DNA of 64,000 bases from a virus: IMG/VR virus record IMGVR_UViG_3300032291_003663, positions 1-64,000 of that record; one strand, written 5' to 3'. Below, one piece after another: positions 1 to 64,000 of this stretch (position 1 is its first letter; the number at the start of each line of letters is the position of its first letter). A program made the position numbers and the translations under genes. The notes under the pieces were generated by a model. It did not search any database. It was not told the DNA's origin and saw only the letters and a program-made list of their open reading frames with translations.

Positions 1-102
1 CATGAGCGTACTCAATTCGTATTAGAGATGGCTAAGAAATATAAATTTAGAGGATTAACAAGATTACATATCTCAGCTTGGGATAAAACATTAAATGTAT
101 AA
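1..102 (+). CDS. queE: 3' end of a probable 7-carboxy-7-deazaguanine synthase (radical SAM, QueE-like), partial
   Basis: Frame 1 reads HERTQFVLEMAKKYKFRGLTRLHISAWDKTLNV*. The RLHxxxW...V ending is typical of QueE C-termini, and folE and queD lie downstream. Not in the ORF track. Confidence 0.65.
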   Translation, partial: HERTQFVLEMAKKYKFRGLTRLHISAWDKTLNV

Positions 103-742
103 TATAAAAACTATAGAGCAATTAGTTAATCATACCGAACAATCAATGTTTAATGCAATAAGCCATAAGTCTAAAATATCAGATGAGATTATAGCAATAG
201 ATGGTATGAGTAGTGTTAAATGTCGCCATTTACTTAACAATATAGCAACATTAGATGATCTAAAATATTTAGAAGTTGGATCATGGAAAGGATCTACAGC
301 AGTATCAGCATTATATTCTAATAATGTTAAAGAACATACAATTATAGAAAATTGGAAACTTGGATCGGAAGGTATTAGGGATGAATTATTTAATAATTTT
401 AACAATATATTAGGATATTCTCCTAATATTATTGAAGAAGATTGTTTTTCTTTTAATCCATTAGATAAAAATCTAAAAGACATAGATGTATACTTTTATG
501 ATGGAGAACATGAGGAAATAGATCAATACTTAGCAATCACACATTATTATGATTCTCTAGCAGATAATTTTATTTTAATAGTAGATGATACAAATTATCC
601 TCCCGTTCTTCAAGGTACTTTTAGAGCAATACATGATAAAAAATTGAAAATTAATTATCATAGAACATTATTTGCTACACATAATGGGGATGTTTTTAAT
701 TTCTGGAATGGGCTATATATAGCTGTGTTATCTAAACAATAA
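95..742 (+). CDS. Class I SAM-dependent methyltransferase (Methyltransf_24-like)
   Basis: YLEVGSWKGST motif I; DVYFYDGEH; ILIVDD. Confidence 0.8.
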   Translation: MYNIKTIEQLVNHTEQSMFNAISHKSKISDEIIAIDGMSSVKCRHLLNNIATLDDLKYLEVGSWKGSTAVSALYSNNVKEHTIIENWKLGSEGIRDELFNNFNNILGYSPNIIEEDCFSFNPLDKNLKDIDVYFYDGEHEEIDQYLAITHYYDSLADNFILIVDDTNYPPVLQGTFRAIHDKKLKINYHRTLFATHNGDVFNFWNGLYIAVLSKQ

Positions 743-747
743 GTATT

Positions 748-1578
748 ATGAAAAGTGTATGTATTTTAGTTTATACTAATGAAACTAATATCCCAATATT
801 AGAATTATTCTTAAAGTATTTATTTAAATACAATACAGATTTTAATATTCCAATATATGTTGCTGCTAATAGTTTTACTAAAAAAGAATTACCATATAGT
901 GATAAAGTTACCTACTTAAGTGGTAACGTATCTTTTCATGATAATGGAGGACATTTTTCACAAACATTAAGTAATATTCTCCCTCAAATTAACGAAGATT
1001 ATATATTTTACTTTTGTGACGATTATTTATTAACTAATCCTATAGACATTAGTGGATTGGAAAATCTACTTAAATTAATACAAGATGAAAATGTAGATAT
1101 GTTTACATTTGGATCTATATGTCCTATTAATCATAATTTTATTCCTATTTTAGTAAATTCATCTAAATATGAGTTTGAATCTACTATTTTTTATCAAGTA
1201 GATAATCAATATAGACATGCTTTCAATGTTCAACCTTGTATTTGGACAAAAACATCATTACAACAATTATTATTAGATAATCCTGAAATTAGTCTTCATG
1301 ATCTTGATAACTCTATATTAGAAAATAAAGATCATTATAAAATAATTTGTACTAATTATAAAATATATGATGTTTGTTGCCCTCCTGAATACTTTATTAT
1401 AGGATACATAGAAATAATAAGGCATGGTGCTTTTTTAATGACTTTAAATGGACATGATCATCTAGATAAAACATATCAAAATGATTTTTTAAAACAGCTT
1501 ATTAAAGAAAATAATTTACATAATAAACCTGAATATGATAGATATATCTGTTTTGATAAAAGTTTAATTACATGGTAA
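748..1578 (+). CDS. Putative GT-A fold glycosyltransferase
   Basis: YIFYFCDDY DxD-like motif; QPCIW; glycan gene context. Confidence 0.55.
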   Translation: MKSVCILVYTNETNIPILELFLKYLFKYNTDFNIPIYVAANSFTKKELPYSDKVTYLSGNVSFHDNGGHFSQTLSNILPQINEDYIFYFCDDYLLTNPIDISGLENLLKLIQDENVDMFTFGSICPINHNFIPILVNSSKYEFESTIFYQVDNQYRHAFNVQPCIWTKTSLQQLLLDNPEISLHDLDNSILENKDHYKIICTNYKIYDVCCPPEYFIIGYIEIIRHGAFLMTLNGHDHLDKTYQNDFLKQLIKENNLHNKPEYDRYICFDKSLITW

Positions 1579-2948
1579 AGTTAATTATATTTGATATGGA
1601 TGGTGTGTTGGTTGAAGCTAAACAAATACACTTTGATGCTTTAAATCAAGCACTAAGAGAAATTGGTAGAAGTGAAAAGTATGTTATTAGTGAAACAGAA
1701 CATTTATCGATTTATGATGGCTTAAAAACATCTCAAAAATTAGAATTACTTACTCAAAATAAAGGATTACATCCAAACACATATGAAACTATTTGGAATA
1801 GAAAACAACATCTAACAATAGAGGCTTTAAAGCAACTAAAACCAAATCTAACGCTACAGTCAGTATTTAATGCTCTAGTAGAAGATGGATATAAAATCGC
1901 CATATGTTCAAATAGTGTTCGTAAAACAGTATTAACAGTACTATCTAAATTAGGTATTATTGAGTTTATTGACTTGATTTTATCAAATGAGGATGTAAAA
2001 AATAGCAAACCACATCCCGAAATGTATTGGACGGCAATAAGTATTTTAAGTATACTTCCTGAAGAAACATTGATTATAGAAGATAGTCCCCATGGATTAC
2101 TTGCAGCACATAGAAGTTGTGCTCACACAATGAGAGTAAGAAATCCTCATGATGTTACTTATACTAAAATTGCATTGAAATTATTTGAAATAGAAAACGG
2201 TATAGATATTATTACCAATAAGTGGAAAGATGAAAAACTAAATATATTAATACCAATGGCTGGTGCTGGTTCTAGATTTGAACAAGCGGGTTACACATTT
2301 CCAAAACCACTCATTGATGTTAACGGGAAACCAATGATTCAAGTAGTAGTTGAAAATTTAAATATAGATGCTAATTATATTTATATTGTACAAAAGAAAC
2401 ATCGTGAAAAGTATAACTTAGATACACTACTTAATCTAATAACGCCAAATTGCAAAATAGTAGAAGTAGATGGTATTACAGAAGGAGCAGCTTGTACAGC
2501 CTTACAAGCTAAAAAATATATTAATAATGACGCACCTCTATTCTTTGCAAACTTGGACCAATTTGTAGAATGGGATTCAAATGAATTCATGTACAAAATG
2601 CAAGAAACAGATGCTGATGGAGGTATTGTAACATTTAAAGCAACTCATCCTAAATGGTCATTTGTTAAGTTAGATAAAAATGGATTAGTAACTGAAGTAG
2701 CTGAAAAAAATCCAATATCGGATAACGCAACAGTAGGATTTTATTATTGGAAACAAGGTTCTGATTTTATCAAGTACGCTGAACAAATGATTGTGAATAA
2801 TATTCGTGTAAACAATGAATTTTATGTATGTCCTGTATTTAATGAAGCAATAAATGATAATAAAGATATACTTGCATTTAATATAAAGAAAATGTGGGGA
2901 CTAGGAACCCCAGAGGATTTACGTTATTTTATAGAAAATAAAAAATAA
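1572..2948 (+). CDS. HAD phosphatase fused to a sugar-phosphate nucleotidyltransferase
   Basis: N-terminal FDMDGVL...KPHPE...IEDS (HAD); C-terminal IPMAGAGSRF...PKPLI (NTP_transferase). Confidence 0.85.
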   Translation: MVKLIIFDMDGVLVEAKQIHFDALNQALREIGRSEKYVISETEHLSIYDGLKTSQKLELLTQNKGLHPNTYETIWNRKQHLTIEALKQLKPNLTLQSVFNALVEDGYKIAICSNSVRKTVLTVLSKLGIIEFIDLILSNEDVKNSKPHPEMYWTAISILSILPEETLIIEDSPHGLLAAHRSCAHTMRVRNPHDVTYTKIALKLFEIENGIDIITNKWKDEKLNILIPMAGAGSRFEQAGYTFPKPLIDVNGKPMIQVVVENLNIDANYIYIVQKKHREKYNLDTLLNLITPNCKIVEVDGITEGAACTALQAKKYINNDAPLFFANLDQFVEWDSNEFMYKMQETDADGGIVTFKATHPKWSFVKLDKNGLVTEVAEKNPISDNATVGFYYWKQGSDFIKYAEQMIVNNIRVNNEFYVCPVFNEAINDNKDILAFNIKKMWGLGTPEDLRYFIENKK

Positions 2949-2951
2949 ATT

Positions 2952-3290
2952 TTGAATACATTATTAGGAATATTTTATGGGTTTCTAGCCCAGATTATTA
3001 CTTTTATTCAACTACAAGGAAATATAAAATACAACTGGTACCAAAAATACCCAGCAACTATATTAGCGGTTGCTATACCAATTAGTTGGTTATTTATTAA
3101 ATCGGTAGAACATTTAGTAAAAGCATATAATGGGGAAATATGGCCAAGTCGTTTAATTGGTTTTGCTGTAGGGATTATTGTATTTGGGGTAATGAGTTAC
3201 TTTTTATTTAATGAAGCTATTACTCATAAAACAACTGTTTGCTTATTATTAGCAGCAACAATTTTAGGAATACAAATATTTTGGAAATAA
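2952..3290 (+). CDS. Small 4-TM membrane protein (SMR/DMT-like)
   Basis: Four hydrophobic segments in 112 aa; TTG start. Confidence 0.5.
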   Translation: MNTLLGIFYGFLAQIITFIQLQGNIKYNWYQKYPATILAVAIPISWLFIKSVEHLVKAYNGEIWPSRLIGFAVGIIVFGVMSYFLFNEAITHKTTVCLLLAATILGIQIFWK

Positions 3291-3303
3291 AAAAATAAAC
3301 AAT

Positions 3304-3537
3304 ATGGCAAAAGATCATTGTATTTTGTGTGGTGTAGAAACACCTTATGATATTAAAGTTCACGTTGATTTACGAATTGGTTATATTGAAGGAGCAGGAC
3401 AACTTTGTTCTAAATGCTATGATAGAGGAACTGATCATAGTTGTATTGCTGTTCCTAAGCATATAATTTATAACACACCTAATGATGCGGAATTAGGCGA
3501 AAAAATTAGGCAAATATATTGGGAAAATATATATTAA
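3304..3537 (+). CDS. Small Zn-finger protein
   Basis: CILC...CSKC. Confidence 0.55.
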   Translation: MAKDHCILCGVETPYDIKVHVDLRIGYIEGAGQLCSKCYDRGTDHSCIAVPKHIIYNTPNDAELGEKIRQIYWENIY

Positions 3538-3559
3538 ATATATTTATATACAAAACTAA

Positions 3560-4618
3560 ATGGAATTTTTAAAATATAAAAAGTTAGAAAAGCAACTTGA
3601 AACAAATAGCTTTGAATTAAATTTTAGCACTCTAGATAAAACACTATATTGGTTTTCCTTTTTAGGTAATATAGCCATTATTTACTTCTCCTACTACTTC
3701 TTTTCAGATGTCGTTAATTCTATTCCTGATCTAGCAGGGATTAAAGCAAAAATGTTTTTATTCTTTGCCGTTTTAATAATGACCGGATATGAGTTATTTA
3801 AACGATTTGCGTTTGAACAATTCATTACTAGTATATTTAAACATAAAAGATTAACAGTCGGTATAGTTGGGGGAGCATTAACCGTTATCGGATTGACATC
3901 CGGATCTTTCTATCTATCATTAAATGGTTCACATCGATGGATAGATAGAAGTATTCAAATAACTGCAAATATTGACTCTACAGCAAACCAAAAAGCAGAA
4001 TCCATAATAGTAATATACCAGCAACGTATAGAATTAAAAGAACAACAAATCCAAGCAATACAAACTAACGATGTTGATGGAGTATTGAACAACAGACAAC
4101 GTAATACCGTTAAACAATTAGAAGCTGACGTTAAATCATACGAACACGAACGAGATGAACGTATTGCTAAAACAGAAGATAAAACGGGTTTATCCACGCA
4201 GACTCAATTAGATAAAAATAAACAAAATAACACACTACTTGTTTTCTTAACATTCTTTTTAGAAATTATAGTACTAGTGGGTGTTGGATTTAGAGGATAC
4301 TATACTTTAGGGGCATACGGTGAAACTAAAGATTTATTTTCTACTCCCAAATACAAACAATTTGAAGAATCTCTTCAACTATTAGCTATATTATACGTTA
4401 GAGGTAAAAAGAAAAAGAACGATCCGTTAATGAATATAACAAAATTAAAATCCGTAGTTTCTACTCAAAAACTTGATATAAATCAAAAAACAATCAAGGA
4501 CTTCTATAATCTACTAGAAGAACTAGAAATAATTAAAGTAGAAACAAGACGCCGTAAAATATACAATACCGATTACGAAACTGCTCAAAAACTAGTGCAG
4601 CACGCGTTTATAGACTAA
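3560..4618 (+). CDS. Membrane protein with 4 TM segments and a coiled coil
   Basis: Three N-terminal TMs, a Q/E/K coiled coil, a fourth TM and a soluble C-terminus; TATTTATA at 3541. Confidence 0.6.
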   Translation: MEFLKYKKLEKQLETNSFELNFSTLDKTLYWFSFLGNIAIIYFSYYFFSDVVNSIPDLAGIKAKMFLFFAVLIMTGYELFKRFAFEQFITSIFKHKRLTVGIVGGALTVIGLTSGSFYLSLNGSHRWIDRSIQITANIDSTANQKAESIIVIYQQRIELKEQQIQAIQTNDVDGVLNNRQRNTVKQLEADVKSYEHERDERIAKTEDKTGLSTQTQLDKNKQNNTLLVFLTFFLEIIVLVGVGFRGYYTLGAYGETKDLFSTPKYKQFEESLQLLAILYVRGKKKKNDPLMNITKLKSVVSTQKLDINQKTIKDFYNLLEELEIIKVETRRRKIYNTDYETAQKLVQHAFID

Positions 4619-4640
4619 AAATTCATACATATATACTGCA

Positions 4641-4681
4641 AGGGGTTATCGCGATTGTCCTATTTATCGCCGATAACCCCT
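4641..4681 (+). promoter_or_regulatory. Strong stem-loop upstream of the lysis cassette, containing TATTTAT
   Basis: AGGGGTTATCG (4641-4651) / CGATAACCCCT (4671-4681), inner GCGAT/ATCGC; no U-tract. Confidence 0.6.
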
Positions 4682-4694
4682 AAATTATCCGTAT

Positions 4695-4934
4695 ATGAAA
4701 AAATTTTTTAGTCAATTATTTGACGACAATAACACTATTAATGAAAAAGCTGTTATTGGATTTATGGCTTTTACTATGATGTGTGTGTTTGCTATAGCAG
4801 ATGTAGTTACAGGAGCCATGAATAAACCGTTATTAGTAAATGAATTTATTTATGATTCCTTTAAAGTATTAACAATAGCTTGCTTTGGAATAGCTTCTGT
4901 AGATAAGTTTATTAATAAGAAGAAAGAAGAATAA
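4695..4934 (+). CDS. Holin-like 2-TM protein
   Basis: Two TM helices, charged C-terminus, upstream of the endolysin. Confidence 0.5.
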   Translation: MKKFFSQLFDDNNTINEKAVIGFMAFTMMCVFAIADVVTGAMNKPLLVNEFIYDSFKVLTIACFGIASVDKFINKKKEE

Positions 4935-4941
4935 ATAAATA

Positions 4942-5340
4942 ATGATGGATAGTTTAAGCAAATTTATCCCTTTATTTCTAAGTGGAGGATGGATAGTATT
5001 ACTTATTGGAGCAGCAGGAATGATCGCTAGACTTGCAACAAGCAAGAATCCTGAAGATAAAACTCTGGCACAGGTTGTTAGTAATATATCGGCCTCTATG
5101 ATTGCTTCTCTAATTGCTTGGTTCATATTAGAGCAGTTTAAAGTATCATCCATGTATAAAGCGATTGCTTATGGATTGGTAGGATTAAACTCTCCTGAGC
5201 TATTAACAGGCATAGTTAAAATATCTACAAACTTTGCTAATAACCCAGCAGACTTTATTAAAAATATAAAAACAGGTGGAGCACCACCTCAAAAAAAAAG
5301 AATAATTAAAAAACCAAAGTCACGAATCAAAAAAGGTTAA
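4942..5340 (+). CDS. Holin-like membrane protein with basic tail
   Basis: 3 TM segments, dual Met start (MMD), Lys-rich C-terminus. Confidence 0.5.
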   Translation: MMDSLSKFIPLFLSGGWIVLLIGAAGMIARLATSKNPEDKTLAQVVSNISASMIASLIAWFILEQFKVSSMYKAIAYGLVGLNSPELLTGIVKISTNFANNPADFIKNIKTGGAPPQKKRIIKKPKSRIKKG

Positions 5341-5341
5341 T

Positions 5342-6046
5342 ATGAAGAGTTCAACAATTATGATTATCCTTACAGCAATAATAATAGCTGTAGCATCATT
5401 CGGAAAGTATGTAAATGATAAAATACAAGTATCCGCTACTACAATTTTAGAAGACAGATTAAAACCAGGACCCCTTTTATCACATAGGTTTGATTACTAC
5501 GGAACCTACATCAGTAGTGCTTTATCTACCAGCATTATTAATGTAGATACGCTACTTGCTCATAAGGATGAGATAATGGAAGTAAGAGAGCAAACAGGTA
5601 AAGAATGGAAAGCTTATCTTTCCACATACTTAGTTCCTGAAGAAGACTCAGTTGCTAAGTTAGCCGATAAGCAAATGGTTGACATTGATGAAAAACTTGA
5701 TGATATATTTAAGTTAGCTGAAATTGATAAAATAGGCGCTCAAAAATTATTAGAACAAAGCAATATCAAAGAAGAGTTACTATCAGTAACAGACAGGATT
5801 AACTGGTTAACAGATCTACAGTCTAGAATTGGTCAAGAAGAAACAGTTAAGATGCTATCACTTATCCGAGTATTCGATAACTTTATGATTGGTTGTTTAG
5901 CATTATCCATAATGTTAAGTGGATCAATATTCTATTCAGCTATAAGAGATAGAAAAAAAGCCCAACCTGTAAAAAAATTAACTAAAAAGACTAATAAAAA
6001 ACCTGTAACAAAAAAGAAACCAATTAAGAAATCAACAAGAAGATAA
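5342..6046 (+). CDS. TM-four-helix-bundle-TM protein (4HB_MCP-like sensory module) with Lys-rich tail
   Basis: TM1 then TILEDRLKP (the EDRLxP signature of 4HB_MCP domains), YLSTYLVPEE helix, TM2, no signalling domain. Confidence 0.55.
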   Translation: MKSSTIMIILTAIIIAVASFGKYVNDKIQVSATTILEDRLKPGPLLSHRFDYYGTYISSALSTSIINVDTLLAHKDEIMEVREQTGKEWKAYLSTYLVPEEDSVAKLADKQMVDIDEKLDDIFKLAEIDKIGAQKLLEQSNIKEELLSVTDRINWLTDLQSRIGQEETVKMLSLIRVFDNFMIGCLALSIMLSGSIFYSAIRDRKKAQPVKKLTKKTNKKPVTKKKPIKKSTRR

Positions 6047-6053
6047 ATTAAAA

Positions 6054-6509
6054 ATGAAAAAAATTATAACAATATTATTATTATTAATAGCTTCATCAGT
6101 ATATAGTCAAAAAAATTATATATCTGCCGGTACTGGGTTATTTTTTAATTCTCCTATTAAAGATTGGAAAAATACATTTGGTGGAGCTATAGAATATGGT
6201 AGATATTTTAAATCAGGAATATCAGTAGGAGTTAATTTTGGATATTGGTCACTGTTAAAAGGATACGAATATAATGGAACCAAAGTAACATTCCCAATAT
6301 ATAATAATGAATACTACTCATTATCATTCAGTGGTGGATTAAATTATTTCTATGCATTTAAAGATATTTTAGCTGAGTATGACTTAAATAGCAATGTATA
6401 TATTTTTAAAGATAAATCACTATCACTATCCCTAAATTACTGTAGACAAAGCGGTTTAGGGTATGATAAAGCAGAAAGTTTTAATTTTGGAATTAATAAA
6501 GATTTTTAA
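6054..6509 (+). CDS. Small outer-membrane beta-barrel protein
   Basis: Signal peptide cleaved at VYS/Q, alternating aromatic beta-strands, C-terminal FNFGINKDF. Confidence 0.65.
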   Translation: MKKIITILLLLIASSVYSQKNYISAGTGLFFNSPIKDWKNTFGGAIEYGRYFKSGISVGVNFGYWSLLKGYEYNGTKVTFPIYNNEYYSLSFSGGLNYFYAFKDILAEYDLNSNVYIFKDKSLSLSLNYCRQSGLGYDKAESFNFGINKDF

Positions 6510-6525
6510 TAAAAAAAAATAAAGT

Positions 6526-7128
6526 ATGAACTTAGAAAAATTAAAAGGGCATATCCCTGATATTGTAATTGCTCAACTTCCTGATACAATTGCTAAGTTT
6601 GAGCTAAATACATCATTGCGTTTAGCTCATTTTCTGGCTCAAGCAGGACATGAATCAGGTGGATTTAAATTAGTAAATGAAAATTTAAACTATGGAGCTA
6701 AGGGTTTAACAAGTATATTTAAAAAATATTTTCCAACAAATGAAACGGCTCTTCTATATGAAAGAAAACCTGAAAAAATTGCTAATATTGTGTATGCAAG
6801 TCGTATGGGTAATAGTGATAAAGCCTCTGGTGATGGTTGGAAGTATCGTGGCCGTGGTTATATTCAGCTTACTGGTAAAGATAATTATAAAGCTTTCGAT
6901 GCTGTTGTTACCGAAAACATAACTGATAATCCTGATTTAGTAGCAACTAAATATCCATTATTATCAGCTGCTTGGTTTTTTCATAAAAATAGCTTACATA
7001 AAATTGCGGATGAAGGTGCTACGGACGCAGTTGTTACTAAAGTAACTAAGCGTGTTAATGGTGGTACTATTGGATTAGAAGATCGTATTAAGCATTTTAA
7101 AGAATATTATAGCTTATTAAACGTTTAA
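6526..7128 (+). CDS. Glycoside hydrolase family 19 endolysin
   Basis: AHFLAQAGHESGG, ENLNY, YRGRGYIQLTGKDNY, SAAWFF, VNGGTIGLEDR. Confidence 0.92.
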   Translation: MNLEKLKGHIPDIVIAQLPDTIAKFELNTSLRLAHFLAQAGHESGGFKLVNENLNYGAKGLTSIFKKYFPTNETALLYERKPEKIANIVYASRMGNSDKASGDGWKYRGRGYIQLTGKDNYKAFDAVVTENITDNPDLVATKYPLLSAAWFFHKNSLHKIADEGATDAVVTKVTKRVNGGTIGLEDRIKHFKEYYSLLNV

Positions 7129-7138
7129 ATTATATAAC

Positions 7139-7429
7139 ATGAAAAAGTTATTATTATTACTAACTATTGTTTTGTTTGGATGTACAACTACTAAATACGT
7201 TTATGTTAATCCAAAAGATTCAACTAATTTAATTGAGATTAAAAAACGGATTATTTATGAGGACATTTATACACCTCGTATTAATCCGTTTTACAATTAT
7301 TATTGGAACCCCTATAGAGAACCGTATTATTATTATCCAAGATTTCAAAGACCAAATTATGGTCCACCACCTCGTCCCCCAAGAATAGGTAATACTCCTA
7401 TTAGAAGATTTAATGGAGGGCATAGATAA
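7139..7429 (+). CDS. Pro/Tyr-rich lipoprotein (o-spanin-like candidate)
   Basis: Lipobox LFGC; Pro-rich C-terminus; directly after the endolysin. Confidence 0.55.
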   Translation: MKKLLLLLTIVLFGCTTTKYVYVNPKDSTNLIEIKKRIIYEDIYTPRINPFYNYYWNPYREPYYYYPRFQRPNYGPPPRPPRIGNTPIRRFNGGHR

Positions 7430-7431
7430 AT

Positions 7432-7462
7432 TTTGAAAACCCATTAAGGGTTTGTATATTTA
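7432..7462 (+). promoter_or_regulatory. Class-1 (early-type) promoter for the folE cluster
   Basis: TTTG-N19-TATATTTA with AAACC in the spacer; the motif recurs about 30 times. Confidence 0.7.
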
Positions 7463-7485
7463 GTTATAAAAAATAGTTACATAAA

Positions 7486-8214
7486 ATGGAAAACAAAAGA
7501 AGAACAATCGCCGACATTAAGGCGTTAGAAACAGCCACACCCGGCTTTGCAAATGGTATGTCACTTCAATTGCAATCACGTATTGAAGATGGTTTTAATC
7601 GCTCTCTTACAGATGATGAAAAATGGCTTATTGTAGGTGAAGCTGAAACTGCATATGGCAAATTTCTTGATGCTTTAGGTGTTGATTGGAGAAATGATCC
7701 AAACAGTATGGAAACACCTCGCCGTGTAGCTAAAGCATACGTATTTGACCTTTGGAAAGGCAGATATGAGTTACCAACTGATATTACATCATTCCCAAGT
7801 GACGGTTATGAAGGAATTGTATTAGAAAGAGATATTCCTATCGTTAGTATGTGTTCACACCACCATCAAGCAATTTTAGGTAAAGCACACGTTGCTTATA
7901 TACCTGGTAAAGAAGGTAAAGTAGTTGGTTTAAGTAAATTAAATCGTATTGTAGAGCATTTTGCTCGTAGAGGTGCTATCCAAGAACAACTCACAGTCGC
8001 TATTCATAATGCTGTAAATACAGTTTGTGAAGATAATGTTGGTGTAATGGTATTAGTACATTCATTCCACAATTGCGTTAGTTGTCGTGGTGTAAAACAC
8101 TTTGGTGCTAGTATGGTTACAAGTGAAGTATCAGGCGTATTTGCTGATCATAGTAGAACAGCTAAAGCTGAAGTACTTGAAATGCTTAAATTAGGAATGG
8201 AGGGATATAGATAA
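7486..8214 (+). CDS. folE: GTP cyclohydrolase I
   Basis: ETPRRVAK, SMCSHHH, GLSKLNRIV, RGAIQEQLT, HNCVSCRGV. Confidence 0.95.
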   Translation: MENKRRTIADIKALETATPGFANGMSLQLQSRIEDGFNRSLTDDEKWLIVGEAETAYGKFLDALGVDWRNDPNSMETPRRVAKAYVFDLWKGRYELPTDITSFPSDGYEGIVLERDIPIVSMCSHHHQAILGKAHVAYIPGKEGKVVGLSKLNRIVEHFARRGAIQEQLTVAIHNAVNTVCEDNVGVMVLVHSFHNCVSCRGVKHFGASMVTSEVSGVFADHSRTAKAEVLEMLKLGMEGYR

Positions 8215-8630
8215 TGAAAAAAACATACCTAAAATGGAAAGATATTGACAAAGCTACTGATAATTTAGCTAAGCAGATTATTAAGAGTAAACTTGAAATA
8301 GATGTTATACATGGATGTCCTAGAGGAGGATTAATACCTGCCGTTATGCTATCACATAAATTAGGAATACCTTTTTTAAAAGAAGATGACGGCGAAGACC
8401 CAATGTATAAAAATATTCTAATAGTAGACGATATATGTGACACAGGAGAAACACTATCTCAATATAGTGAATTCCCCTCAGTACTAACAGCTACTCTCCA
8501 CTATAAACCAACCGCTATGTTTAAACCAGATTTCTACTATAATTTAGCTAAAGAAGATGTATGGTACTGTTACCCTTGGGAGAATAAAGATTCACAAACA
8601 ATACCAGATTATGCAACAGAAAGAAAGTAA
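8214..8630 (+). CDS. Type I phosphoribosyltransferase (xanthine/guanine PRT-like)
   Basis: PRGGLIPA; PRPP-binding loop ILIVDDICDTGET; WYCYPWE. Confidence 0.88.
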   Translation: MKKTYLKWKDIDKATDNLAKQIIKSKLEIDVIHGCPRGGLIPAVMLSHKLGIPFLKEDDGEDPMYKNILIVDDICDTGETLSQYSEFPSVLTATLHYKPTAMFKPDFYYNLAKEDVWYCYPWENKDSQTIPDYATERK

Positions 8631-8772
8631 AACAAATTGGCATTTTAGAATTAGTTTAATGAAATCATGTCTTCGAATAGTAGCTGGAGTTACTTTAATT
8701 AGAGGTGAGTTATACATAGCGGGTGCTTTGCTTATAATAGCAGAATTACTTGGGATAGCAGAAGAATTTTAA
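8611..8772 (+). CDS. Small membrane protein (53 aa)
   Basis: ATG at 8611 is more plausible than the track's 8557; two hydrophobic helices. Confidence 0.55.
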   Translation: MQQKESKTNWHFRISLMKSCLRIVAGVTLIRGELYIAGALLIIAELLGIAEEF

Positions 8773-8784
8773 TATTTATTCCAT

Positions 8785-9195
8785 ATGGCATACTCAGATA
8801 AAGTAATAGATCATTATTCTAACCCTAAAAACGTAGGGACTCTAGATAAATCTAAATTAAATGTTGGAACCGGACTAGTTGGAGCACCTGAGTGCGGTGA
8901 TGTAATGCGTTTACAAATTGAAGTAGAAAATAATATCATCATTGATGCTAAATTTAAAACATTTGGATGTGGATCCGCTATTGCTGCTTCTTCATTAGCA
9001 ACTGAATGGTTAAAAGGTATGACAATAGATGAAGCTATTAAAATGGATAATATGGAATTAGTTGAAGAATTAAATCTTCCACCTGTAAAAATCCACTGTT
9101 CTGTATTAGCAGAAGATGCTATAAAAGCAGCTATCAATGATTACAGGGTAAAAAACGGACAACAAGAATTAATATTCGAAGCTTCACACGTGTAG
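8785..9195 (+). CDS. iscU: Fe-S cluster scaffold IscU
   Basis: YSDKVIDHY..P.NVG, APECGD, FGCGSAIA, LPPVKIHC. Confidence 0.95.
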   Translation: MAYSDKVIDHYSNPKNVGTLDKSKLNVGTGLVGAPECGDVMRLQIEVENNIIIDAKFKTFGCGSAIAASSLATEWLKGMTIDEAIKMDNMELVEELNLPPVKIHCSVLAEDAIKAAINDYRVKNGQQELIFEASHV

Positions 9196-9206
9196 AATCA
9201 AAAACC

Positions 9207-9539
9207 ATGGTAACAGTAAGTAGTAAGGCATTAGATCATATTATATCTTTAATGATGGAAAAAGATATTACCCCCGATACACATAATTTAAGAGTAGGTG
9301 TAAAGGGTGGAGGATGTAGTGGTTTATCTTATGTAATGGATTTTGATGATAAAATAGATCCCCTAGATGAAGTAGTTAAAACAGAAGCTGGATTAAAAAT
9401 TTTGATAGACAAAAAATCGGTCTTATATTTATTTGGCACTGAATTAGATTTTAGTGATGGACTAAATGGAAAAGGATTTCAATTTATTAATCCAAATGCT
9501 TCACGAACATGTGGTTGCGGTGAATCATTTGCAGTATAA
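9207..9539 (+). CDS. iscA: A-type Fe-S carrier IscA/HesB
   Basis: GGGCSGLSY and CGCGESF. Confidence 0.95.
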   Translation: MVTVSSKALDHIISLMMEKDITPDTHNLRVGVKGGGCSGLSYVMDFDDKIDPLDEVVKTEAGLKILIDKKSVLYLFGTELDFSDGLNGKGFQFINPNASRTCGCGESFAV

Positions 9540-9548
9540 ATCTACAAT

Positions 9549-10109
9549 ATGAAAAAACAATATATTACTAGAAAAGGTAACTTCGATTCTGGTCATAGAG
9601 TTATGAATGAAAGTATGAAATGTTTTAATATTCATGGTCATACCTATCTATACGAGTTAGAATTTGAATTTAATGAAATGGAAGAAATTGGTTATGCTAT
9701 TGATTTTAAAGAAATTAAACGCATAGGATGTCAATGGATTGATGATATTTTAGATCATGGAATGATATTAAATCCCCAAGATACACTATTGATTGAAACA
9801 ACAAAATCATACGGTTCTAAATTATGGCTGATGAGTCTAAATGGGGAAGGTAATTACTGCAACCCATCAGTAGAAAATATAGCTAAAGAAATATTCTTAG
9901 CAATGGATGTATTATTTCATTCCTACAAAAATATAGGCGTCCACAAAATAACGATCTACGAAACTCCAAACTGTTACACTACATGCATCTTAGAATCTCT
10001 ATCAGATAAGGAAAAAATGAACTGGAGTAAAGTAAGATTTAATGAAGTAAAACAATATGCTGATGCAAAAGGTATATTAGAATACGATGATAGAAAAATA
10101 AAAAAATAA
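9549..10109 (+). CDS. queD: 6-carboxy-5,6,7,8-tetrahydropterin synthase (QueD/PTPS)
   Basis: FDSGHR, CFNIHGHTY, IDF, LDH, NPSVENIA, YETPN. Confidence 0.9.
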   Translation: MKKQYITRKGNFDSGHRVMNESMKCFNIHGHTYLYELEFEFNEMEEIGYAIDFKEIKRIGCQWIDDILDHGMILNPQDTLLIETTKSYGSKLWLMSLNGEGNYCNPSVENIAKEIFLAMDVLFHSYKNIGVHKITIYETPNCYTTCILESLSDKEKMNWSKVRFNEVKQYADAKGILEYDDRKIKK

Positions 10110-10113
10110 AGTT

Positions 10114-10650
10114 ATGTTAAATGCAAAACAAATAGTAGATGAAGGTTTACTCTTTCTAGAACACACAAAAGGCAAACCAGCACAAGTTGGGTACGATTTA
10201 TCTCTCAAAGCCGTACAAAAAGTTGGTAACAAAATTGGTGGTGGAGTTTATAACCTATCTAGAGGTGGTGTAATCGGTAAAATATTAAAAGATAAAACTG
10301 AACTTACTACGTATACCCCAATTGATCCTATCAACTTAGATGGAGATAGAGGATGGTTACTACATGAAGGTGTATATGATATTACCTTTAATGAAGGATG
10401 TAATATACCTGATAATAGAGTAGCGTTTATTAAGCAACGCTCATCATTATACCGTAATGGTGCTATAATTAATAGTCCTGTATTTGATCCCGGCTTTAAA
10501 ACCGAATTTATGGGCACATTATTATATGTACATGAAACAATATTCATTGAACAAGATGCTAGAGTAGCACAAATTTATTTTCATGAGTGTGTTTCTGCTG
10601 AAAAATATGATGGACAGTGGCAAGGAGATAAGCAAAGAGGTTCGCTCTAA
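10114..10650 (+). CDS. Trimeric dUTPase / dCTP deaminase family protein
   Basis: GYDLSL, RSSLYRNG, FDPGF, RVAQIYF, YDGQWQG. Confidence 0.85.
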   Translation: MLNAKQIVDEGLLFLEHTKGKPAQVGYDLSLKAVQKVGNKIGGGVYNLSRGGVIGKILKDKTELTTYTPIDPINLDGDRGWLLHEGVYDITFNEGCNIPDNRVAFIKQRSSLYRNGAIINSPVFDPGFKTEFMGTLLYVHETIFIEQDARVAQIYFHECVSAEKYDGQWQGDKQRGSL

Positions 10651-10689
10651 TATATATGTATAGCAAATAAATTAGTTATATAAATCGTT

Positions 10690-11973
10690 ATGTCAAGGAA
10701 AAAATCTTCAAAAGATACAATATTTGTACAAATAGCCTCTTATAGGGATCCTGAATTATTACCTACTATTAAAGACATGTTAGCTAATGCTAAATGGCCT
10801 GAAAATTTAAGAGTATGTATTGCTTGGCAACATGCCGATGACGATACATGGGATAATTTAGATGAATATAAAGAAGATCCACGCTTTAAAATAATGGATA
10901 TCCATTATAAAGATGCTAAAGGTGTTTGTTGGGCTAGAAATAGACTGCAAAGACAATATAGCGGCGAAACTTATACTCTACAGTTGGATTCTCATCACCG
11001 ATTTTCTAAAGATTGGGATGAAACTTTAATCAATATGTTAAAGGATCTTCAAGCAAAAGGTCATAAAAAACCACTACTAACAGCTTATTTACCTGGATAT
11101 TTTCCAAACAATGATCCACAAGGTAGAAATATAGAAGTTTGGCATACTAATTACGATAGATTTATGCCTGAAGGTCCTATATTCATAGTTCCTTGCTATA
11201 TAGAAAATTGGCAAAAATTAACTGAACCTATTCCTGCAAGATTTTATTCGGGGCATTTTGGATTTACCTTAGGACAGTTTACTTACGAGGTACCTCATGA
11301 TCCTGATTTGTATTTTCATGGAGAAGAAACATCAATATCTGCTAGAGCATATACTAATGGATATGATTTATTTCATCCACATAAACCTGTTATCTGGCAT
11401 GAATATACTAGAGAAGGAAAAACACGTCATTGGGATGATCATCAATTTTCTCCTTTAGATAAACTTTCATTTAAAAAATATAGAGCATTATTCGGTATAG
11501 ATGATGAGAGTAGAGAAGAATTTGATTTTGTGGGTGTTGATTTAGGAAAAGAACGTACATTAGCTGATTTTGAAAAATATATTGGTGTAGATTTTAAAGG
11601 TAAAAGAGTACAAAGACATACTCTAGATCAACAATTACTTCCTATGTTTTATAAAGATGAAAAAACATGGGAAAAAGGATTTGTAAAAAAATTCAAATAC
11701 TGTATTGATGTTTATAAAGGTTCTGTAACGGAAACAGATTATGATTGTTGGGTAGTAGCCTTTAAAGATAAAAATGGAACTGAAATACTTAGAGCAGATG
11801 CGGATGCTCATGAAATTATAAGAATAAAATCAGGCTCTACAGATCATGATCAATTTTACCATATTTGGAGAGAATTTGAATGTGATGAAACACCAGATAG
11901 TTGGTTATTGTGGCCACATAGTATATCTAAAGAATGGAATCATGAAATTATTGAAAATAAAATACCTAGATAA
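10690..11973 (+). CDS. GT60/Gnt1-like GlcNAc-transferase, copy 1
   Basis: TIFVQIASYRDPEL, GVCWAR, LQLDSHHRF, FHGEE, YTNGYD, GKERTLADF. Confidence 0.85.
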   Translation: MSRKKSSKDTIFVQIASYRDPELLPTIKDMLANAKWPENLRVCIAWQHADDDTWDNLDEYKEDPRFKIMDIHYKDAKGVCWARNRLQRQYSGETYTLQLDSHHRFSKDWDETLINMLKDLQAKGHKKPLLTAYLPGYFPNNDPQGRNIEVWHTNYDRFMPEGPIFIVPCYIENWQKLTEPIPARFYSGHFGFTLGQFTYEVPHDPDLYFHGEETSISARAYTNGYDLFHPHKPVIWHEYTREGKTRHWDDHQFSPLDKLSFKKYRALFGIDDESREEFDFVGVDLGKERTLADFEKYIGVDFKGKRVQRHTLDQQLLPMFYKDEKTWEKGFVKKFKYCIDVYKGSVTETDYDCWVVAFKDKNGTEILRADADAHEIIRIKSGSTDHDQFYHIWREFECDETPDSWLLWPHSISKEWNHEIIENKIPR

Positions 11974-13268
11974 TGAAAAAAGTACGCCTAAAAAAAATAT
12001 TCATCCATCTACCAGCATACAGAGAACCCGAATTAGTTCCTACAATTAAATCGGCCTTAGAGAATGCTACACATCCTGATAGATTAGTATTTGGTATTTG
12101 TAGACAATTTAACCCTGAAGATGGATTTGATAATGTAGATGAATTTAGAAATGATTCTCGTTTTAGAATAATGGATATTCATTACACACAAGCTAAAGGA
12201 TTACCATACGCTCGCTACCAGATTAATACAATGTTACAAGATGAAGAATATATCTGTCAACTTGACTCACATCATAGATTTGCTGAGGGTTGGGATGTAA
12301 CATTGATTGAAATGCATGATCAATTAAAGGATAAAGGCGTTAAAAAACCGATATTAGCAGCATACTTACCATATTATAATCCATTTGATGATCCGGCTGG
12401 AAGAACGATGGAACCTTGGCAACAAACATTTGCATGTTTTTATCCTCATGGTACTATATTCATTAGACCTTCATTATTACATGGATGGCAAGATATGACT
12501 GAACCACCTCCATCAAGATTTCTATCAGGACATTTTTGCTTCGCTGATGGACATTGGGCTAAAACAGTATTGCATGATCCCGATATCTATTTTAGTGGTG
12601 AAGAATTAAATTTAACTGTTCGTTCATATACTCACGGGTATGATTTATTTCACCCACATAAATTAGTTATATGGCATGCCACAATGCGTGAAGAAAGAGA
12701 TGGTATATTAGTATGGGATGATCAACATAAACGAGGTGAAGATTGGTGGACTCAACAAAATATTGCTCGCTCTAAAATTAGACAACTATTAGGTACTGAA
12801 GATAATGGATTTGACTTAACAGGATTTGATTTGGGAACTGAACGTACATTACGTGATTACGAAAAATATGCTGGTATACACTTTGGAAAAAGATCAGTAC
12901 AACGCTTTACGTATGATAATAATTATCCTCCTAATCCGGTAATTGAAGATGAAAAAGAATGGGAAGATTCATTTATGTTTTCTTTCTACCATTGTATACA
13001 ACTTAATAAGAGTCATTTTAAACATGATGACTATGATTTCTGGGTTTGTGCTTTTGATGATGAAGATGGAAAAGAAATATGGAGAGAAGATTACCAAGAA
13101 CACCAGATTAAAAATATACTAGCATCTGATGGAGAATGGTACAATGAAGAAAAATTCTTCTTAATAGATAAAATACCGGCACGTTGGGTTATATGGGCAC
13201 ATAGTAAATCTCAAGGATGGGCTGAAAGAATTGAAGAACAAACCAACTATAATTATAAAATACAGTAA
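11973..13268 (+). CDS. GT60/Gnt1-like GlcNAc-transferase, copy 2
   Basis: IFIHLPAYREPEL, GLPYAR, QLDSHHRF, FSGEE, YTHGYD, GTERTLRDY; paralog of 10690. Confidence 0.85.
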   Translation: MKKVRLKKIFIHLPAYREPELVPTIKSALENATHPDRLVFGICRQFNPEDGFDNVDEFRNDSRFRIMDIHYTQAKGLPYARYQINTMLQDEEYICQLDSHHRFAEGWDVTLIEMHDQLKDKGVKKPILAAYLPYYNPFDDPAGRTMEPWQQTFACFYPHGTIFIRPSLLHGWQDMTEPPPSRFLSGHFCFADGHWAKTVLHDPDIYFSGEELNLTVRSYTHGYDLFHPHKLVIWHATMREERDGILVWDDQHKRGEDWWTQQNIARSKIRQLLGTEDNGFDLTGFDLGTERTLRDYEKYAGIHFGKRSVQRFTYDNNYPPNPVIEDEKEWEDSFMFSFYHCIQLNKSHFKHDDYDFWVCAFDDEDGKEIWREDYQEHQIKNILASDGEWYNEEKFFLIDKIPARWVIWAHSKSQGWAERIEEQTNYNYKIQ

Positions 13269-14213
13269 ATGAATTTAATATTTGAATATGCTTTTGATGG
13301 AGGAGGGAATCAGGGGTTTAGATATGTTTTTGATAGCATATATGAAACTATAAAAATTCATTACCCTGAGGTGAATTTATCTAGAGTACATACAAGAGAA
13401 CTCTATAAAGAATGTGACAGTCCTTGTGGTAGATGTGGTATATCAACATTAAAAATAATTAATGCTGATAATGATAAAACAACCGTGCTTAATTTCTGGG
13501 ATAGAGGAGTAGAAGTTATGATGCATGATTTTGGTTGGCAAACTCTTAATGTAGTTCATGTTATTGGAGGTTTAGGTATTTACTTAACAGTTGAGGAAAT
13601 TAAAGAAAAATATAATGTTAAATTTGATCCCTTTTTATATCCATTAGAACAACTAACATCATATGATTATATCCAACAATATAGAAAACCATATGTACTA
13701 GATGAAAAAATAAAAAAAGCATGTTTTATAGGTTGGGTTTACGATTCTAGAAAGCAAATAACAGATATACTTCAAAAACATCCTTTATTTGATATCTATG
13801 ACACTAATGCTGGATTAAGAGGAGAAAACTACTATGAAAAAATGAGCCAATATGCTATGACTTTATCTCTTAATGGTAACGGAGAGTGGTGTTTAAGAGA
13901 TGTAGAATCAATGGGGTTAGGAATCCCAACACTACGATCAGAAATGAAAACACCATTTTATAAAGGATTACTTCCTGGAATAAACTATATAAAAGGCACT
14001 GAACCTTCAGAAAATGCTTTCATGACATACTACGGTATACCATTTAAAGAAACAGCGGATAGATTTATAGAAGCGGCTGAAAGAACAATTAGTAACGAAG
14101 ATTTATTAAATTCTATATCTAAAAACAATTTAGAATATTATGACAATTATCTACATCTCGATAATATAGTAAAAGAATTTTTTAATGTTTTTGATTTAGA
14201 AATTTTAAAATAA
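13269..14213 (+). CDS. Putative GT-B glycosyltransferase
   Basis: C-terminal CFIG...R...YYEKM...LSLNGNG..CLRDVESMGLGIP. Confidence 0.6.
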   Translation: MNLIFEYAFDGGGNQGFRYVFDSIYETIKIHYPEVNLSRVHTRELYKECDSPCGRCGISTLKIINADNDKTTVLNFWDRGVEVMMHDFGWQTLNVVHVIGGLGIYLTVEEIKEKYNVKFDPFLYPLEQLTSYDYIQQYRKPYVLDEKIKKACFIGWVYDSRKQITDILQKHPLFDIYDTNAGLRGENYYEKMSQYAMTLSLNGNGEWCLRDVESMGLGIPTLRSEMKTPFYKGLLPGINYIKGTEPSENAFMTYYGIPFKETADRFIEAAERTISNEDLLNSISKNNLEYYDNYLHLDNIVKEFFNVFDLEILK

Positions 14214-14219
14214 CAAACA

Positions 14220-15263
14220 ATGGATAAACCAATTATTTCTCTTTGGGGATTCGGCCCTTCATACCGTAAAAGAATTAAACTTAACATTTTAGAAGCCATT
14301 AATTCGGGGTATGATGGTATTATGGATTATGTTATTTTAACAGATTATCCTGAAGATTTTACTGAGTTTGCAGAACAAACTGGTAAAATTAAAGCTATTA
14401 TTGATATTAAGGAAGCTAGAAAAGATTACCCTTGGTCTGAGGAATTAGAATGTATTCCTTCTACAATAATTGATGAAAAGGAATATGCAAAACAATATCT
14501 TAATAATTTACATCAAGATAAACTTTTCTCATATAGTCTTCATAGATTTTCATTTCCAACAATTTCTAAATTAGGATACAATAAAATTGTATTCATGGAT
14601 GGGGATGTAAAAATTAAATATGAAAAAATAGTAGACGGTACTATAAGCGAAGAAGACTTCTGGGCAGAATTTAATACTCCTGTAAATACAATGAAGGGTA
14701 TTGTAGCTGAAAAAGTTCATATTGAACGTATTACTTCTAATTTTAAATGGGCTAGAGCTATGGGCTCTGACCAGTCAGCATATTCTTTACAGTTGAGCTC
14801 TATTATTATCAACGAATTAAATAAAAAGTATGGTACAAATAAATTTCCACTAGTTACTGAACTTAACATTACTGAAGGTCCTTTTAGATATTATCATTTA
14901 GAATCTCCTGAAAAAGTACAAGAAGTATTCGATATATGGAATGAATGTATTAATATGATATGGTCTAATAATTTCTTTAAAAATTGTCAACGATGTGGGG
15001 GGTATATGCTATGTGACTATATGCCTGTAGGTATAGCTAATTTATATTGTGGGGTAAACGTACTAAATTTCCCAAATGTAATATTTAATATTCACATTCA
15101 TTATGAAGACAGATATTTTCTCCCAATAGCAGGAGCACCAGGACTCGGAACTCCATTTGTTGCTAGTAATACTCAAGAGGAATTTATGGAAAATAATAAA
15201 GAATTAAAGAAAGTATTAGAAGAAAGAAACGCATGGCCACATCAAGAACCTAACTATCAATAA
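14220..15263 (+). CDS. Putative GT-A glycosyltransferase
   Basis: YVILTD, IVFMDGD; operon context. Confidence 0.5.
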   Translation: MDKPIISLWGFGPSYRKRIKLNILEAINSGYDGIMDYVILTDYPEDFTEFAEQTGKIKAIIDIKEARKDYPWSEELECIPSTIIDEKEYAKQYLNNLHQDKLFSYSLHRFSFPTISKLGYNKIVFMDGDVKIKYEKIVDGTISEEDFWAEFNTPVNTMKGIVAEKVHIERITSNFKWARAMGSDQSAYSLQLSSIIINELNKKYGTNKFPLVTELNITEGPFRYYHLESPEKVQEVFDIWNECINMIWSNNFFKNCQRCGGYMLCDYMPVGIANLYCGVNVLNFPNVIFNIHIHYEDRYFLPIAGAPGLGTPFVASNTQEEFMENNKELKKVLEERNAWPHQEPNYQ

Positions 15264-15275
15264 TAAAATAAAAAA

Positions 15276-16907
15276 ATGGCAAATATAGGCTACTACGGAT
15301 CACATAATGCCGCGATCGCTGTAGAAGAAAACGGCAAAATACTAACAGTAATAGAAATAGAAAGATTTTTAGGGTATAAAAATATAGGGGTAGCTCAATA
15401 TAAAACTCCTAAACATAAAAATGCTAGAGACTTTACTCAAATAGTTACAGATGTACTTGATTTTATAAAAAAAGAACACAATATTAGTCATTTTGATAAT
15501 TGTATCTTTACTAGTACAGATGTAGTTATAGGAAATACATTATATCAAACTCATGAAGTTATCAAAGCTAATAATTATATAAGTTATACTCACCATTTAA
15601 CTCATGCTGCTGGTGCTTTTTACCAATCACCTTATAAAGAAGCAATTGTATTTTCATTTGATGGAGGAGGAAATGATGGTAAATTTAATATATATCACTG
15701 TTTAAGAGGCCAAGAACCAGCATTGCTAGAACATATTACTAATCCTATTTTAGGTAGTCCTCATATTGGATATGATTTAGGATTTCCATATATGTTAATA
15801 GGTCATTACTTAAATGATATTGATTTTGAAGGATTAAGTGAAGGAAATTTAGTATATTCCGGTAAAATAATGGGTCTAGTTTCTTATGGTGAAGTAAGAG
15901 AAGAATGGTTAGATGATTTTATTGAGTTTTATAAAAATGACCCCAATGGAAACAATTATCAAGAAATAATAGATAAATTAGGTGAAAAAATAGGTATTAA
16001 ATTTGATACTAATAATAGATTAAAAGAAAAAATAGCATATGATGTAGCTGCTACTTCTCAAAGAGCATTTGAAGAATGTTTCTTAGAAATAGCCAAGCCA
16101 TATTTTGATTTATTTCCCGATATGCCTATTTGTATTACCGGAGGATGTGGTTTGAATATTTTACTAAATACTAGATTAGTAAATGAATTTAATAAAGAAT
16201 TATTTGTAGGTCCTGTACCTAATGATTGCGGGCTAGCAGTAGGATTATTAGCTAATTTTGTAAAACCTGAAGAACCATTTGATGTAACGTATGCTGGTTT
16301 ACCTTTATTAGATAGAAATATGTTTCAATATTATTTTAATCATTCAACTTGGTGGAAAGATGAATTAGATATGAAAGAAGTAATTAAGGATTTAGTTGAA
16401 GGTAAAATTATCGGTGTGGTAAGAGATAAAAGTGAACATGGTCCTCGAGCATTAGGAAACCGAAGTATAATATGTAACCCTTCCCTTCCTGAAATGAAGG
16501 ATATACTGAATGCTAAAGTAAAACATAGAGAATGGTATAGACCCTTTGCTCCGGTTGTACGTTTAGAAGATGTAAATAAGTATTTTGAATGGGATAGGGA
16601 ATCAAGATGGATGTCATATGCTCCTATAGTTAGAAAAAAATGGAGAAAAAAATTAGCAGCAATTACACATGTTGATAATACGGCTCGTGTTCAAACTGTA
16701 ACTAGAGAACAAAATCCTTGGTTGTATGATCTTATTACAAAATTTGAGGAAACGACAGGAATAGGTGTTATATTGAATACATCTTTTAACGTTAATAGAA
16801 TGCCAATATTAACAACATTAAAAGATGCCTTTACAGTATTTGAACAAACAGAAATGGATAGATTAATTATAGAAGACAATTACATTAAAAAATATTTAAC
16901 TTTATAA
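15276..16907 (+). CDS. Carbamoyltransferase (NodU/CmcH family)
   Basis: HHLTHAAGAF, FDGGG, GKIMGL, GGCGLN, EHGPRALGNRS, KHREWYRPFAP, HVDNTARVQT, LNTSFN. Confidence 0.93.
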   Translation: MANIGYYGSHNAAIAVEENGKILTVIEIERFLGYKNIGVAQYKTPKHKNARDFTQIVTDVLDFIKKEHNISHFDNCIFTSTDVVIGNTLYQTHEVIKANNYISYTHHLTHAAGAFYQSPYKEAIVFSFDGGGNDGKFNIYHCLRGQEPALLEHITNPILGSPHIGYDLGFPYMLIGHYLNDIDFEGLSEGNLVYSGKIMGLVSYGEVREEWLDDFIEFYKNDPNGNNYQEIIDKLGEKIGIKFDTNNRLKEKIAYDVAATSQRAFEECFLEIAKPYFDLFPDMPICITGGCGLNILLNTRLVNEFNKELFVGPVPNDCGLAVGLLANFVKPEEPFDVTYAGLPLLDRNMFQYYFNHSTWWKDELDMKEVIKDLVEGKIIGVVRDKSEHGPRALGNRSIICNPSLPEMKDILNAKVKHREWYRPFAPVVRLEDVNKYFEWDRESRWMSYAPIVRKKWRKKLAAITHVDNTARVQTVTREQNPWLYDLITKFEETTGIGVILNTSFNVNRMPILTTLKDAFTVFEQTEMDRLIIEDNYIKKYLTL

Positions 16908-16918
16908 AATAAAAAAAT

Positions 16919-19900
16919 ATGGATTTAACTTTTTACATTGAAAAGTATGGTTCTGATAAAAGAGCAAGCCGATACACCCTTATATACCATCCCTTACTTA
17001 ATCATCTAAGAGATACTACTAATGCCGTTTTAGAAATTGGAGTAGGAACATATCAACCTGAAATACCAAGTACATTTGTTGGTAATGCTCATTTATATCC
17101 CCATTATACTCCCGGTGGATCATTAAGAGCTTGGAGAGATTATTTCCCTAATGCTAATGTGTACGGAGTAGATATAGCAGAAGATTGTAGACTTGAAGAA
17201 GATAGAATTAAAACATTCATTTTTAGTTCATTAGACAATGAAAAATGTGATAGCTTACTTCCAAATTTTCAATTTGATCTTATTGTAGATGATGGTCTCC
17301 ATACTGCTTTAGCACAAATAACAACATTAAAAAATCTATTTAAACGAGTTAAAGCTAATGGATATTATATTATTGAAGATGTTGGTGGTGGGGGTGATGG
17401 TGTTGATATAATAGAAGTATATAATAATGATCTTAAACAGATTATAGAGGGTCATGAATATCATCATGCTGGAAATGCTATTTTTATTAGAAAAAATTAT
17501 AGCGGAGCAGGAGAAATATCCTCATATGCTGAGTTTTTAGAAAGAAATTCACCTATGCCTTACGAAGAAGCTTTAATTCCTATGGAAACACCAGCTCCTG
17601 CTCCTGTTGTTCTTCCTAATACAAATTTAAAAGAAATATTTCAAGATGTTTATACAAATTGGAGATTTGGAGGATGGCCTGAAAGTAAAAGTGGTGGAGG
17701 TAGCACCATGGAAGAAACAGAAATAATTAGACAACAGATTAAACAATTAGTTAAAGATAAAGAAATTAAATCTGTAGTTGATGTTCCGTGTGGTGACTTT
17801 AATTGGATGAAAGATATAGTATATAGTTTTGAAAGCTATACTGGTTGCGATATTGTCCCTGGACTTATAGCAGACAATCAAAAATATGCAAATCAAATAA
17901 TCAAATTCCAGGAACTTGATTTAACACAAGGCAACATACCAGAGGCTGATTTGTTAATAGTAAGAGACGTTATAGGACATCTTACGTTAAATGATGGAAA
18001 AAAAATAGTAGAAAATATTTTAAAATCAAAATGTAAGTATCTTTTAACAACAACATGGTATAGTTTAGAAGATGAAAAGTATTATGAAAAACATACTAAT
18101 TTTGATCGTGAAGTAACTTTAGATAGACAATGGGAAGCAGGAGCGGCACAGTTTTATCCTGTATGCTTACATAGTACTCCTTTTAATTTTCCTAAACCTG
18201 AGTTTTATATTGAAGAAAAACCTAAGGTAGACGGATATGAAAATGGAGTAAGAAAAGGATTAGCATTCTATGAAATAAGTAAATTAAGAGAACAAACCAA
18301 ACTCTCGGCATCAATTCCCGAAATTGAAGCAACTGAAGATCTAACATTAGTAACAGGATTATGGAACATAAATAGACCAGGTAGAGATTTTAATCATTAT
18401 ATTGAAAATTTTAAAAAATTCCTAGACATACCTGTAAAAATGTTCATATACATTCCCGCTGAGTATGAATACTTAGTATGGGAAAAACGTTCTAGAAAAA
18501 ATACATATGTTAAAATATTTGAACTAGATGATATTAAAAATAATTACTATTCTCCATTTTGGGACGCAACTCAAAAGATAAGAACCAACCCTGAATGGTA
18601 TAACCAAGCAGGATGGCTTCCTGGTAGCCCTCAAGCATCTAATGAATGGTATAATCCAATTGTACAATCTAAAATGTTTATGTTGCATGATGCTAAAATA
18701 ATGAATGTATTTGATACTGATTATTTCCTATGGTTGGATGCTGGTATTACAAATACAGTATATGAAAAATACTTTACAGAACATAAATGCCTAGATAAAA
18801 TAATTCCATATCTAAAAACATTCTTATTTGTAAGTTACCCATACCAGGCAAATAATGAAATACATGGGTTTGATTTTAAAACAATTAATAGATATGCTCG
18901 TGAAGAAGTAAAAAATATTTGTAGAGGTGGATTATTTGGTGGACATAAAGATTATATTAGTGAAGCTAGTTCAACATATTATGCTTTATTACAAGATACT
19001 TTAAATACGGGCTATATGGGTACGGAAGAGAGTCTCTTTAGTATTATGGCTTATTTAGAACCTCACATTTATAGACGTTATGCTTTAGAAGATAATGGCT
19101 TAATAGTAAAATTCACACAAGCTTTATTAGATGATCAAGTACAATTAGAAAATAATGGTAATCGTGCTCATGTTTTACCTAAAGGCACGTACAATGAATC
19201 AACAGATAAAACATCATTATATATGCTTACCTTTAATTTTCCTGAACAGATTGAACATACACTAGCTACATGGCAGGCAAATTCACCTGATTGGTTAAAT
19301 AAACCATCCCAAAAAATATTAATTGATAATTCTACAGATCCACAAGCTAGAATTGGTAACAAAGCAATAGCAGATAAATATGGGTTTGAACATATTATAA
19401 TGCATGAGAATAAAGGTATTAATGGTGGGAGATTATTTGCTGCTGAACACTTTGACAAATCAGATAGTGACTATTATTTCTTCTTTGAAGATGATATGGG
19501 ATTTTATCCATCAACTGAAACAGAACTTTGTAGAAATGGATTTAGAAAATATGTCCCTAATCTATATAAGGCAGTCCATGAAATAATGGCTAGAGAAGAT
19601 CTTGACTTTTTAAAACTATCATATACTGAAGTGTACATGGACAATAATATTCAGGTATCATGGTATAATGTTCCTCAAAGTGTAAGAAGTTATACATGGC
19701 CTGATTATGATCAACTCCCAATTAATGGATTAGATCCTTATGCTCCTAGAACTAAATTTGATAAAATAGAAGTACATAATGGATTATCTTACATAACAGG
19801 AGAAATATATTATGCAAACTGGCCTATGATTGTAAATAAAAAGGGTAACTATAAAATGTTCCTCGAAACAAAATGGGATAACCCATTTGAACAAACATGG

Positions 19901-20020
19901 ATGTCATATATGTTCCAAGAATCAATGAAAAACAATATTAAACCAGCAGTACTGCTAGCAGCACCTGTTTGGCATAATAGAATAGCCTATTATAAACCAG
20001 AAGAAAGACGTGAGAACTAA
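16919..20020 (+). CDS. Four-domain fusion: methyltransferase + methyltransferase + HtrL/WlaTC-like glycosyltransferase + GT-A domain
   Basis: VLEIGVG/GGSLRAW/IVDDGLH; SGGGS/VVDVPCGDFNW; TLVTGLW/WLDAG/GGLFGG/GTEE; YFFFEDDM. Confidence 0.75.
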   Translation: MDLTFYIEKYGSDKRASRYTLIYHPLLNHLRDTTNAVLEIGVGTYQPEIPSTFVGNAHLYPHYTPGGSLRAWRDYFPNANVYGVDIAEDCRLEEDRIKTFIFSSLDNEKCDSLLPNFQFDLIVDDGLHTALAQITTLKNLFKRVKANGYYIIEDVGGGGDGVDIIEVYNNDLKQIIEGHEYHHAGNAIFIRKNYSGAGEISSYAEFLERNSPMPYEEALIPMETPAPAPVVLPNTNLKEIFQDVYTNWRFGGWPESKSGGGSTMEETEIIRQQIKQLVKDKEIKSVVDVPCGDFNWMKDIVYSFESYTGCDIVPGLIADNQKYANQIIKFQELDLTQGNIPEADLLIVRDVIGHLTLNDGKKIVENILKSKCKYLLTTTWYSLEDEKYYEKHTNFDREVTLDRQWEAGAAQFYPVCLHSTPFNFPKPEFYIEEKPKVDGYENGVRKGLAFYEISKLREQTKLSASIPEIEATEDLTLVTGLWNINRPGRDFNHYIENFKKFLDIPVKMFIYIPAEYEYLVWEKRSRKNTYVKIFELDDIKNNYYSPFWDATQKIRTNPEWYNQAGWLPGSPQASNEWYNPIVQSKMFMLHDAKIMNVFDTDYFLWLDAGITNTVYEKYFTEHKCLDKIIPYLKTFLFVSYPYQANNEIHGFDFKTINRYAREEVKNICRGGLFGGHKDYISEASSTYYALLQDTLNTGYMGTEESLFSIMAYLEPHIYRRYALEDNGLIVKFTQALLDDQVQLENNGNRAHVLPKGTYNESTDKTSLYMLTFNFPEQIEHTLATWQANSPDWLNKPSQKILIDNSTDPQARIGNKAIADKYGFEHIIMHENKGINGGRLFAAEHFDKSDSDYYFFFEDDMGFYPSTETELCRNGFRKYVPNLYKAVHEIMAREDLDFLKLSYTEVYMDNNIQVSWYNVPQSVRSYTWPDYDQLPINGLDPYAPRTKFDKIEVHNGLSYITGEIYYANWPMIVNKKGNYKMFLETKWDNPFEQTWMSYMFQESMKNNIKPAVLLAAPVWHNRIAYYKPEERREN

Positions 20021-20046
20021 ATTCTTATTCGTATATTTAAAAGGTT

Positions 20047-22629
20047 ATGTACCAATCAATTTATTATAGTAGAGACACAAAGACATACCATCTACGCGAT
20101 GACAAAAAGGGGTGGCTTGAATTTCCATATCGAGCCACCTGCTATGTTGCTAAAGAAACAGGTGAGTATGAAACCTTAGATGGACAGAGAGTAACTGCAA
20201 CTAAACAATATGGGTGGAAAGATCCTAGTGTTTATGAAAGTGATGTAGATAAATTTACTCGTGTATTAGTAGATGCTTACTACGAATCAGACGATACACC
20301 AAGTTACCAAAATATAGTTTATCTTGATATTGAGTGTGAAATTGTAGGATCGCTTACACAAGATAGTGTACGAGCTCCTGCTGGTAAAATCACAGCAATT
20401 GCTTTATACGATAATAGTACTAAAACATATTACTGCTATATATTAGATAATACTCAATCCATAACACCCTCTAATGAAAATTCAAGGCATATTATACCTT
20501 GCTTTACAGAGAAGGAATTATTATTAAAATTTTTAGATACGTGGGAACAATTAGATCCTACAATTATCTCCGGATGGAACAGTAAATTCTTTGATATTCC
20601 TTATCTATACCATCGTATGGCTACTGTATTAGGACAAAGTGAAGCTGTACGTTTATCTCCACTTAAACGTGTAGATGAAAATGATTTCATGGGTGAAAAA
20701 ACAACTACAATAGCAGGTGTAAACCATCTTGACTATATGTTATTGTTTAAAAAATATATTGTAGCTCAAGAGCCATCATATGCCTTAGGTAATGTAGGAG
20801 AAAAATATGTTAATTTAGGCAAACTTGACTACCTAGGCTCTCTAGACAAACTATTCAGAGAAGATATTCAGAAATTTATAGATTATAATATTCGAGATGT
20901 TGAAATTATAGTAGCACTTGAGGATAAACTTAAATTTATAGACTTAACAGTTATTATTAGTCATTTATGTCATGTTCCCTATGAACAAGTTTACATGTCA
21001 ACGGCATTAAATGAAGGTGCTATTTTAACTTATTTAAAACGTAAGAATATAGTATCACCTAATAAACCTACAACTTATAATCCCGTACTAAAAGAAATTA
21101 AAGAAGAATATGCTGGTGGTTATTTAAAAGATCCTATACCCGGACTATATGAGTGGGTTATCGATTTAGACTTTACATCACTGTATCCATCCATTATTAG
21201 ATCACTTAATATGGGTATTGAAACATTAGTAGGACGTATAGTAAATAAAGACAAATACGACAACCAGTGGTCTCTTAAAGAATTAAAATTATTAAATCCA
21301 AATACTGAAATTATTATTGAGCGTGTTAATCCTAATAAAAGTATTTCTCGCTCAAGTATAACGGCAGGTAAAATGATTGGATTAATTGAACAAGAAAATT
21401 GGATTGTATCTGCTCCCGGAGTTATATTCCGTAAAGATAAATCAAGTATAGTATGTGAAGTATTAACTGATTGGTTTAATAAACGTGTTGAATATAAAAA
21501 TTTAATGAAAAAAGCCTATAAAGCAGGTGATACTGTTAAAGGTGAATTTTATAACCGTAGACAACATGCTTACAAGATTAAATTAAATGACGTTTATGGT
21601 TGTTATGCTATTAACGGATGGCGTTATACAGATGGACATAAATTTATCTCAAAAGCAATTACATTAACGGGACAACGTTTAATTCAAGAATCTATTAAAT
21701 TTGTAAATAAATGGATGAATACCCAAATGGACACAGATGGTATAGACTATATTGTAACATCTGATACTGATTCCTTATTTGTGCAAGTTAAAGATTTAAT
21801 TCAAAAACGAAATCCTGATTTAGATACACGTAATAGAGAGGAAATGGTTAAGCAAGTTTTAAAAATAGCTACTGAAGTACAAGGTGCAGCAAATGAGAGT
21901 TTACATAAGTTAGTAGTTGATTTATTTAATTTACATGATCATCCTCATTATTTTGATTTGAAACAGGAAGTTGTACTTGAAAGAGGATACTTTGCAGGTA
22001 AACGTCGTTATGCAATTTATATTGTAAATAAAGAAGGTGTACCTGTAGAAGAATTAGATATTAAAGGATTAGATCTAATGAAATCTAATTTTCCTCCTTA
22101 TTTTAGAAAGTTTAGTAAACAATTACTTCAAGATATTATGTTTGGTAAACCTAAACCTGAAATTGATAAGCAAATATTAGCTTTTAGAGAAAGCATAAAT
22201 GAAGTAGATTGGCGTCTATTATTAAAGCCTACAGGACTTAAAAACATGGGAGACTACATAGCATCAGGACCAAAATCAGGTGAAATATTTTCTAAATTGG
22301 AACTGAAATGTCCTATTAATACTAAAGCAGCCATTTATTATAATGATTTGCTTCGATTTAAAAAACTAGACAAAAAACACCATACATTCCAGATTGGAGA
22401 TAAGATGTTTATTGCTTATTTAAAAGATAATCCATATAGAGTAGATGTGATTGGATTTAATGGATATGATGATCCTCCATTTATTATTGAGTTTATTGAG
22501 AAGTACCTTGACAAAGTACAACTATTTGACTCAGTATTAAAAAATAAATTAGAAACATTATATGAGGATTTGAAATGGGGAAAACCGATATTCAACAATA
22601 ACATAAATAAATTCTTTAAATTTGGATAA
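20047..22629 (+). CDS. Family B DNA polymerase
   Basis: ExoI LDIECE, ExoII GWNSKFFDIPY, ExoIII YNIRD, DFTSLYPS, KIKLNDVYG, SDTDS, KRRY. Confidence 0.97.
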   Translation: MYQSIYYSRDTKTYHLRDDKKGWLEFPYRATCYVAKETGEYETLDGQRVTATKQYGWKDPSVYESDVDKFTRVLVDAYYESDDTPSYQNIVYLDIECEIVGSLTQDSVRAPAGKITAIALYDNSTKTYYCYILDNTQSITPSNENSRHIIPCFTEKELLLKFLDTWEQLDPTIISGWNSKFFDIPYLYHRMATVLGQSEAVRLSPLKRVDENDFMGEKTTTIAGVNHLDYMLLFKKYIVAQEPSYALGNVGEKYVNLGKLDYLGSLDKLFREDIQKFIDYNIRDVEIIVALEDKLKFIDLTVIISHLCHVPYEQVYMSTALNEGAILTYLKRKNIVSPNKPTTYNPVLKEIKEEYAGGYLKDPIPGLYEWVIDLDFTSLYPSIIRSLNMGIETLVGRIVNKDKYDNQWSLKELKLLNPNTEIIIERVNPNKSISRSSITAGKMIGLIEQENWIVSAPGVIFRKDKSSIVCEVLTDWFNKRVEYKNLMKKAYKAGDTVKGEFYNRRQHAYKIKLNDVYGCYAINGWRYTDGHKFISKAITLTGQRLIQESIKFVNKWMNTQMDTDGIDYIVTSDTDSLFVQVKDLIQKRNPDLDTRNREEMVKQVLKIATEVQGAANESLHKLVVDLFNLHDHPHYFDLKQEVVLERGYFAGKRRYAIYIVNKEGVPVEELDIKGLDLMKSNFPPYFRKFSKQLLQDIMFGKPKPEIDKQILAFRESINEVDWRLLLKPTGLKNMGDYIASGPKSGEIFSKLELKCPINTKAAIYYNDLLRFKKLDKKHHTFQIGDKMFIAYLKDNPYRVDVIGFNGYDDPPFIIEFIEKYLDKVQLFDSVLKNKLETLYEDLKWGKPIFNNNINKFFKFG

Positions 22630-22656
22630 CCAAATAAAAATTAATACATTCAATAC

Positions 22657-22839
22657 ATGACACCAAGAGAAAAAGCATCTGAACTAATAGTTAATTTTCA
22701 ACTAAAATGCAAATCCTTAGAATATGAGGAAGCTAAACAATGTGCTCTATTAACATGTAGTGAGATATTGGGATATATGGGTGCAGATAGAGGATATGCG
22801 TTTTGGACAGAAGTAAAACAAGAAATAGAAAACTTATGA
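22657..22839 (+). CDS. Small phage protein (MTPREKA family, paralog of 55663)
   Basis: MTPREKA..EL...CAL...EI...W.EVKQEIE.L shared with 55663. Confidence 0.7.
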   Translation: MTPREKASELIVNFQLKCKSLEYEEAKQCALLTCSEILGYMGADRGYAFWTEVKQEIENL

Positions 22840-23576
22840 TACAAAAATTAGATTTAGTAGCAAACATTGAAAAATATTACCTCAATGGTACTGTTGAAAG
22901 TGTAAGATGGAATATCTCCAATAAAAAGATGAATATTGCATTTGTATCTCCTAACCAGGATTTAGTAGGAAGTATTAGTTGTGATGTTGATTTGGAAGAT
23001 GGAACAATAGGAATATTTAATACTAGTACATTATTAAAAATGTTAAGTATATTAGATATAGATATTTTAATTGGTATTGAAAAACAATATAAAGTACCTA
23101 CTAAACTTCTTATTGAAGATTCTAATTTCTCATTACAATATTCTCTAGCAGACCCTTTTATTATTCAGACTACACCTGAAATTTCAGAACCCGGGTATGA
23201 AGTAACATTTAATATTGATTCTGAACTTATAATGCGTTTCTCTAAAGCTAAGGGAGCATTAGGCTCTAATACTAGAGATACATTTAGACTGGCTACATCG
23301 GTAGATGATGAAGGACATAAGCAAGTAAAATTCATATTAGGAGAACCAACATCACATTCAAATAAAGTTGAATTTACAGTTAATGCTGATTTTGAAGAAA
23401 TGCATATAGGTTATTTATCATTTAATTCTGCATATGTTAAGGAAATACTCAATGCTAGTAAAAATGATATTATAGAAGCAAAGGGACATTTAAGTACTAA
23501 AGGTTTACTTAAACTTGAACTTACAACAGAAAACGGAACAGCAACATATTATTTACCTGAAGTACAAGTAGGATGA
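22836..23576 (+). CDS. Sliding clamp (gp45/PCNA-like)
   Basis: About 246 aa alpha/beta pattern, between PolB and the clamp loader; ATG at 22836 (MIQKLD) preferred over 22803. Confidence 0.7.
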   Translation: MIQKLDLVANIEKYYLNGTVESVRWNISNKKMNIAFVSPNQDLVGSISCDVDLEDGTIGIFNTSTLLKMLSILDIDILIGIEKQYKVPTKLLIEDSNFSLQYSLADPFIIQTTPEISEPGYEVTFNIDSELIMRFSKAKGALGSNTRDTFRLATSVDDEGHKQVKFILGEPTSHSNKVEFTVNADFEEMHIGYLSFNSAYVKEILNASKNDIIEAKGHLSTKGLLKLELTTENGTATYYLPEVQVG

Positions 23577-23812
23577 TAAAAGGAATGATAAAAATAAATG
23601 ATGATTTATTCTTAATAAAACTAATGATGAATGAATCATATGAAAGTTTAGGACCAGAATGGAACCAGATTTCACCTAATCACAAGACGTTTAAAAAAGA
23701 TGGTAAACTATTCTTTTGTGAAATAGTAGAAGAATTGGAAATTATTGAAGATGAAATAATTAGTAATGAAATTATTACCATTGAAGATGCTGTGGAAAAC
23801 CCAACAATTTAA
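23573..23812 (+). CDS. Hypothetical acidic protein
   Basis: ORF track; overlaps the clamp stop codon. Confidence 0.55.
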   Translation: MIKGMIKINDDLFLIKLMMNESYESLGPEWNQISPNHKTFKKDGKLFFCEIVEELEIIEDEIISNEIITIEDAVENPTI

Positions 23813-23842
23813 CGTATATTTATTTAAACAAAAATAAAAGTT

Positions 23843-24145
23843 ATGAGTGATTTATTTAACGGAAAGCGCGGACGTCAAAAAGGACAAACTAAAGACATGA
23901 TCATTATTAAAGATTCTTTATTTGCTCCTTATGAAATTCATCAAGATAAAAATTGCTACACACTAGTAGAACCTGGCTACAATGATAATATGGTAGCTGT
24001 TGGTTATTATAACACACTTGATCACGTATTAAGTACATTAGTTCGTAACTGTATAGTAGATAAGAAAAAAACTTATACTTTTAAAGAGTATATGGTTGAA
24101 TATAAACAAATAACTGAAAATTTTAAACAAGCATTAAATTTATGA
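23843..24145 (+). CDS. Hypothetical protein with N-terminal KRGR motif
   Basis: ORF track; class-1 promoter box at 23815. Confidence 0.65.
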   Translation: MSDLFNGKRGRQKGQTKDMIIIKDSLFAPYEIHQDKNCYTLVEPGYNDNMVAVGYYNTLDHVLSTLVRNCIVDKKKTYTFKEYMVEYKQITENFKQALNL

Positions 24146-24432
24146 TAAAAGCAGTATGGGATGCCATCATCGTGCAGGTGGATGAAAAAACAGAAAAGAT
24201 GCACGGAAAGTTTATTATCCCTGACTTGTCACAGGAAAAAGCAATTGTAGGAACTATTATTGACATTGGACCCGGAAGATGGAATGCTGCTGGTGATACA
24301 CGTATTCCTATGTCTTTTAGTGTAGGACAAAAAGTGGTATTACCACAAGTAGGGCCTACTAAATTAGAATGGGAAGGTATTGAATACATAGCTGTTTCTG
24401 AAGCAAATGTATTAGCATTAATTAAAGAATAA
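24142..24432 (+). CDS. groES: Co-chaperonin GroES
   Basis: D.IIV, GKFIIPD, G.II.IGPG, VGQKV, E.NVLA. Confidence 0.9.
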   Translation: MIKAVWDAIIVQVDEKTEKMHGKFIIPDLSQEKAIVGTIIDIGPGRWNAAGDTRIPMSFSVGQKVVLPQVGPTKLEWEGIEYIAVSEANVLALIKE

Positions 24433-24441
24433 AATTAAAAC

Positions 24442-26073
24442 ATGAAAACAGCATTTAACCAAGAAGCAAAAGAAAAACTAGCAAACGGCGTCAAAAAAAT
24501 ATCTGACGCTGTAGGATCAACTCTTGGACCCTATGGTAGAAACGTAGTGTTTATAGATGAGTATGGAACAGTACGTAGTACTAAAGACGGTGTTACTGTA
24601 GCTAAGACACTTAAGGATTTTGAAGATCCAATTGAAAATATAGGTGCACAAATGGTAAAACAAGCATCTATTAAAACAGCAGATAAAGCAGGTGATGGTA
24701 CAACAACATCAACTGTATTAGCAAATGATTTAATTCAACGTTCATTTAATAGTATTAATCCAAGTACAAACGTTGTATTAGTTAAAAAAGGTATTGAAGC
24801 GGCATCTAAAGAAATTATTGAAGGTTTAAAAGAAATTAAACGTGAAATTAATTCTGAAGACCAAATTAAACAAGTAGCTACCATCTCAGCTAATAATGAT
24901 GAAGAAATCGGAGCATTAGTAGCAGAGGCAATGCAGATGGTGGGTCAAGATGGAGTTGTAACTGTAGAAGAAAGTAAAACAGGTGAAACATCACTTGAAA
25001 CTGTAGAAGGTATTCAGTTCGATAGAGGTTACAAATCAATGTATTTTACAACAGATAATAATACAATGTCTGCTGTTTTAAAAGATCCATTAATTTTAAT
25101 TTATAACGGACGATTAACATCAGTTAAAGAATTACTTCCTGTACTTGAAGGAACATCACAAACAGATAGTTCACTTCTTATTATTGCTGAAGATATTGAT
25201 GGTGAAGCGCTTTCTACTCTTATTGTTAATAAAATGAGAGGTATGTTAAAAGCAGTTGCTGTTAAAGCTCCTGATTTTGGAGATCGTCGTTTAGCAGTAT
25301 TAGAAGATATTGCTATCGTAACAGGAGGAACAGTAGTATCACCTGAAAAAGGAATGAAACTTGAACGCTTCAATTCAGATTGGTTTGGTAAAGCAAGAGT
25401 AGTAACAGTAACTAAAGATACTACTACAATAGTTGATGGATCTAGTTCTCAAGACATTATCCAATCACGAATATCTGAACTTAAAGAACAAATAGGCAAA
25501 TCACCATCCGCTTTTGAAAAAGAACATTTACAAGAACGTTTAGGTAAATTATCTGGAGGTGTAGCTGTAATCAATATTGGTGGTGCTACTGAAACGGAAA
25601 TTAAAGTGAAAAAATATCGTATTGATGATGCATTACAAGCAACTAAAGCAGCACTTGAAGAAGGATTACTTCCTGGAGGTGGTGTAGCGTTGCTTGAAGC
25701 AAGAGAAAGTATTACAATCCTAAAATCAGATGGAGAAGATTTTAATTTAGGTAAAAGAATAGCATATGCTGCTTGTGGAGCTCCTTTTCTAAAAATACTA
25801 TCAAATGCTGGTATTGAAAACACAAATGATATTATCTTTAGTCTTAGAAAAATTAGAGAGGAAAACCCTGAAAATAGCCGTACATTTGGATATGATATTA
25901 AATCAGAAACAGTTACTGATATGTTTGAAGCCGGTATTATAGATCCAATGAAAGTAGCTAGAACAGCACTTGAAAATGCAGTTTCAGTTGCCGGTACAAT
26001 TTTATTAACTGAGTGTGTAATTTATAACGAGCCTAAAAAAGATAAAGATGGTGAACAATTCCCTATGGGTTGA
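24442..26073 (+). CDS. groEL: Chaperonin GroEL
   Basis: TLGPYGRNV, TKDGVTVA, GDGTTT, EGIQFDRGY, KAPDFGDRR, PGGGVAL, IIDP.KV. Confidence 0.97.
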   Translation: MKTAFNQEAKEKLANGVKKISDAVGSTLGPYGRNVVFIDEYGTVRSTKDGVTVAKTLKDFEDPIENIGAQMVKQASIKTADKAGDGTTTSTVLANDLIQRSFNSINPSTNVVLVKKGIEAASKEIIEGLKEIKREINSEDQIKQVATISANNDEEIGALVAEAMQMVGQDGVVTVEESKTGETSLETVEGIQFDRGYKSMYFTTDNNTMSAVLKDPLILIYNGRLTSVKELLPVLEGTSQTDSSLLIIAEDIDGEALSTLIVNKMRGMLKAVAVKAPDFGDRRLAVLEDIAIVTGGTVVSPEKGMKLERFNSDWFGKARVVTVTKDTTTIVDGSSSQDIIQSRISELKEQIGKSPSAFEKEHLQERLGKLSGGVAVINIGGATETEIKVKKYRIDDALQATKAALEEGLLPGGGVALLEARESITILKSDGEDFNLGKRIAYAACGAPFLKILSNAGIENTNDIIFSLRKIREENPENSRTFGYDIKSETVTDMFEAGIIDPMKVARTALENAVSVAGTILLTECVIYNEPKKDKDGEQFPMG

Positions 26074-26959
26074 GAAATATCGTAGTCAAAATTTAGATAC
26101 ATACGTTGGAAATGAGGGTGTAAAAGCCTTCATTTCTAAATGTATAACTAACAATGATATACCTCACTTACTATTGTATGGAAAACCTGGTACAGGTAAA
26201 ACCACATTAGCTAAGTTAATTACTAAAAACATCAAATGTGATGTAATGTATATTAATGCTTCTGATGAAAGAGGTATTGATACTATTAGAGATAAAATTG
26301 TTGATTATGCATCCGCAAACAGCTTTAATCCTATTAAGATAGTAATACTGGATGAATCCGATTATATTACTGCGCAAGCACAAGCTGCACTTCGTAATGT
26401 AATGGAAACTTATTCGGCTAAAACACGATTTATCTTAACGGCTAACTATGCTGAACGTATAATTGATCCACTTAAAAGTAGATGTCAAGCCTTCCATATT
26501 GAACCGCCTTCTAAAGGTGAGGTTGCAAAACATATTGCTAGTTTATTAGATCAAGAAAAAGTAAAATATGAATTATCTAATGTAGCAGCGTTGATCAAGA
26601 CATACTACCCTGATATTAGAAAAATAATTAATGCGGCCCAACAATCTATAGATGATAATAATACTTTAAACCCAGGGGCGTTAGTACCTAATATGGATGG
26701 CGCGTTAACTGCCATTATTACCGCGTTAAAATCGAAGAAATCATCATCATGGGCAGATATTAGACAAATAGTTGCCGACGCAGATATCAACGATTTTGTG
26801 CAGTTATACACGGGATTGTATGATAGAGTAACAGAATTTACAACGTCACCCGCTGATGTAGCTATTCATTCTGCTCAATATCTATGGCAGAACAATACTA
26901 TAGCTGATAAAGAAATTAACTTTATGGCGTTTGTATCTCAAATATTAAAAATAAAATAA
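26048..26959 (+). CDS. Clamp loader AAA+ subunit (RFC/gp44-like)
   Basis: LWVEKYR, GKPGTGKTT, INASDERGID, ILDESD, AQAALR, SRC. Confidence 0.95.
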   Translation: MVNNSLWVEKYRSQNLDTYVGNEGVKAFISKCITNNDIPHLLLYGKPGTGKTTLAKLITKNIKCDVMYINASDERGIDTIRDKIVDYASANSFNPIKIVILDESDYITAQAQAALRNVMETYSAKTRFILTANYAERIIDPLKSRCQAFHIEPPSKGEVAKHIASLLDQEKVKYELSNVAALIKTYYPDIRKIINAAQQSIDDNNTLNPGALVPNMDGALTAIITALKSKKSSSWADIRQIVADADINDFVQLYTGLYDRVTEFTTSPADVAIHSAQYLWQNNTIADKEINFMAFVSQILKIK

Positions 26960-27180
26960 TGACACAAAAAGAATTAAACATGAACGTATCTTTAAAAGAT
27001 ACAACAGCTATCATATGCGAAAGTTGTGAAAACGAAGTATTTATTGAAGGAGTAATGCTACGTAAAGTATCTCGCTTTGTAACTGGTACTACACAAGATG
27101 CACTTATGCCTATACCAGTATTTACCTGTTCAAAATGTGGAGGTGTAAACGCTGATTTTCTACCTAAAGATAAACAATAA
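26959..27180 (+). CDS. Zn-ribbon protein
   Basis: CESC...CSKC. Confidence 0.65.
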   Translation: MTQKELNMNVSLKDTTAIICESCENEVFIEGVMLRKVSRFVTGTTQDALMPIPVFTCSKCGGVNADFLPKDKQ

Positions 27181-27626
27181 TGCAGATATTTGATTGGATT
27201 AAACAAGTAACATATATTAAAGATCCTTGGTCTTCATTTAGTGAAGAAGATAAAGTAACTTTTAATCCATATATGGTACATAGATTCTTATCAATGCATG
27301 AACCTTATATTGAATTAGCTAATTACCTACAACAATTCTGGCAATTAACTCATGGACAGATTTACTTGATTTACTGTGAATACTTACCTGAAAGTAAAAT
27401 ATTTGCAAAGTATATTAAATCAACTAAACCTAAAGTAAATAATGAACTATTAAGTATATTATCTAATTATTATAAGGTATCAACTAGAGAAGTAAAAAAT
27501 TATCTTCAAATACTAAAAGAAGATGAAGTAAAAGTAATCTTAAGTAGTAGAGGAATAGAAGAAGATGAAATAAAAAAGTTATTAAAAGATGAAAAAACTA
27601 CCAAAACATCTAAAGTTTCTACGTAA
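27180..27626 (+). CDS. Clamp loader small subunit (gp62-like)
   Basis: IFDWI...FNPYMVHRFLS...YYKVSTRE; adjacent to the RFC-like gene. Confidence 0.65.
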   Translation: MQIFDWIKQVTYIKDPWSSFSEEDKVTFNPYMVHRFLSMHEPYIELANYLQQFWQLTHGQIYLIYCEYLPESKIFAKYIKSTKPKVNNELLSILSNYYKVSTREVKNYLQILKEDEVKVILSSRGIEEDEIKKLLKDEKTTKTSKVST

Positions 27627-28530
27627 TCATAAGGAAGTAGAAATAGATTGGAGTAAAGATAAAATAGTTTCATATTCACAATACTCTACATGGGCTCAAT
27701 GTCCTCATAAATGGAAATTACAAAGTGTAGACAAACACAGAAATCCTCCAAGTATTGAACTTACATTCGGAAAAGCAATGCACACTGCTATCCAGCATTA
27801 TTTAAAGGTAATGTATGAACAAAGTGGAACGGCTGCTGATAAAGAAGATATTATTGGATTATTTGAGAATACATTTAGAGAAGAATATAAAAGTGGATTT
27901 GAACAAAATAATAAAACACACTTCTCATCAGCTGAAGAAATGGCTGAGTATTTTGAAGACGGAAGATTAATAATTGAATTCTTTCTAAAAAAACGAGGCG
28001 AACACTTCTCAACTCGTAAAACACATCTTGTAGGAATTGAATTTCCTCTTTCATTTTCACCACATGAGAATTACCCTAATGTTAAACTAAAAGGATTTAT
28101 TGATTTTATCTTATACAATGAAAATACAGATACACTTTGTATCTATGATATTAAAACATCTAAACGAGGGTGGAAGGATGAAGATAAAAGAAATGATATC
28201 AAAACATCACAAGTATTACTCTATAAAGAATATTTTAGTAAGATATTTAATTGGGATGTAGATAAAATTGAAGTTGAATTCTTCATTGTGAAACGTAAAA
28301 TTTGGGAAGGAAGTGAATATCCAATACCTCGAATACAATCGTTCGTTCCTGCCTCAGGACCACGAAAACGTTTGGCTACTGTACAGTCTTTTCGTACGTT
28401 TATAGAAGATTGTTTTAACAGAGACGGAAAACCATTAGTCAAAGAATACCTGAAACAGGTAGGACCATATTGCAAATGGTGCCAATTTAATAATAATCCC
28501 TCTCTTTGCAACAAATTGAATTCTTTGTAA
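27589..28530 (+). CDS. PD-(D/E)xK nuclease, Cas4/AddB-like
   Basis: SYSQ...CP.KW, FG.AMH, GFID...IYDIKTS, QVLLY, CKWC...C. Confidence 0.85.
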   Translation: MKKLPKHLKFLRNHKEVEIDWSKDKIVSYSQYSTWAQCPHKWKLQSVDKHRNPPSIELTFGKAMHTAIQHYLKVMYEQSGTAADKEDIIGLFENTFREEYKSGFEQNNKTHFSSAEEMAEYFEDGRLIIEFFLKKRGEHFSTRKTHLVGIEFPLSFSPHENYPNVKLKGFIDFILYNENTDTLCIYDIKTSKRGWKDEDKRNDIKTSQVLLYKEYFSKIFNWDVDKIEVEFFIVKRKIWEGSEYPIPRIQSFVPASGPRKRLATVQSFRTFIEDCFNRDGKPLVKEYLKQVGPYCKWCQFNNNPSLCNKLNSL

Positions 28531-28563
28531 AAAAATATATATTTATATTCAAATATATAATTT

Positions 28564-28767
28564 ATGGCCGGTAAAAATGAAAAATTAACACTTACGAGTG
28601 TAAAAGTACATCAAGAATTATTTGATGATTTTAAAGTTGCTAGTATTAAAAATAAGTTTAACTTACAAAAACTTACTAATAGAGCAATGCATTTATATTT
28701 AAACAATGATGATTTTCGTAAACAACTACACAACCATGCTGAATTAGTGATGAGTGGTAGTCTTTAA
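28564..28767 (+). CDS. Ribbon-helix-helix-like DNA-binding protein
   Basis: LTSVKV strand followed by two helices; TATTTATA at 28540. Confidence 0.55.
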   Translation: MAGKNEKLTLTSVKVHQELFDDFKVASIKNKFNLQKLTNRAMHLYLNNDDFRKQLHNHAELVMSGSL

Positions 28768-28784
28768 TACTTTTAAAATTTGTT

Positions 28785-30227
28785 ATGAAAGAAGGTTATA
28801 TTCCTCAAGAACAACGTAAAAAAATCTTACTATTATCGGATGACATTAGAACAACATCTGGTATAGCAACAATGGCAAGAGAGATAATTTTAGGTACTTG
28901 TCATCACTACAATTGGATAAATTTAGGAAGCACAATCCACAACCCAGATGAGGGTAAAAAATTAGATTTAAGTGCAGATTCTAACAACTTTAATGGAATA
29001 ACAGACGCTAGCGTAATGTTATACCCCAATTCAGGATATGGTACTATTGAGAAGATCAGGGATTTACTACGAATAGAAAAACCAGATGCAATAATGTTAT
29101 TTACGGATCCACGTTATTGGACATGGTTGTGGATGCATGAGCGTGAAATACGTGCTCAAGTTCCTATTATTTATCTTAATATTTGGGATTCTTTACCTTA
29201 TCCGTTATATAATAGAGCTTTCTATGAGTCATGTGATGGTTTATTAGCAATTTCTAAACAAACAGAAAATATTAATAACGTTGTATTAGCAGATAAAGCT
29301 AAAGATAAAGTTATAGGATACGTTCCTCATGGTATAAATGAAGATGTATTTTTTCCTATTAAAAAAGGAGATGCTAAATGGGATGAACTTCAAACATTTA
29401 AAAAACAAATCTTTAAAGATAAAGAATACGATTTTATCTTAATGTTTAATTCTAGAAATATCAGACGAAAATCATTTCCTGATGTTCTATTAGCTTGGAA
29501 ATTATTCGTAGATAATCTTCCTGAAGACAAAAAAGATAAAGTAGCTCTACTTGCTCATACTCAACCACTAGATGAAAACGGAACAGACATTCCAGCTGTA
29601 ATGGAAATGATATGGGGTAAAAACCCACCTAATGTGTTTATAACAGGTTTAAATAGATTTATTCCTGAACAAATGAACTTATTATACAATATATCAGATG
29701 CTACAATCTTGATTTCATCTAATGAAGGATGGGGATTGTCACTTACCGAAGCAATGATGTGTGGAAAACCAATTATTGCAAACGTAACAGGTGGTATGCA
29801 AGATCAAATGCGTTTTGAAGATGAAAATGGTAACTGGGTTAAATTTACAGAAGAATTTGGTTCAAATCACTTTGGAAAATATAAAAAATGTGGTAAATGG
29901 GCCTTTCCCGTATTTCCTTCAAATTTATCAATTGTAGGTTCAATTCCAACACCTTATATATTTGATGATAGAGCTGATTTTAGAGATGCTGCTAATCAAA
30001 TGCGAGTACTGTATGATTTAGGTTCTGAAGAAATAGAAAATAGAGGAAATGCTGCTCGTAAATGGGTTACATCTGATGAGGCTATGATGACATCTAAGAA
30101 TATGGCTAAAAACTATATTAAGTATACAGATGAAATGTTTGATAAATGGAAACCTAGAGAAAATTATGACTTTATAAAAATAGAAGAATTACCTGCAAAA
30201 CAAAATAAACATATAATTTCGTTATGA
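28785..30227 (+). CDS. GT4-family glycosyltransferase
   Basis: VPHGIN, RNIRRK, EGWGLSLTEAMMCGKPII. Confidence 0.9.
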   Translation: MKEGYIPQEQRKKILLLSDDIRTTSGIATMAREIILGTCHHYNWINLGSTIHNPDEGKKLDLSADSNNFNGITDASVMLYPNSGYGTIEKIRDLLRIEKPDAIMLFTDPRYWTWLWMHEREIRAQVPIIYLNIWDSLPYPLYNRAFYESCDGLLAISKQTENINNVVLADKAKDKVIGYVPHGINEDVFFPIKKGDAKWDELQTFKKQIFKDKEYDFILMFNSRNIRRKSFPDVLLAWKLFVDNLPEDKKDKVALLAHTQPLDENGTDIPAVMEMIWGKNPPNVFITGLNRFIPEQMNLLYNISDATILISSNEGWGLSLTEAMMCGKPIIANVTGGMQDQMRFEDENGNWVKFTEEFGSNHFGKYKKCGKWAFPVFPSNLSIVGSIPTPYIFDDRADFRDAANQMRVLYDLGSEEIENRGNAARKWVTSDEAMMTSKNMAKNYIKYTDEMFDKWKPRENYDFIKIEELPAKQNKHIISL

Positions 30228-31522
30228 ACAAACCACTTTGCGTAGTAAGCTGTCCAATAGACACATATAGCGGATACGGAGCTAGATCTCGTGATTTTGT
30301 AAAATCTCTTATCAAAGCTAAAGGAGATGAATGGGATATTAAAATTTTATCTCAACGATGGGGATCTACTCCATTCGGTGCCTTAAATGAAGATATTAAA
30401 GAAGATTTAGATTTAAAAAATAGAATAATAGGAGCACTTACAATGCAACTTAACTTCCAACCCTATGTGTGGATTCAAATTACAGTACCTAACGAGTTCC
30501 AACCATTAGGAAAACATAATATTGGAGTAACAGCTGGAATAGAAACAACTATTTGTGACCACACATGGCTTGAAGGATGTAACAGAATGGATATTAATTT
30601 AGTATCATCTGAACATTCTAAAAAGATATTTGAAACTAGTAATTTTGAACACAAAAATACTGCTGGTCAAACTGTTGAAAAATTTGAACTAAAAAAACCT
30701 ATTGAGGTACTTTTTGAAGGTGCAGATCTGAACAAGTATTTCAAATCAGATACACTTACTGATTTTAACATTTATGATGATTTAAATACAATTAGCGAAT
30801 CATTTTGTTATTTGTTCGTAGGACATTGGTTACAAGGTGAATACGGCGAAGATAGAAAAAATATTGGATACATGATTAAAGCATTCCTAGAAGTATTTAA
30901 AAACAAGAAAAATAAACCAGCATTGATTTTAAAAATATCTCAAGGTGCTCCTTCAATTATGGATAGAGATGTTATTTTAAAGAAAATAGAAGATATTAGA
31001 AATACCATAGCTGGAAAAGATTTACCAAACATATATCTTGTTCATGGAGATCTAAGTGATGAAGAAATAAATTGTATTTATAATCACCCAAAAGTAAAAG
31101 CAATGATTTCATTTACTAAAGGTGAAGGATTTGGACGACCATTACTTGAATTTAGTGTTGTTGGAAAACCAATTATCGCTAGTGGATGGAGTGGACATTT
31201 AGATTTCTTAAATGCTGAATTTTGCGGATTAGTAGGGGGATCATTGAATAAGGTACATCCAAGTGCTGTTGTTCAAAATACACTACTTGCTGAATCAATG
31301 TGGTTTAGACCAGATGATAATCAATCTGGACACGCTCTCGATGATGTATTTAATAACTATAAAGATTATCAAGAAAAGGCAAAACGATTAGCATATAGAA
31401 ATAAACAAAATTTTTCATTAGATAAAATGACTGAAAAACTAGGTGAATTACTTAAACAATACGTGCCAGAAACACCAAAACATGTTACTTTAAATTTACC
31501 TAAGCTTAAAAAAGTAGATTAA
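30224..31522 (+). CDS. GT4-family glycosyltransferase
   Basis: SGYG, DRKNI, GEGFGRPLLEF...GKPIIASGWSGH. Confidence 0.9.
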   Translation: MNKPLCVVSCPIDTYSGYGARSRDFVKSLIKAKGDEWDIKILSQRWGSTPFGALNEDIKEDLDLKNRIIGALTMQLNFQPYVWIQITVPNEFQPLGKHNIGVTAGIETTICDHTWLEGCNRMDINLVSSEHSKKIFETSNFEHKNTAGQTVEKFELKKPIEVLFEGADLNKYFKSDTLTDFNIYDDLNTISESFCYLFVGHWLQGEYGEDRKNIGYMIKAFLEVFKNKKNKPALILKISQGAPSIMDRDVILKKIEDIRNTIAGKDLPNIYLVHGDLSDEEINCIYNHPKVKAMISFTKGEGFGRPLLEFSVVGKPIIASGWSGHLDFLNAEFCGLVGGSLNKVHPSAVVQNTLLAESMWFRPDDNQSGHALDDVFNNYKDYQEKAKRLAYRNKQNFSLDKMTEKLGELLKQYVPETPKHVTLNLPKLKKVD

Positions 31523-31549
31523 CATATATTTATATACAAAACACAAATC

Positions 31550-31759
31550 ATGGAAAAGAAACCAACAAAAAAAGCCACTTCTAAAAAGAAAGTCGATGTT
31601 GCTCCTAAAACGAAAGTAGTTAAAAAGAAAGTATCCGATAGTATAGAAGATTCTTTCTTAGCTCCCGAAGCAACTCCTCATGTTGAACATTATGTTCATA
31701 CTAGTCCAAAAGTAAAAAAATCATTTTGGACTAAAGCTAAGAACTTTTTGGGATTCTAA
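31550..31759 (+). CDS. Small Lys-rich protein
   Basis: KKPTKKATSKKK...; TATTTATA at 31527. Confidence 0.6.
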   Translation: MEKKPTKKATSKKKVDVAPKTKVVKKKVSDSIEDSFLAPEATPHVEHYVHTSPKVKKSFWTKAKNFLGF

Positions 31760-31782
31760 TTTATTATTCGTAAATTTATAGC

Positions 31783-32214
31783 ATGACAGATAATTTAGTA
31801 AAATGCCACTGTTGTGGTGCTGAGATGTGTTACGAATATCATCATTCTCAATACATCCAATGGATGTGCTTTAATTGTGGATATGGTAGTACATCACATA
31901 TGGTTAAAGATAGTGATTTTATAAAAAATTCTAAAGAATCACTGCCTGAATTGATTAAGGATTTAGAAATCATAGATGAAGAAGGATTTATATGGTATCC
32001 AAGTACAATTAATGTTCCTGAAAAAGGTATGTTATTTCCAAATGGTGGAAATAAAGATGCTTGGGGATGGACAGTTGCTCCTTTAATATCCATTAAAGAA
32101 GAAGAAAGATCTCGTTTTCCTAAAAATCAAACACATAGAGTTGATTTAAACCACATGGAACACTTTTCTAAGGAAAAATTTGCTGAAGCCGTTACAAAAC
32201 TAAATTCTCTATGA
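31783..32214 (+). CDS. Zn-finger hypothetical protein
   Basis: CHCC...CFNC; class-1 box 4 nt before the ATG. Confidence 0.6.
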   Translation: MTDNLVKCHCCGAEMCYEYHHSQYIQWMCFNCGYGSTSHMVKDSDFIKNSKESLPELIKDLEIIDEEGFIWYPSTINVPEKGMLFPNGGNKDAWGWTVAPLISIKEEERSRFPKNQTHRVDLNHMEHFSKEKFAEAVTKLNSL

Positions 32215-32570
32215 CAAGCCCAGAATTTATAATTTGGTTAAAAGGCTTTACTGAAGCTTGTAATGATTTTACAGCAACACCAAAGCAATGGGACCGAATT
32301 AAAGAAGTATTATATGAGGTAAAAGATTATGATGATAACCCTGATCTTGATCAGGAAATAGAGAGAGGCTTCAATGATTGGTATCCAATTGAATATACAA
32401 CTGGATCTGGGTCTATATCTATTTCTGGGTCTACATCTACCTATAATAATGTAGTATGGAGTGATCAAAGAGGAAGTTGGCATTACACTAACAACCCAGA
32501 AGGATTTGGATACTATGATGCAAACAATACAATGGATATTAAGAATAAAAAAGAATTATTAAATGATTAA
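32211..32570 (+). CDS. Hypothetical phage protein
   Basis: MTSPEFIIWLKGF...QWDRIKE. Confidence 0.6.
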   Translation: MTSPEFIIWLKGFTEACNDFTATPKQWDRIKEVLYEVKDYDDNPDLDQEIERGFNDWYPIEYTTGSGSISISGSTSTYNNVVWSDQRGSWHYTNNPEGFGYYDANNTMDIKNKKELLND

Positions 32571-32573
32571 GTT

Positions 32574-33191
32574 ATGCCTTCAATTAGTTATGCTATCACT
32601 GCTCATAATGAAGTAGATGAATTAATTAGACTACTAAACCAATTAGTCAATATTGCCAATAAAGAGGATGAAATAATCATTCAGCTAGACTTAACAGCAA
32701 CTATGGGGGTAAAATATATTATAGATGAATATCCCACTGTTAAAAATATTGAGTTTGGATTAAATAAAGATTTTGCTTCATTTAAGAATAATCTAAAAAA
32801 TAATTGTACTAAAGATTACATATTTTTTATAGATGCAGATGAATATCCTTCTACTCATTTAATTAAGTTACTCAAACAAGTATTAACATCTCACGCTGAT
32901 ATAGATTGTTTTGCTTTACCTAGAATCAATACGGTTGATGGTCTTACTCAAGAACATATTCAAAAGTGGGGATGGGTAGTAGACAATAAAAATAGAATTA
33001 ATTGGCCCGATTATCAAACTAGAATTTGCAAGAATATTCCTGATATAAAATGGGTAGGTAAAGTTCATGAACGACTAGAAGGATTTAAAATTATCTCTCA
33101 TTTCCCTTCAGAATATGAAGAATGGGCTTTAATTCATCCTAAGACAATCAAACGGCAAGAAATACAAAATAATCTTTACTCGCAAATATAA
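32574..33191 (+). CDS. GT2-family glycosyltransferase
   Basis: ISYAITAHNE, IFFIDADE, WPDYQTR, VHERL. Confidence 0.88.
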   Translation: MPSISYAITAHNEVDELIRLLNQLVNIANKEDEIIIQLDLTATMGVKYIIDEYPTVKNIEFGLNKDFASFKNNLKNNCTKDYIFFIDADEYPSTHLIKLLKQVLTSHADIDCFALPRINTVDGLTQEHIQKWGWVVDNKNRINWPDYQTRICKNIPDIKWVGKVHERLEGFKIISHFPSEYEEWALIHPKTIKRQEIQNNLYSQI

Positions 33192-33194
33192 GTT

Positions 33195-33830
33195 ATGGCA
33201 AACGGAATATATAAGATAACTGAGGATTTTGAAAAAGCATTATCTGATTACACAGGTGCTCCTTATGTGATTACAGTTGATAATCAAAGTAACGCTTTAT
33301 TTTTAGCTTTAAAATACGAAAATATTAAAGGAGTAGAAATTACTATTCCTTCAAGAACATATCCCTCCGTACCCTGTGAAATAATACATGCAGGCGGGAA
33401 AGTAAATTTTAGAAAAATTAAAGGTAAAACCATTAAAGGGGCATACCAATTAGCTCCTACCAAAGTATGGGATAGTGCTTTAAGTTTTACTTACAATATG
33501 TACAAACCAAACACTCATATGTGTTTATCCTTTACAGGTCCGTATAAACATTTTAAATTAAGTAAAGGTGGAGCTATATTAACGGATGACTTTGATGCTT
33601 ATAGTTGGTTTAAAAGAGCAAGATATAGTGGCAGAAGAGAATGCTCATACCATGATGATAATCTCGACATGTTAGGATGGAATTTCTATATGATGCCAGA
33701 ATTAGCAGCTAGAGGATTATTACTAATGAATCAATTTTATCATGGTGGTATTCCAAGACACAACTATGATTTAGAATTATCATACCCCGATTTATCTAAA
33801 TTTCCTATTTACACTCAGAACCATGACTAA
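33195..33830 (+). CDS. Short DegT/DnrJ-type PLP-dependent sugar aminotransferase
   Basis: FEKAL..Y.GA, TYPSV, WDSA, SF...K...KGGAILTDD, GWNFYM. Confidence 0.75.
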   Translation: MANGIYKITEDFEKALSDYTGAPYVITVDNQSNALFLALKYENIKGVEITIPSRTYPSVPCEIIHAGGKVNFRKIKGKTIKGAYQLAPTKVWDSALSFTYNMYKPNTHMCLSFTGPYKHFKLSKGGAILTDDFDAYSWFKRARYSGRRECSYHDDNLDMLGWNFYMMPELAARGLLLMNQFYHGGIPRHNYDLELSYPDLSKFPIYTQNHD

Positions 33831-34530
33831 TAAGGTAGCTATAATGCAACCATATTTCGTCCCATATATAGGCTACTTTCAACTAATCAACTCAGTAGAT
33901 AACTTTATTATATATGATAATATTCAATATACTAAAAAGGGATGGATTAATAGAAATAGAATACTAGTTAATGGGAATGATAAAGTAATAACCTTACCTC
34001 TAAAAAAGGATTCTGATTATTTAAATGTAATGGATAGAAAATTATCTGAATCTTGGGACAAGGATAAAAGAAAAATGTTAAATCTAATACACGTTTCATA
34101 TCGTAATGCTCCTTATTTTATAGAAGCATATGATGTAATTCAAAAATGCTTGTTGGATACCGAAGAAAATTTATTTACCTTTATATTAAATAATTTAAAA
34201 AATATAAATAATTATCTTGAAATTAAAACATCAATTATAGCTTCATCTGAATTAGATATCGATCACTCTCTTAAATCACAAGATAAAGTATTAGCTATTT
34301 GTAAAGTACGAAAAGCTACTAAATATATAAATGCTATTGGTGGTATTGAACTTTATAATAAAGAAGAATTTAAAAAACAAGATATTGAATTAAATTTTAT
34401 AAAATCAAGTCCTATAAGCTATAAACAATTTAATAATGAATTTGTCTCTTGGCTTTCTATTATTGATGTAATGATGTTTAATTCTAAAGAAACTATTAAA
34501 CAATATTTAAACTTATATACTTTAATATGA
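33823..34530 (+). CDS. WbqC-like protein
   Basis: AIMQPYF.PYIGYF, YDNIQY.K.GWINRNRI, Y..APYF, YIN.IGG..LY, LSIIDVMM. Confidence 0.9.
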   Translation: MTNKVAIMQPYFVPYIGYFQLINSVDNFIIYDNIQYTKKGWINRNRILVNGNDKVITLPLKKDSDYLNVMDRKLSESWDKDKRKMLNLIHVSYRNAPYFIEAYDVIQKCLLDTEENLFTFILNNLKNINNYLEIKTSIIASSELDIDHSLKSQDKVLAICKVRKATKYINAIGGIELYNKEEFKKQDIELNFIKSSPISYKQFNNEFVSWLSIIDVMMFNSKETIKQYLNLYTLI

Positions 34531-35087
34531 AAAGTATACCCCACTATTACGAAAACATCCAAGGATGGTTTAGTTTTTCTAAATTATACTCTCATGTAGT
34601 ACAGAAATATCCTAATGGAAGCCATTTTATAGAAGTTGGAGTATGGAAAGGCACATCAGCATCATACATGGGAGTTGAAATATATAACTCTGGTAAAAAT
34701 ATTAAATTTGATTGTATCGATCCATTTGTACCTGTAAAAAATGATATGCCTGAATTTGAAATAACTCATAAAGATTTAAAAAATACATTTATTAACAATA
34801 TGAAGCCACTTAAAGGCTACTACAATCTCATACTAACCGGATCTCCAGAATGCACAGAATTATATAAAGATAAATCCGTTGATTTCGTTTTCATTGATGG
34901 TGATCATTCATATAGTGCTGTTATGCAAGATATAAAAGCATGGCTTCCTAAAATGAAACCAGGAAGTATTCTTGCAGGTCACGATTACGCATTTCCCGAA
35001 GTAAGAAAAGCATGTCATGATGTTCTTGGAGAAAAAAATTGGAGTGATCCTTTTGAATGTGATTGTTGGATGGTAGAAATTGAATAA
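34527..35087 (+). CDS. Class I SAM methyltransferase (Methyltransf_24-like)
   Basis: IEVGVWKG.S, DFVFIDGDHSY, LAGHDY. Confidence 0.88.
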   Translation: MKSIPHYYENIQGWFSFSKLYSHVVQKYPNGSHFIEVGVWKGTSASYMGVEIYNSGKNIKFDCIDPFVPVKNDMPEFEITHKDLKNTFINNMKPLKGYYNLILTGSPECTELYKDKSVDFVFIDGDHSYSAVMQDIKAWLPKMKPGSILAGHDYAFPEVRKACHDVLGEKNWSDPFECDCWMVEIE

Positions 35088-35088
35088 T

Positions 35089-36045
35089 ATGAAATGGAAA
35101 AAATTAGGTAGGATATTTAATCCTCAAGATTATCAAACAGAGTGGATGAAAGAATTTGCTCAATGTACTAGTGCATTGGTGTTTGATACTTACGTTAGAA
35201 TTTACTTTAGTTGTCGTCCTGAAAAAGATAAAGAGGGACAAGCAAAATCATACACTGCTTTTATAGATGTTGATAGAAATAATTTATTTAATATAATAAA
35301 TGTAGCTAAAGAACCTATATTGCCACTTGGTGAATTAGGAACATTTGATGAATTTGCAGTATATCCTACTTCTGTGTTTAGAGACTATGAGGACATAAAA
35401 TTATATTATGCTGGATGGAATAGGATGAAATCAGTACCATTTAATACATCAATTGGTTTAGCTATAAGTAAAGATGGAGGTACAACATTCAATAGAATAG
35501 GAGCTGGCCCCATATTGTCTGCTAGCACTGATGAACCATTTGTTATTAGTGGTCCTAAAGTAAGAAGATTTAATGGAATACTGTATATGTTCTACTTAGC
35601 AGGAACTAAATGGATAGAACATGAAGGTAAACCGGAAATTATTTATAAACTTAAAATGGCTGTTTCTAAAGATGGAATGCATTGGACTAAAATAAATAAA
35701 AATATTGTAAGTGATATTCTAGAAGAAAATGAATGCCAAGCAGGTCCTGATGTGTTTTATCATAATGGAAAATACCATATGTACTTTATTTACAGATATG
35801 CGTTAGATTTTAGAAACAATAGAGGCAGGGGATACCAAATAGGATACGCATATTCAGACGACCTAATCAAATGGACACGAGATGATGAAAATGTAGGAAT
35901 ACATTATTCCGAACCAGGTGAATGGGACGGGGACATGCATCATTATCCCCATGTGTTTGAATTAGATGGAAATCATTACATGTTATATAATGGAAACGAA
36001 TTTGGTAAATATGGCTTTGGCCTTGCAATTTTAGAAAATGAATAA
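35089..36045 (+). CDS. Five-bladed beta-propeller glycosidase-like protein (GH32/GH43 clan-like)
   Basis: MKWKKLG start; repeated AxSxDGxxW blades (SKDGG.TF, SKDGMHW, SDDLIKW); YNGNEFG. Confidence 0.7.
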   Translation: MKWKKLGRIFNPQDYQTEWMKEFAQCTSALVFDTYVRIYFSCRPEKDKEGQAKSYTAFIDVDRNNLFNIINVAKEPILPLGELGTFDEFAVYPTSVFRDYEDIKLYYAGWNRMKSVPFNTSIGLAISKDGGTTFNRIGAGPILSASTDEPFVISGPKVRRFNGILYMFYLAGTKWIEHEGKPEIIYKLKMAVSKDGMHWTKINKNIVSDILEENECQAGPDVFYHNGKYHMYFIYRYALDFRNNRGRGYQIGYAYSDDLIKWTRDDENVGIHYSEPGEWDGDMHHYPHVFELDGNHYMLYNGNEFGKYGFGLAILENE

Positions 36046-37204
36046 TATAAGTTTTAAAATAAATACTTCAACGGTAAATGATATTAAGAAGCATCTTGAA
36101 GAATGTTCAATTCATTTTGCTCCTGCTTTAGACACATATGTTAATATAGAAGAATACGCTAATAAAATTTATAACAAAGCTGTTAGATTTGAAGCATTTA
36201 ATGACTCTAAATTAATAGGTTTAATAGCAATGTATATTGACTTAAATAAAAAAATAGGATTCATAACTAATGTAAGTATAGATATTGAATATAAAGGACA
36301 GGGTGTAGGGGGTATTTTAATAAATAAAGCTAAAAAACATGCTTCTAAAAACAATATTGAATTAATTGAACTAGAAGTTTATAATGAAAATATTAAAGCT
36401 ATGGGTTTTTACCATAAACATGGATTTAATACATCCCAAATAAGTGAACAAACATCTTTTATGCAATATGAGTGTGAACGAGACTATGACCAGGAATTTC
36501 AAGATACAGCAGATCATAAGTATGCTTATAACTTTGATTTTGATGTAATGCATCCTTATATGATTAAATCCTTTGAGCCATTTTTTAAAGGAGATGATGT
36601 ACTTGAGTTAGGTAGTTTTAAAGGTGATTTTACTAAACATTTATCTGGGTATTTTGCTGAGGTAGCATGTGTTGAAGCATCTCATAAAGCTATACAACAT
36701 GCTAAAACTAAATTTAATGATGCTACAACATTCTATAATTCATTATTTGAAAATACAGTATTATCTAAAAAATATAATAATATTGTATTAACACATGTTT
36801 TAGAACATGTAGATAATCCTGTAAAACTATTAAATAAAATTAAAGAGGAATGGTTAACAGATGATGGTTGCTTATTTGTCGTTTGTCCTAATGCTAATGC
36901 TCCTTCAAGACAAATAGCAGTTAAAATGGGATTAATAACACATAATAGCGCTATCACACCAGCAGAAGCAGAACATGGGCATAGAATCACATATACATTA
37001 GACACATTAGAAAGAGATGCTAAACAAAGCGGATTAAAAGTAATTTACCGCTCAGGTATATTCTTTAAAGCATTAGCTAATTTTCAGTGGGATCAATTAC
37101 TTCAAACAGACATTATAAGTAAAGAATATCTAGATGGATGTTATGCCTTAGGCCAACAATACCCAGACTTATGTTCAAGTATATTACTAGTATGTAAAAA
37201 ATAA
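36038..37204 (+). CDS. GNAT acetyltransferase fused to a class I methyltransferase
   Basis: YKGQGVG/LEV..EN..A..FY.KHGF (GNAT); VLELGSFKG, HVLEHV, VCPN (MTase). Confidence 0.85.
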   Translation: MNNISFKINTSTVNDIKKHLEECSIHFAPALDTYVNIEEYANKIYNKAVRFEAFNDSKLIGLIAMYIDLNKKIGFITNVSIDIEYKGQGVGGILINKAKKHASKNNIELIELEVYNENIKAMGFYHKHGFNTSQISEQTSFMQYECERDYDQEFQDTADHKYAYNFDFDVMHPYMIKSFEPFFKGDDVLELGSFKGDFTKHLSGYFAEVACVEASHKAIQHAKTKFNDATTFYNSLFENTVLSKKYNNIVLTHVLEHVDNPVKLLNKIKEEWLTDDGCLFVVCPNANAPSRQIAVKMGLITHNSAITPAEAEHGHRITYTLDTLERDAKQSGLKVIYRSGIFFKALANFQWDQLLQTDIISKEYLDGCYALGQQYPDLCSSILLVCKK

Positions 37205-37209
37205 ATAAT

Positions 37210-38073
37210 ATGAAAGAATACATTTTACCGGGATATAATCCCAAACTGTTGATAAAAGATAAAGAACGTATAGCAAAATTGTATAACGAATATGGTGTTG
37301 TTATATTCCCTGGGTTTTTAAAAAAGGATAAAAATTTTAAAAACTATATTAAAGATTTAAATTGGGTGTTTGAAGAAATTATTTCAAGACACAGTACTAA
37401 ATCATTACCAAAAGATTTAGGAGATAAACTATCATTGTTAAATAAACTTAAAGCAATAGATGGTAAGATAATTACAAATCTCGGTACTCAACCTAATAAA
37501 TTTAATTCATTTAATATACTTAAATATTCTCCATGTGTAGATGCTATTTTAAAAGAAATATACGGAGAACAAGCAATAATAGCTACACCTCAAGCAGGTG
37601 ATACCTTGCATTTCTTCCCATCCGGAGAAGAATTTTATAAATATAATTTACCTCCCCACCAGGACTATCAATACTTGATGCAATCACCATCCCAAGCTAC
37701 ATTTTATATGGGGTTATCATCATATAAAGAAGATGTTGGAGGACTTAAAATATGGGAAAAATCACATAAATTAGGTATATTACCTACTACAACAAATGAA
37801 TTTGGTTCATTTGAAGTTAAAGATAGTGAAATAATACTTAAAGAATTTGAAACTCTAGATTATAAATGGGAAATGGGGGATCTTGGACTTTTTGATAGTT
37901 TACTATCTCATAGTTCTATCCCTAATAAAAGTAAAAAACACAGTAGAATTGTTCAGATATTTAGATTTTCGGATCTAAACAATCAACAAGCTAAAGAATA
38001 TGATTTTAAATCTGCTACATATAAACGAGACGGAATATTATTTGCTGATATACATTCATCCTTATTAAGTTAA
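37210..38073 (+). CDS. Fe(II)/2-oxoglutarate dioxygenase (PhyH-like)
   Basis: PPHQDY, GGL.IW..SHK, GD...FDS.L.H.S..N...SR. Confidence 0.8.
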   Translation: MKEYILPGYNPKLLIKDKERIAKLYNEYGVVIFPGFLKKDKNFKNYIKDLNWVFEEIISRHSTKSLPKDLGDKLSLLNKLKAIDGKIITNLGTQPNKFNSFNILKYSPCVDAILKEIYGEQAIIATPQAGDTLHFFPSGEEFYKYNLPPHQDYQYLMQSPSQATFYMGLSSYKEDVGGLKIWEKSHKLGILPTTTNEFGSFEVKDSEIILKEFETLDYKWEMGDLGLFDSLLSHSSIPNKSKKHSRIVQIFRFSDLNNQQAKEYDFKSATYKRDGILFADIHSSLLS

Positions 38074-38079
38074 AAACAT

Positions 38080-38763
38080 ATGACAATACACGTAATTTAT
38101 AGACACACAGACAATTTAGAAGCTTGCGGAGTAGGAAAGAATAGACCAAAATGGTTTTCATTTGATGGATGTTTAAATAATATTCTATCAACTATAGAAG
38201 ATGCTGATTTTGTGAAATTTCATTTAATATATGATGGTGAGTTTAAAGGTGAAATTGATAAAAGAATAGACCATGTAGAAATAATTAATGAAAAATCTGC
38301 TATGGGGGCTTGGGTTAAAGCCTGGGACTATGCTAAAAGTTTAGATTTAAAAGATGATGATTTAATTTATCATCTTGAAAATGACTATATGCACGCTTAT
38401 GGATGGCCCTATAAAATAATGGAATTATATGATTTATACAGTGAAGTAGATTACGTTACACTTTATGATCATCCCCATTTCTACCATCCTAATGATTACC
38501 CTAATTTATCAACTAATATACTACCCACTTATTCACATCATTGGATCACTCGCCCCAGTACTACAGGAGCGTTTATAGTTAACAAAAGAATCTTATTTGA
38601 AGATTACGACACTTGGGTGGATGGGCCAGGAGATTATCATAAATTCATATCGTTAGGAAAAAATAAGAAAAGAAATATCGTATCACCTATTCCTAGTTTA
38701 TCTACTCATTGTGAAACAGAATGGTTAGCAACAACGGTAGATTGGGAAAAATTATCTAAATAA
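38080..38763 (+). CDS. Putative GT-A glycosyltransferase
   Basis: IYHLENDYMH, YVTLYDHP, SPIPSLSTH. Confidence 0.65.
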   Translation: MTIHVIYRHTDNLEACGVGKNRPKWFSFDGCLNNILSTIEDADFVKFHLIYDGEFKGEIDKRIDHVEIINEKSAMGAWVKAWDYAKSLDLKDDDLIYHLENDYMHAYGWPYKIMELYDLYSEVDYVTLYDHPHFYHPNDYPNLSTNILPTYSHHWITRPSTTGAFIVNKRILFEDYDTWVDGPGDYHKFISLGKNKKRNIVSPIPSLSTHCETEWLATTVDWEKLSK

Positions 38764-38765
38764 AA

Positions 38766-40046
38766 ATGATAGAATTATCTAATATACAGGCATTAGCCGG
38801 GAACCATGTTCCAAAATATATCTACAATGATCATTTTGAACCCGGAAATACACCTGTGTATTATTCTGGTCCATACTGGGATAGTAGAGAAATAGTAGCA
38901 GCAATGGATTCTTTCCTAAATGGCAAATGGATTACAGCGGGAGAAAAAGTACACAAATTTGAAAGTCAATTTGGAAAACGTTTCAAAACCAAACATTCAC
39001 ATATGGTGAATTCTGGATCATCTGCTAATCTAATTTTAATAGCAGCTCTTAAAAAACGCTTTAAGTGGGAAGATGAAGATGAAATTATTGTATCGCCTGT
39101 TGGATTTGCAACTACTGTATCTGTATTATATCAAAATCGACTAAAACCAGTATTTGTAGATATTGAATGGGATACTTTAAACTTTGACATTAACCAAATT
39201 GAAGCTAAGATAACACCTAAAACTAAAGGGATATTCGTATCACCTGTATTAGGTAATCCTCCTGATATAGACAGGTTAGTTAAATTATGTATTAAATATG
39301 ATATAAAACTAATAGGAGATAACTGTGATAGTTTAGGAAGCAAATGGGAGGGAAAATATTTAAATGAATACTACGTAGCATATGCTAATTCTTTCTATCC
39401 TGCTCATCATATTAGTACAGGAGAAGGGGGAATGTGTTGTACAGACGATGATGAATTGAAAAAATTATTTGTTAGTTTATCATGGTGGGGAAGAGATTGT
39501 TATTGTGTTGGTTCTGCTAATTTATTACCTTGTGGAACATGTGGAAACAGATTTGATAAATGGTTAGAAAATTACGACGGCGTTATTGATCACAAATACG
39601 TATTCAGTGAAATGGGTTATAATTTAAAACCTCTAGATTTACAAGGAGCTATTGGATTGGTTCAATTAGAAAAATTAGATGAAATTGAAACTAATAGAAA
39701 ACGCTCTAAAGAAACTATCTCTAAAATATTTACAGACAATATCTCAGGGTTGAGAACACCAAGTACATTAAGCAAGGCTGATCCTTGTTGGTTTGGTACT
39801 CCATTTATATGTGAAGAGGAAGGACTAAAACACAAATTAGTTGCTCATTTAGAAGCAAATAAAATTCAAACGCGTAACTATTTCGCAGGAAATATTTTAT
39901 TACATCCTGGATATTCATCATTAGATGATTATAAGAATTATCCGGAGGCAAATAAGGTATTAGATAAGGTATTCTTTATAGGAGCAGCACCTCACTATAC
40001 TCAAGATGTATTTAACTATATTGAAGATATAATAAAAAAATTCTAA
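38766..40046 (+). CDS. rfbH: CDP-4-keto-6-deoxyglucose-3-dehydratase (E1, RfbH/DdhC-like)
   Basis: NSGSSANL, SFYPAHHISTGEGG (His in place of Lys), WGRDCYC...CGTC, DHKY.F..MGYNLK. Confidence 0.88.
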   Translation: MIELSNIQALAGNHVPKYIYNDHFEPGNTPVYYSGPYWDSREIVAAMDSFLNGKWITAGEKVHKFESQFGKRFKTKHSHMVNSGSSANLILIAALKKRFKWEDEDEIIVSPVGFATTVSVLYQNRLKPVFVDIEWDTLNFDINQIEAKITPKTKGIFVSPVLGNPPDIDRLVKLCIKYDIKLIGDNCDSLGSKWEGKYLNEYYVAYANSFYPAHHISTGEGGMCCTDDDELKKLFVSLSWWGRDCYCVGSANLLPCGTCGNRFDKWLENYDGVIDHKYVFSEMGYNLKPLDLQGAIGLVQLEKLDEIETNRKRSKETISKIFTDNISGLRTPSTLSKADPCWFGTPFICEEEGLKHKLVAHLEANKIQTRNYFAGNILLHPGYSSLDDYKNYPEANKVLDKVFFIGAAPHYTQDVFNYIEDIIKKF

Positions 40047-40786
40047 TGAAAATACTAGTATTAGGAGATGGAAAGTTAGGATCTGAAATAATAAAACAGA
40101 CAAATTGGGAGTATATTTCAAGAAAAAAAGATGGATTTGACTTTACAAATGCTCGTGATATTACTAAAGCACTAATAGAAGACCATCATGGAACTATACT
40201 AGTAAAAAAATATGACGCAGTAATAAACTGCATGGCTAATACTGATACTTATTCTACTGAAAAAGAACTAATGTATAAAGTAAATTATGAAGCAGTTGCT
40301 AACTTATCTGATATATGTAATGCTTATAAGATTAAATTAGTTCATATTTCAACAGATTATGTTTATGCTGGTTCTGTAAATAATGCTACTGAAGAAGATA
40401 TGCCTGTACCTTCAAATAACTGGTACACATATTATAAATTATTAGCTGATGAATATATTGCAATAACTAATTCTAATTACTTAATTTGTCGATGCTCATT
40501 TAAGTCAAAACCCTTTGAATTTAAGTATGCTTGGTATAACCAAATAGGTAACTTTGATTATGTTGATGTTATAACAGAATTAATTATTAAACTAGTTAAA
40601 GGAGATGCTAAAGGAATTTATAATGTAGGTACTGAAACTAAAACTATGCTTGATCTAGCCAAACAAACAAAACCAGAAACTCAACCATCACAAAGACCAG
40701 ATCACGCACCTGCAAATATTTCTATAGATATTAGTAAATTAAAAAATTTCTTAAATGAAAACACTAGTAACAATACTAAACCATAA
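40046..40786 (+). CDS. NAD(P)-dependent sugar reductase (RmlD-like SDR)
   Basis: ILVLGDGKLG, VINC.A, HISTDYVY, YxxxK (YTYYK). Confidence 0.82.
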   Translation: MKILVLGDGKLGSEIIKQTNWEYISRKKDGFDFTNARDITKALIEDHHGTILVKKYDAVINCMANTDTYSTEKELMYKVNYEAVANLSDICNAYKIKLVHISTDYVYAGSVNNATEEDMPVPSNNWYTYYKLLADEYIAITNSNYLICRCSFKSKPFEFKYAWYNQIGNFDYVDVITELIIKLVKGDAKGIYNVGTETKTMLDLAKQTKPETQPSQRPDHAPANISIDISKLKNFLNENTSNNTKP

Positions 40787-41489
40787 CCTACCAGAATATA
40801 CTAATTTCTTATATAGGGAATTGAAACAACATCAAACAGACACACATGATATATTCGTGTTTGATAATGCTAGTTCACCTGAAGGACAACCTGAAATTGT
40901 ACATTTATCAACAGATGAAAATTGCTATTTTGGAGGTGCTATGAACCTAGCATTTGAGTTTATATTAAATACAGATGAATATGATTCATTATTATTCTTA
41001 AGTAACGACGTTATTTTACATGGTAATAATTTTGTAGACACCTTGCGCAATGAAATGTTTGAGCATGATTATACCGTTTTATCTCCATCAGTACTGCAAA
41101 TTAGAACGCAGCCTGATATGTGGAGACAAATGTTTAATTATGGAACTAAAAATGTAAGACAAGTACCGTGGGTTGATTATATGTCACCTTTAATTCACAG
41201 ACGTTTGATTGAAGAAATTCAACAATTTGACATGCGAATGATATACGGATGGGGACTAGACATTTATTCAGGAATAGTATGTGAACAAAAAGGTTGGAAA
41301 ATAGGAGTAGTTGATTATCTTGCAGCTGCACACTTAGTAGCAAAAACAACTAAAGAAGGCAAATCAGATATTACATCTGAACAATACTTTAGATTAGCTC
41401 AAAACGGAATGGATAGTTTCTTCTCTAGTAATGGATTAGATAGTGAAAAACACAGATTAATGAATTTAGCTCAAACATATAAAGTATGA
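40755..41489 (+). CDS. GT2-like glycosyltransferase
   Basis: ILNHN, VFDNAS, FGGAMN, LSNDV, GWGLD. Confidence 0.75.
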   Translation: MKTLVTILNHNLPEYTNFLYRELKQHQTDTHDIFVFDNASSPEGQPEIVHLSTDENCYFGGAMNLAFEFILNTDEYDSLLFLSNDVILHGNNFVDTLRNEMFEHDYTVLSPSVLQIRTQPDMWRQMFNYGTKNVRQVPWVDYMSPLIHRRLIEEIQQFDMRMIYGWGLDIYSGIVCEQKGWKIGVVDYLAAAHLVAKTTKEGKSDITSEQYFRLAQNGMDSFFSSNGLDSEKHRLMNLAQTYKV

Positions 41490-42379
41490 TAACATTTTGC
41501 GTCTCAACATATAATAATTTAGAATATCTTAAATGGTGTATTAAATCAGTAAAAGAAAATGCTCATTTTAATACTGCTCCGTTTATAGTACATGCTGAAA
41601 ACTGTACTGATGGAACAAATGAATGGCTTGAAGAAGTTAAAGATCAATATAATTTAGAAATATATATTGAACCAGAAGTAAAACCTGCTCGAGGAATAGG
41701 GGGTGGAATGAACTTCTGTGCAGATAAGATAAAAACAAAATACATTATATTTCTTCAATCTGATTTCTATGTTGCTAAGAATTTTGACTTAGCTTTATTA
41801 AATGAAATAGAAAAATATGAGAAACATTATATTATATCATCCTGGAGAATTCAACCAAATATATTCAATAATCCTCCAATGAAACCGGGTAATATATTTT
41901 TTCCTATAGATTATCTTGGAGCATATTGGAATGATTTTCAAGATAAATACTTTATTGAATTTGCAGAAGAATTCAGTGAATTAAATGATATACAAATTAG
42001 AAGAGGAGAAGGAGCAGGTGGATTTATAATTAAAAAAGAAGATTGGGATTACATTGGTGGAAATGATTCATTATTTGCTCCTACATCTTGGGAGGATATG
42101 GATTTATTTATTCGAATGCAAAATGAAGGATTTGAATTTATTCAAACAACAAAATCTGTAATTTGGCATTTTGCTGGACGAGGTTCGCATCGCTTAGAAG
42201 AAAATGAAGGACAATCATCTAATAGACAAAAAGAAACAGAACATATAAATGCAGGTAAATTTTATCATAAATGGGGACAATTACCTCAAATAGATGAAAA
42301 TGAATTTGTAAAACCAATACTATCAACCAAAAATAGAATGACATATGATATCACTAATAATACCAGCTACAACATCTAA
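41486..42379 (+). CDS. GT2-family glycosyltransferase
   Basis: STYNN, CTDGT, LQSDF, IGGND, WEDMDL, WHF. Confidence 0.85.
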   Translation: MITFCVSTYNNLEYLKWCIKSVKENAHFNTAPFIVHAENCTDGTNEWLEEVKDQYNLEIYIEPEVKPARGIGGGMNFCADKIKTKYIIFLQSDFYVAKNFDLALLNEIEKYEKHYIISSWRIQPNIFNNPPMKPGNIFFPIDYLGAYWNDFQDKYFIEFAEEFSELNDIQIRRGEGAGGFIIKKEDWDYIGGNDSLFAPTSWEDMDLFIRMQNEGFEFIQTTKSVIWHFAGRGSHRLEENEGQSSNRQKETEHINAGKFYHKWGQLPQIDENEFVKPILSTKNRMTYDITNNTSYNI

Positions 42380-43277
42380 TCAACACTATACAGACTTTGC
42401 AATACAACAAATTCGAGAATTATATCCAAATGAAAACGAAGTTGAGATTGTAGTTGAAGTAAATGATAATGTAACATTAGGAATTAACTATAATAATGCC
42501 GTAGCTAAAGCTAAAGGTGAGATTGTGGTATTGATGCATAACGATATGGTACCACACCCTGGGTTTGTAGAAGCAATTTTAAAGCATATAGAGCGCAAAT
42601 TAGTACTCGTTTATCATCGAATAGAACCGCCTATCTACACAGACACATATTTAGGCAAGTCAATATCTGACTGTGGTAAAGATATTGAAACATACGATAA
42701 AGATAAATTTTTCTCGTATAATAGTGATGACATGATATTAGAAGGTGGTTCACAATTATTCTTTGCTGTTTATAAAGATGATTACTTAGATATAGATGGA
42801 TATACATTTAAAAAGTTTTGTGAAGATGATGATGTACATTTAAGATATAAAACAGCAGGATATCAATGTAAAGTTGCTACAGGCGCTATGGTTTATCACT
42901 TTGTAAGTAAAACATCAAGAGTTGATAACTATCAAGAAACTGAAATGCTATCTAATTTAGCGTTTATTAGAAAATGGGGCTTTAGAGTATCTAAATACAA
43001 CAAGGTATATAAGAAAGCATATACACTTAAAGGTACTGCTCCTCATGATTTAATTAATGCTCTTAATCTATGGTTCACATCTACCCTTGCAGAGGCAAAT
43101 GTGGTTGCCGAAATAAATGTTAGTACCTTTACTCAACAAGATTACGCGTTTTTAACGCAATTAAATGACATAATTGCTGAGAGTGGTGAAGTGGGCACAT
43201 TCGAATTAGGGAACGTTAAAATCAACGTTAAATCGCTAGAATCATTTGAAAAAGATTTAATATTTATACAAAAATAA
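42345..43277 (+). CDS. GT2-family glycosyltransferase
   Basis: ISLIIP, MHNDM, FCEDDD..LR, VYHFVSKTSR. Confidence 0.8.
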   Translation: MISLIIPATTSNQHYTDFAIQQIRELYPNENEVEIVVEVNDNVTLGINYNNAVAKAKGEIVVLMHNDMVPHPGFVEAILKHIERKLVLVYHRIEPPIYTDTYLGKSISDCGKDIETYDKDKFFSYNSDDMILEGGSQLFFAVYKDDYLDIDGYTFKKFCEDDDVHLRYKTAGYQCKVATGAMVYHFVSKTSRVDNYQETEMLSNLAFIRKWGFRVSKYNKVYKKAYTLKGTAPHDLINALNLWFTSTLAEANVVAEINVSTFTQQDYAFLTQLNDIIAESGEVGTFELGNVKINVKSLESFEKDLIFIQK

Positions 43278-43281
43278 CCAC

Positions 43282-43653
43282 ATGGAAGCTATTAGCATAT
43301 TAGAAGAATTAAAATTATTTCTGGAAGCCGAAGAAGAAGTAGATGCTGAAGCTGATCTACAGATAGACGCTCCTACATCGCCTCGTCTAAAATTAGACGT
43401 TAATCCAAATCCAACTAAAAAAGGAGTAAAGGTACAATTTGTATTACCTAAAGGGTATAGCACAAATCAAAAAGAAGAATTAACTCAAAAGTTAAAAACT
43501 AAACTGAATGCTGGTTTAGCTCCACATATGTTAAGTGTAGATGTTGATTTAGATGTACCTTATGAAAATGTTATTGGATTTTTAATTAGACTAAGTAACT
43601 TTAAAATGCTTATAAAATCTATACTAGAAGAAGGAAGTAAAAAACCAGCTTAA
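43282..43653 (+). CDS. Hypothetical protein
   Basis: ORF track; TATTTATA at 43261. Confidence 0.7.
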   Translation: MEAISILEELKLFLEAEEEVDAEADLQIDAPTSPRLKLDVNPNPTKKGVKVQFVLPKGYSTNQKEELTQKLKTKLNAGLAPHMLSVDVDLDVPYENVIGFLIRLSNFKMLIKSILEEGSKKPA

Positions 43654-43663
43654 AATATAAAAC

Positions 43664-44053
43664 ATGGCTAAAAGAATTATCCCTAATCTATATATTGCCA
43701 TTCAAGAAGGAACTGACTTTAACATAATCCAAGATAATGCTCAAATACAAGAAGTATTATTCAATAGTGTAGTGGATGGAATTAAAGACGCAGCTAAAAC
43801 CAACAAACAAGAAGCAACAATAATAGAATTAAACTCATCAGGTAACTATATTTCTATCAATTATGAAAATTGGAAATTATCTTTAGAAAAAGCGCAAATA
43901 TATTTTGCCGGTTTAGAACAATATGAAGTGTGTGCAGATATTCAAAAAATAATAGAATCAATTAATAGTTATGAACCCAAAAGATCATATAGAAAAACTA
44001 CAAGAACAAATAAACCAAATAATAGGAACTCAGAGTGTCTTAAAACGTCGTAA
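43664..44053 (+). CDS. Hypothetical protein with UVR-like motif (paralog of 45739)
   Basis: EQYEVCADIQKI. Confidence 0.55.
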   Translation: MAKRIIPNLYIAIQEGTDFNIIQDNAQIQEVLFNSVVDGIKDAAKTNKQEATIIELNSSGNYISINYENWKLSLEKAQIYFAGLEQYEVCADIQKIIESINSYEPKRSYRKTTRTNKPNNRNSECLKTS

Positions 44054-44375
44054 AAAGACAAACGAGGATGCTCAACGTGAATTATTTATTAATACTGTTC
44101 CTTTATTAGAACATATTGTGAATAGAGGAGATATGTTATTTGCTGACTATGGGATTAATTTACTTAAACATGATGAATCTTTCTTCCAAATTATAGATAG
44201 CTTAATATATATGCATTTTGGAAAAGATGCCGGGGAGATAATAATGTTTTACGTTTATGAAAGAATTAATCCTGATGGAACAATAAATCCACTATATGAT
44301 ACTGAGGATAATGTTGTTCCTTTAGATAAAATTGAAGACTTGTGGGAATTAGTAAAGCAATTAATTAAAAAATAA
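43971..44375 (+). CDS. Hypothetical protein
   Basis: ORF track. Confidence 0.65.
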   Translation: MNPKDHIEKLQEQINQIIGTQSVLKRRKKTNEDAQRELFINTVPLLEHIVNRGDMLFADYGINLLKHDESFFQIIDSLIYMHFGKDAGEIIMFYVYERINPDGTINPLYDTEDNVVPLDKIEDLWELVKQLIKK

Positions 44376-45025
44376 TGCCTGCTGCTAAACCATTAAGTAA
44401 AGAAGATATATTACGAGCAATGCGATTTACAAAATCAAATCGTGCTGCCGCTCGTTATCTAGGAGTATCCTATCAACATTATAAACCTTGGGCTAAGCAA
44501 TATAAAGCAGATGATGGCAATATTGACTTACCATCTCTATTTGAATTACATAAAAACCAATCAGGTAAAGGTATCCCTAAATTCTTACCCAATAAACGTA
44601 AAGACCCAAATGTTAAACTTATAATTGAGACAGGTACAGGATGGGAATCATTTACACCTGAGAAAATTAAGTCACGATTAATAGCAGAAGCATATTTAAA
44701 AGACGAATGTTACCATTGTGGATTTAATGAGCGTAGAGTAACTGATTATAAAACACCACTGTTATTACATTTTAAAGATGAAAATAAATGTAATTATTTA
44801 CTCGATAATTTAGAACTATACTGTTATAATTGTTATTTCTTATACGTTGCTAATCCGTTAACATTAGATCAAATACGTCATATTGAAGACAATACTGAGG
44901 TTAAAGCGGTAGCACATGAGTGGGATTTAACACCTGAGCAAATAGAGAATATGAAATCACTAGGCCTATGGGATGAAGATAAAAATGATGAACCTGGATC
45001 TGAATTTATAGCTTATCAAAAATAA
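44375..45025 (+). CDS. HTH + HNH-like Zn-binding protein
   Basis: SNRAAARYLGVS (HTH); CYHC...LHFKDEN..NY..DNL...CYNC. Confidence 0.65.
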   Translation: MPAAKPLSKEDILRAMRFTKSNRAAARYLGVSYQHYKPWAKQYKADDGNIDLPSLFELHKNQSGKGIPKFLPNKRKDPNVKLIIETGTGWESFTPEKIKSRLIAEAYLKDECYHCGFNERRVTDYKTPLLLHFKDENKCNYLLDNLELYCYNCYFLYVANPLTLDQIRHIEDNTEVKAVAHEWDLTPEQIENMKSLGLWDEDKNDEPGSEFIAYQK

Positions 45026-45053
45026 AATATTTATAAACACAAAAATCAAGATT

Positions 45054-45260
45054 ATGGAAAACAAGTATTACACAGTTAAAGTGGAATTTCAAATGGAAGA
45101 TGACAAAGGTAAAATTAAAAAACAAACCTTTTCATATCTAGTAGATGCTATGTCGGTAACAGAGGCCGAAACTAAAATGACTAAATGGTTAGTTGAAAGA
45201 AGTGAACGTGATTTTCAAATTAAAGCAGCTATTGCATCACCAATTGTAGAAGTACTATAA
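45054..45260 (+). CDS. DUF4494-like protein
   Basis: YLVDAMSVTEAE resembles the Bacteroidota DUF4494 repeat. Confidence 0.65.
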   Translation: MENKYYTVKVEFQMEDDKGKIKKQTFSYLVDAMSVTEAETKMTKWLVERSERDFQIKAAIASPIVEVL

Positions 45261-45269
45261 AAAATAAAA

Positions 45270-45455
45270 ATGGCAATCCAAACTAAAGACGAAGCTCAAA
45301 GTAAAGTAGATAAAAAAGTAGATAGATCATTTTATAAAAAGAAAAAATACGTACCGTTACGTGAAGAAAGTTGGGCTGATTTAAATCAGCGAGGCGCATC
45401 TTTAGCAGATCAACTTGAATGGATAAAATTAAAGAAAAATCAAAGTACTTCATAA
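45270..45455 (+). CDS. Small basic protein
   Basis: ORF track. Confidence 0.55.
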   Translation: MAIQTKDEAQSKVDKKVDRSFYKKKKYVPLREESWADLNQRGASLADQLEWIKLKKNQSTS

Positions 45456-45491
45456 TTAGGTAAATAATATTTATAATCAAAAATATAGAAT

Positions 45492-45749
45492 ATGAAACTT
45501 TGTGGTAACTGTGGAATTCAATTATCTTGCGGGTGTCAAAGACGAGACGCCTCTGATGGGAAATCATGTTGTGATCAATGCATAAATGTATATGAAACAT
45601 CTATTGCACCTCCTCTACCTCCTCCGCCCCCTCCTACTTCTATTCCACTACCAGTAGCAAAACCAGCTATTGTAGAAGAAATTAAAGTAGAAGAAGTAGT
45701 ACTTCCTGTTAAAACACTTACTAGAAGAAGTAATTCGGATGAGAAATAG
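45492..45749 (+). CDS. Cys-rich N-terminus plus polyproline protein
   Basis: CGNC...CGC...CCDQC then APPLPPPPPPTS; TATTTATA at 45468. Confidence 0.6.
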   Translation: MKLCGNCGIQLSCGCQRRDASDGKSCCDQCINVYETSIAPPLPPPPPPTSIPLPVAKPAIVEEIKVEEVVLPVKTLTRRSNSDEK

Positions 45750-46134
45750 TAAATCAAATATAATTGTATTTGAACCTCTATCTATACGAACCAATAAACC
45801 TAAAACGGTTTTTGAAGAGTATAAAGTAAAAATGGCTATAAAAGTAGTAGAGGCTATCTTACATTGTATTAAATTTGGAAAATCTAAAACAGTATTTGCA
45901 GAAATAATAGTTCCGGCATCTAAAGAAATAATTTGTCTAAATATTGAAGAAAGTAACTTTTTAGATACTTTAAATATAAATTTAGATACTTTAGTAGTAG
46001 AAGAAGAATATGAGCTATGTGCTGAATTAGTTAAAGCAAAAGAAAAAATAATAAATGGTCTTCCAAAGAAAAGTACTCGTCAAAAGAAAAAAGAAGCAGT
46101 TGACGATCTTATCGGAACCATAAAAAATCTTTAG
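45739..46134 (+). CDS. Hypothetical protein with UVR-like motif
   Basis: EEEYELCAELVK. Confidence 0.55.
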   Translation: MRNSKSNIIVFEPLSIRTNKPKTVFEEYKVKMAIKVVEAILHCIKFGKSKTVFAEIIVPASKEIICLNIEESNFLDTLNINLDTLVVEEEYELCAELVKAKEKIINGLPKKSTRQKKKEAVDDLIGTIKNL

Positions 46135-46161
46135 TATATTTGCATTAGTTCTTTAACATAT

Positions 46162-46526
46162 GGGGGTAACTGGATTTGATTGCAATGAGAATTGTAGTAT
46201 CACACGTAGAGGTAAGTGCTAGAAACTCTTTAAAACTGTACAAAACATTAACTGACGAAATGTCAACTATGACCTTTGATTCTCTTATGAGTTTCATTGG
46301 TGCTGATTACGCTCTAGCAGCCTAATTCCTCCCGTACACATCATGGGACAATTAAATAGAATGTGAAACCAATGTGGCATAGGAGCCGAATCGAACTCCT
46401 ATCACCGTCAGCTAACGCGGTGTGAGAATGTTAGATAAGTGTTCATTCTGAATAATGGAATAAACGTGTGACATGCTGGTATTATAGTTACTTTGTAAGA
46501 CGTGGGTTCGAATCCCACTACCTCCA
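46162..46526 (+). ncRNA. ssrA: tmRNA
   Basis: GGGGGTA/TACCTCC-A acceptor with G3.U; GGATTTGA D-loop; T-arm GTGGG-TTCGAAT-CCCAC; tag frame 46254-46325 DEMSTMTFDSLMSFIGADYALAA*; promoter box TATATTTG at 46135. Confidence 0.93.
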
Positions 46527-46609
46527 CTAAAATAATCATTATAAACAAATTAAATTTTGAAACCCTATTTTAGGGTAATACATTTAATTAAATAAAAAAC
46601 AAAAATAAC

Positions 46610-46762
46610 ATGAAAAAAGCAATTTTCGCTCTAGCATTAGTATCAGTATTATCAAGTTGTGGTGGTGGATCAAATGAAGTACCAACAATAGATTCAACAA
46701 AAGTAGATTCTGTAAAGGTAGATTCAACAGTAGTAACTGATTCTTCTGCAAATGTGAAGTAA
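46610..46762 (+). CDS. 50-aa lipoprotein
   Basis: MKKAIFALALVSVLSSCGGGSNEVPTIDSTKVDSVKVDSTVVTDSSANVK; lipobox LSSC; own promoter at 46556-46586; not in the ORF track. Confidence 0.8.
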   Translation: MKKAIFALALVSVLSSCGGGSNEVPTIDSTKVDSVKVDSTVVTDSSANVK

Positions 46763-46781
46763 TTTAGAATATTAAACTAAT

Positions 46782-46813
46782 AAAAGCTCTGAGATTAAAA
46801 TCAGGGCTTTTTT
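46782..46813 (+). terminator. Intrinsic terminator
   Basis: AAAAGCTCTGA-loop-TCAGGGCTTTTTT. Confidence 0.8.
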
Positions 46814-46837
46814 ACATTTACTTATAACATCAAAAAT

Positions 46838-46863
46838 AAAAAAAGCCGGCTTTTCAGCCGGCT
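46838..46863 (-). terminator. Intrinsic terminator of the minus-strand gene
   Basis: A-tract then AGCCGGC-TTTTCA-GCCGGCT. Confidence 0.8.
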
Positions 46864-46883
46864 ATACAAATAAAAATAATAGA

Positions 46884-47048
46884 CTAAGCTTTCTTTTTAG
46901 AAGCTATAGACCATCCAGCACCAACAAGTGTCATAACACCACCAAGGATTTCTTGGAACATTACGTCATCAACAAGTCCTTTTGCAACAATAATACCACC
47001 AATGAAGGTTAATGAGTGCCTGATAAGGCCTAAAGTTTGTTCTTTCAT
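46884..47048 (-). CDS. 54-aa 2-TM holin-like protein
   Basis: MKEQTLGLIRHSLTFIGGIIVAKGLVDDVMFQEILGGVMTLVGAGWSIASKKKA; minus-strand TATTTATA at 47082-47089; own terminator; not in the ORF track. Confidence 0.75.
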   Translation of the reverse strand: MKEQTLGLIRHSLTFIGGIIVAKGLVDDVMFQEILGGVMTLVGAGWSIASKKKA

Positions 47049-47146
47049 AATAATTGGGTTTAGTTAATAAATGAGAACACATATAAATATGAAAAAGTGG
47101 GAACCAAATAGTATATTCATATATTTATATTGTTCAAAAGATATAT

Positions 47147-47232
47147 GCCCTTGTGGTGAAATTGGTAGACACGCAAGACTTAAAATCTTGTTCGCTGTAA
47201 AGCGAGTGCGGGTTCAATTCCCGCTGGGGGTA
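47147..47232 (+). tRNA. tRNA-Leu(UAA)
   Basis: D-arm GTGAAATTGGTAGACAC; anticodon arm CAAGA-CTTAAAA-TCTTG; long variable arm; T-arm GCGGG-TTCAATT-CCCGC; acceptor rich in G.U pairs; no encoded CCA. Confidence 0.85.
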
Positions 47233-47242
47233 CTTAGTTAAT

Positions 47243-47398
47243 TGTCAAGTGGTGAAAGCTAGATCAGCAGGCATACACACCCACTCGTCTCGTGGGCGCT
47301 GAGTTTGAAATAGATGTTTTGGGTATGGGTTGACCACAAGCCGGCTATTTTGTCCAACATTGAATCACAGCGTGGAGGTTCGAATCCTTCCTTGACAG
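47243..47398 (+). ncRNA. tRNA-like RNA A (76-nt variable arm, non-canonical GTC loop)
   Basis: TGTCAAG/CTTGACA-G acceptor; GGAGG-TTCGAAT-CCTTC T-arm; CCCAC-TCGTCTC-GTGGG; CGCTG...CAGCG closes 47297-47372. Confidence 0.75.
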
Positions 47399-47417
47399 CT
47401 TAAATATAGATACAAAA

Positions 47418-47533
47418 GGTTGATTGGGAAGCCTTACACCTTCATTAAAAAGTTGGAATGTAAGCGAGGAGGTGTAGGAACCGAAGTAAAGCCAATCGTA
47501 AAAGTAGATGTCCACGCACCCATCTTCTACTTT
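47418..47533 (+). ncRNA. Unclassified structured RNA 1
   Basis: TGATTGG/CCAATCG, TACACCTTC/GGAGGTGTA and AAAGTAGA/TCTACTTT helices. Confidence 0.55.
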
Positions 47534-47548
47534 CCTAAAATTATTGAC

Positions 47549-47664
47549 ACGCACGGCAACCGAAGTCATACTAGTCAAAGATTAGGCAATGCGAACAACC
47601 ATGAAGAATACCTCACTGTGCGTAGGTAAGTTTTAAGTTCTTCTGACTGTGGGGAAAGACCCAC
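47549..47664 (+). ncRNA. Unclassified structured RNA 2 (possible pseudoknot)
   Basis: ACGCACGG/CTGTGCGT, CTAGTC/GATTAG, TACCT/AGGTA plus GAAGAA/TTCTTC, GTGGG/CCCAC. Confidence 0.5.
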
Positions 47665-47669
47665 TCTTT

Positions 47670-47777
47670 AGTCAGGTGGCGGAATTGGTAGACGCATTGA
47701 GGAATCTAAACTTGGTAACATTTGTTAGATTTAATAGTAATCCTCCTTCCTTACAGGTTCGAATCCTGTCCTGACTA
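47670..47777 (+). ncRNA. tRNA-like RNA B (extended arm in place of the anticodon arm)
   Basis: AGTCAGG/CCTGACT-A; Leu-like D-arm GGCGGAATTGGTAGACGC; ACAGG-TTCGAAT-CCTGT; GAGGA..ATCTAA..TTAGAT..TCCTC with no 7-nt loop. Confidence 0.75.
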
Positions 47778-47780
47778 CAA

Positions 47781-47985
47781 TGGGTAAGAGATACTCACTA
47801 GTCTTTAATTCAAGACTTAAACAATGGATTCGCAGAAAGTCTACGGCGCGAGTGGGACTTCATGGGAATAAAGGAGCGGACACAACTCCTCCCAGTAGTG
47901 TTGGATGTTTTTATGAGGGATGCCTCGCAGGTTTTTAAGAAATAGAAAACCGAAACAACTACTCATCAGTAATCTCAAGGTGGGG
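47781..47985 (+). ncRNA. Unclassified multibranch structured RNA 3
   Basis: GAGAT/ATCTC closing helix; CTCACT/AGTGGG, AGTCTT/AAGACT, AGGAG/CTCCT, AGTAGT/ACTACT, TGAGG/CCTCG, GGTTTT/AAAACC. Confidence 0.55.
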
Positions 47986-47990
47986 AAAAT

Positions 47991-48107
47991 AGTCAGGTGG
48001 GCGTAATGAGGGATGGTCCCGAGTCCTAGAGACCAATCGACACCTGTAAAGGTGCAAAATGATGGAGTCGTAAGGTTGCTTATCCGGTTCGAGTCCGGCC
48101 CTGACTA
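47991..48107 (+). ncRNA. tRNA-like RNA C (GNRA-capped arm in place of the anticodon)
   Basis: AGTCAGG/CCTGACT-A (same as B); CCGG-TTCGAGT-CCGG; D-stem GGGC/GTCC with inserted GGGA-TGG-TCCC; CACCT-GTAA-AGGTG. Confidence 0.72.
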
Positions 48108-48143
48108 CTTCTTTAAAAATGATATTTATAACAAATTAGATTT

Positions 48144-49127
48144 ATGAAAACAAAATTAGTTACTGCTTATTACCCATTACATCAAGGCCCTCCATTTTGG
48201 GGTAAACAAAATAGAGAAAGATGGTACAAGCATTCAATTGCTTCAATATGTGAAACTAAAGTCCCAATAATTTGTTATACAGACGAACTTGGTTATGATG
48301 AGCTATTTGCTGTTAAAACTGATAGACAACTAGACAATCTTACAATTAAAATGTACGATTTAACAACTAGTCAGTTTCATGATAGAGTTTATAAAGCAAG
48401 AATGGAAGGCAATCCTGAAATGTACAATAATGAGCTTCATCCATATTATAGAATGCCTGTTTCTGTTTATTGGATGAAATGGGGATTTTTAAAAATGGAA
48501 TATGAAGAAGATACTTACATATATTGGATAGATGGAGGATTATCAACTCAAGGTGTATTTCCAGGTAGAGCATCATCATACGGAACAGATCCAGGATATT
48601 TTAAGAACTATAATGGAGAAGAAGGAGATTTTTATACAACACATGAGTTTAAATTATTCGTGTTTGATAAAATATTTAACCTCAATTTCATCCCCAATCT
48701 AAATAAATTTTCAGAAGGTAAAATAGTTAATATCTGTAGACAAGATTGTACGGATAATGATTTTCATTTATTCGAAGAAAAACTAAACTTACCTAAAGGA
48801 AATATAATCTACACTAATAAATTCCCAGTAGGTGCCTTATTTGGAGGACATTCTTCCCAAATAATGAAGTATATAGATGAATTTAATGAGGTAGCAAATA
48901 AAGTTCTTGAAGTAGGAGATTATGTTTGTACAGAACAAGAAATAATGGGATATATTCATTCAATACATCCCGATTGGTTTACAGATTGGACTTTTCATGA
49001 CTTTTATCATGAAGATTGGAAATTAGCAAATGGTCCTAGTGTACTTATCCCATATAGAGAAGCATATCCTAATAATATTTCATTTAGTAAGTTATTTATA
49101 GATACTTTGGGAGCTCCTCAAGTTTAA
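48144..49127 (+). CDS. HtrL/WlaTC-like glycosyltransferase
   Basis: KLVTAYY, YWIDGGL, GALFGG, TEQEIM; same pattern as domain 3 of 16919; TATTTATA at 48123. Confidence 0.65.
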   Translation: MKTKLVTAYYPLHQGPPFWGKQNRERWYKHSIASICETKVPIICYTDELGYDELFAVKTDRQLDNLTIKMYDLTTSQFHDRVYKARMEGNPEMYNNELHPYYRMPVSVYWMKWGFLKMEYEEDTYIYWIDGGLSTQGVFPGRASSYGTDPGYFKNYNGEEGDFYTTHEFKLFVFDKIFNLNFIPNLNKFSEGKIVNICRQDCTDNDFHLFEEKLNLPKGNIIYTNKFPVGALFGGHSSQIMKYIDEFNEVANKVLEVGDYVCTEQEIMGYIHSIHPDWFTDWTFHDFYHEDWKLANGPSVLIPYREAYPNNISFSKLFIDTLGAPQV

Positions 49128-49140
49128 ATACATTTATACA

Positions 49141-49641
49141 ATGTACAACATAAAACAATTCTTTAAACGCATTTACAACTTAATACGTTGGGCTCCAATT
49201 ATATGGAAAGATCAGGATTGGGATGACCATTATATCTTTGAAATACTTAAATTCAAATTAAAGAATCAAGCTAAATACATTGGAGATAAAGATCGTCATA
49301 TGTCTGCTAAACGTGATGCTGAAATAATGATGTTATGTGTTCGTTTAATTGAAAAAGTACAAAGTGAATATTACGGCTGTGAATATCAAGACTACTACAA
49401 ATCAGATATTAAATTTATACCTAGTATTTCCCACCCAGGTTGTTTTGAAATGGATGAGGAACCAATATCAGAACATTATGATGATTATTTTAAAAAATAT
49501 CCATTAATTTATAGAATGGTTCCTGATTTGCAAGCACCTAAAGAAAAAATTGCATTCCAAATGGCTAGAATAAACGGAGAACGAGCACATAAATTATTAT
49601 TTACAATATTAGAACAAAACATTAGAAAATGGTGGGATTAA
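49141..49641 (+). CDS. Hypothetical phage protein
   Basis: W.PIIWKDQDWD..YI...KFKL...WWD; class-1 box 4 nt before the ATG. Confidence 0.7.
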   Translation: MYNIKQFFKRIYNLIRWAPIIWKDQDWDDHYIFEILKFKLKNQAKYIGDKDRHMSAKRDAEIMMLCVRLIEKVQSEYYGCEYQDYYKSDIKFIPSISHPGCFEMDEEPISEHYDDYFKKYPLIYRMVPDLQAPKEKIAFQMARINGERAHKLLFTILEQNIRKWWD

Positions 49642-49787
49642 TTTTATTTATACTAGCAATAGCAGCATCACTTGTTTGGTTATGGGCTGGTGGGATTGAT
49701 TATATGAAAGAAAATCATCCTGACTATAAAGGAAAAGACTGGTTAAATTGGGATAAGGATGAAGAGGATAAAAATCAAATATCATAG
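49629..49787 (+). CDS. 52-aa single-TM protein
   Basis: MVGLILFILAIAASLVWLWAGGIDYMKENHPDYKG...; not in the ORF track. Confidence 0.6.
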   Translation: MVGLILFILAIAASLVWLWAGGIDYMKENHPDYKGKDWLNWDKDEEDKNQIS

Positions 49788-49815
49788 TTTATAAAAATTA
49801 TAATAACAAATAACT

Positions 49816-50469
49816 ATGTGGAATATTAAATTAAAACCCCACCAAAAACTATTCTTCATCTCAGATACTCATTATAACCATAAAAATATCTGTCGTGGTA
49901 TAACAAGTTGGACTCATGCTAATAGTCATACTAGAGATTTCCCCACATTGTCTAAAATGAATGATACTATTATAAACAACATTAACGATATTGTTGGTTT
50001 AGACGATATACTAGTTCACTTAGGTGATTGGTCATTTGGTGGGTTTGAATCTGTTAGTGAATTTAGAAATAGAATAATGTGCCAAAACATTTATTTAATA
50101 TTAGGTAATCATGATCATCATATTGAAAACAATAAAGAAAATATTCAATCATTGTTTGTAAAAACATCACATTACGAAATACTAAGAGTAATTGATGAAG
50201 ATAGTGATGATATAGAATATGACTTTGTATTATCACATTTCCCCATTGTTAGTTGGCATGACATGAGTAAAGGTCGCTTCCATATATTTGGCCATGTCCA
50301 TCTACCAGGCCATAGAAAAATAATGCCGGGTAGAGCAATGGATGTTGGATTAGAAGGAAATAATTTAAAACCATATGAAATGAAAGAAGTAGTATCACTA
50401 CTTGAAACTAGACCAGTTAAAACTAGTACTATACCTTCAGATCACCATGAAAAACAACTCAACAATTGA
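49816..50469 (+). CDS. Calcineurin-like metallophosphoesterase
   Basis: SDTH, HLGD, GNHD, HFP, GHVH, DVG. Confidence 0.9.
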   Translation: MWNIKLKPHQKLFFISDTHYNHKNICRGITSWTHANSHTRDFPTLSKMNDTIINNINDIVGLDDILVHLGDWSFGGFESVSEFRNRIMCQNIYLILGNHDHHIENNKENIQSLFVKTSHYEILRVIDEDSDDIEYDFVLSHFPIVSWHDMSKGRFHIFGHVHLPGHRKIMPGRAMDVGLEGNNLKPYEMKEVVSLLETRPVKTSTIPSDHHEKQLNN

Positions 50470-50929
50470 AATCCATGAAAACCTCAGAAATTAACCCCGG
50501 ACACTATTTAGAAATTATGGATCGTTTACATATTATAATATGTACTTTAAATGATCATTGTGTTGAGCATCCTATAACTAAATCGGACTGTCGTATTGAA
50601 TCGTTATTGATTAAGGCTACAGAAGAGTTATTAGATGCTTATCAAATAGCGGGAGAAATATTTTCTGAAGAAAATGATAAATAAATATATTTATCTGTGC
50701 TATGATACGATATGCCAAACATAGTAGTAAAAACTACATTGTAATAGATAGCTCATTTGAGATAAATGAGTTAAAAGTTCCTCTGCATATCCAAATAAAT
50801 GTTGATGAATTAAGTGAAAATGATAGAAGTATCATATATCGAACAGCTGCAGTAGCTTTTAATCGTCATATCATTTTCAATAAGAATAAACCCACAAGTT
50901 TTAAAAAACCTTGGTGGAAGATTTGGTAA
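50466..50929 (+). CDS. Two hypothetical proteins (50466-50684, 50702-50929)
   Basis: ORF track; the second ends in KKPWWKIW. Confidence 0.55.
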
Positions 50930-50958
50930 TTCTAAATTAATTAATTAAATTTAAGGTT

Positions 50959-51678
50959 ATGAAAACAATCGTACTTGGCGATACCCATGGTCGTTCGAAT
51001 TGGAAATTAGCAATACATCAAGACAATCCTGATAGAGTTATCTTTATAGGTGATTATTTTGATTCATTCCATATCAATACAACTGACCAAATCAATAATT
51101 TCCTTGATATTATTGAATATAAAAAAACATCAGGTAAAGAAGTTATACTACTAATAGGTAATCACGACCACCATTACTATCCCGAAGTAGGAAATACAGG
51201 TACATCAGGATACCAGCATGTAGGAAATTTTCAAATAGTTCCTACCATTGATGCTAATAGAGAACATTTACAGGTAGCTTATCAAATGAATGATTTTTTG
51301 TTTACACACGCCGGTGTAAGTAGTGAATTTATGGATAATGTTTATGGTAACAATGGATGGAAATTAGAAACATTGGTTGATGACTTAAATGAATTATTTA
51401 AGTATAAACCTAAAACATTTGACTTTAATGGTATTGATGGTTATGGAGACGATACTTGGCAGACTCCATTTTGGATTAGACCTAAATCACTAATGCGTGT
51501 GAATAAAAACACATTACGTAAGCAAATTATTCAAGTAGTAGGACATACATCCCAAAAACAAATTGATCGTAAAGGTACAGCTACAGGTGGTAAGTATTAT
51601 TTTATTGATACAATGGATACAAGTGGAGAATACTTGGTTATTCAAGATAACCAACTTACCTTCAATTCAGTAAAATAA
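50959..51678 (+). CDS. Metallophosphoesterase
   Basis: GDTHG, GDYFD, GNHD, THAG, WIRP, VGHT. Confidence 0.9.
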   Translation: MKTIVLGDTHGRSNWKLAIHQDNPDRVIFIGDYFDSFHINTTDQINNFLDIIEYKKTSGKEVILLIGNHDHHYYPEVGNTGTSGYQHVGNFQIVPTIDANREHLQVAYQMNDFLFTHAGVSSEFMDNVYGNNGWKLETLVDDLNELFKYKPKTFDFNGIDGYGDDTWQTPFWIRPKSLMRVNKNTLRKQIIQVVGHTSQKQIDRKGTATGGKYYFIDTMDTSGEYLVIQDNQLTFNSVK

Positions 51679-51683
51679 ATAAC

Positions 51684-53613
51684 ATGACAGTTAAAGAATT
51701 AATCGAACAACTACAACAACTCGATTCCGAATTGCATGTGTTTGTAGATGGGTATGAGGGGGGATATGATGACATAGCAATAAGTGAAGTTAAAGATATA
51801 GCATTAAACGTTCATAAAGAATGGTGGTATGGTCAACATGACAATGCTAATGATGATAAGTTTATTGATGCTAAAATTGTAAAAGGTATTGTGTTATAAA
51901 TAAGCAATGATAAGAAAATTAAAATATACATTACAAAGTCTTCAATGGATTAAAGCACTATGGAGTCCATTTAAACCATTCACTGTTAAAGGGTATATAG
52001 GCAAAACGCAAATCGGTATTCCATATTTCCTACCCAGAAAATGGGTTAAAGCAACCCCAGAATTACGAACAAAAGCAGTATTAGATAAAATTAAAAATGA
52101 AGAAAATTACAATAAATTAAATCCAAATTCAGCTCGTAAAATAAAATCATTTGATGAATTGTATGAGGAATATAAAAACTATACATTTCCTATACCACTT
52201 AAAGTAGGATTTAGTTATTGTGGTTTAGGTTGGAAAACAAAATGGACATCAACTGATTTTAGATATGAGTGGGGTCCTGTATTTTCATTTGTATTCTTTG
52301 GATATCAAATAGCATTAATGGTTGGTCATAGGGATGCTAGTCATTATTGGGAGGCCTGGTTATATTATGAATATGCCACAGATAAAACTAAATCAAAACG
52401 TAAGCGAGTAAGGCAATGTAGAAAAAGATTTCCACAAACATGGACAACACACAGGCATGATGGAGAGCCAAAAACCGTAGATTATTATACTAAAATACTT
52501 AAATTAAAATATCTAAAATGAAACGACAGGATAAAAATACAGAGATCTTAAAAACACTAATTGATAAGATGTTCGAAATATCCGGTCATTCTCTTAAATT
52601 TGAAGATGTTGAGGGTAGAACTGATAATTGGTTTCAACAATATACAATGACTGAAGCTCAAAATAAGGAGTGGCGAGATTGGGGTACTAAATTTATAAAT
52701 AAGAAACGTCGTTTTGGTGTAAAATTAGCTTCACGTGAAATGGCTTTTTTAGATTTATATTGTGGATTAAAAATATCAGATAGTAGATTTGCAACTAATG
52801 AAGAAGAAAAAAGAACAGCCGATTGAACGACAAGAATTTGTTGTATTTAGTGAATATGGTTATTTTTCAGGATTAGCTTATGGAGGGACACCTCAATGGT
52901 CTATGAATCAAAAGGATGCTAAACCACTTAACCACATGAATAAATTTTATACTTTACGAAGTATATCTCATACAGAACTAATGTTTGAAATGCTTGGAAA
53001 CTCAAAAAAATAATTTTACATTTATTGTATGAGAACAGAAGCCGAACGTTTATTACATTACAGAGCAGCATTTCTTGAAAAAGTGAAGAAGTGGAGATGG
53101 GAAGAGCCTAATGAAGAAAGTTATAATAGACGAGGTCGTAAACCAAAATCTAGTATACGAATTGAAGCACGTCCTAGAACTAAAGGAGAAGAACTAGCAT
53201 TTATAAATCAAAAATAAAAAATGAAAAAAGTTAACTATATCCTAATGACTATTGCCGCTATATGTGCTCTTATTAGCGGAATAATTAATCTTATTAGTGA
53301 TACAGGTTTTACAGGATGGGCGTGGCAGCTAACTGTACTTATGTGGATTGGCAATTCATACATACATCAGAAAATAATTGACAGATATGAAGAAAATATT
53401 TAAATAAATAAACAAGTTATGAATAAGTATAACGCAATTGATGGTATCTACTTTGGATTTGAAATATTTGATGAAATATTTAACGTCATAAATGAACGTG
53501 GTTATGAAAACCCGGACAATATGTTTAAAGCAGGTGTGGCAAGTGCTGAAGCTGCTGTTAGACGATTAAGAGAAAAATACTACGAAGCCATACCTAAAAC
53601 AGTGGATATTTAA
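51684..53613 (+). CDS. Run of small hypothetical genes (51684, 51907, 52518, 52789, 53029, 53221, 53419)
   Basis: Tightly packed + strand ORFs in the track; 51684 is a paralog of 63603; 53029 carries RRGRKPK. Confidence 0.6.
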
Positions 53614-53630
53614 CAATGATATTTATAGAT

Positions 53631-54260
53631 ATGAAATACCTGTTATCCATTCTTATGTTTATTACTGTTACTGCTTATAGTCAAGATACAGTTACTATTG
53701 TACATAAATCGTATAAAACAACTTATAGTAAGTCTAAACATTATCCTGTTAAAGTTGAATGGTGGCTAACTAAAGCAATGTTAAGTTGTTCCACCAAAAT
53801 TAAACGAACTGATAAGTTCGTAGCGGACCCTAAATTACCATTAGATACCGATTTACAACCAGATTATAACTCTTCTGGATTCGATCGTGGTCATAATTTT
53901 AACGCCGCAGATGGCGCTTGTAATCAAACAACTATGATTGAATCTTTCTATTTCAGCAATATGACGGCTCAATACCCAGCATTAAACCGTGGTGATTGGA
54001 AGACATTAGAAATAATGACTCGCAAATCAGCACTTGAAGAAGATTCAATCCACATATGGTGTGGGTCCGTAGGTGAAGCTAAAAAGATAGGCACAACATC
54101 AGTTCCTACTCAATGTTGGAAAGTTATTTATATTAAGAAAACAAATAAATGGGAAGCTTACTTATTCAACAATGACTTAAATAAAGCTGATGGTATAGAA
54201 AATAATCAAGTTGAAGTGAAAATCATTGAGCAAATTACAGGTTTTAAATTTAAAAAATAA
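53631..54260 (+). CDS. Secreted DNA/RNA non-specific endonuclease (NucA/EndoG family)
   Basis: Signal peptide MKYLLSILMFITVTAYS/Q; SGFDRGH, FYFSNMTAQ...LNRGDW..LE, VPT..WKV; start at 53631 preferred. Confidence 0.88.
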   Translation: MKYLLSILMFITVTAYSQDTVTIVHKSYKTTYSKSKHYPVKVEWWLTKAMLSCSTKIKRTDKFVADPKLPLDTDLQPDYNSSGFDRGHNFNAADGACNQTTMIESFYFSNMTAQYPALNRGDWKTLEIMTRKSALEEDSIHIWCGSVGEAKKIGTTSVPTQCWKVIYIKKTNKWEAYLFNNDLNKADGIENNQVEVKIIEQITGFKFKK

Positions 54261-54265
54261 ACATA

Positions 54266-54583
54266 ATGGATAGCATAGTAAAAAGCGTTATATCTCGTTT
54301 TGAAACCAGAGCAGAGATGGGAAATAAAAAATACGGTACAGATCTTGATAGAAAAGATCTAACACCATTAGAATGGATTCAACACCTACAAGACGAACTA
54401 CACGACGCTTACCTATACTCAGAAAAATTAAAGATTGAATATATCAATGGAATAAAACAATTAATGAGTGAGTGGATACAGGAGAAAAAACTTCAAGGAG
54501 CCAATGTTCCTGTTGAAGCATTTACTGCTGGATTTTATGCTTATTTATTAGAAAAAAAGAACGAAGATAGTAACAGTAATTAA
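54266..54583 (+). CDS. All-alpha NTP-pyrophosphatase-like protein
   Basis: RAEMG.KKYGT.LDR.DL...EW..HLQDELHDA.LY. Confidence 0.5.
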   Translation: MDSIVKSVISRFETRAEMGNKKYGTDLDRKDLTPLEWIQHLQDELHDAYLYSEKLKIEYINGIKQLMSEWIQEKKLQGANVPVEAFTAGFYAYLLEKKNEDSNSN

Positions 54584-54646
54584 AATTGGAAACCCCACTT
54601 ATCAATATTATGTTTAGTGTATTAAATAATTAAAAAATCAAAGGTT

Positions 54647-55438
54647 ATGACTGTTACAAACAAAAGACAACCAATGGATCTTGTAGAAATACAAGACATC
54701 TGTTCAAGTGCATTTACAGCTGTATCTGCACCTAATGTTTCATCTAATTATACTCACATTCCAACATCTCAAGTAATTGAAGACATGGTTGAGTTAGGAT
54801 GGACACCAGTAAGTGCTCAAGAAGTTAGGGCACGTAAAGGTAGAGGATTTCAGAAGCATATTATTCGTTTTCAAAACCAAAACATTACTATTAAGGGTAA
54901 TGATGGTGATGATGTATTTCCTGAACTGCTATTAACTAATAGTCATGATGGTAAAAACGCATTTCATCTAAGAGTTGGATTGTATCGTTTAGTATGTTCA
55001 AATGGACTTGTAATTGCTGATTCTGAATTTAGTAATGTAGCAATTCGTCATATGGGTTATACATTTGAAGCACTTCGTGAACAAGTATTAACCATGATTA
55101 ACACATTACCTAATCTTGTACAGAAAATTAATACATTTAAAACCACAGCATTGTCAGACGAACAAATAATTGAATTTGCACTTAAAGCATCTGAATTGCG
55201 TTGGAAAAATAAAAATATAACATTAGATATGGATGAATTAACTAGTTCACAACGTGATCAAGACAATGATCCAAATCTATGGACGGTATTTAACCGCATC
55301 CAGGAAAAATTAGTTAACGGTGGTATCAGTTATACAAATGGAAAGAAAACGCGTAAAGTAAGAGCTCTTAAGAATTTTACAGCCGACATGCAGTTTAATG
55401 GTGAATTATGGCAGCTGGCAGAAGAATATGCTAATTGA
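54647..55438 (+). CDS. DUF932/DUF945-family protein
   Basis: YTHIPT, KHIIRF, LLLTNSHDG, GLYRLVCSNGLV, H.G, LWTVFNRIQE. Confidence 0.85.
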   Translation: MTVTNKRQPMDLVEIQDICSSAFTAVSAPNVSSNYTHIPTSQVIEDMVELGWTPVSAQEVRARKGRGFQKHIIRFQNQNITIKGNDGDDVFPELLLTNSHDGKNAFHLRVGLYRLVCSNGLVIADSEFSNVAIRHMGYTFEALREQVLTMINTLPNLVQKINTFKTTALSDEQIIEFALKASELRWKNKNITLDMDELTSSQRDQDNDPNLWTVFNRIQEKLVNGGISYTNGKKTRKVRALKNFTADMQFNGELWQLAEEYAN

Positions 55439-55455
55439 TGTTGTATTGTTATAAA

Positions 55456-55479
55456 AAGAGCTCGGGAAACCGAGCTCTT
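55456..55479 (+). terminator. GNRA hairpin (terminator-like) overlapping the next promoter
   Basis: AAGAGCTCGG-GAAA-CCGAGCTCTT; TACATTTA at 55485. Confidence 0.7.
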
Positions 55480-55510
55480 ATCTTTACATTTATGGTATAA
55501 ATTAAAAATT

Positions 55511-55872
55511 ATGAGTAAAATTAAAGAAGCACTTTTAACAGATAACCACATAAGCCTAAACCCAGATATGATTGATGCTGATTATCAATATGAACAGTGG
55601 CTAATACAGCAACAGCAAGAAGAAGAATATTATGCATTATTAACTGAACTAAATAATCAGTAATGACACCAAGAGAAAAAGCAGAAGAATTATTTGATAA
55701 AATGTTATATAATGATGGGAATAGCTATCATCATTGTAGTCATTATGTAGGTAAAAACTGTGCATTAATAGCAGTGGGTGAAATCGTAAAGGTTATCGGG
55801 TATGATCCATTAACATTAGGACAAGCAGAAATATATTGGGAAGAAGTTAAACAAGAAATAGAAAAGCTATAA
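55511..55872 (+). CDS. Two small proteins (55511-55663, 50 aa, not in track; 55663-55872, MTPREKA family)
   Basis: Translated by eye, and ORF track. Confidence 0.6.
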
Positions 55873-55928
55873 GTAAAATTGGAGGGGTAAAACAATATTC
55901 ATATATTTAGACATGAAACTAACCTCTT

Positions 55929-56378
55929 ATGAGCAATATATCTTTATATACTCGCACTCGTAACTTAACACGGAAGGAATTAGTTATCTATATTAAAGAA
56001 GTACTTAATCTGTTACATAAAGAATATCACACCCCATACCATAAGAAAATTAAATTTAAGATATATAGATATAAAGCACCTAAACGCAAACCAGGTGTTA
56101 ATGTTTTAAGACGTAATACAAAACATTTTAAAAATATGGCGGATTGGGTTAAAGATGATAACTTAATTACTATTCATTTAAAACGAAATAAAACAATAAA
56201 ATCTTTAACTATATCTTTATTACACGAATATTGCCATTATACTCAAGATATGAATATCTACTACGACTTTGCCGACAAATATGGCTACTGGAAAAACCCA
56301 TACGAGATTCAGGCTGAAGATTTTGCTAGGGCTAATACTGAAAAAGCATTTGAAGAATGTAAATGGACATTTGTATAA
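55929..56378 (+). CDS. Zincin-like HExxH protein
   Basis: LLHEYCHY...NPYEIQA. Confidence 0.65.
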   Translation: MSNISLYTRTRNLTRKELVIYIKEVLNLLHKEYHTPYHKKIKFKIYRYKAPKRKPGVNVLRRNTKHFKNMADWVKDDNLITIHLKRNKTIKSLTISLLHEYCHYTQDMNIYYDFADKYGYWKNPYEIQAEDFARANTEKAFEECKWTFV

Positions 56379-56411
56379 TGGTTTTCCCAATATATTTATT
56401 TAAAAAATAAA

Positions 56412-59251
56412 ATGACAATGAACATTTATGAACAACTTTTAGAAATCCATGAACAATTAAGCGATGATGAAATGTGGCTTAATATTTTAGATATTGCTTA
56501 TGATGAAATAGGAGCAGATAGTATTGATGATCTAATTGAAAAGGCAACTGAAAATGAAGATGAAGGGATAATATATAATTTGATTGACGAAGGCGAAAAT
56601 ATTTTGTCGCTGAAAGATTTAGATAATTATATAGATGGAGACGATTTTGACGAATATTAATCAGTTATAAAAATAAACAAATGGTAGAAATTAATTTACA
56701 AAGTGCGTATAACATAGCTAGTCTATTCGGATTTGGTATTTGTATGTATAAGATATACAAATTAGAAATAATAATTGAGTTACTTAAAACTAACCAATTA
56801 CTAAGCGCTATGACTAATTTTGTTTTAACTAAAACACTTAAAGATAAAGGTGTAATAGGAGAAGATGAATTAGAAGCAAAGATTAAGGAAGAATTGTAAC
56901 CATAAAAAGTAGTTATACATTTACTTAAACAAAAATAAAGGTTATGGATAAAAATCTCAAGTCATTATTGACAAGTTTAGGACTCATTTTGTTATATTAC
57001 TACGCAACAGTAGGTATAGTTAAACTTATTTGGAACACGGACGATGATTATAAATTTGAAGGCCGAGTTAAATTTTTAGTTTTATTATCTATTTTGTTTT
57101 CTATCATTTACATATTTGGGATATATTACGTTGTTGGATTACACCATGTTGATTCGTTTTATAAATTTTTTATTGTAGCACAATTGATATATGTTGGTTT
57201 AGGTGTTATCTTAAATGCATTAATTAAGAGATAGTTTTGAGAAACCAAGTAATATTCATACATTTACGTTATAAAATTAAAATGTATGAAATTAACATCA
57301 ACCTTAGACAAAATTACAGAACAAGTATTTGGGGCAAAAACATGTGACGAGGCTAAACAAATTGTTATTGCTTACCTTAATGAAAGTAAAATTAAAGAAA
57401 CAGATCGTATTAAAATGATTAATGAAGTTACTAATATGAAGTATCTTTACAAAGTACAAATGTATATTGCTAATGCATTATTGAAATATGAAGGATTAGG
57501 GGTTGGCAATAAGCCAACCTCTCCTTCTGTTGATGAAAATTAAACGAAATAAATAAGTTATGAAGACAGCAATGCAAGAATTATGGGAGTGGATTGATGC
57601 TAATTATCATGAAGATAGTTTTAATCTAAATGATGCAAAGGAAATATCGCTTCAACGAGAACAAGATACAGCAATAAAATTCCATAGATGGATGTTAAAA
57701 AACGACACAGAACAAAACGCAGAAATATATTTTCATTATAGCGATAATGATATGTGGAATGAATTTTTAAAATAAAAATAAAATAATCATGGCTGACTTT
57801 AGTAAACAATGGTGTGAAATAAATGATCCTGAAATGCTACATGACTTTGATATATTTGAAGAACATAGCAAACTACAACAAGGATATGGTATTAATTTTA
57901 TATGTGAAGGGTTTGGTTTTGTAATGATAGCTAAGGGACATAACGATGAAATATTGTTAGCTGTACCTGATGAAGAAGACCATAATATGGTTATTTGGGT
58001 TGATTATGATGATTTTATAAATAAGGAACTAAAAAATCATAGAGAATTTCCTATATAAACTGAATTTTTGTTTATATATTTACTTAAACAAAAAATTGTA
58101 AATTATGGATAAAGTTAAATTAATAACATGGGTTGCTATAATGGCACTTGGTATTGCACTTTGGTATTTTATATTTAAGTTAATAACTAACATTCTAAAC
58201 TAAAAGGTTATGGACAACAAAGTAACACTTACAGAACAGCTTAAAGCATTTGATGACGGCCGTATTATTGACAGTAATGGTAGTGAAAATGACTGCTACA
58301 ATTTTTATGATTGGTTTTGTTCCGACAAGGCTTTAAAAGCCAAATCCGAGAGACTATTTAGGGCAGTAAAGCGTTGGGTAGAAAAACGCAACACCGATAC
58401 AGATAAAGTATATGTTTTTTTTAAGAATAATTGTCCTATGAATGGATCATTATATGATGATTTTCGTATTTGTGATGTTGAAACGGGGGATGTAGTTTGG
58501 ACAGTAACACCTAAAAGTGGACATAGTGGATTAGCAGAGATTTGGGGCAGACAAAATGAATTTAAGGGAGCAATTATAACGGGAGAGACTATGAATGAAA
58601 TCTATAGAAGTAATTTTTGAAACTAAATAACGAGCGTATATTCATGTTAACCAAATAAATAAAACATGAAACAAATCGAAGTAAAATTATTAGGTTTAAA
58701 CGAATTAGGTGTTAAAGAATTAAACGAATACTACAAACACAATATTACAAAGTATGATAATTGGCCTCCATTTAAATATGGTCAAACATTAGGTATAACT
58801 AGAAAACGTTTCAAACAACCTAAAGCTTTCTATAATAGTGGTTTAAATACATATGTGGGTAATTTCGATTGTCAACAATTAGTATTAAACGAAGATGGTA
58901 GTGAATGTAAATACGGAGGTGGTAACTTCTCATATCAAATAAAGCATTTCAATCATAAGATATATGAAATAGAGGTTATAGAAACATTTACAGAAATAAA
59001 GCTTTAAGGCAAGGTAATGTTCGTACATTTATGTTAATTAAAAATTAAAACATATGGAGATTAAACTAACATTTACCGAAACTCTATTACTACAAGAGTC
59101 AATAGCAGCTCGTTTACAACTCATACAAAAGTTAATGACAGTATTTAGTGAGAATGAGGGTACAGAGGAATTAATTAAATACTATAATGGTGAAGTAGAT
59201 AAGTTAAATGCTTTGCAAATCAAACTAACAATATCACAAGTTATAAGTTAG
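56412..59251 (+). CDS. Early-region small genes (56412, 56681, 56944, 57286, 57560, 57789, 58105-58203, 58210, 58666, 59054)
   Basis: Short + strand ORFs, many preceded by class-1 promoters and AAGGTTATG/AAGTTATG start contexts. Confidence 0.65.
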
Positions 59252-59305
59252 TTACATAATAGTTAACAAAAAATAGCAAAGCTTTCGCAATACAACACCT
59301 CAATA

Positions 59306-59335
59306 CAAACATACGTATATACGCTTGGAAATCAA
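59306..59335 (-). promoter_or_regulatory. Minus-strand canonical Bacteroidota promoter
   Basis: Reverse complement reads TTG-N19-TATGTTTG. Confidence 0.5.
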
Positions 59336-59376
59336 GTAAGTATAGCATATGTATGTTTAACTAATAAAAAATAATA

Positions 59377-59562
59377 ATGGAAACGGATTTAAAAAGACTA
59401 TTGCAAACAGCAACTAATTATGGTAATGAACAAGGATATATTACTCATGATGAGGTATCAAATTTATGTAATGGCGATGTAGAATTAACCGAATGGGTTG
59501 TTAACCATCTTAAAAGATTAAAGAAAAACAACGCAATTCAGTTTGAGCTTGATCTTGTGTAA
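59377..59562 (+). CDS. Sigma70 region 1.1-like miniprotein
   Basis: LKRLL...GNEQGYITHDEV resembles RpoD 1.1 LKLL...GKEQGYLTYAEV. Confidence 0.45.
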   Translation: METDLKRLLQTATNYGNEQGYITHDEVSNLCNGDVELTEWVVNHLKRLKKNNAIQFELDLV

Positions 59563-59606
59563 CCAAGTTTTTATTTGTATATTCATTTAAACAAAAAATA
59601 AAGGTT

Positions 59607-59786
59607 ATGACTAAACAAGAAGCATTACAATTAGTACTTGATCAGATTAAGGAATATGGTTACATTAGTGAGGATGGTATTTTGGATGTGTGTGATGAGG
59701 AAATGAAGTTAGTTAGTTTTGTTCATAAGCAGCTAGCGAAAATGGTTGAAAATGGTGAGTTGAGTGATGATGAATATGGTAAATAA
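59607..59786 (+). CDS. 59-aa acidic paralog of 59377
   Basis: MTKQEALQLVLDQIKEYGYISEDGILDVCDEEMKLVSFVHKQLAKMVENGELSDDEYGK; own promoter; not in the ORF track. Confidence 0.65.
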   Translation: MTKQEALQLVLDQIKEYGYISEDGILDVCDEEMKLVSFVHKQLAKMVENGELSDDEYGK

Positions 59787-59824
59787 ACCAAATAATTTTT
59801 TATACATTTAAATAAATAAAGGTT

Positions 59825-61653
59825 ATGACTCAATTTGAAGAAAACAACCCAGAACAACTTAAGGAATTTACTCGTCAACTTAGAATACTAATGGATGATT
59901 TTCATCCAAACTTATATACAATTGATGGTGTATGGGAAGGTGCCGCTAAAATAGAACAAGCGATTAAAGAAGTATTAGAAGGAGCCAATAATGGATAACT
60001 ACAACACATCAGGTGATAATTTAGGATTAAGGGTAGTATTGTTTTTAATATTCACAGCATTAAAGCTAACACACTACATAGGTTGGAGTTGGATAGCGAT
60101 AACGTCTCCGTTGTGGATACCTCTAGTTATGATTATATTTTTAGCGTTGATTCACAATATTTTCAAGCAATAGGAAACGTAATTTTTGTTTGTACATTTA
60201 ATTAAATAAATTAATATGTTAACAGAACATCAAAGTGAATTGTTTAGTAAATTAATAGATGCAAGTTGGGAAGCAGACAACACAGCTAATTCACCGCTTA
60301 CAAGGGATTTGGCGCGCAATGAATTTTGGCGATTAAAGAAAGAATTGATGAATGATATGGGTACGGAAGCGTACCTTTTGTTTGTGGCACGAGGTAAACA
60401 GATGTTTGCTTAGATGAAACCAAATAATTTTTTTATACATTTAATTAAATAAATAAAGGTTATGCAAGACATTAAGTATCCAATCGGTTTCGAAATTTTC
60501 AAGTTAGAGGAAAATAAAGAAGAGTACACTGTTACAGGTACTATAGCTAAAGCATATCGATTTAGAGATTTCGATAGCGCCTATGACCTTGAAAAATACA
60601 TTCAGAAGCACATAGACTGTTCAGGTATTGATTTCGACTCAGAGTATTGTCAGTTTTTTGCTTATACTAAAACTATTGAGCGAGCAAAGCAATTTGTTAA
60701 TGATATAACTGCTTGGGTAGAGAAGGTAAAGGAATTAGTAAGTTAATAATAAGGGCAAAGTAACAATCATACATTCATATAAATTAATAAGTTATGAAAT
60801 ACGAAATAACAGATCAAGTCACATACAGAACAATATATTTTACTATTGAAGCGGATGATGGTAAAGTATATAATGTAAGTGTTGCAGAAGAAAATGAATG
60901 GAAAGATAATTGGAGAATAATGGATGAAGATGGTAATGAAATAAATGACAACTCAGAATTGTATGATGCCTTAGTTGCGTTATGTAAAGAAAGTATAAGT
61001 AAGTAATTTTTTGTTACCAAACTATTTGTGTATATTTAGTTAAATAAAAAATAAAAGTTATGAAAATTAAAGAAATACAAGACGGAATAGTAAATAACTT
61101 AGGGTACTTATATTCAAGTACACCAACATTTGCTTCGGACATACGTAAGTGTACTAGTTTACTTGAATTAGTAGTAATGTTAGGTCAATACGGATATGAT
61201 AAACAAGGCGCAATTGGTGTATTAGATGGTGTAATAGTAACTAACGAATAATTAAATAAATAAAGGTTATGGCAAACATGAGTTATTGTAGATTTGAGAA
61301 CACGCTTAGTGATCTTTTGGATTGTTTTAATAACATGGATAGCGGTGATTTAAGCGCGAGGGAATTTGCTAAACGCAAACAAATGATTAAAGTATGTATG
61401 TCGATTGCTTGCGACTATGCCGATCTTTTAGAAGAAGAATTTGTTGATGACGAAGATTAAAAACACAACGGTACCTCATGTCGGGGACACAATTGAACTA
61501 CCTGACGAATCGCTACGTAAAGTAATTAGAGTAGACGATAACGGACTAATTTGGTACGGATTGCCATATGGGGTAGGACAAACGATAACGAGCAGTATTG
61601 TACGGGTGATTAGAATAAATGGAAATAATATGATAACGAATAACCCAGCATAA
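59825..61653 (+). CDS. Early-region small genes (59825-59998, 59991, 60216, 60462, 60794, 61060, 61269, 61441)
   Basis: Short ORFs with repeated promoter/leader cassettes. Confidence 0.65.
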
Positions 61654-61731
61654 ATGAATTTTTTTCTCACGCGTTTTTTTGTTACGGCGATAAAAGCAAA
61701 CAGAAACATAACGTTACATAGAAGTGATAAC

Positions 61732-61797
61732 ACGGGTAAACGTGTGACGACGAACAGTGATGAACGGGTAGACGGAAAAACGGGTAAACGGGTAGAT
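61732..61797. repeat. Four copies of ACGGGTARA(C/T)
   Basis: Copies at 61732, 61764, 61780 and 61788 in a non-coding stretch. Confidence 0.7.
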
Positions 61798-61890
61798 AAT
61801 AGGCTGGATATGTTACGTAAAGAATAACGTAAATACCGTGTGTTTTTTGTTTCGACAACGTACACATACGGCGAGAGGTAATTAAAATTT

Positions 61891-61924
61891 GCGCGCTAAT
61901 ATTAACGATTATGCGCGTTTTTTT
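61891..61924 (+). terminator. Hairpin plus T-tract
   Basis: CGCGC-TAAT...ATTA-T-GCGCG followed by T7. Confidence 0.45.
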
Positions 61925-62310
61925 GTCGTATGGGTGTAGAGTAAAGTGGGTAAAACAAGATATAAGTATATCAAAACATAGGCATATCGGTATTTTTTTA
62001 TGTGTGGATATGTAATGGTATGTGGAACGCTTTGAGGGTATGGGTATTGTGATATTATGTTGTGATGCAAATATTCAACCCAACACTACTAAAACACTTC
62101 GAACATTTTTGTATATACAACGTTTCATTTTTTGTTTGTTGCTTTTTTGTTGTATTCATTTGGAACCGTAGTTTTGTTTTCGTTTTTTATCGTCCGATTA
62201 TATATTTTTTTTTGTTTTAATTATAAACAAAATTGGAACCCGAAAAAAACGTCGTATATTTAATTGTTAATTTGATTTGATAATATAAATTTTTAAAAAC
62301 AAAAAAGGTT

Positions 62311-62577
62311 ATGGAAACAATGATTCAAGCAACAGCAGAAACAAAGCAAAGGGGACGTAAAGTAAACCCGAACAGTGTTCGTCAATTGAAATTTCAAATG
62401 AGAGAAACACTTGCAGAACAAGGATTAATGGTTCAACGGGGTAGAAAACCAAACGAAACGAGTGCACGTCAACAACGACTTGCAGTGTTTGCAGAACGAA
62501 TTGCAAACGGAGAAGTTGTTAAACGTGGACGTCCGAAGAAAGTAGCTATTGAAACAACTTTGTTCATAGCTGAATAG
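62311..62577 (+). CDS. Small basic DNA-binding protein with three AT-hook-like motifs
   Basis: QRGRKVNPNSVRQ / QRGRKPNETSARQ / KRGRPKK; promoter at 62232-62262. Confidence 0.7.
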   Translation: METMIQATAETKQRGRKVNPNSVRQLKFQMRETLAEQGLMVQRGRKPNETSARQQRLAVFAERIANGEVVKRGRPKKVAIETTLFIAE

Positions 62578-62600
62578 CTGATAATTAGGGGTTATTAGCG

Positions 62601-62629
62601 AGACCTGACTCAAATGAGTTGGGTCTTTT
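62601..62629 (+). terminator. Intrinsic terminator
   Basis: AGACCTGACTC-AAAT-GAGTTGGGTCT-TTT. Confidence 0.75.
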
Positions 62630-62644
62630 CTTGTCTAGGATGTA

Positions 62645-62805
62645 TTTGGGGAACTCAATTCTTATAAGTATCTTTATACCAATTTTATTTGTGTCATAGA
62701 CATAAAGACGTCTTAAGCAGCCTACCTCTGATCTCTTCACCTGTTTCATTAGGCGCCTATCCAAATCGATAATGTAAACGTACGAACAAGAATTGGGTTT
62801 ACAAA
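62645..62805. promoter_or_regulatory. Convergent pair of class-1 promoters forming imperfect inverted repeats
   Basis: Plus strand TTTGGGGAACTCAATTCTTATAAG-TATCTTTA; minus strand TTTGTAAACCCAATTCTTGTTCG-TACGTTTA. Confidence 0.55.
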
Positions 62806-62865
62806 CAAGTTCTCAATTTGAAACCATGTTTTTATCACGTACATTTATGTTATAAAAATTATAAT

Positions 62866-63866
62866 ATGGAAAATAAAACACCATTAAACCATAACGGCTA
62901 CATAGAAGTGATGGGAGACAAATTCGATTATGCTATGGTTTTACTAACAAATGCATGGTTTGAATGGAAAAATGGACCATTAACAGAAAGTAGTGATATT
63001 GAACTAGCAAAGGAAGACATAATAGATCATATTAGGACAATCATTTATTAACCTAATTATGTTGTGTACATTTATGTTATAAAATTAAAAATTATGTATA
63101 GTTTAAAATGCAGTTATTACACAAAGCAATTTTCATCAATTGATGAATTAGTTAACGATGTTATTGTTAGTGGGATGGATCCCAACTATGAAATTACATT
63201 TAACGGTGAAGGTATGGATGAAGAGGTAATTGATTATATCCAGTTCTGATGGTGTTCATTTATTAACTCAGTTTTGTTATATACATTTATTTAAATAAAA
63301 TTATAAATTATGAAAGTAACAGATTTAAAATCGAATTACAGTATTTTTGGAAACAAGGGTAATGTATGGAACAACACAGCTCACATTTACAAGTCAGGTG
63401 AAGGTATATTATGTGGCACACCGGCTCTAAGTAGTAATTGGGCTCGTATTGAAAATGTTGAACATATAGGATGTCCGACATGTTTAGAAAAGTATAAAAA
63501 GGAACAATTGACAGAAGTATTAGGTGCGGCATTTATTTAAGATGACATTCCGTTATTAACTCGATTTTATTATGTACATTTATTTAAACAAAAATTAAAT
63601 TTATGAAAGTAAAAGAATTAATGGAACAACTAAGTACATTTGACCCGGAAACAGAGGTAATATGTTCGTATGTTGACCACACAGATTACACCTACAAGTT
63701 ACCAGTTGCTGCTCTTGTTTTAGACAGTCCGTATGATTCGAATGGTTATTCAGGTATTGATGGAACAGAAATTGATGAAGATGGTTATGATGACCATTGG
63801 GATGAAGAAGGTGAGTATATTGGACCTAATAAAGCATTGGTTATTGTATTGGACGGTGTAGAATAA
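62866..63866 (+). CDS. Four early small genes (62866-63051, 63094-63249, 63310-63540 Zn-finger, 63603-63866)
   Basis: Each has its own TACATTTA promoter (62840, 63067, 63282, 63575); the first two starts were moved downstream of the promoters. Confidence 0.7.
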
Positions 63867-63873
63867 AAAAAAT

Positions 63874-63901
63874 TGAAGCGTCTCAGAAATGAGGCGCTTC
63901 A
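63874..63901. terminator. GNRA hairpin
   Basis: TGAAGCGTCTCA-GAAA-TGAGGCGCTTCA, preceded by an A-tract. Confidence 0.7.
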
Positions 63902-63973
63902 TTTGTTAACCCAATTTCGATTTGTATATTTACACTGTTAAAATAATTTATTAAAAATTAAAATTTAAAGTTT

Positions 63974-64000
63974 ATGACAAAAGAACAATTGTTAGAGAAA
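63974..64000 (+). CDS. Start of a further ORF (MTKEQLLEK...), partial
   Basis: Promoter at 63902-63932 and AAAGTTTATG start context. Confidence 0.55.

Follow-up and report, generated by a model that had tools for sequence, protein, structure and literature searches.

What a phage would do with tRNA-shaped RNAs that have no canonical anticodon arm is the question raised by an array of small RNAs in the window, that is, in the whole 64,000-nt stretch of viral DNA analysed here. In this array, a tRNA-Leu gene is followed by three such RNAs, designated A, B and C, with further RNAs wedged between them. The sequence-only reading had assigned the positions and features of tRNA-Leu, A, B and C, and all of these were confirmed on the sequence. 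On balance, and with due reserve, the array is judged to be a tRNA-punctuated small-RNA transcript, the tRNA shapes of which serve as processing handles and carriers. The features of the locus are as follows.

47120-47127, plus strand: candidate promoter -7 box TATATTTA, located by reading of the sequence 20 nt 5' of tRNA-Leu
47147-47232 (end 47232/3), plus strand: tRNA-Leu(UAA), called by ARAGORN and by Rfam RF00005 (53.7 bits)
47243-47398, plus strand: RNA A, a class II cloverleaf read from the sequence; model R1
47399-47484, plus strand: poorly conserved stretch 3' of A, the first part of what had been read as structured RNA 1
47485-47540, plus strand: int1a, a conserved hairpin with the loop UCCACGCACC, delimited by comparison of related loci
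47542-47669, plus strand: int1b, a conserved RNA of about 125 nt (UGACACGCACGG...UACCUCACUGUGCGUAGGUAA...), about 24 copies
47670-47777, plus strand: RNA B, a Leu-type frame with a 56-nt cargo helix
47778-47990, plus strand: int2, a conserved RNA of about 205-220 nt that exactly fills the gap between B and C
47991-48107, plus strand: RNA C, with the same acceptor as B
48144-49127, plus strand: first ORF 3' of the array, 327 aa, starting 36 nt after C

As was found by ARAGORN with default settings, tRNA-Leu(UAA) is the sole canonical tRNA of the 91-kb record, which makes up about 53% of the phage genome; on the window, the same program called tRNA-Leu alone and missed A, B and C. The Rfam gathering threshold for tRNA is 29 bits. 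RNA B reached 39 bits in a sensitive search, with a 34-nt insertion, and was unlisted in the whole-window scan with default filters, and A and C gave no match even at E = 10. None of the three was recognised as a canonical decoding tRNA by the Rfam threshold combined with default ARAGORN, and a canonical anticodon arm (5-bp stem, 7-nt loop, U33 and purine 37) is absent from each. On the sequence, all three can be seen to have an acceptor stem of 7 bp and a T arm in which G53-C61 closes a TTCRA loop. A scan of the 91-kb record for this combination picked up A and B, with about 0.25 hits in each shuffled genome, and C was missed solely through a strict T-stem rule. The RNAs had been called anticodon-less. 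None of the three has a usable anticodon loop, but the term is wrong for A, which has a 7-nt loop with a central GUC that is invariant in its class. Known RNA families were also considered and set aside: at E <= 10, Rfam reported tmRNA and tRNA alone over 46000-48300, with no match to GOLLD, ROOL, Y RNA, 6S RNA, RNase P RNA, introns or ribozymes in this interval.

RNA B belongs to a family with a nearly constant body and a variable middle, referred to below as the Leu frame and its cargo. The frame is defined by the acceptor AGUCAGG/CCUGACU, U8 G9, a Leu D-arm, the T arm (A/G)CAGGUUCGAAUCCUGU, A73, C74, U at position -1 and a variable middle; B possesses all of these, and A lies outside the family. 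In B, the acceptor AGTCAGG/CCTGACT with A73 is combined with a Leu-type D-arm and the T arm ACAGG-TTCGAAT-CCTGT, and the frame reads AGUCAGG, U8 G9, GCGGAAUUGGUAGACGC ... ACAGGUUCGAAUCCUGU, CCUGACU, A73. The family has A14 in its Leu-type D-loop and a U preceding the T stem. A long interrupted helix takes the place of the anticodon arm of B, in agreement with the earlier description, according to which such a helix stands where a 7-nt anticodon loop would be. The middles of the family are 25-130 nt long, and the D-loop serves as a second site of insertion.

The search of 3.9 Mb of related loci revealed 339 distinct Leu-frame RNAs. Among them, U occupies position -1 in 270 (80%, against a background T content of 32%), the discriminator is A73 in 308 (91%) and C74 follows in 333 (98%); C74 with an A/U-rich trailer is likewise found in 1342 of the 1533 canonical tRNAs of these arrays (88%). 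At the 3' ends in the window, the genomic letters are A-CAA for B and A-CUU for C; a CCA end on them would be non-templated. Near-constant ends were found on 371 distinct RNAs, and a single locus may hold up to 8 frames. The cargos are highly diverse: 216 have no relative within the set, and the remainder form 52 clusters, the small ones with 1-4 compensatory pairs each. The 56-nt cargo of B is identical letter by letter in three unrelated contexts (the window and loci L459 and L461), though the frames differ. Cargos are only slightly better folders than random segments (mean z of -0.59 versus -0.32, p = 1.5e-4). This weak signal and the predominance of cargos with no relative mean that many of them could be weakly constrained filler.

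The 24-mer of B occurs in more than 120 IMG/VR contigs. Mimicry of a particular host tRNA was rejected: among 32 million genome contigs the exact 24-mer was present in 18, in none of them as part of a canonical tRNA, and all 18 are MAG contigs bearing the same non-canonical RNAs. A role of B as a suppressor tRNA in stop recoding, suggested by a CUA in a loop-like context, was also rejected, since the ORFs at 55-64 kb stay closed under TAG=Q and under table 4.

RNA C shares its acceptor, A73 and C74 with the Leu frames and has a T arm (UCCGG-UUCGAGU-CCGGC) and a core (GCGUAAUGAGG-H1-CCGAGUCC-H2-GGUUGC) of its own. In the window, H2 is enlarged by about 44 nt and bears the GNRA-capped arm CACCT-GTAA-AGGTG (48041-48054); both this arm and the identity of the acceptor with that of B had been noticed before. 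Members of the class are usually 75-81 nt long and were found in at least 119 contigs, one copy in each. An alignment of 40 sequences showed that the core is invariant and that H1 and the T stem covary. The discriminator is variable, with A, G, U and C all occurring, and the anticodon arm and the Leu D-arm are absent. The search of 101 Chitinophagales genomes with model R2, built for C, gave matches of 34-38 bits and 71-86 nt in 6 genomes, which are presumed to be ordinary tRNAs. It seems that the C class is restricted to phages.

RNA A has the acceptor TGTCAAG/CTTGACA with G73 and the T arm GGAGG-TTCGAAT-CCTTC. Its D-loop carries a hairpin, its 5-bp anticodon-like stem is closed by the loop TCGTCTC, in which C33 and U37 stand in place of U33 and a purine at 37, and its variable arm extends over about 76 nt; the hairpin, the U33-less loop and the 76-nt arm are as the sequence-only reading stated. 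A 16-mer of the arm is present in 99 IMG/VR contigs, one copy in each. In an alignment of 57 sequences, the first row of which is A itself, 27 of the 41 pairs show compensatory changes, those of the giant arm included, and 14 different complementary acceptor pairs occur, which indicates selection on the stems at the RNA level. The class is characterised by a covarying variable arm, about 75 nt long, which has UAUGGGUUGACCAC as its invariant apex, by U1:A72, by G73 and by the loop with the central GUC, and A has the features of this giant-armed Asp-type class (model R1). G73 is found in 56 of 57 sequences, G10 in 57/57 and G2:C71 in 55/57; GUC is invariant, and C38 is present in most. Position 33 is mainly C (a few copies have U, two have A), and a pyrimidine stands at position 37 except in two copies with A. 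The set matches the aspartate determinants listed in PMC9976931, whereas the first pair differs, being U1:A72 in A and G1:C72 in bacterial tRNA-Asp (PMC9976931). RNA A keeps the aspartate identity set and has no decoding loop.

The A class extends to bacterial chromosomes. A 14-mer of A gave only 7 hits in 301 Chitinophagales genomes, all of them chance matches within coding DNA, and model R1 found full-length copies, scoring 70-104 bits, in 61 of 151 Chitinophagales genomes (about 40% of the sample); a covariance model is therefore needed to find the bacterial family. The chromosomal copies are often tandem. A divergent regulator of the AsnC type adjoins them in 6 of 10 loci, and in one of the 10 aspS lies beside a tandem triplet. 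GatB is encoded in 61/61 carrier genomes versus 59/90 others, as raw counts that ignore phylogeny and genome completeness. The best reading is that A is a phage copy of a host (Chitinophagales) RNA, distinct in kind from the B/C family.

The stretches between the tRNA shapes are not spacers, as many other phage contigs contain homologues of them; the earlier statement that structured RNAs lie there is borne out by the conservation of int1a, int1b and int2. For 47399-47484, a single weak 23-nt match was found among the related loci, and none of its ORFs is conserved. The sequence of int1a is 85-96% identical in loci L083, L044, L012 and L099, and an int1a-like hairpin is located in L293 upstream of a frame bearing int1b. 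In the window, int1b has a 3' hairpin (GUGGG-GAAAGA-CCCAC) just 5' of B. Its core occurs in three settings, namely free between tRNA-type units, as a Leu-frame cargo (L293, L180) and before a T-run (L046), and it is frame-free in most phages. This suggests that the frame is an interchangeable end-forming device. The order int1a, int1b, int2 is common to the window and L293, where int1b is framed.

The int2 RNA (CAAUGRGUAAGAGRURCUCA ... AAUCUCA-loop hairpin ... GGGGAAA) is present in at least 120 contigs, one copy in each. A 52-aa ORF at 47780 raised the possibility of a protein gene, which was rejected because the indels among homologues are not multiples of three. The neighbours of int2 are frames or ordinary tRNAs. 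In 110 of 124 copies, int2 starts at the base that follows a tRNA-type discriminator (0.6% for random positions), and 80 of 97 copies have a tRNA-type 5' start 4-7 nt past their last hairpin. No spacer is left at the junctions of the window, where 47777 is the last position of B and 47778 the first of int2, and int2 runs to 47990, directly before C at 47991.

Upstream, the box TATATTTA resembles the Bacteroidota -7 box and is a plausible putative promoter; it lies past the terminators that close the tmRNA unit and a small minus-strand gene, and no convincing terminator was found in the array interior. The locus would be one transcription unit of a large freshwater Chitinophagales (Bacteroidota) phage, in which an mRNA comes after the head-to-tail string tRNA-Leu, A, int1a, int1b, B, int2 and C. 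Host enzymes would mature the tRNA-shaped units, RNase P at the 5' end and either RNase Z or trimming and the CCA-adding enzyme at the 3' end. Their excision would set not only their own ends but also those of the intervening non-tRNA RNAs, and would give the downstream message its 5' end. In the B/C family, the upper body of leucine tRNA (acceptor, D-arm elbow and T arm) would act as handle and protective carrier, and the middles, swapped between frames like cassettes, would carry the specific function. What has been observed is the anatomy of the array, its conservation and covariation, its exact junctions and the occurrence of one core both free and framed; cleavage, stability and CCA addition are inferred, U at -1 in 80% and C74 in 98% of frames being indirect evidence on cleavage at RNase P and RNase Z junctions.

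The options proposed earlier were punctuation, decoys or inhibitors of tRNA-targeting defence and non-ribosomal aminoacyl carriers, and the int2 junctions (110/124 and 80/97), together with the U at -1 and C74, make the first the best-supported of them; the difficulty is that ordinary tRNAs punctuate equally well, so that punctuation leaves the odd shapes and the near-invariant frame sequence unexplained. A sequence-specific reader of the frame, such as LeuRS or a phage protein, is possible. The identity set for an aminoacyl-tRNA synthetase in A is superfluous for a mere handle and counts against the handle model. It is conceivable, if unlikely, that the tRNA shapes are charged, the B type by LeuRS and A by AspRS, and kept off the ribosome, serving as non-ribosomal aminoacyl carriers, or else sequestering or regulating synthetases, EF-Tu or amidotransferases. 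The Asp set of A points that way, as do the bacterial copies next to the AsnC-type regulator and aspS. The frames have A73 in 91%, A14 and the U before the T stem, and Leu identity in E. coli consists essentially of A73 and A14, the anticodon arm being dispensable for leucylation (PMC9976931). However, the C discriminator varies and C has no Leu D-arm, the U1:A72 pair of A departs from bacterial tRNA-Asp, and the int1b core is frame-free in most phages. The search of the 91-kb fragment (about 53% of the genome) for TROVE/Ro60, RtcB, a CCA-adding enzyme, a synthetase and a transferase found none, and the identity marks may be an inheritance from parental tRNAs. A narrower variant, which we regard as very unlikely, makes A and its chromosomal relatives a non-decoding cofactor. 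AspRS would charge A through G73, GUC, C38 and G10, its C33, U37 and giant arm would keep it off the ribosome, and GatCAB would convert the bound Asp to Asn, the phage copy sustaining the reaction; the Leu-frame RNAs would be leucylated carriers of hundreds of modules. The invariant U1:A72 pair is the mark by which bacterial GatCAB accepts Asp-tRNA(Asn). The AsnC-type regulator, aspS beside the triplet and GatB in all carriers are hints in favour. A lack of asparagine synthetase was tried as further support and dropped, as AsnB-type genes are present in 138 of 151 Chitinophagales genomes; these include most of the A carriers, which speaks against the cofactor role.

That the RNAs divert host anti-phage nucleases, or other proteins that bind the tRNA body, as decoys or sponges, with an altered middle that is uncleavable or irrelevant, is a doubtful proposition and decidedly less than likely. 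One invariant tRNA body in many copies per genome and an extreme, arms-race-like diversity of middles would suit it, and in A the Y33-G34-U35 context recognised by E5-type anticodon nucleases is retained. Defences that cut tRNA and phage tRNA countermeasures are established (PMC13056530). Yet a decoy needs no specific cargo, and the B cargo, the C core and the A arm are conserved; the A class is also encoded by host chromosomes, often as tandem copies, which would be strange for an anti-defence device, and the array is unlinked to defence or anti-defence genes, the downstream ORFs being mutually unrelated. It is scarcely credible that these are tRNA genes with spliced-out inserts or dead tRNA copies kept solely as recombination sites. 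ARAGORN in intron mode does call B a tRNA-Leu(tag) with a 22-nt intron, and A and C at a relaxed threshold, but these calls come with mismatched anticodon stems and amid false ones in coding DNA. Cassette exchange could be aided by the constant 25-nt ends, and the order int1a-int1b-int2 is kept between the window and L293. Splicing of the inserts to give ordinary tRNAs, raised earlier as an outcome adverse to the whole idea, finds no trace: no exon-like anticodon stem beside the D or T arm is conserved across 170 copies, no intron family appears among Rfam hits at E <= 10, and RtcB is absent from the 91-kb record. The covariation in the acceptor, T, D and inserted arms implies selection on the RNA itself. 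The earlier opinion that these are not decayed tRNAs stands, given the compensatory pairs of A, its giant arm included, the covariation of C in H1 and the T stem with its core invariant in at least 119 contigs, and the middle of B identical in three contexts.

Returning to the punctuated transcript, several known systems resemble parts of it. Phage T5 RNA1 and RNA2 (NC_005859, 30501-30644 and 32959-33083) are annotated as 'tRNA-like stable RNA with unknown functions', and T5 RNA1, RNA2, RNAI, RNAIII, RNAIV and RNA2H are stable RNAs interleaved with tRNAs on the same strand of the tRNA cluster, like the array. A comparison of folds shows a likeness of RNA1 to B: a terminal helix, a Leu-type D-arm (GCCGGAAUUGGUAGACGG) and a T arm surround an enlarged middle, which in RNA1 measures about 85 nt. 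RNA2 combines the T arm GCAGGUUCGAAUCCUGU with an internal T-loop-like hairpin, as in some cargos. The T5 RNAs differ in having other acceptor sequences and a single copy each, in contrast to a multi-copy family with a fixed frame, and blastn of the array against 50,697 phage records found matches in the tRNA-Leu-type D-arm and T-arm alone, with no T5 similarity detected in the middles. In phage T4, rnaC and rnaD (species 1 and 2 RNAs; NC_000866, 70908-71171) are small stable RNAs that end the tRNA cluster beside tRNA-Arg, and rnaC has a T-arm-like hairpin, CCGGG-UUCGAAU-CCCGG. A Leu-type frame is not evident in them, their sequence is unrelated and T4 has only these two. RNAs A, B and C share with the T5 and T4 stable RNAs the location on the same strand of a phage small-RNA cluster, flush with tRNAs. 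The array had been put forward as an undescribed system; this is right in that its RNA families were not found in the accessible literature, and too broad in that tRNA-like stable RNAs in the tRNA clusters of T5 and T4 have long been annotated.

The tRNA shape serves as a processing signal in mitochondrial transcripts, plant mitochondrial t-elements, MALAT1 mascRNA and gammaherpesvirus tRNA-miRNA units; set flush against another RNA, it lets RNase P and RNase Z create the ends of that RNA. The zero-spacer junctions of int2 seem to be of the same design as this tRNA punctuation. Those systems are eukaryotic or organellar, whereas the present one is a small-RNA island of a bacteriophage, in which many tRNA shapes also hold internal cargo. 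In engineered tRNA scaffolds used for recombinant RNA in E. coli (Ponchon-Dardel; PMC3753655), a foreign RNA replaces the anticodon region and is processed and stabilised. The framed int1b (L293, L180) looks like a natural equivalent, with a benefit in stability suggested by analogy; the scaffold is synthetic, and the D-loop of the natural family takes inserts as well. Among known tRNAs, the class II ones of bacteria (Leu for B and C; for A, an Asp set on a class II body) share with the array RNAs the acceptor, U8, the G18 G19 elbow, the T loop and the discriminator.

If the punctuation reading is true, the tRNA shape is a general-purpose vehicle of these phages, with modules swappable between frames. 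From one precursor, the tRNA-maturing machinery of the host would cut out a whole set of stable small RNAs with precise ends; nature would have its own version of the engineered scaffold, and bacterial viruses theirs of mitochondrial tRNA punctuation. The conserved RNA families involved number at least five (the C core, int1b, int2, the Leu-frame cargos and the Asp-type giant-armed RNA), all of them unrecognised by Rfam. They occur across hundreds of lake phage contigs, where standard tRNA and RNA annotation misses their genes. Their functions would bear on the takeover of host RNA metabolism by large phages and might help explain the stable RNAs of T4 and T5, which have no annotated function.

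The 327-aa ORF that follows C has no Pfam or PHROG match, and no relatives of its product were found in viral contigs. A cis-regulator of one downstream gene was considered as an explanation of the array and rejected, as the ORFs that follow frames are unrelated among themselves. In the related loci, an ORF starts at most 40 nt downstream of the frame in 38 of 145 cases, with a peak at 15-20 nt.

The RNA island spans 46.1–48.1 kb of the window, which makes up the first 64 kb of an IMG/VR phage record that is 91 kb long and estimated to be about 53% complete. The G+C content of the window is about 30%, and its plus strand holds nearly all genes, including those for a family B DNA polymerase, a GroEL-type chaperonin, glycosyltransferases and methyltransferases. 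The features of the island are as follows.

Features of the RNA island
46162–46529, phage-encoded tmRNA, full length (Rfam, 81.4 bits)
46782–46811, terminator of the tmRNA
46884–47048, minus strand, 54-aa ORF with its own terminator (PHROG 37382, without assigned function)
47120, Bacteroidota-like −7 box TATATTTA, then tRNA-Leu(UAA)
47147–47232, tRNA-Leu(UAA)
47243–47398, A, tRNA-shaped RNA
271-nt interval, with conserved RNAs int1a (47485–47540) and int1b (47542–47669)
47670–47777, B, tRNA-shaped RNA
47778–47990, 213-nt interval, with conserved RNA int2
47991–48107, C, tRNA-shaped RNA
36 nt past C, start of the downstream ORF

The sequence-only reading had described A, B and C as RNAs with tRNA-type acceptor stems and T-loops but rebuilt centres, and its coordinates and structural descriptions of the array proved correct. 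Searching for an acceptor stem combined with a T arm recovers A and B, against a background of about 0.25 matches in each shuffled genome. All window ORFs of at least 150 aa lie on the plus strand; the 54-aa minus-strand ORF, which lies between the tmRNA unit and the tRNA-Leu array, is an exception in direction. Just 5′ of the island, a 216-aa ORF (44375–45025) weakly matches an HNH-endonuclease PHROG (E = 1e-6) and is reminiscent of the homing endonucleases in T4 and T5 tRNA clusters. Positions 55438–64000 contain no ORF of at least 150 aa under table 11, table 4 or TAG=Q, and few of 100–150 aa, with a GC skew above the rest; this stretch may be non-coding or consist of numerous very small early genes.

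B is a member of a very large phage family. The 24-mer comprising its T arm and 3′ acceptor strand has exact matches in IMG/VR, distributed over more than 120 contigs; among the matches listed, as many as six copies fall within 5 kb, and AGTCAGG is found 54 to 182 nt upstream of each copy. Together, the fetched loci (3.9 Mb) contain 339 distinct RNAs with the B-type acceptor, of median length 102 nt, distributed over 241 of the 461 loci with a maximum of eight per locus. Their near-constant ends form a leucine-tRNA-like upper body, the Leu frame, with AGUCAGG, U8 G9 and a Leu-type D-arm on the 5′ side and U, (A/G)CAGGUUCGAAUCCUGU and CCUGACU on the 3′ side. The middle, or cargo, differs in nearly every copy: slightly relaxed ends gave 371 distinct RNAs, where 216 middles are without a relative in the set and the remainder form 52 clusters. 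B itself, with an insertion of 34 nt, scores above the Rfam tRNA threshold, and the anticodons assigned by ARAGORN to Leu-frame copies are scattered and implausible. The middle of B is constrained; its 56 nt recur letter-identical in two other contigs with unrelated surroundings, whose frames differ at a few positions, and this identity leaves no variation for a covariation test. Among 185,579 species genomes, the 24-mer matches 18 MAG contigs only (about half of them lake Bacteroidota), every one of which has the same odd RNAs. Since it occurs in species genomes only where these RNAs are present, the Leu frame is not a copy of a host tRNA.

Some Leu frames (L293:3425–3625, L050, L023, L064 and L097, loci fetched from other contigs) have a further insertion in the D-loop, flanked by GCGGAAU and GGUAGACGC, which indicates that the frame has two cargo sites. 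In phage copies of A, the corresponding position is occupied by a hairpin. In L040 (minus strand, about 13030–13101), the anticodon arm of one 70-nt AGUCAGG-frame member, CCGAU-CUUUUAA-AUCGG, looks like that of a canonical tRNA-Lys(UUU), so an ordinary decoding arm can be accommodated in the frame as well.

C represents a class of its own, with one copy per contig: in at least 119 contigs, its motif GCGTAATGAG is found a single time, after the shared acceptor. These RNAs, usually 75–81 nt long and without an anticodon arm, have an almost invariant core composed of GCGUAAUGAGG, a covarying hairpin with GG in the loop, CC(G/A)A(G/A)UCC, a second hairpin that varies in length and GGUUGC; the discriminator is A, G, U or C. 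In the window's C, the second hairpin is expanded by 44 nt and GNRA-capped. The C-class covariance model (R2) gave only weak matches in 6 of 101 Chitinophagales genomes (34–38 bits, 71–86 nt), and the class is phage-specific as far as tested.

The array intervals are RNA genes too. At least 120 contigs contain the 5′ motif of int2, each of them once, and the neighbours of this RNA may be Leu frames or ordinary tRNAs. The base before int2 is the exact end of a T arm, 7-nt acceptor strand and discriminator in 110 of 124 copies, compared with 0.6% of random positions, and a tRNA-type 5′ start lies 4–7 nt past the last int2 hairpin in 80 of 97. A 52-aa ORF in int2 was ruled out, as the indels of homologues are not multiples of three. 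For int1b, about 24 relatives were found, most of them followed by a GAAAGA-loop hairpin with a tRNA-type start directly after it. Its 100-nt core is cargo inside a Leu frame in L293 and L180, and precedes a T-run in L046; the order int1a, framed int1b, int2 in L293 mirrors that of the window. The int1a sequence is 85–96% conserved in four contigs.

A is an RNA different from B and C and is host-derived. A 16-mer taken from the long arm is present in 99 viral contigs, a single time in each. The sequence-only reading had argued that the inserts fold and that these RNAs are not decayed tRNAs, and for the inserted arm of A the alignment of 57 A-class sequences bears this out: 27 of 41 predicted pairs have compensatory changes, located in the acceptor stem (with 14 distinct complementary pairs), D stem, 5-bp stem and T stem and along the 76-nt arm, the apex of which is invariant. 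The 7-nt loop contains GUC in every sequence, with C, U or A at position 33 and mostly U at 37; U1:A72 is invariant, and G73, G10 and G2:C71 are nearly so. Conserved Asp determinants are G73, G34, U35, C36 and C38 (PMC9976931).

The model built from phage A copies (R1) found full-length matches in 61 of 151 Chitinophagales genomes (55–104 bits, all but one at least 69). These matches lie on large chromosomal contigs, with as many as four copies in tandem. The D-loop hairpin of phage copies was missing from all four bacterial copies whose alignments were compared. The normal tRNA-Asp loop CUGUCAC is present in three of five carrier genomes, so the A-class RNA is additional to the tRNA-Asp of the cell. 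A divergent AsnC/Lrp-type regulator neighbours 6 of 10 bacterial A-class loci; in one locus aspS stands tail to tail with a tandem set, a triplet, and in one other lysS adjoins the copy. The bacterial loci noted are L474 (G111:C3:245644–248801), L471, L473, L475, L477, L478 and L480. GatB is encoded in 61 of 61 carrier genomes versus 59 of 90 non-carriers, counts uncorrected for phylogeny and completeness.

Leu frames have U at −1 in 80% and C at 74 in 98% of cases, and C74 with an A/U-rich trailer also occurs in 88% of the canonical tRNAs of these arrays. Together with the zero-spacer junctions, these bases point to host tRNA enzymes acting at the acceptor ends as the most likely mode of processing; their predicted cuts would release every RNA of the array, and CCA would presumably be added. 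Because the same core is found free, framed or before a T-run, the frame seems to be an interchangeable device that forms RNA ends and may also protect its cargo. It would in effect amount to a naturally occurring tRNA scaffold, whose constant ends would permit cassette exchange by recombination. However, processing and scaffolding do not account for the strict constancy of the frame sequence and leave the aminoacyl-tRNA synthetase identity set retained by A unexplained. Alternatively, the RNAs may be charged by LeuRS or AspRS, or may serve as decoys. Splicing and decay, as explanations of A, B and C, are disfavoured.

In the T5 annotation, RNA1 and RNA2 are listed as stable, tRNA-like RNAs with no function assigned. 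They are interleaved with other stable RNAs inside the T5 tRNA cluster, RNA1 has a long middle between a Leu-type D-arm and the T arm, and the T4 counterparts are rnaC and rnaD. The T5, T4 and window RNAs are the same kind of thing, with no homology detectable beyond the tRNA parts. A full-text literature search found no description of these RNA families, and what a 2023 catalogue of structured viral RNAs says about tRNA-like candidates stays at a general level. An internal T-loop-like hairpin of T5 RNA2 (L140, the T5 locus, 7960–8084), GCUCG-UUCGAUU-CGAGU, resembles hairpins of some freshwater-family cargos (L079, L085), which could reflect a shared module or convergence.
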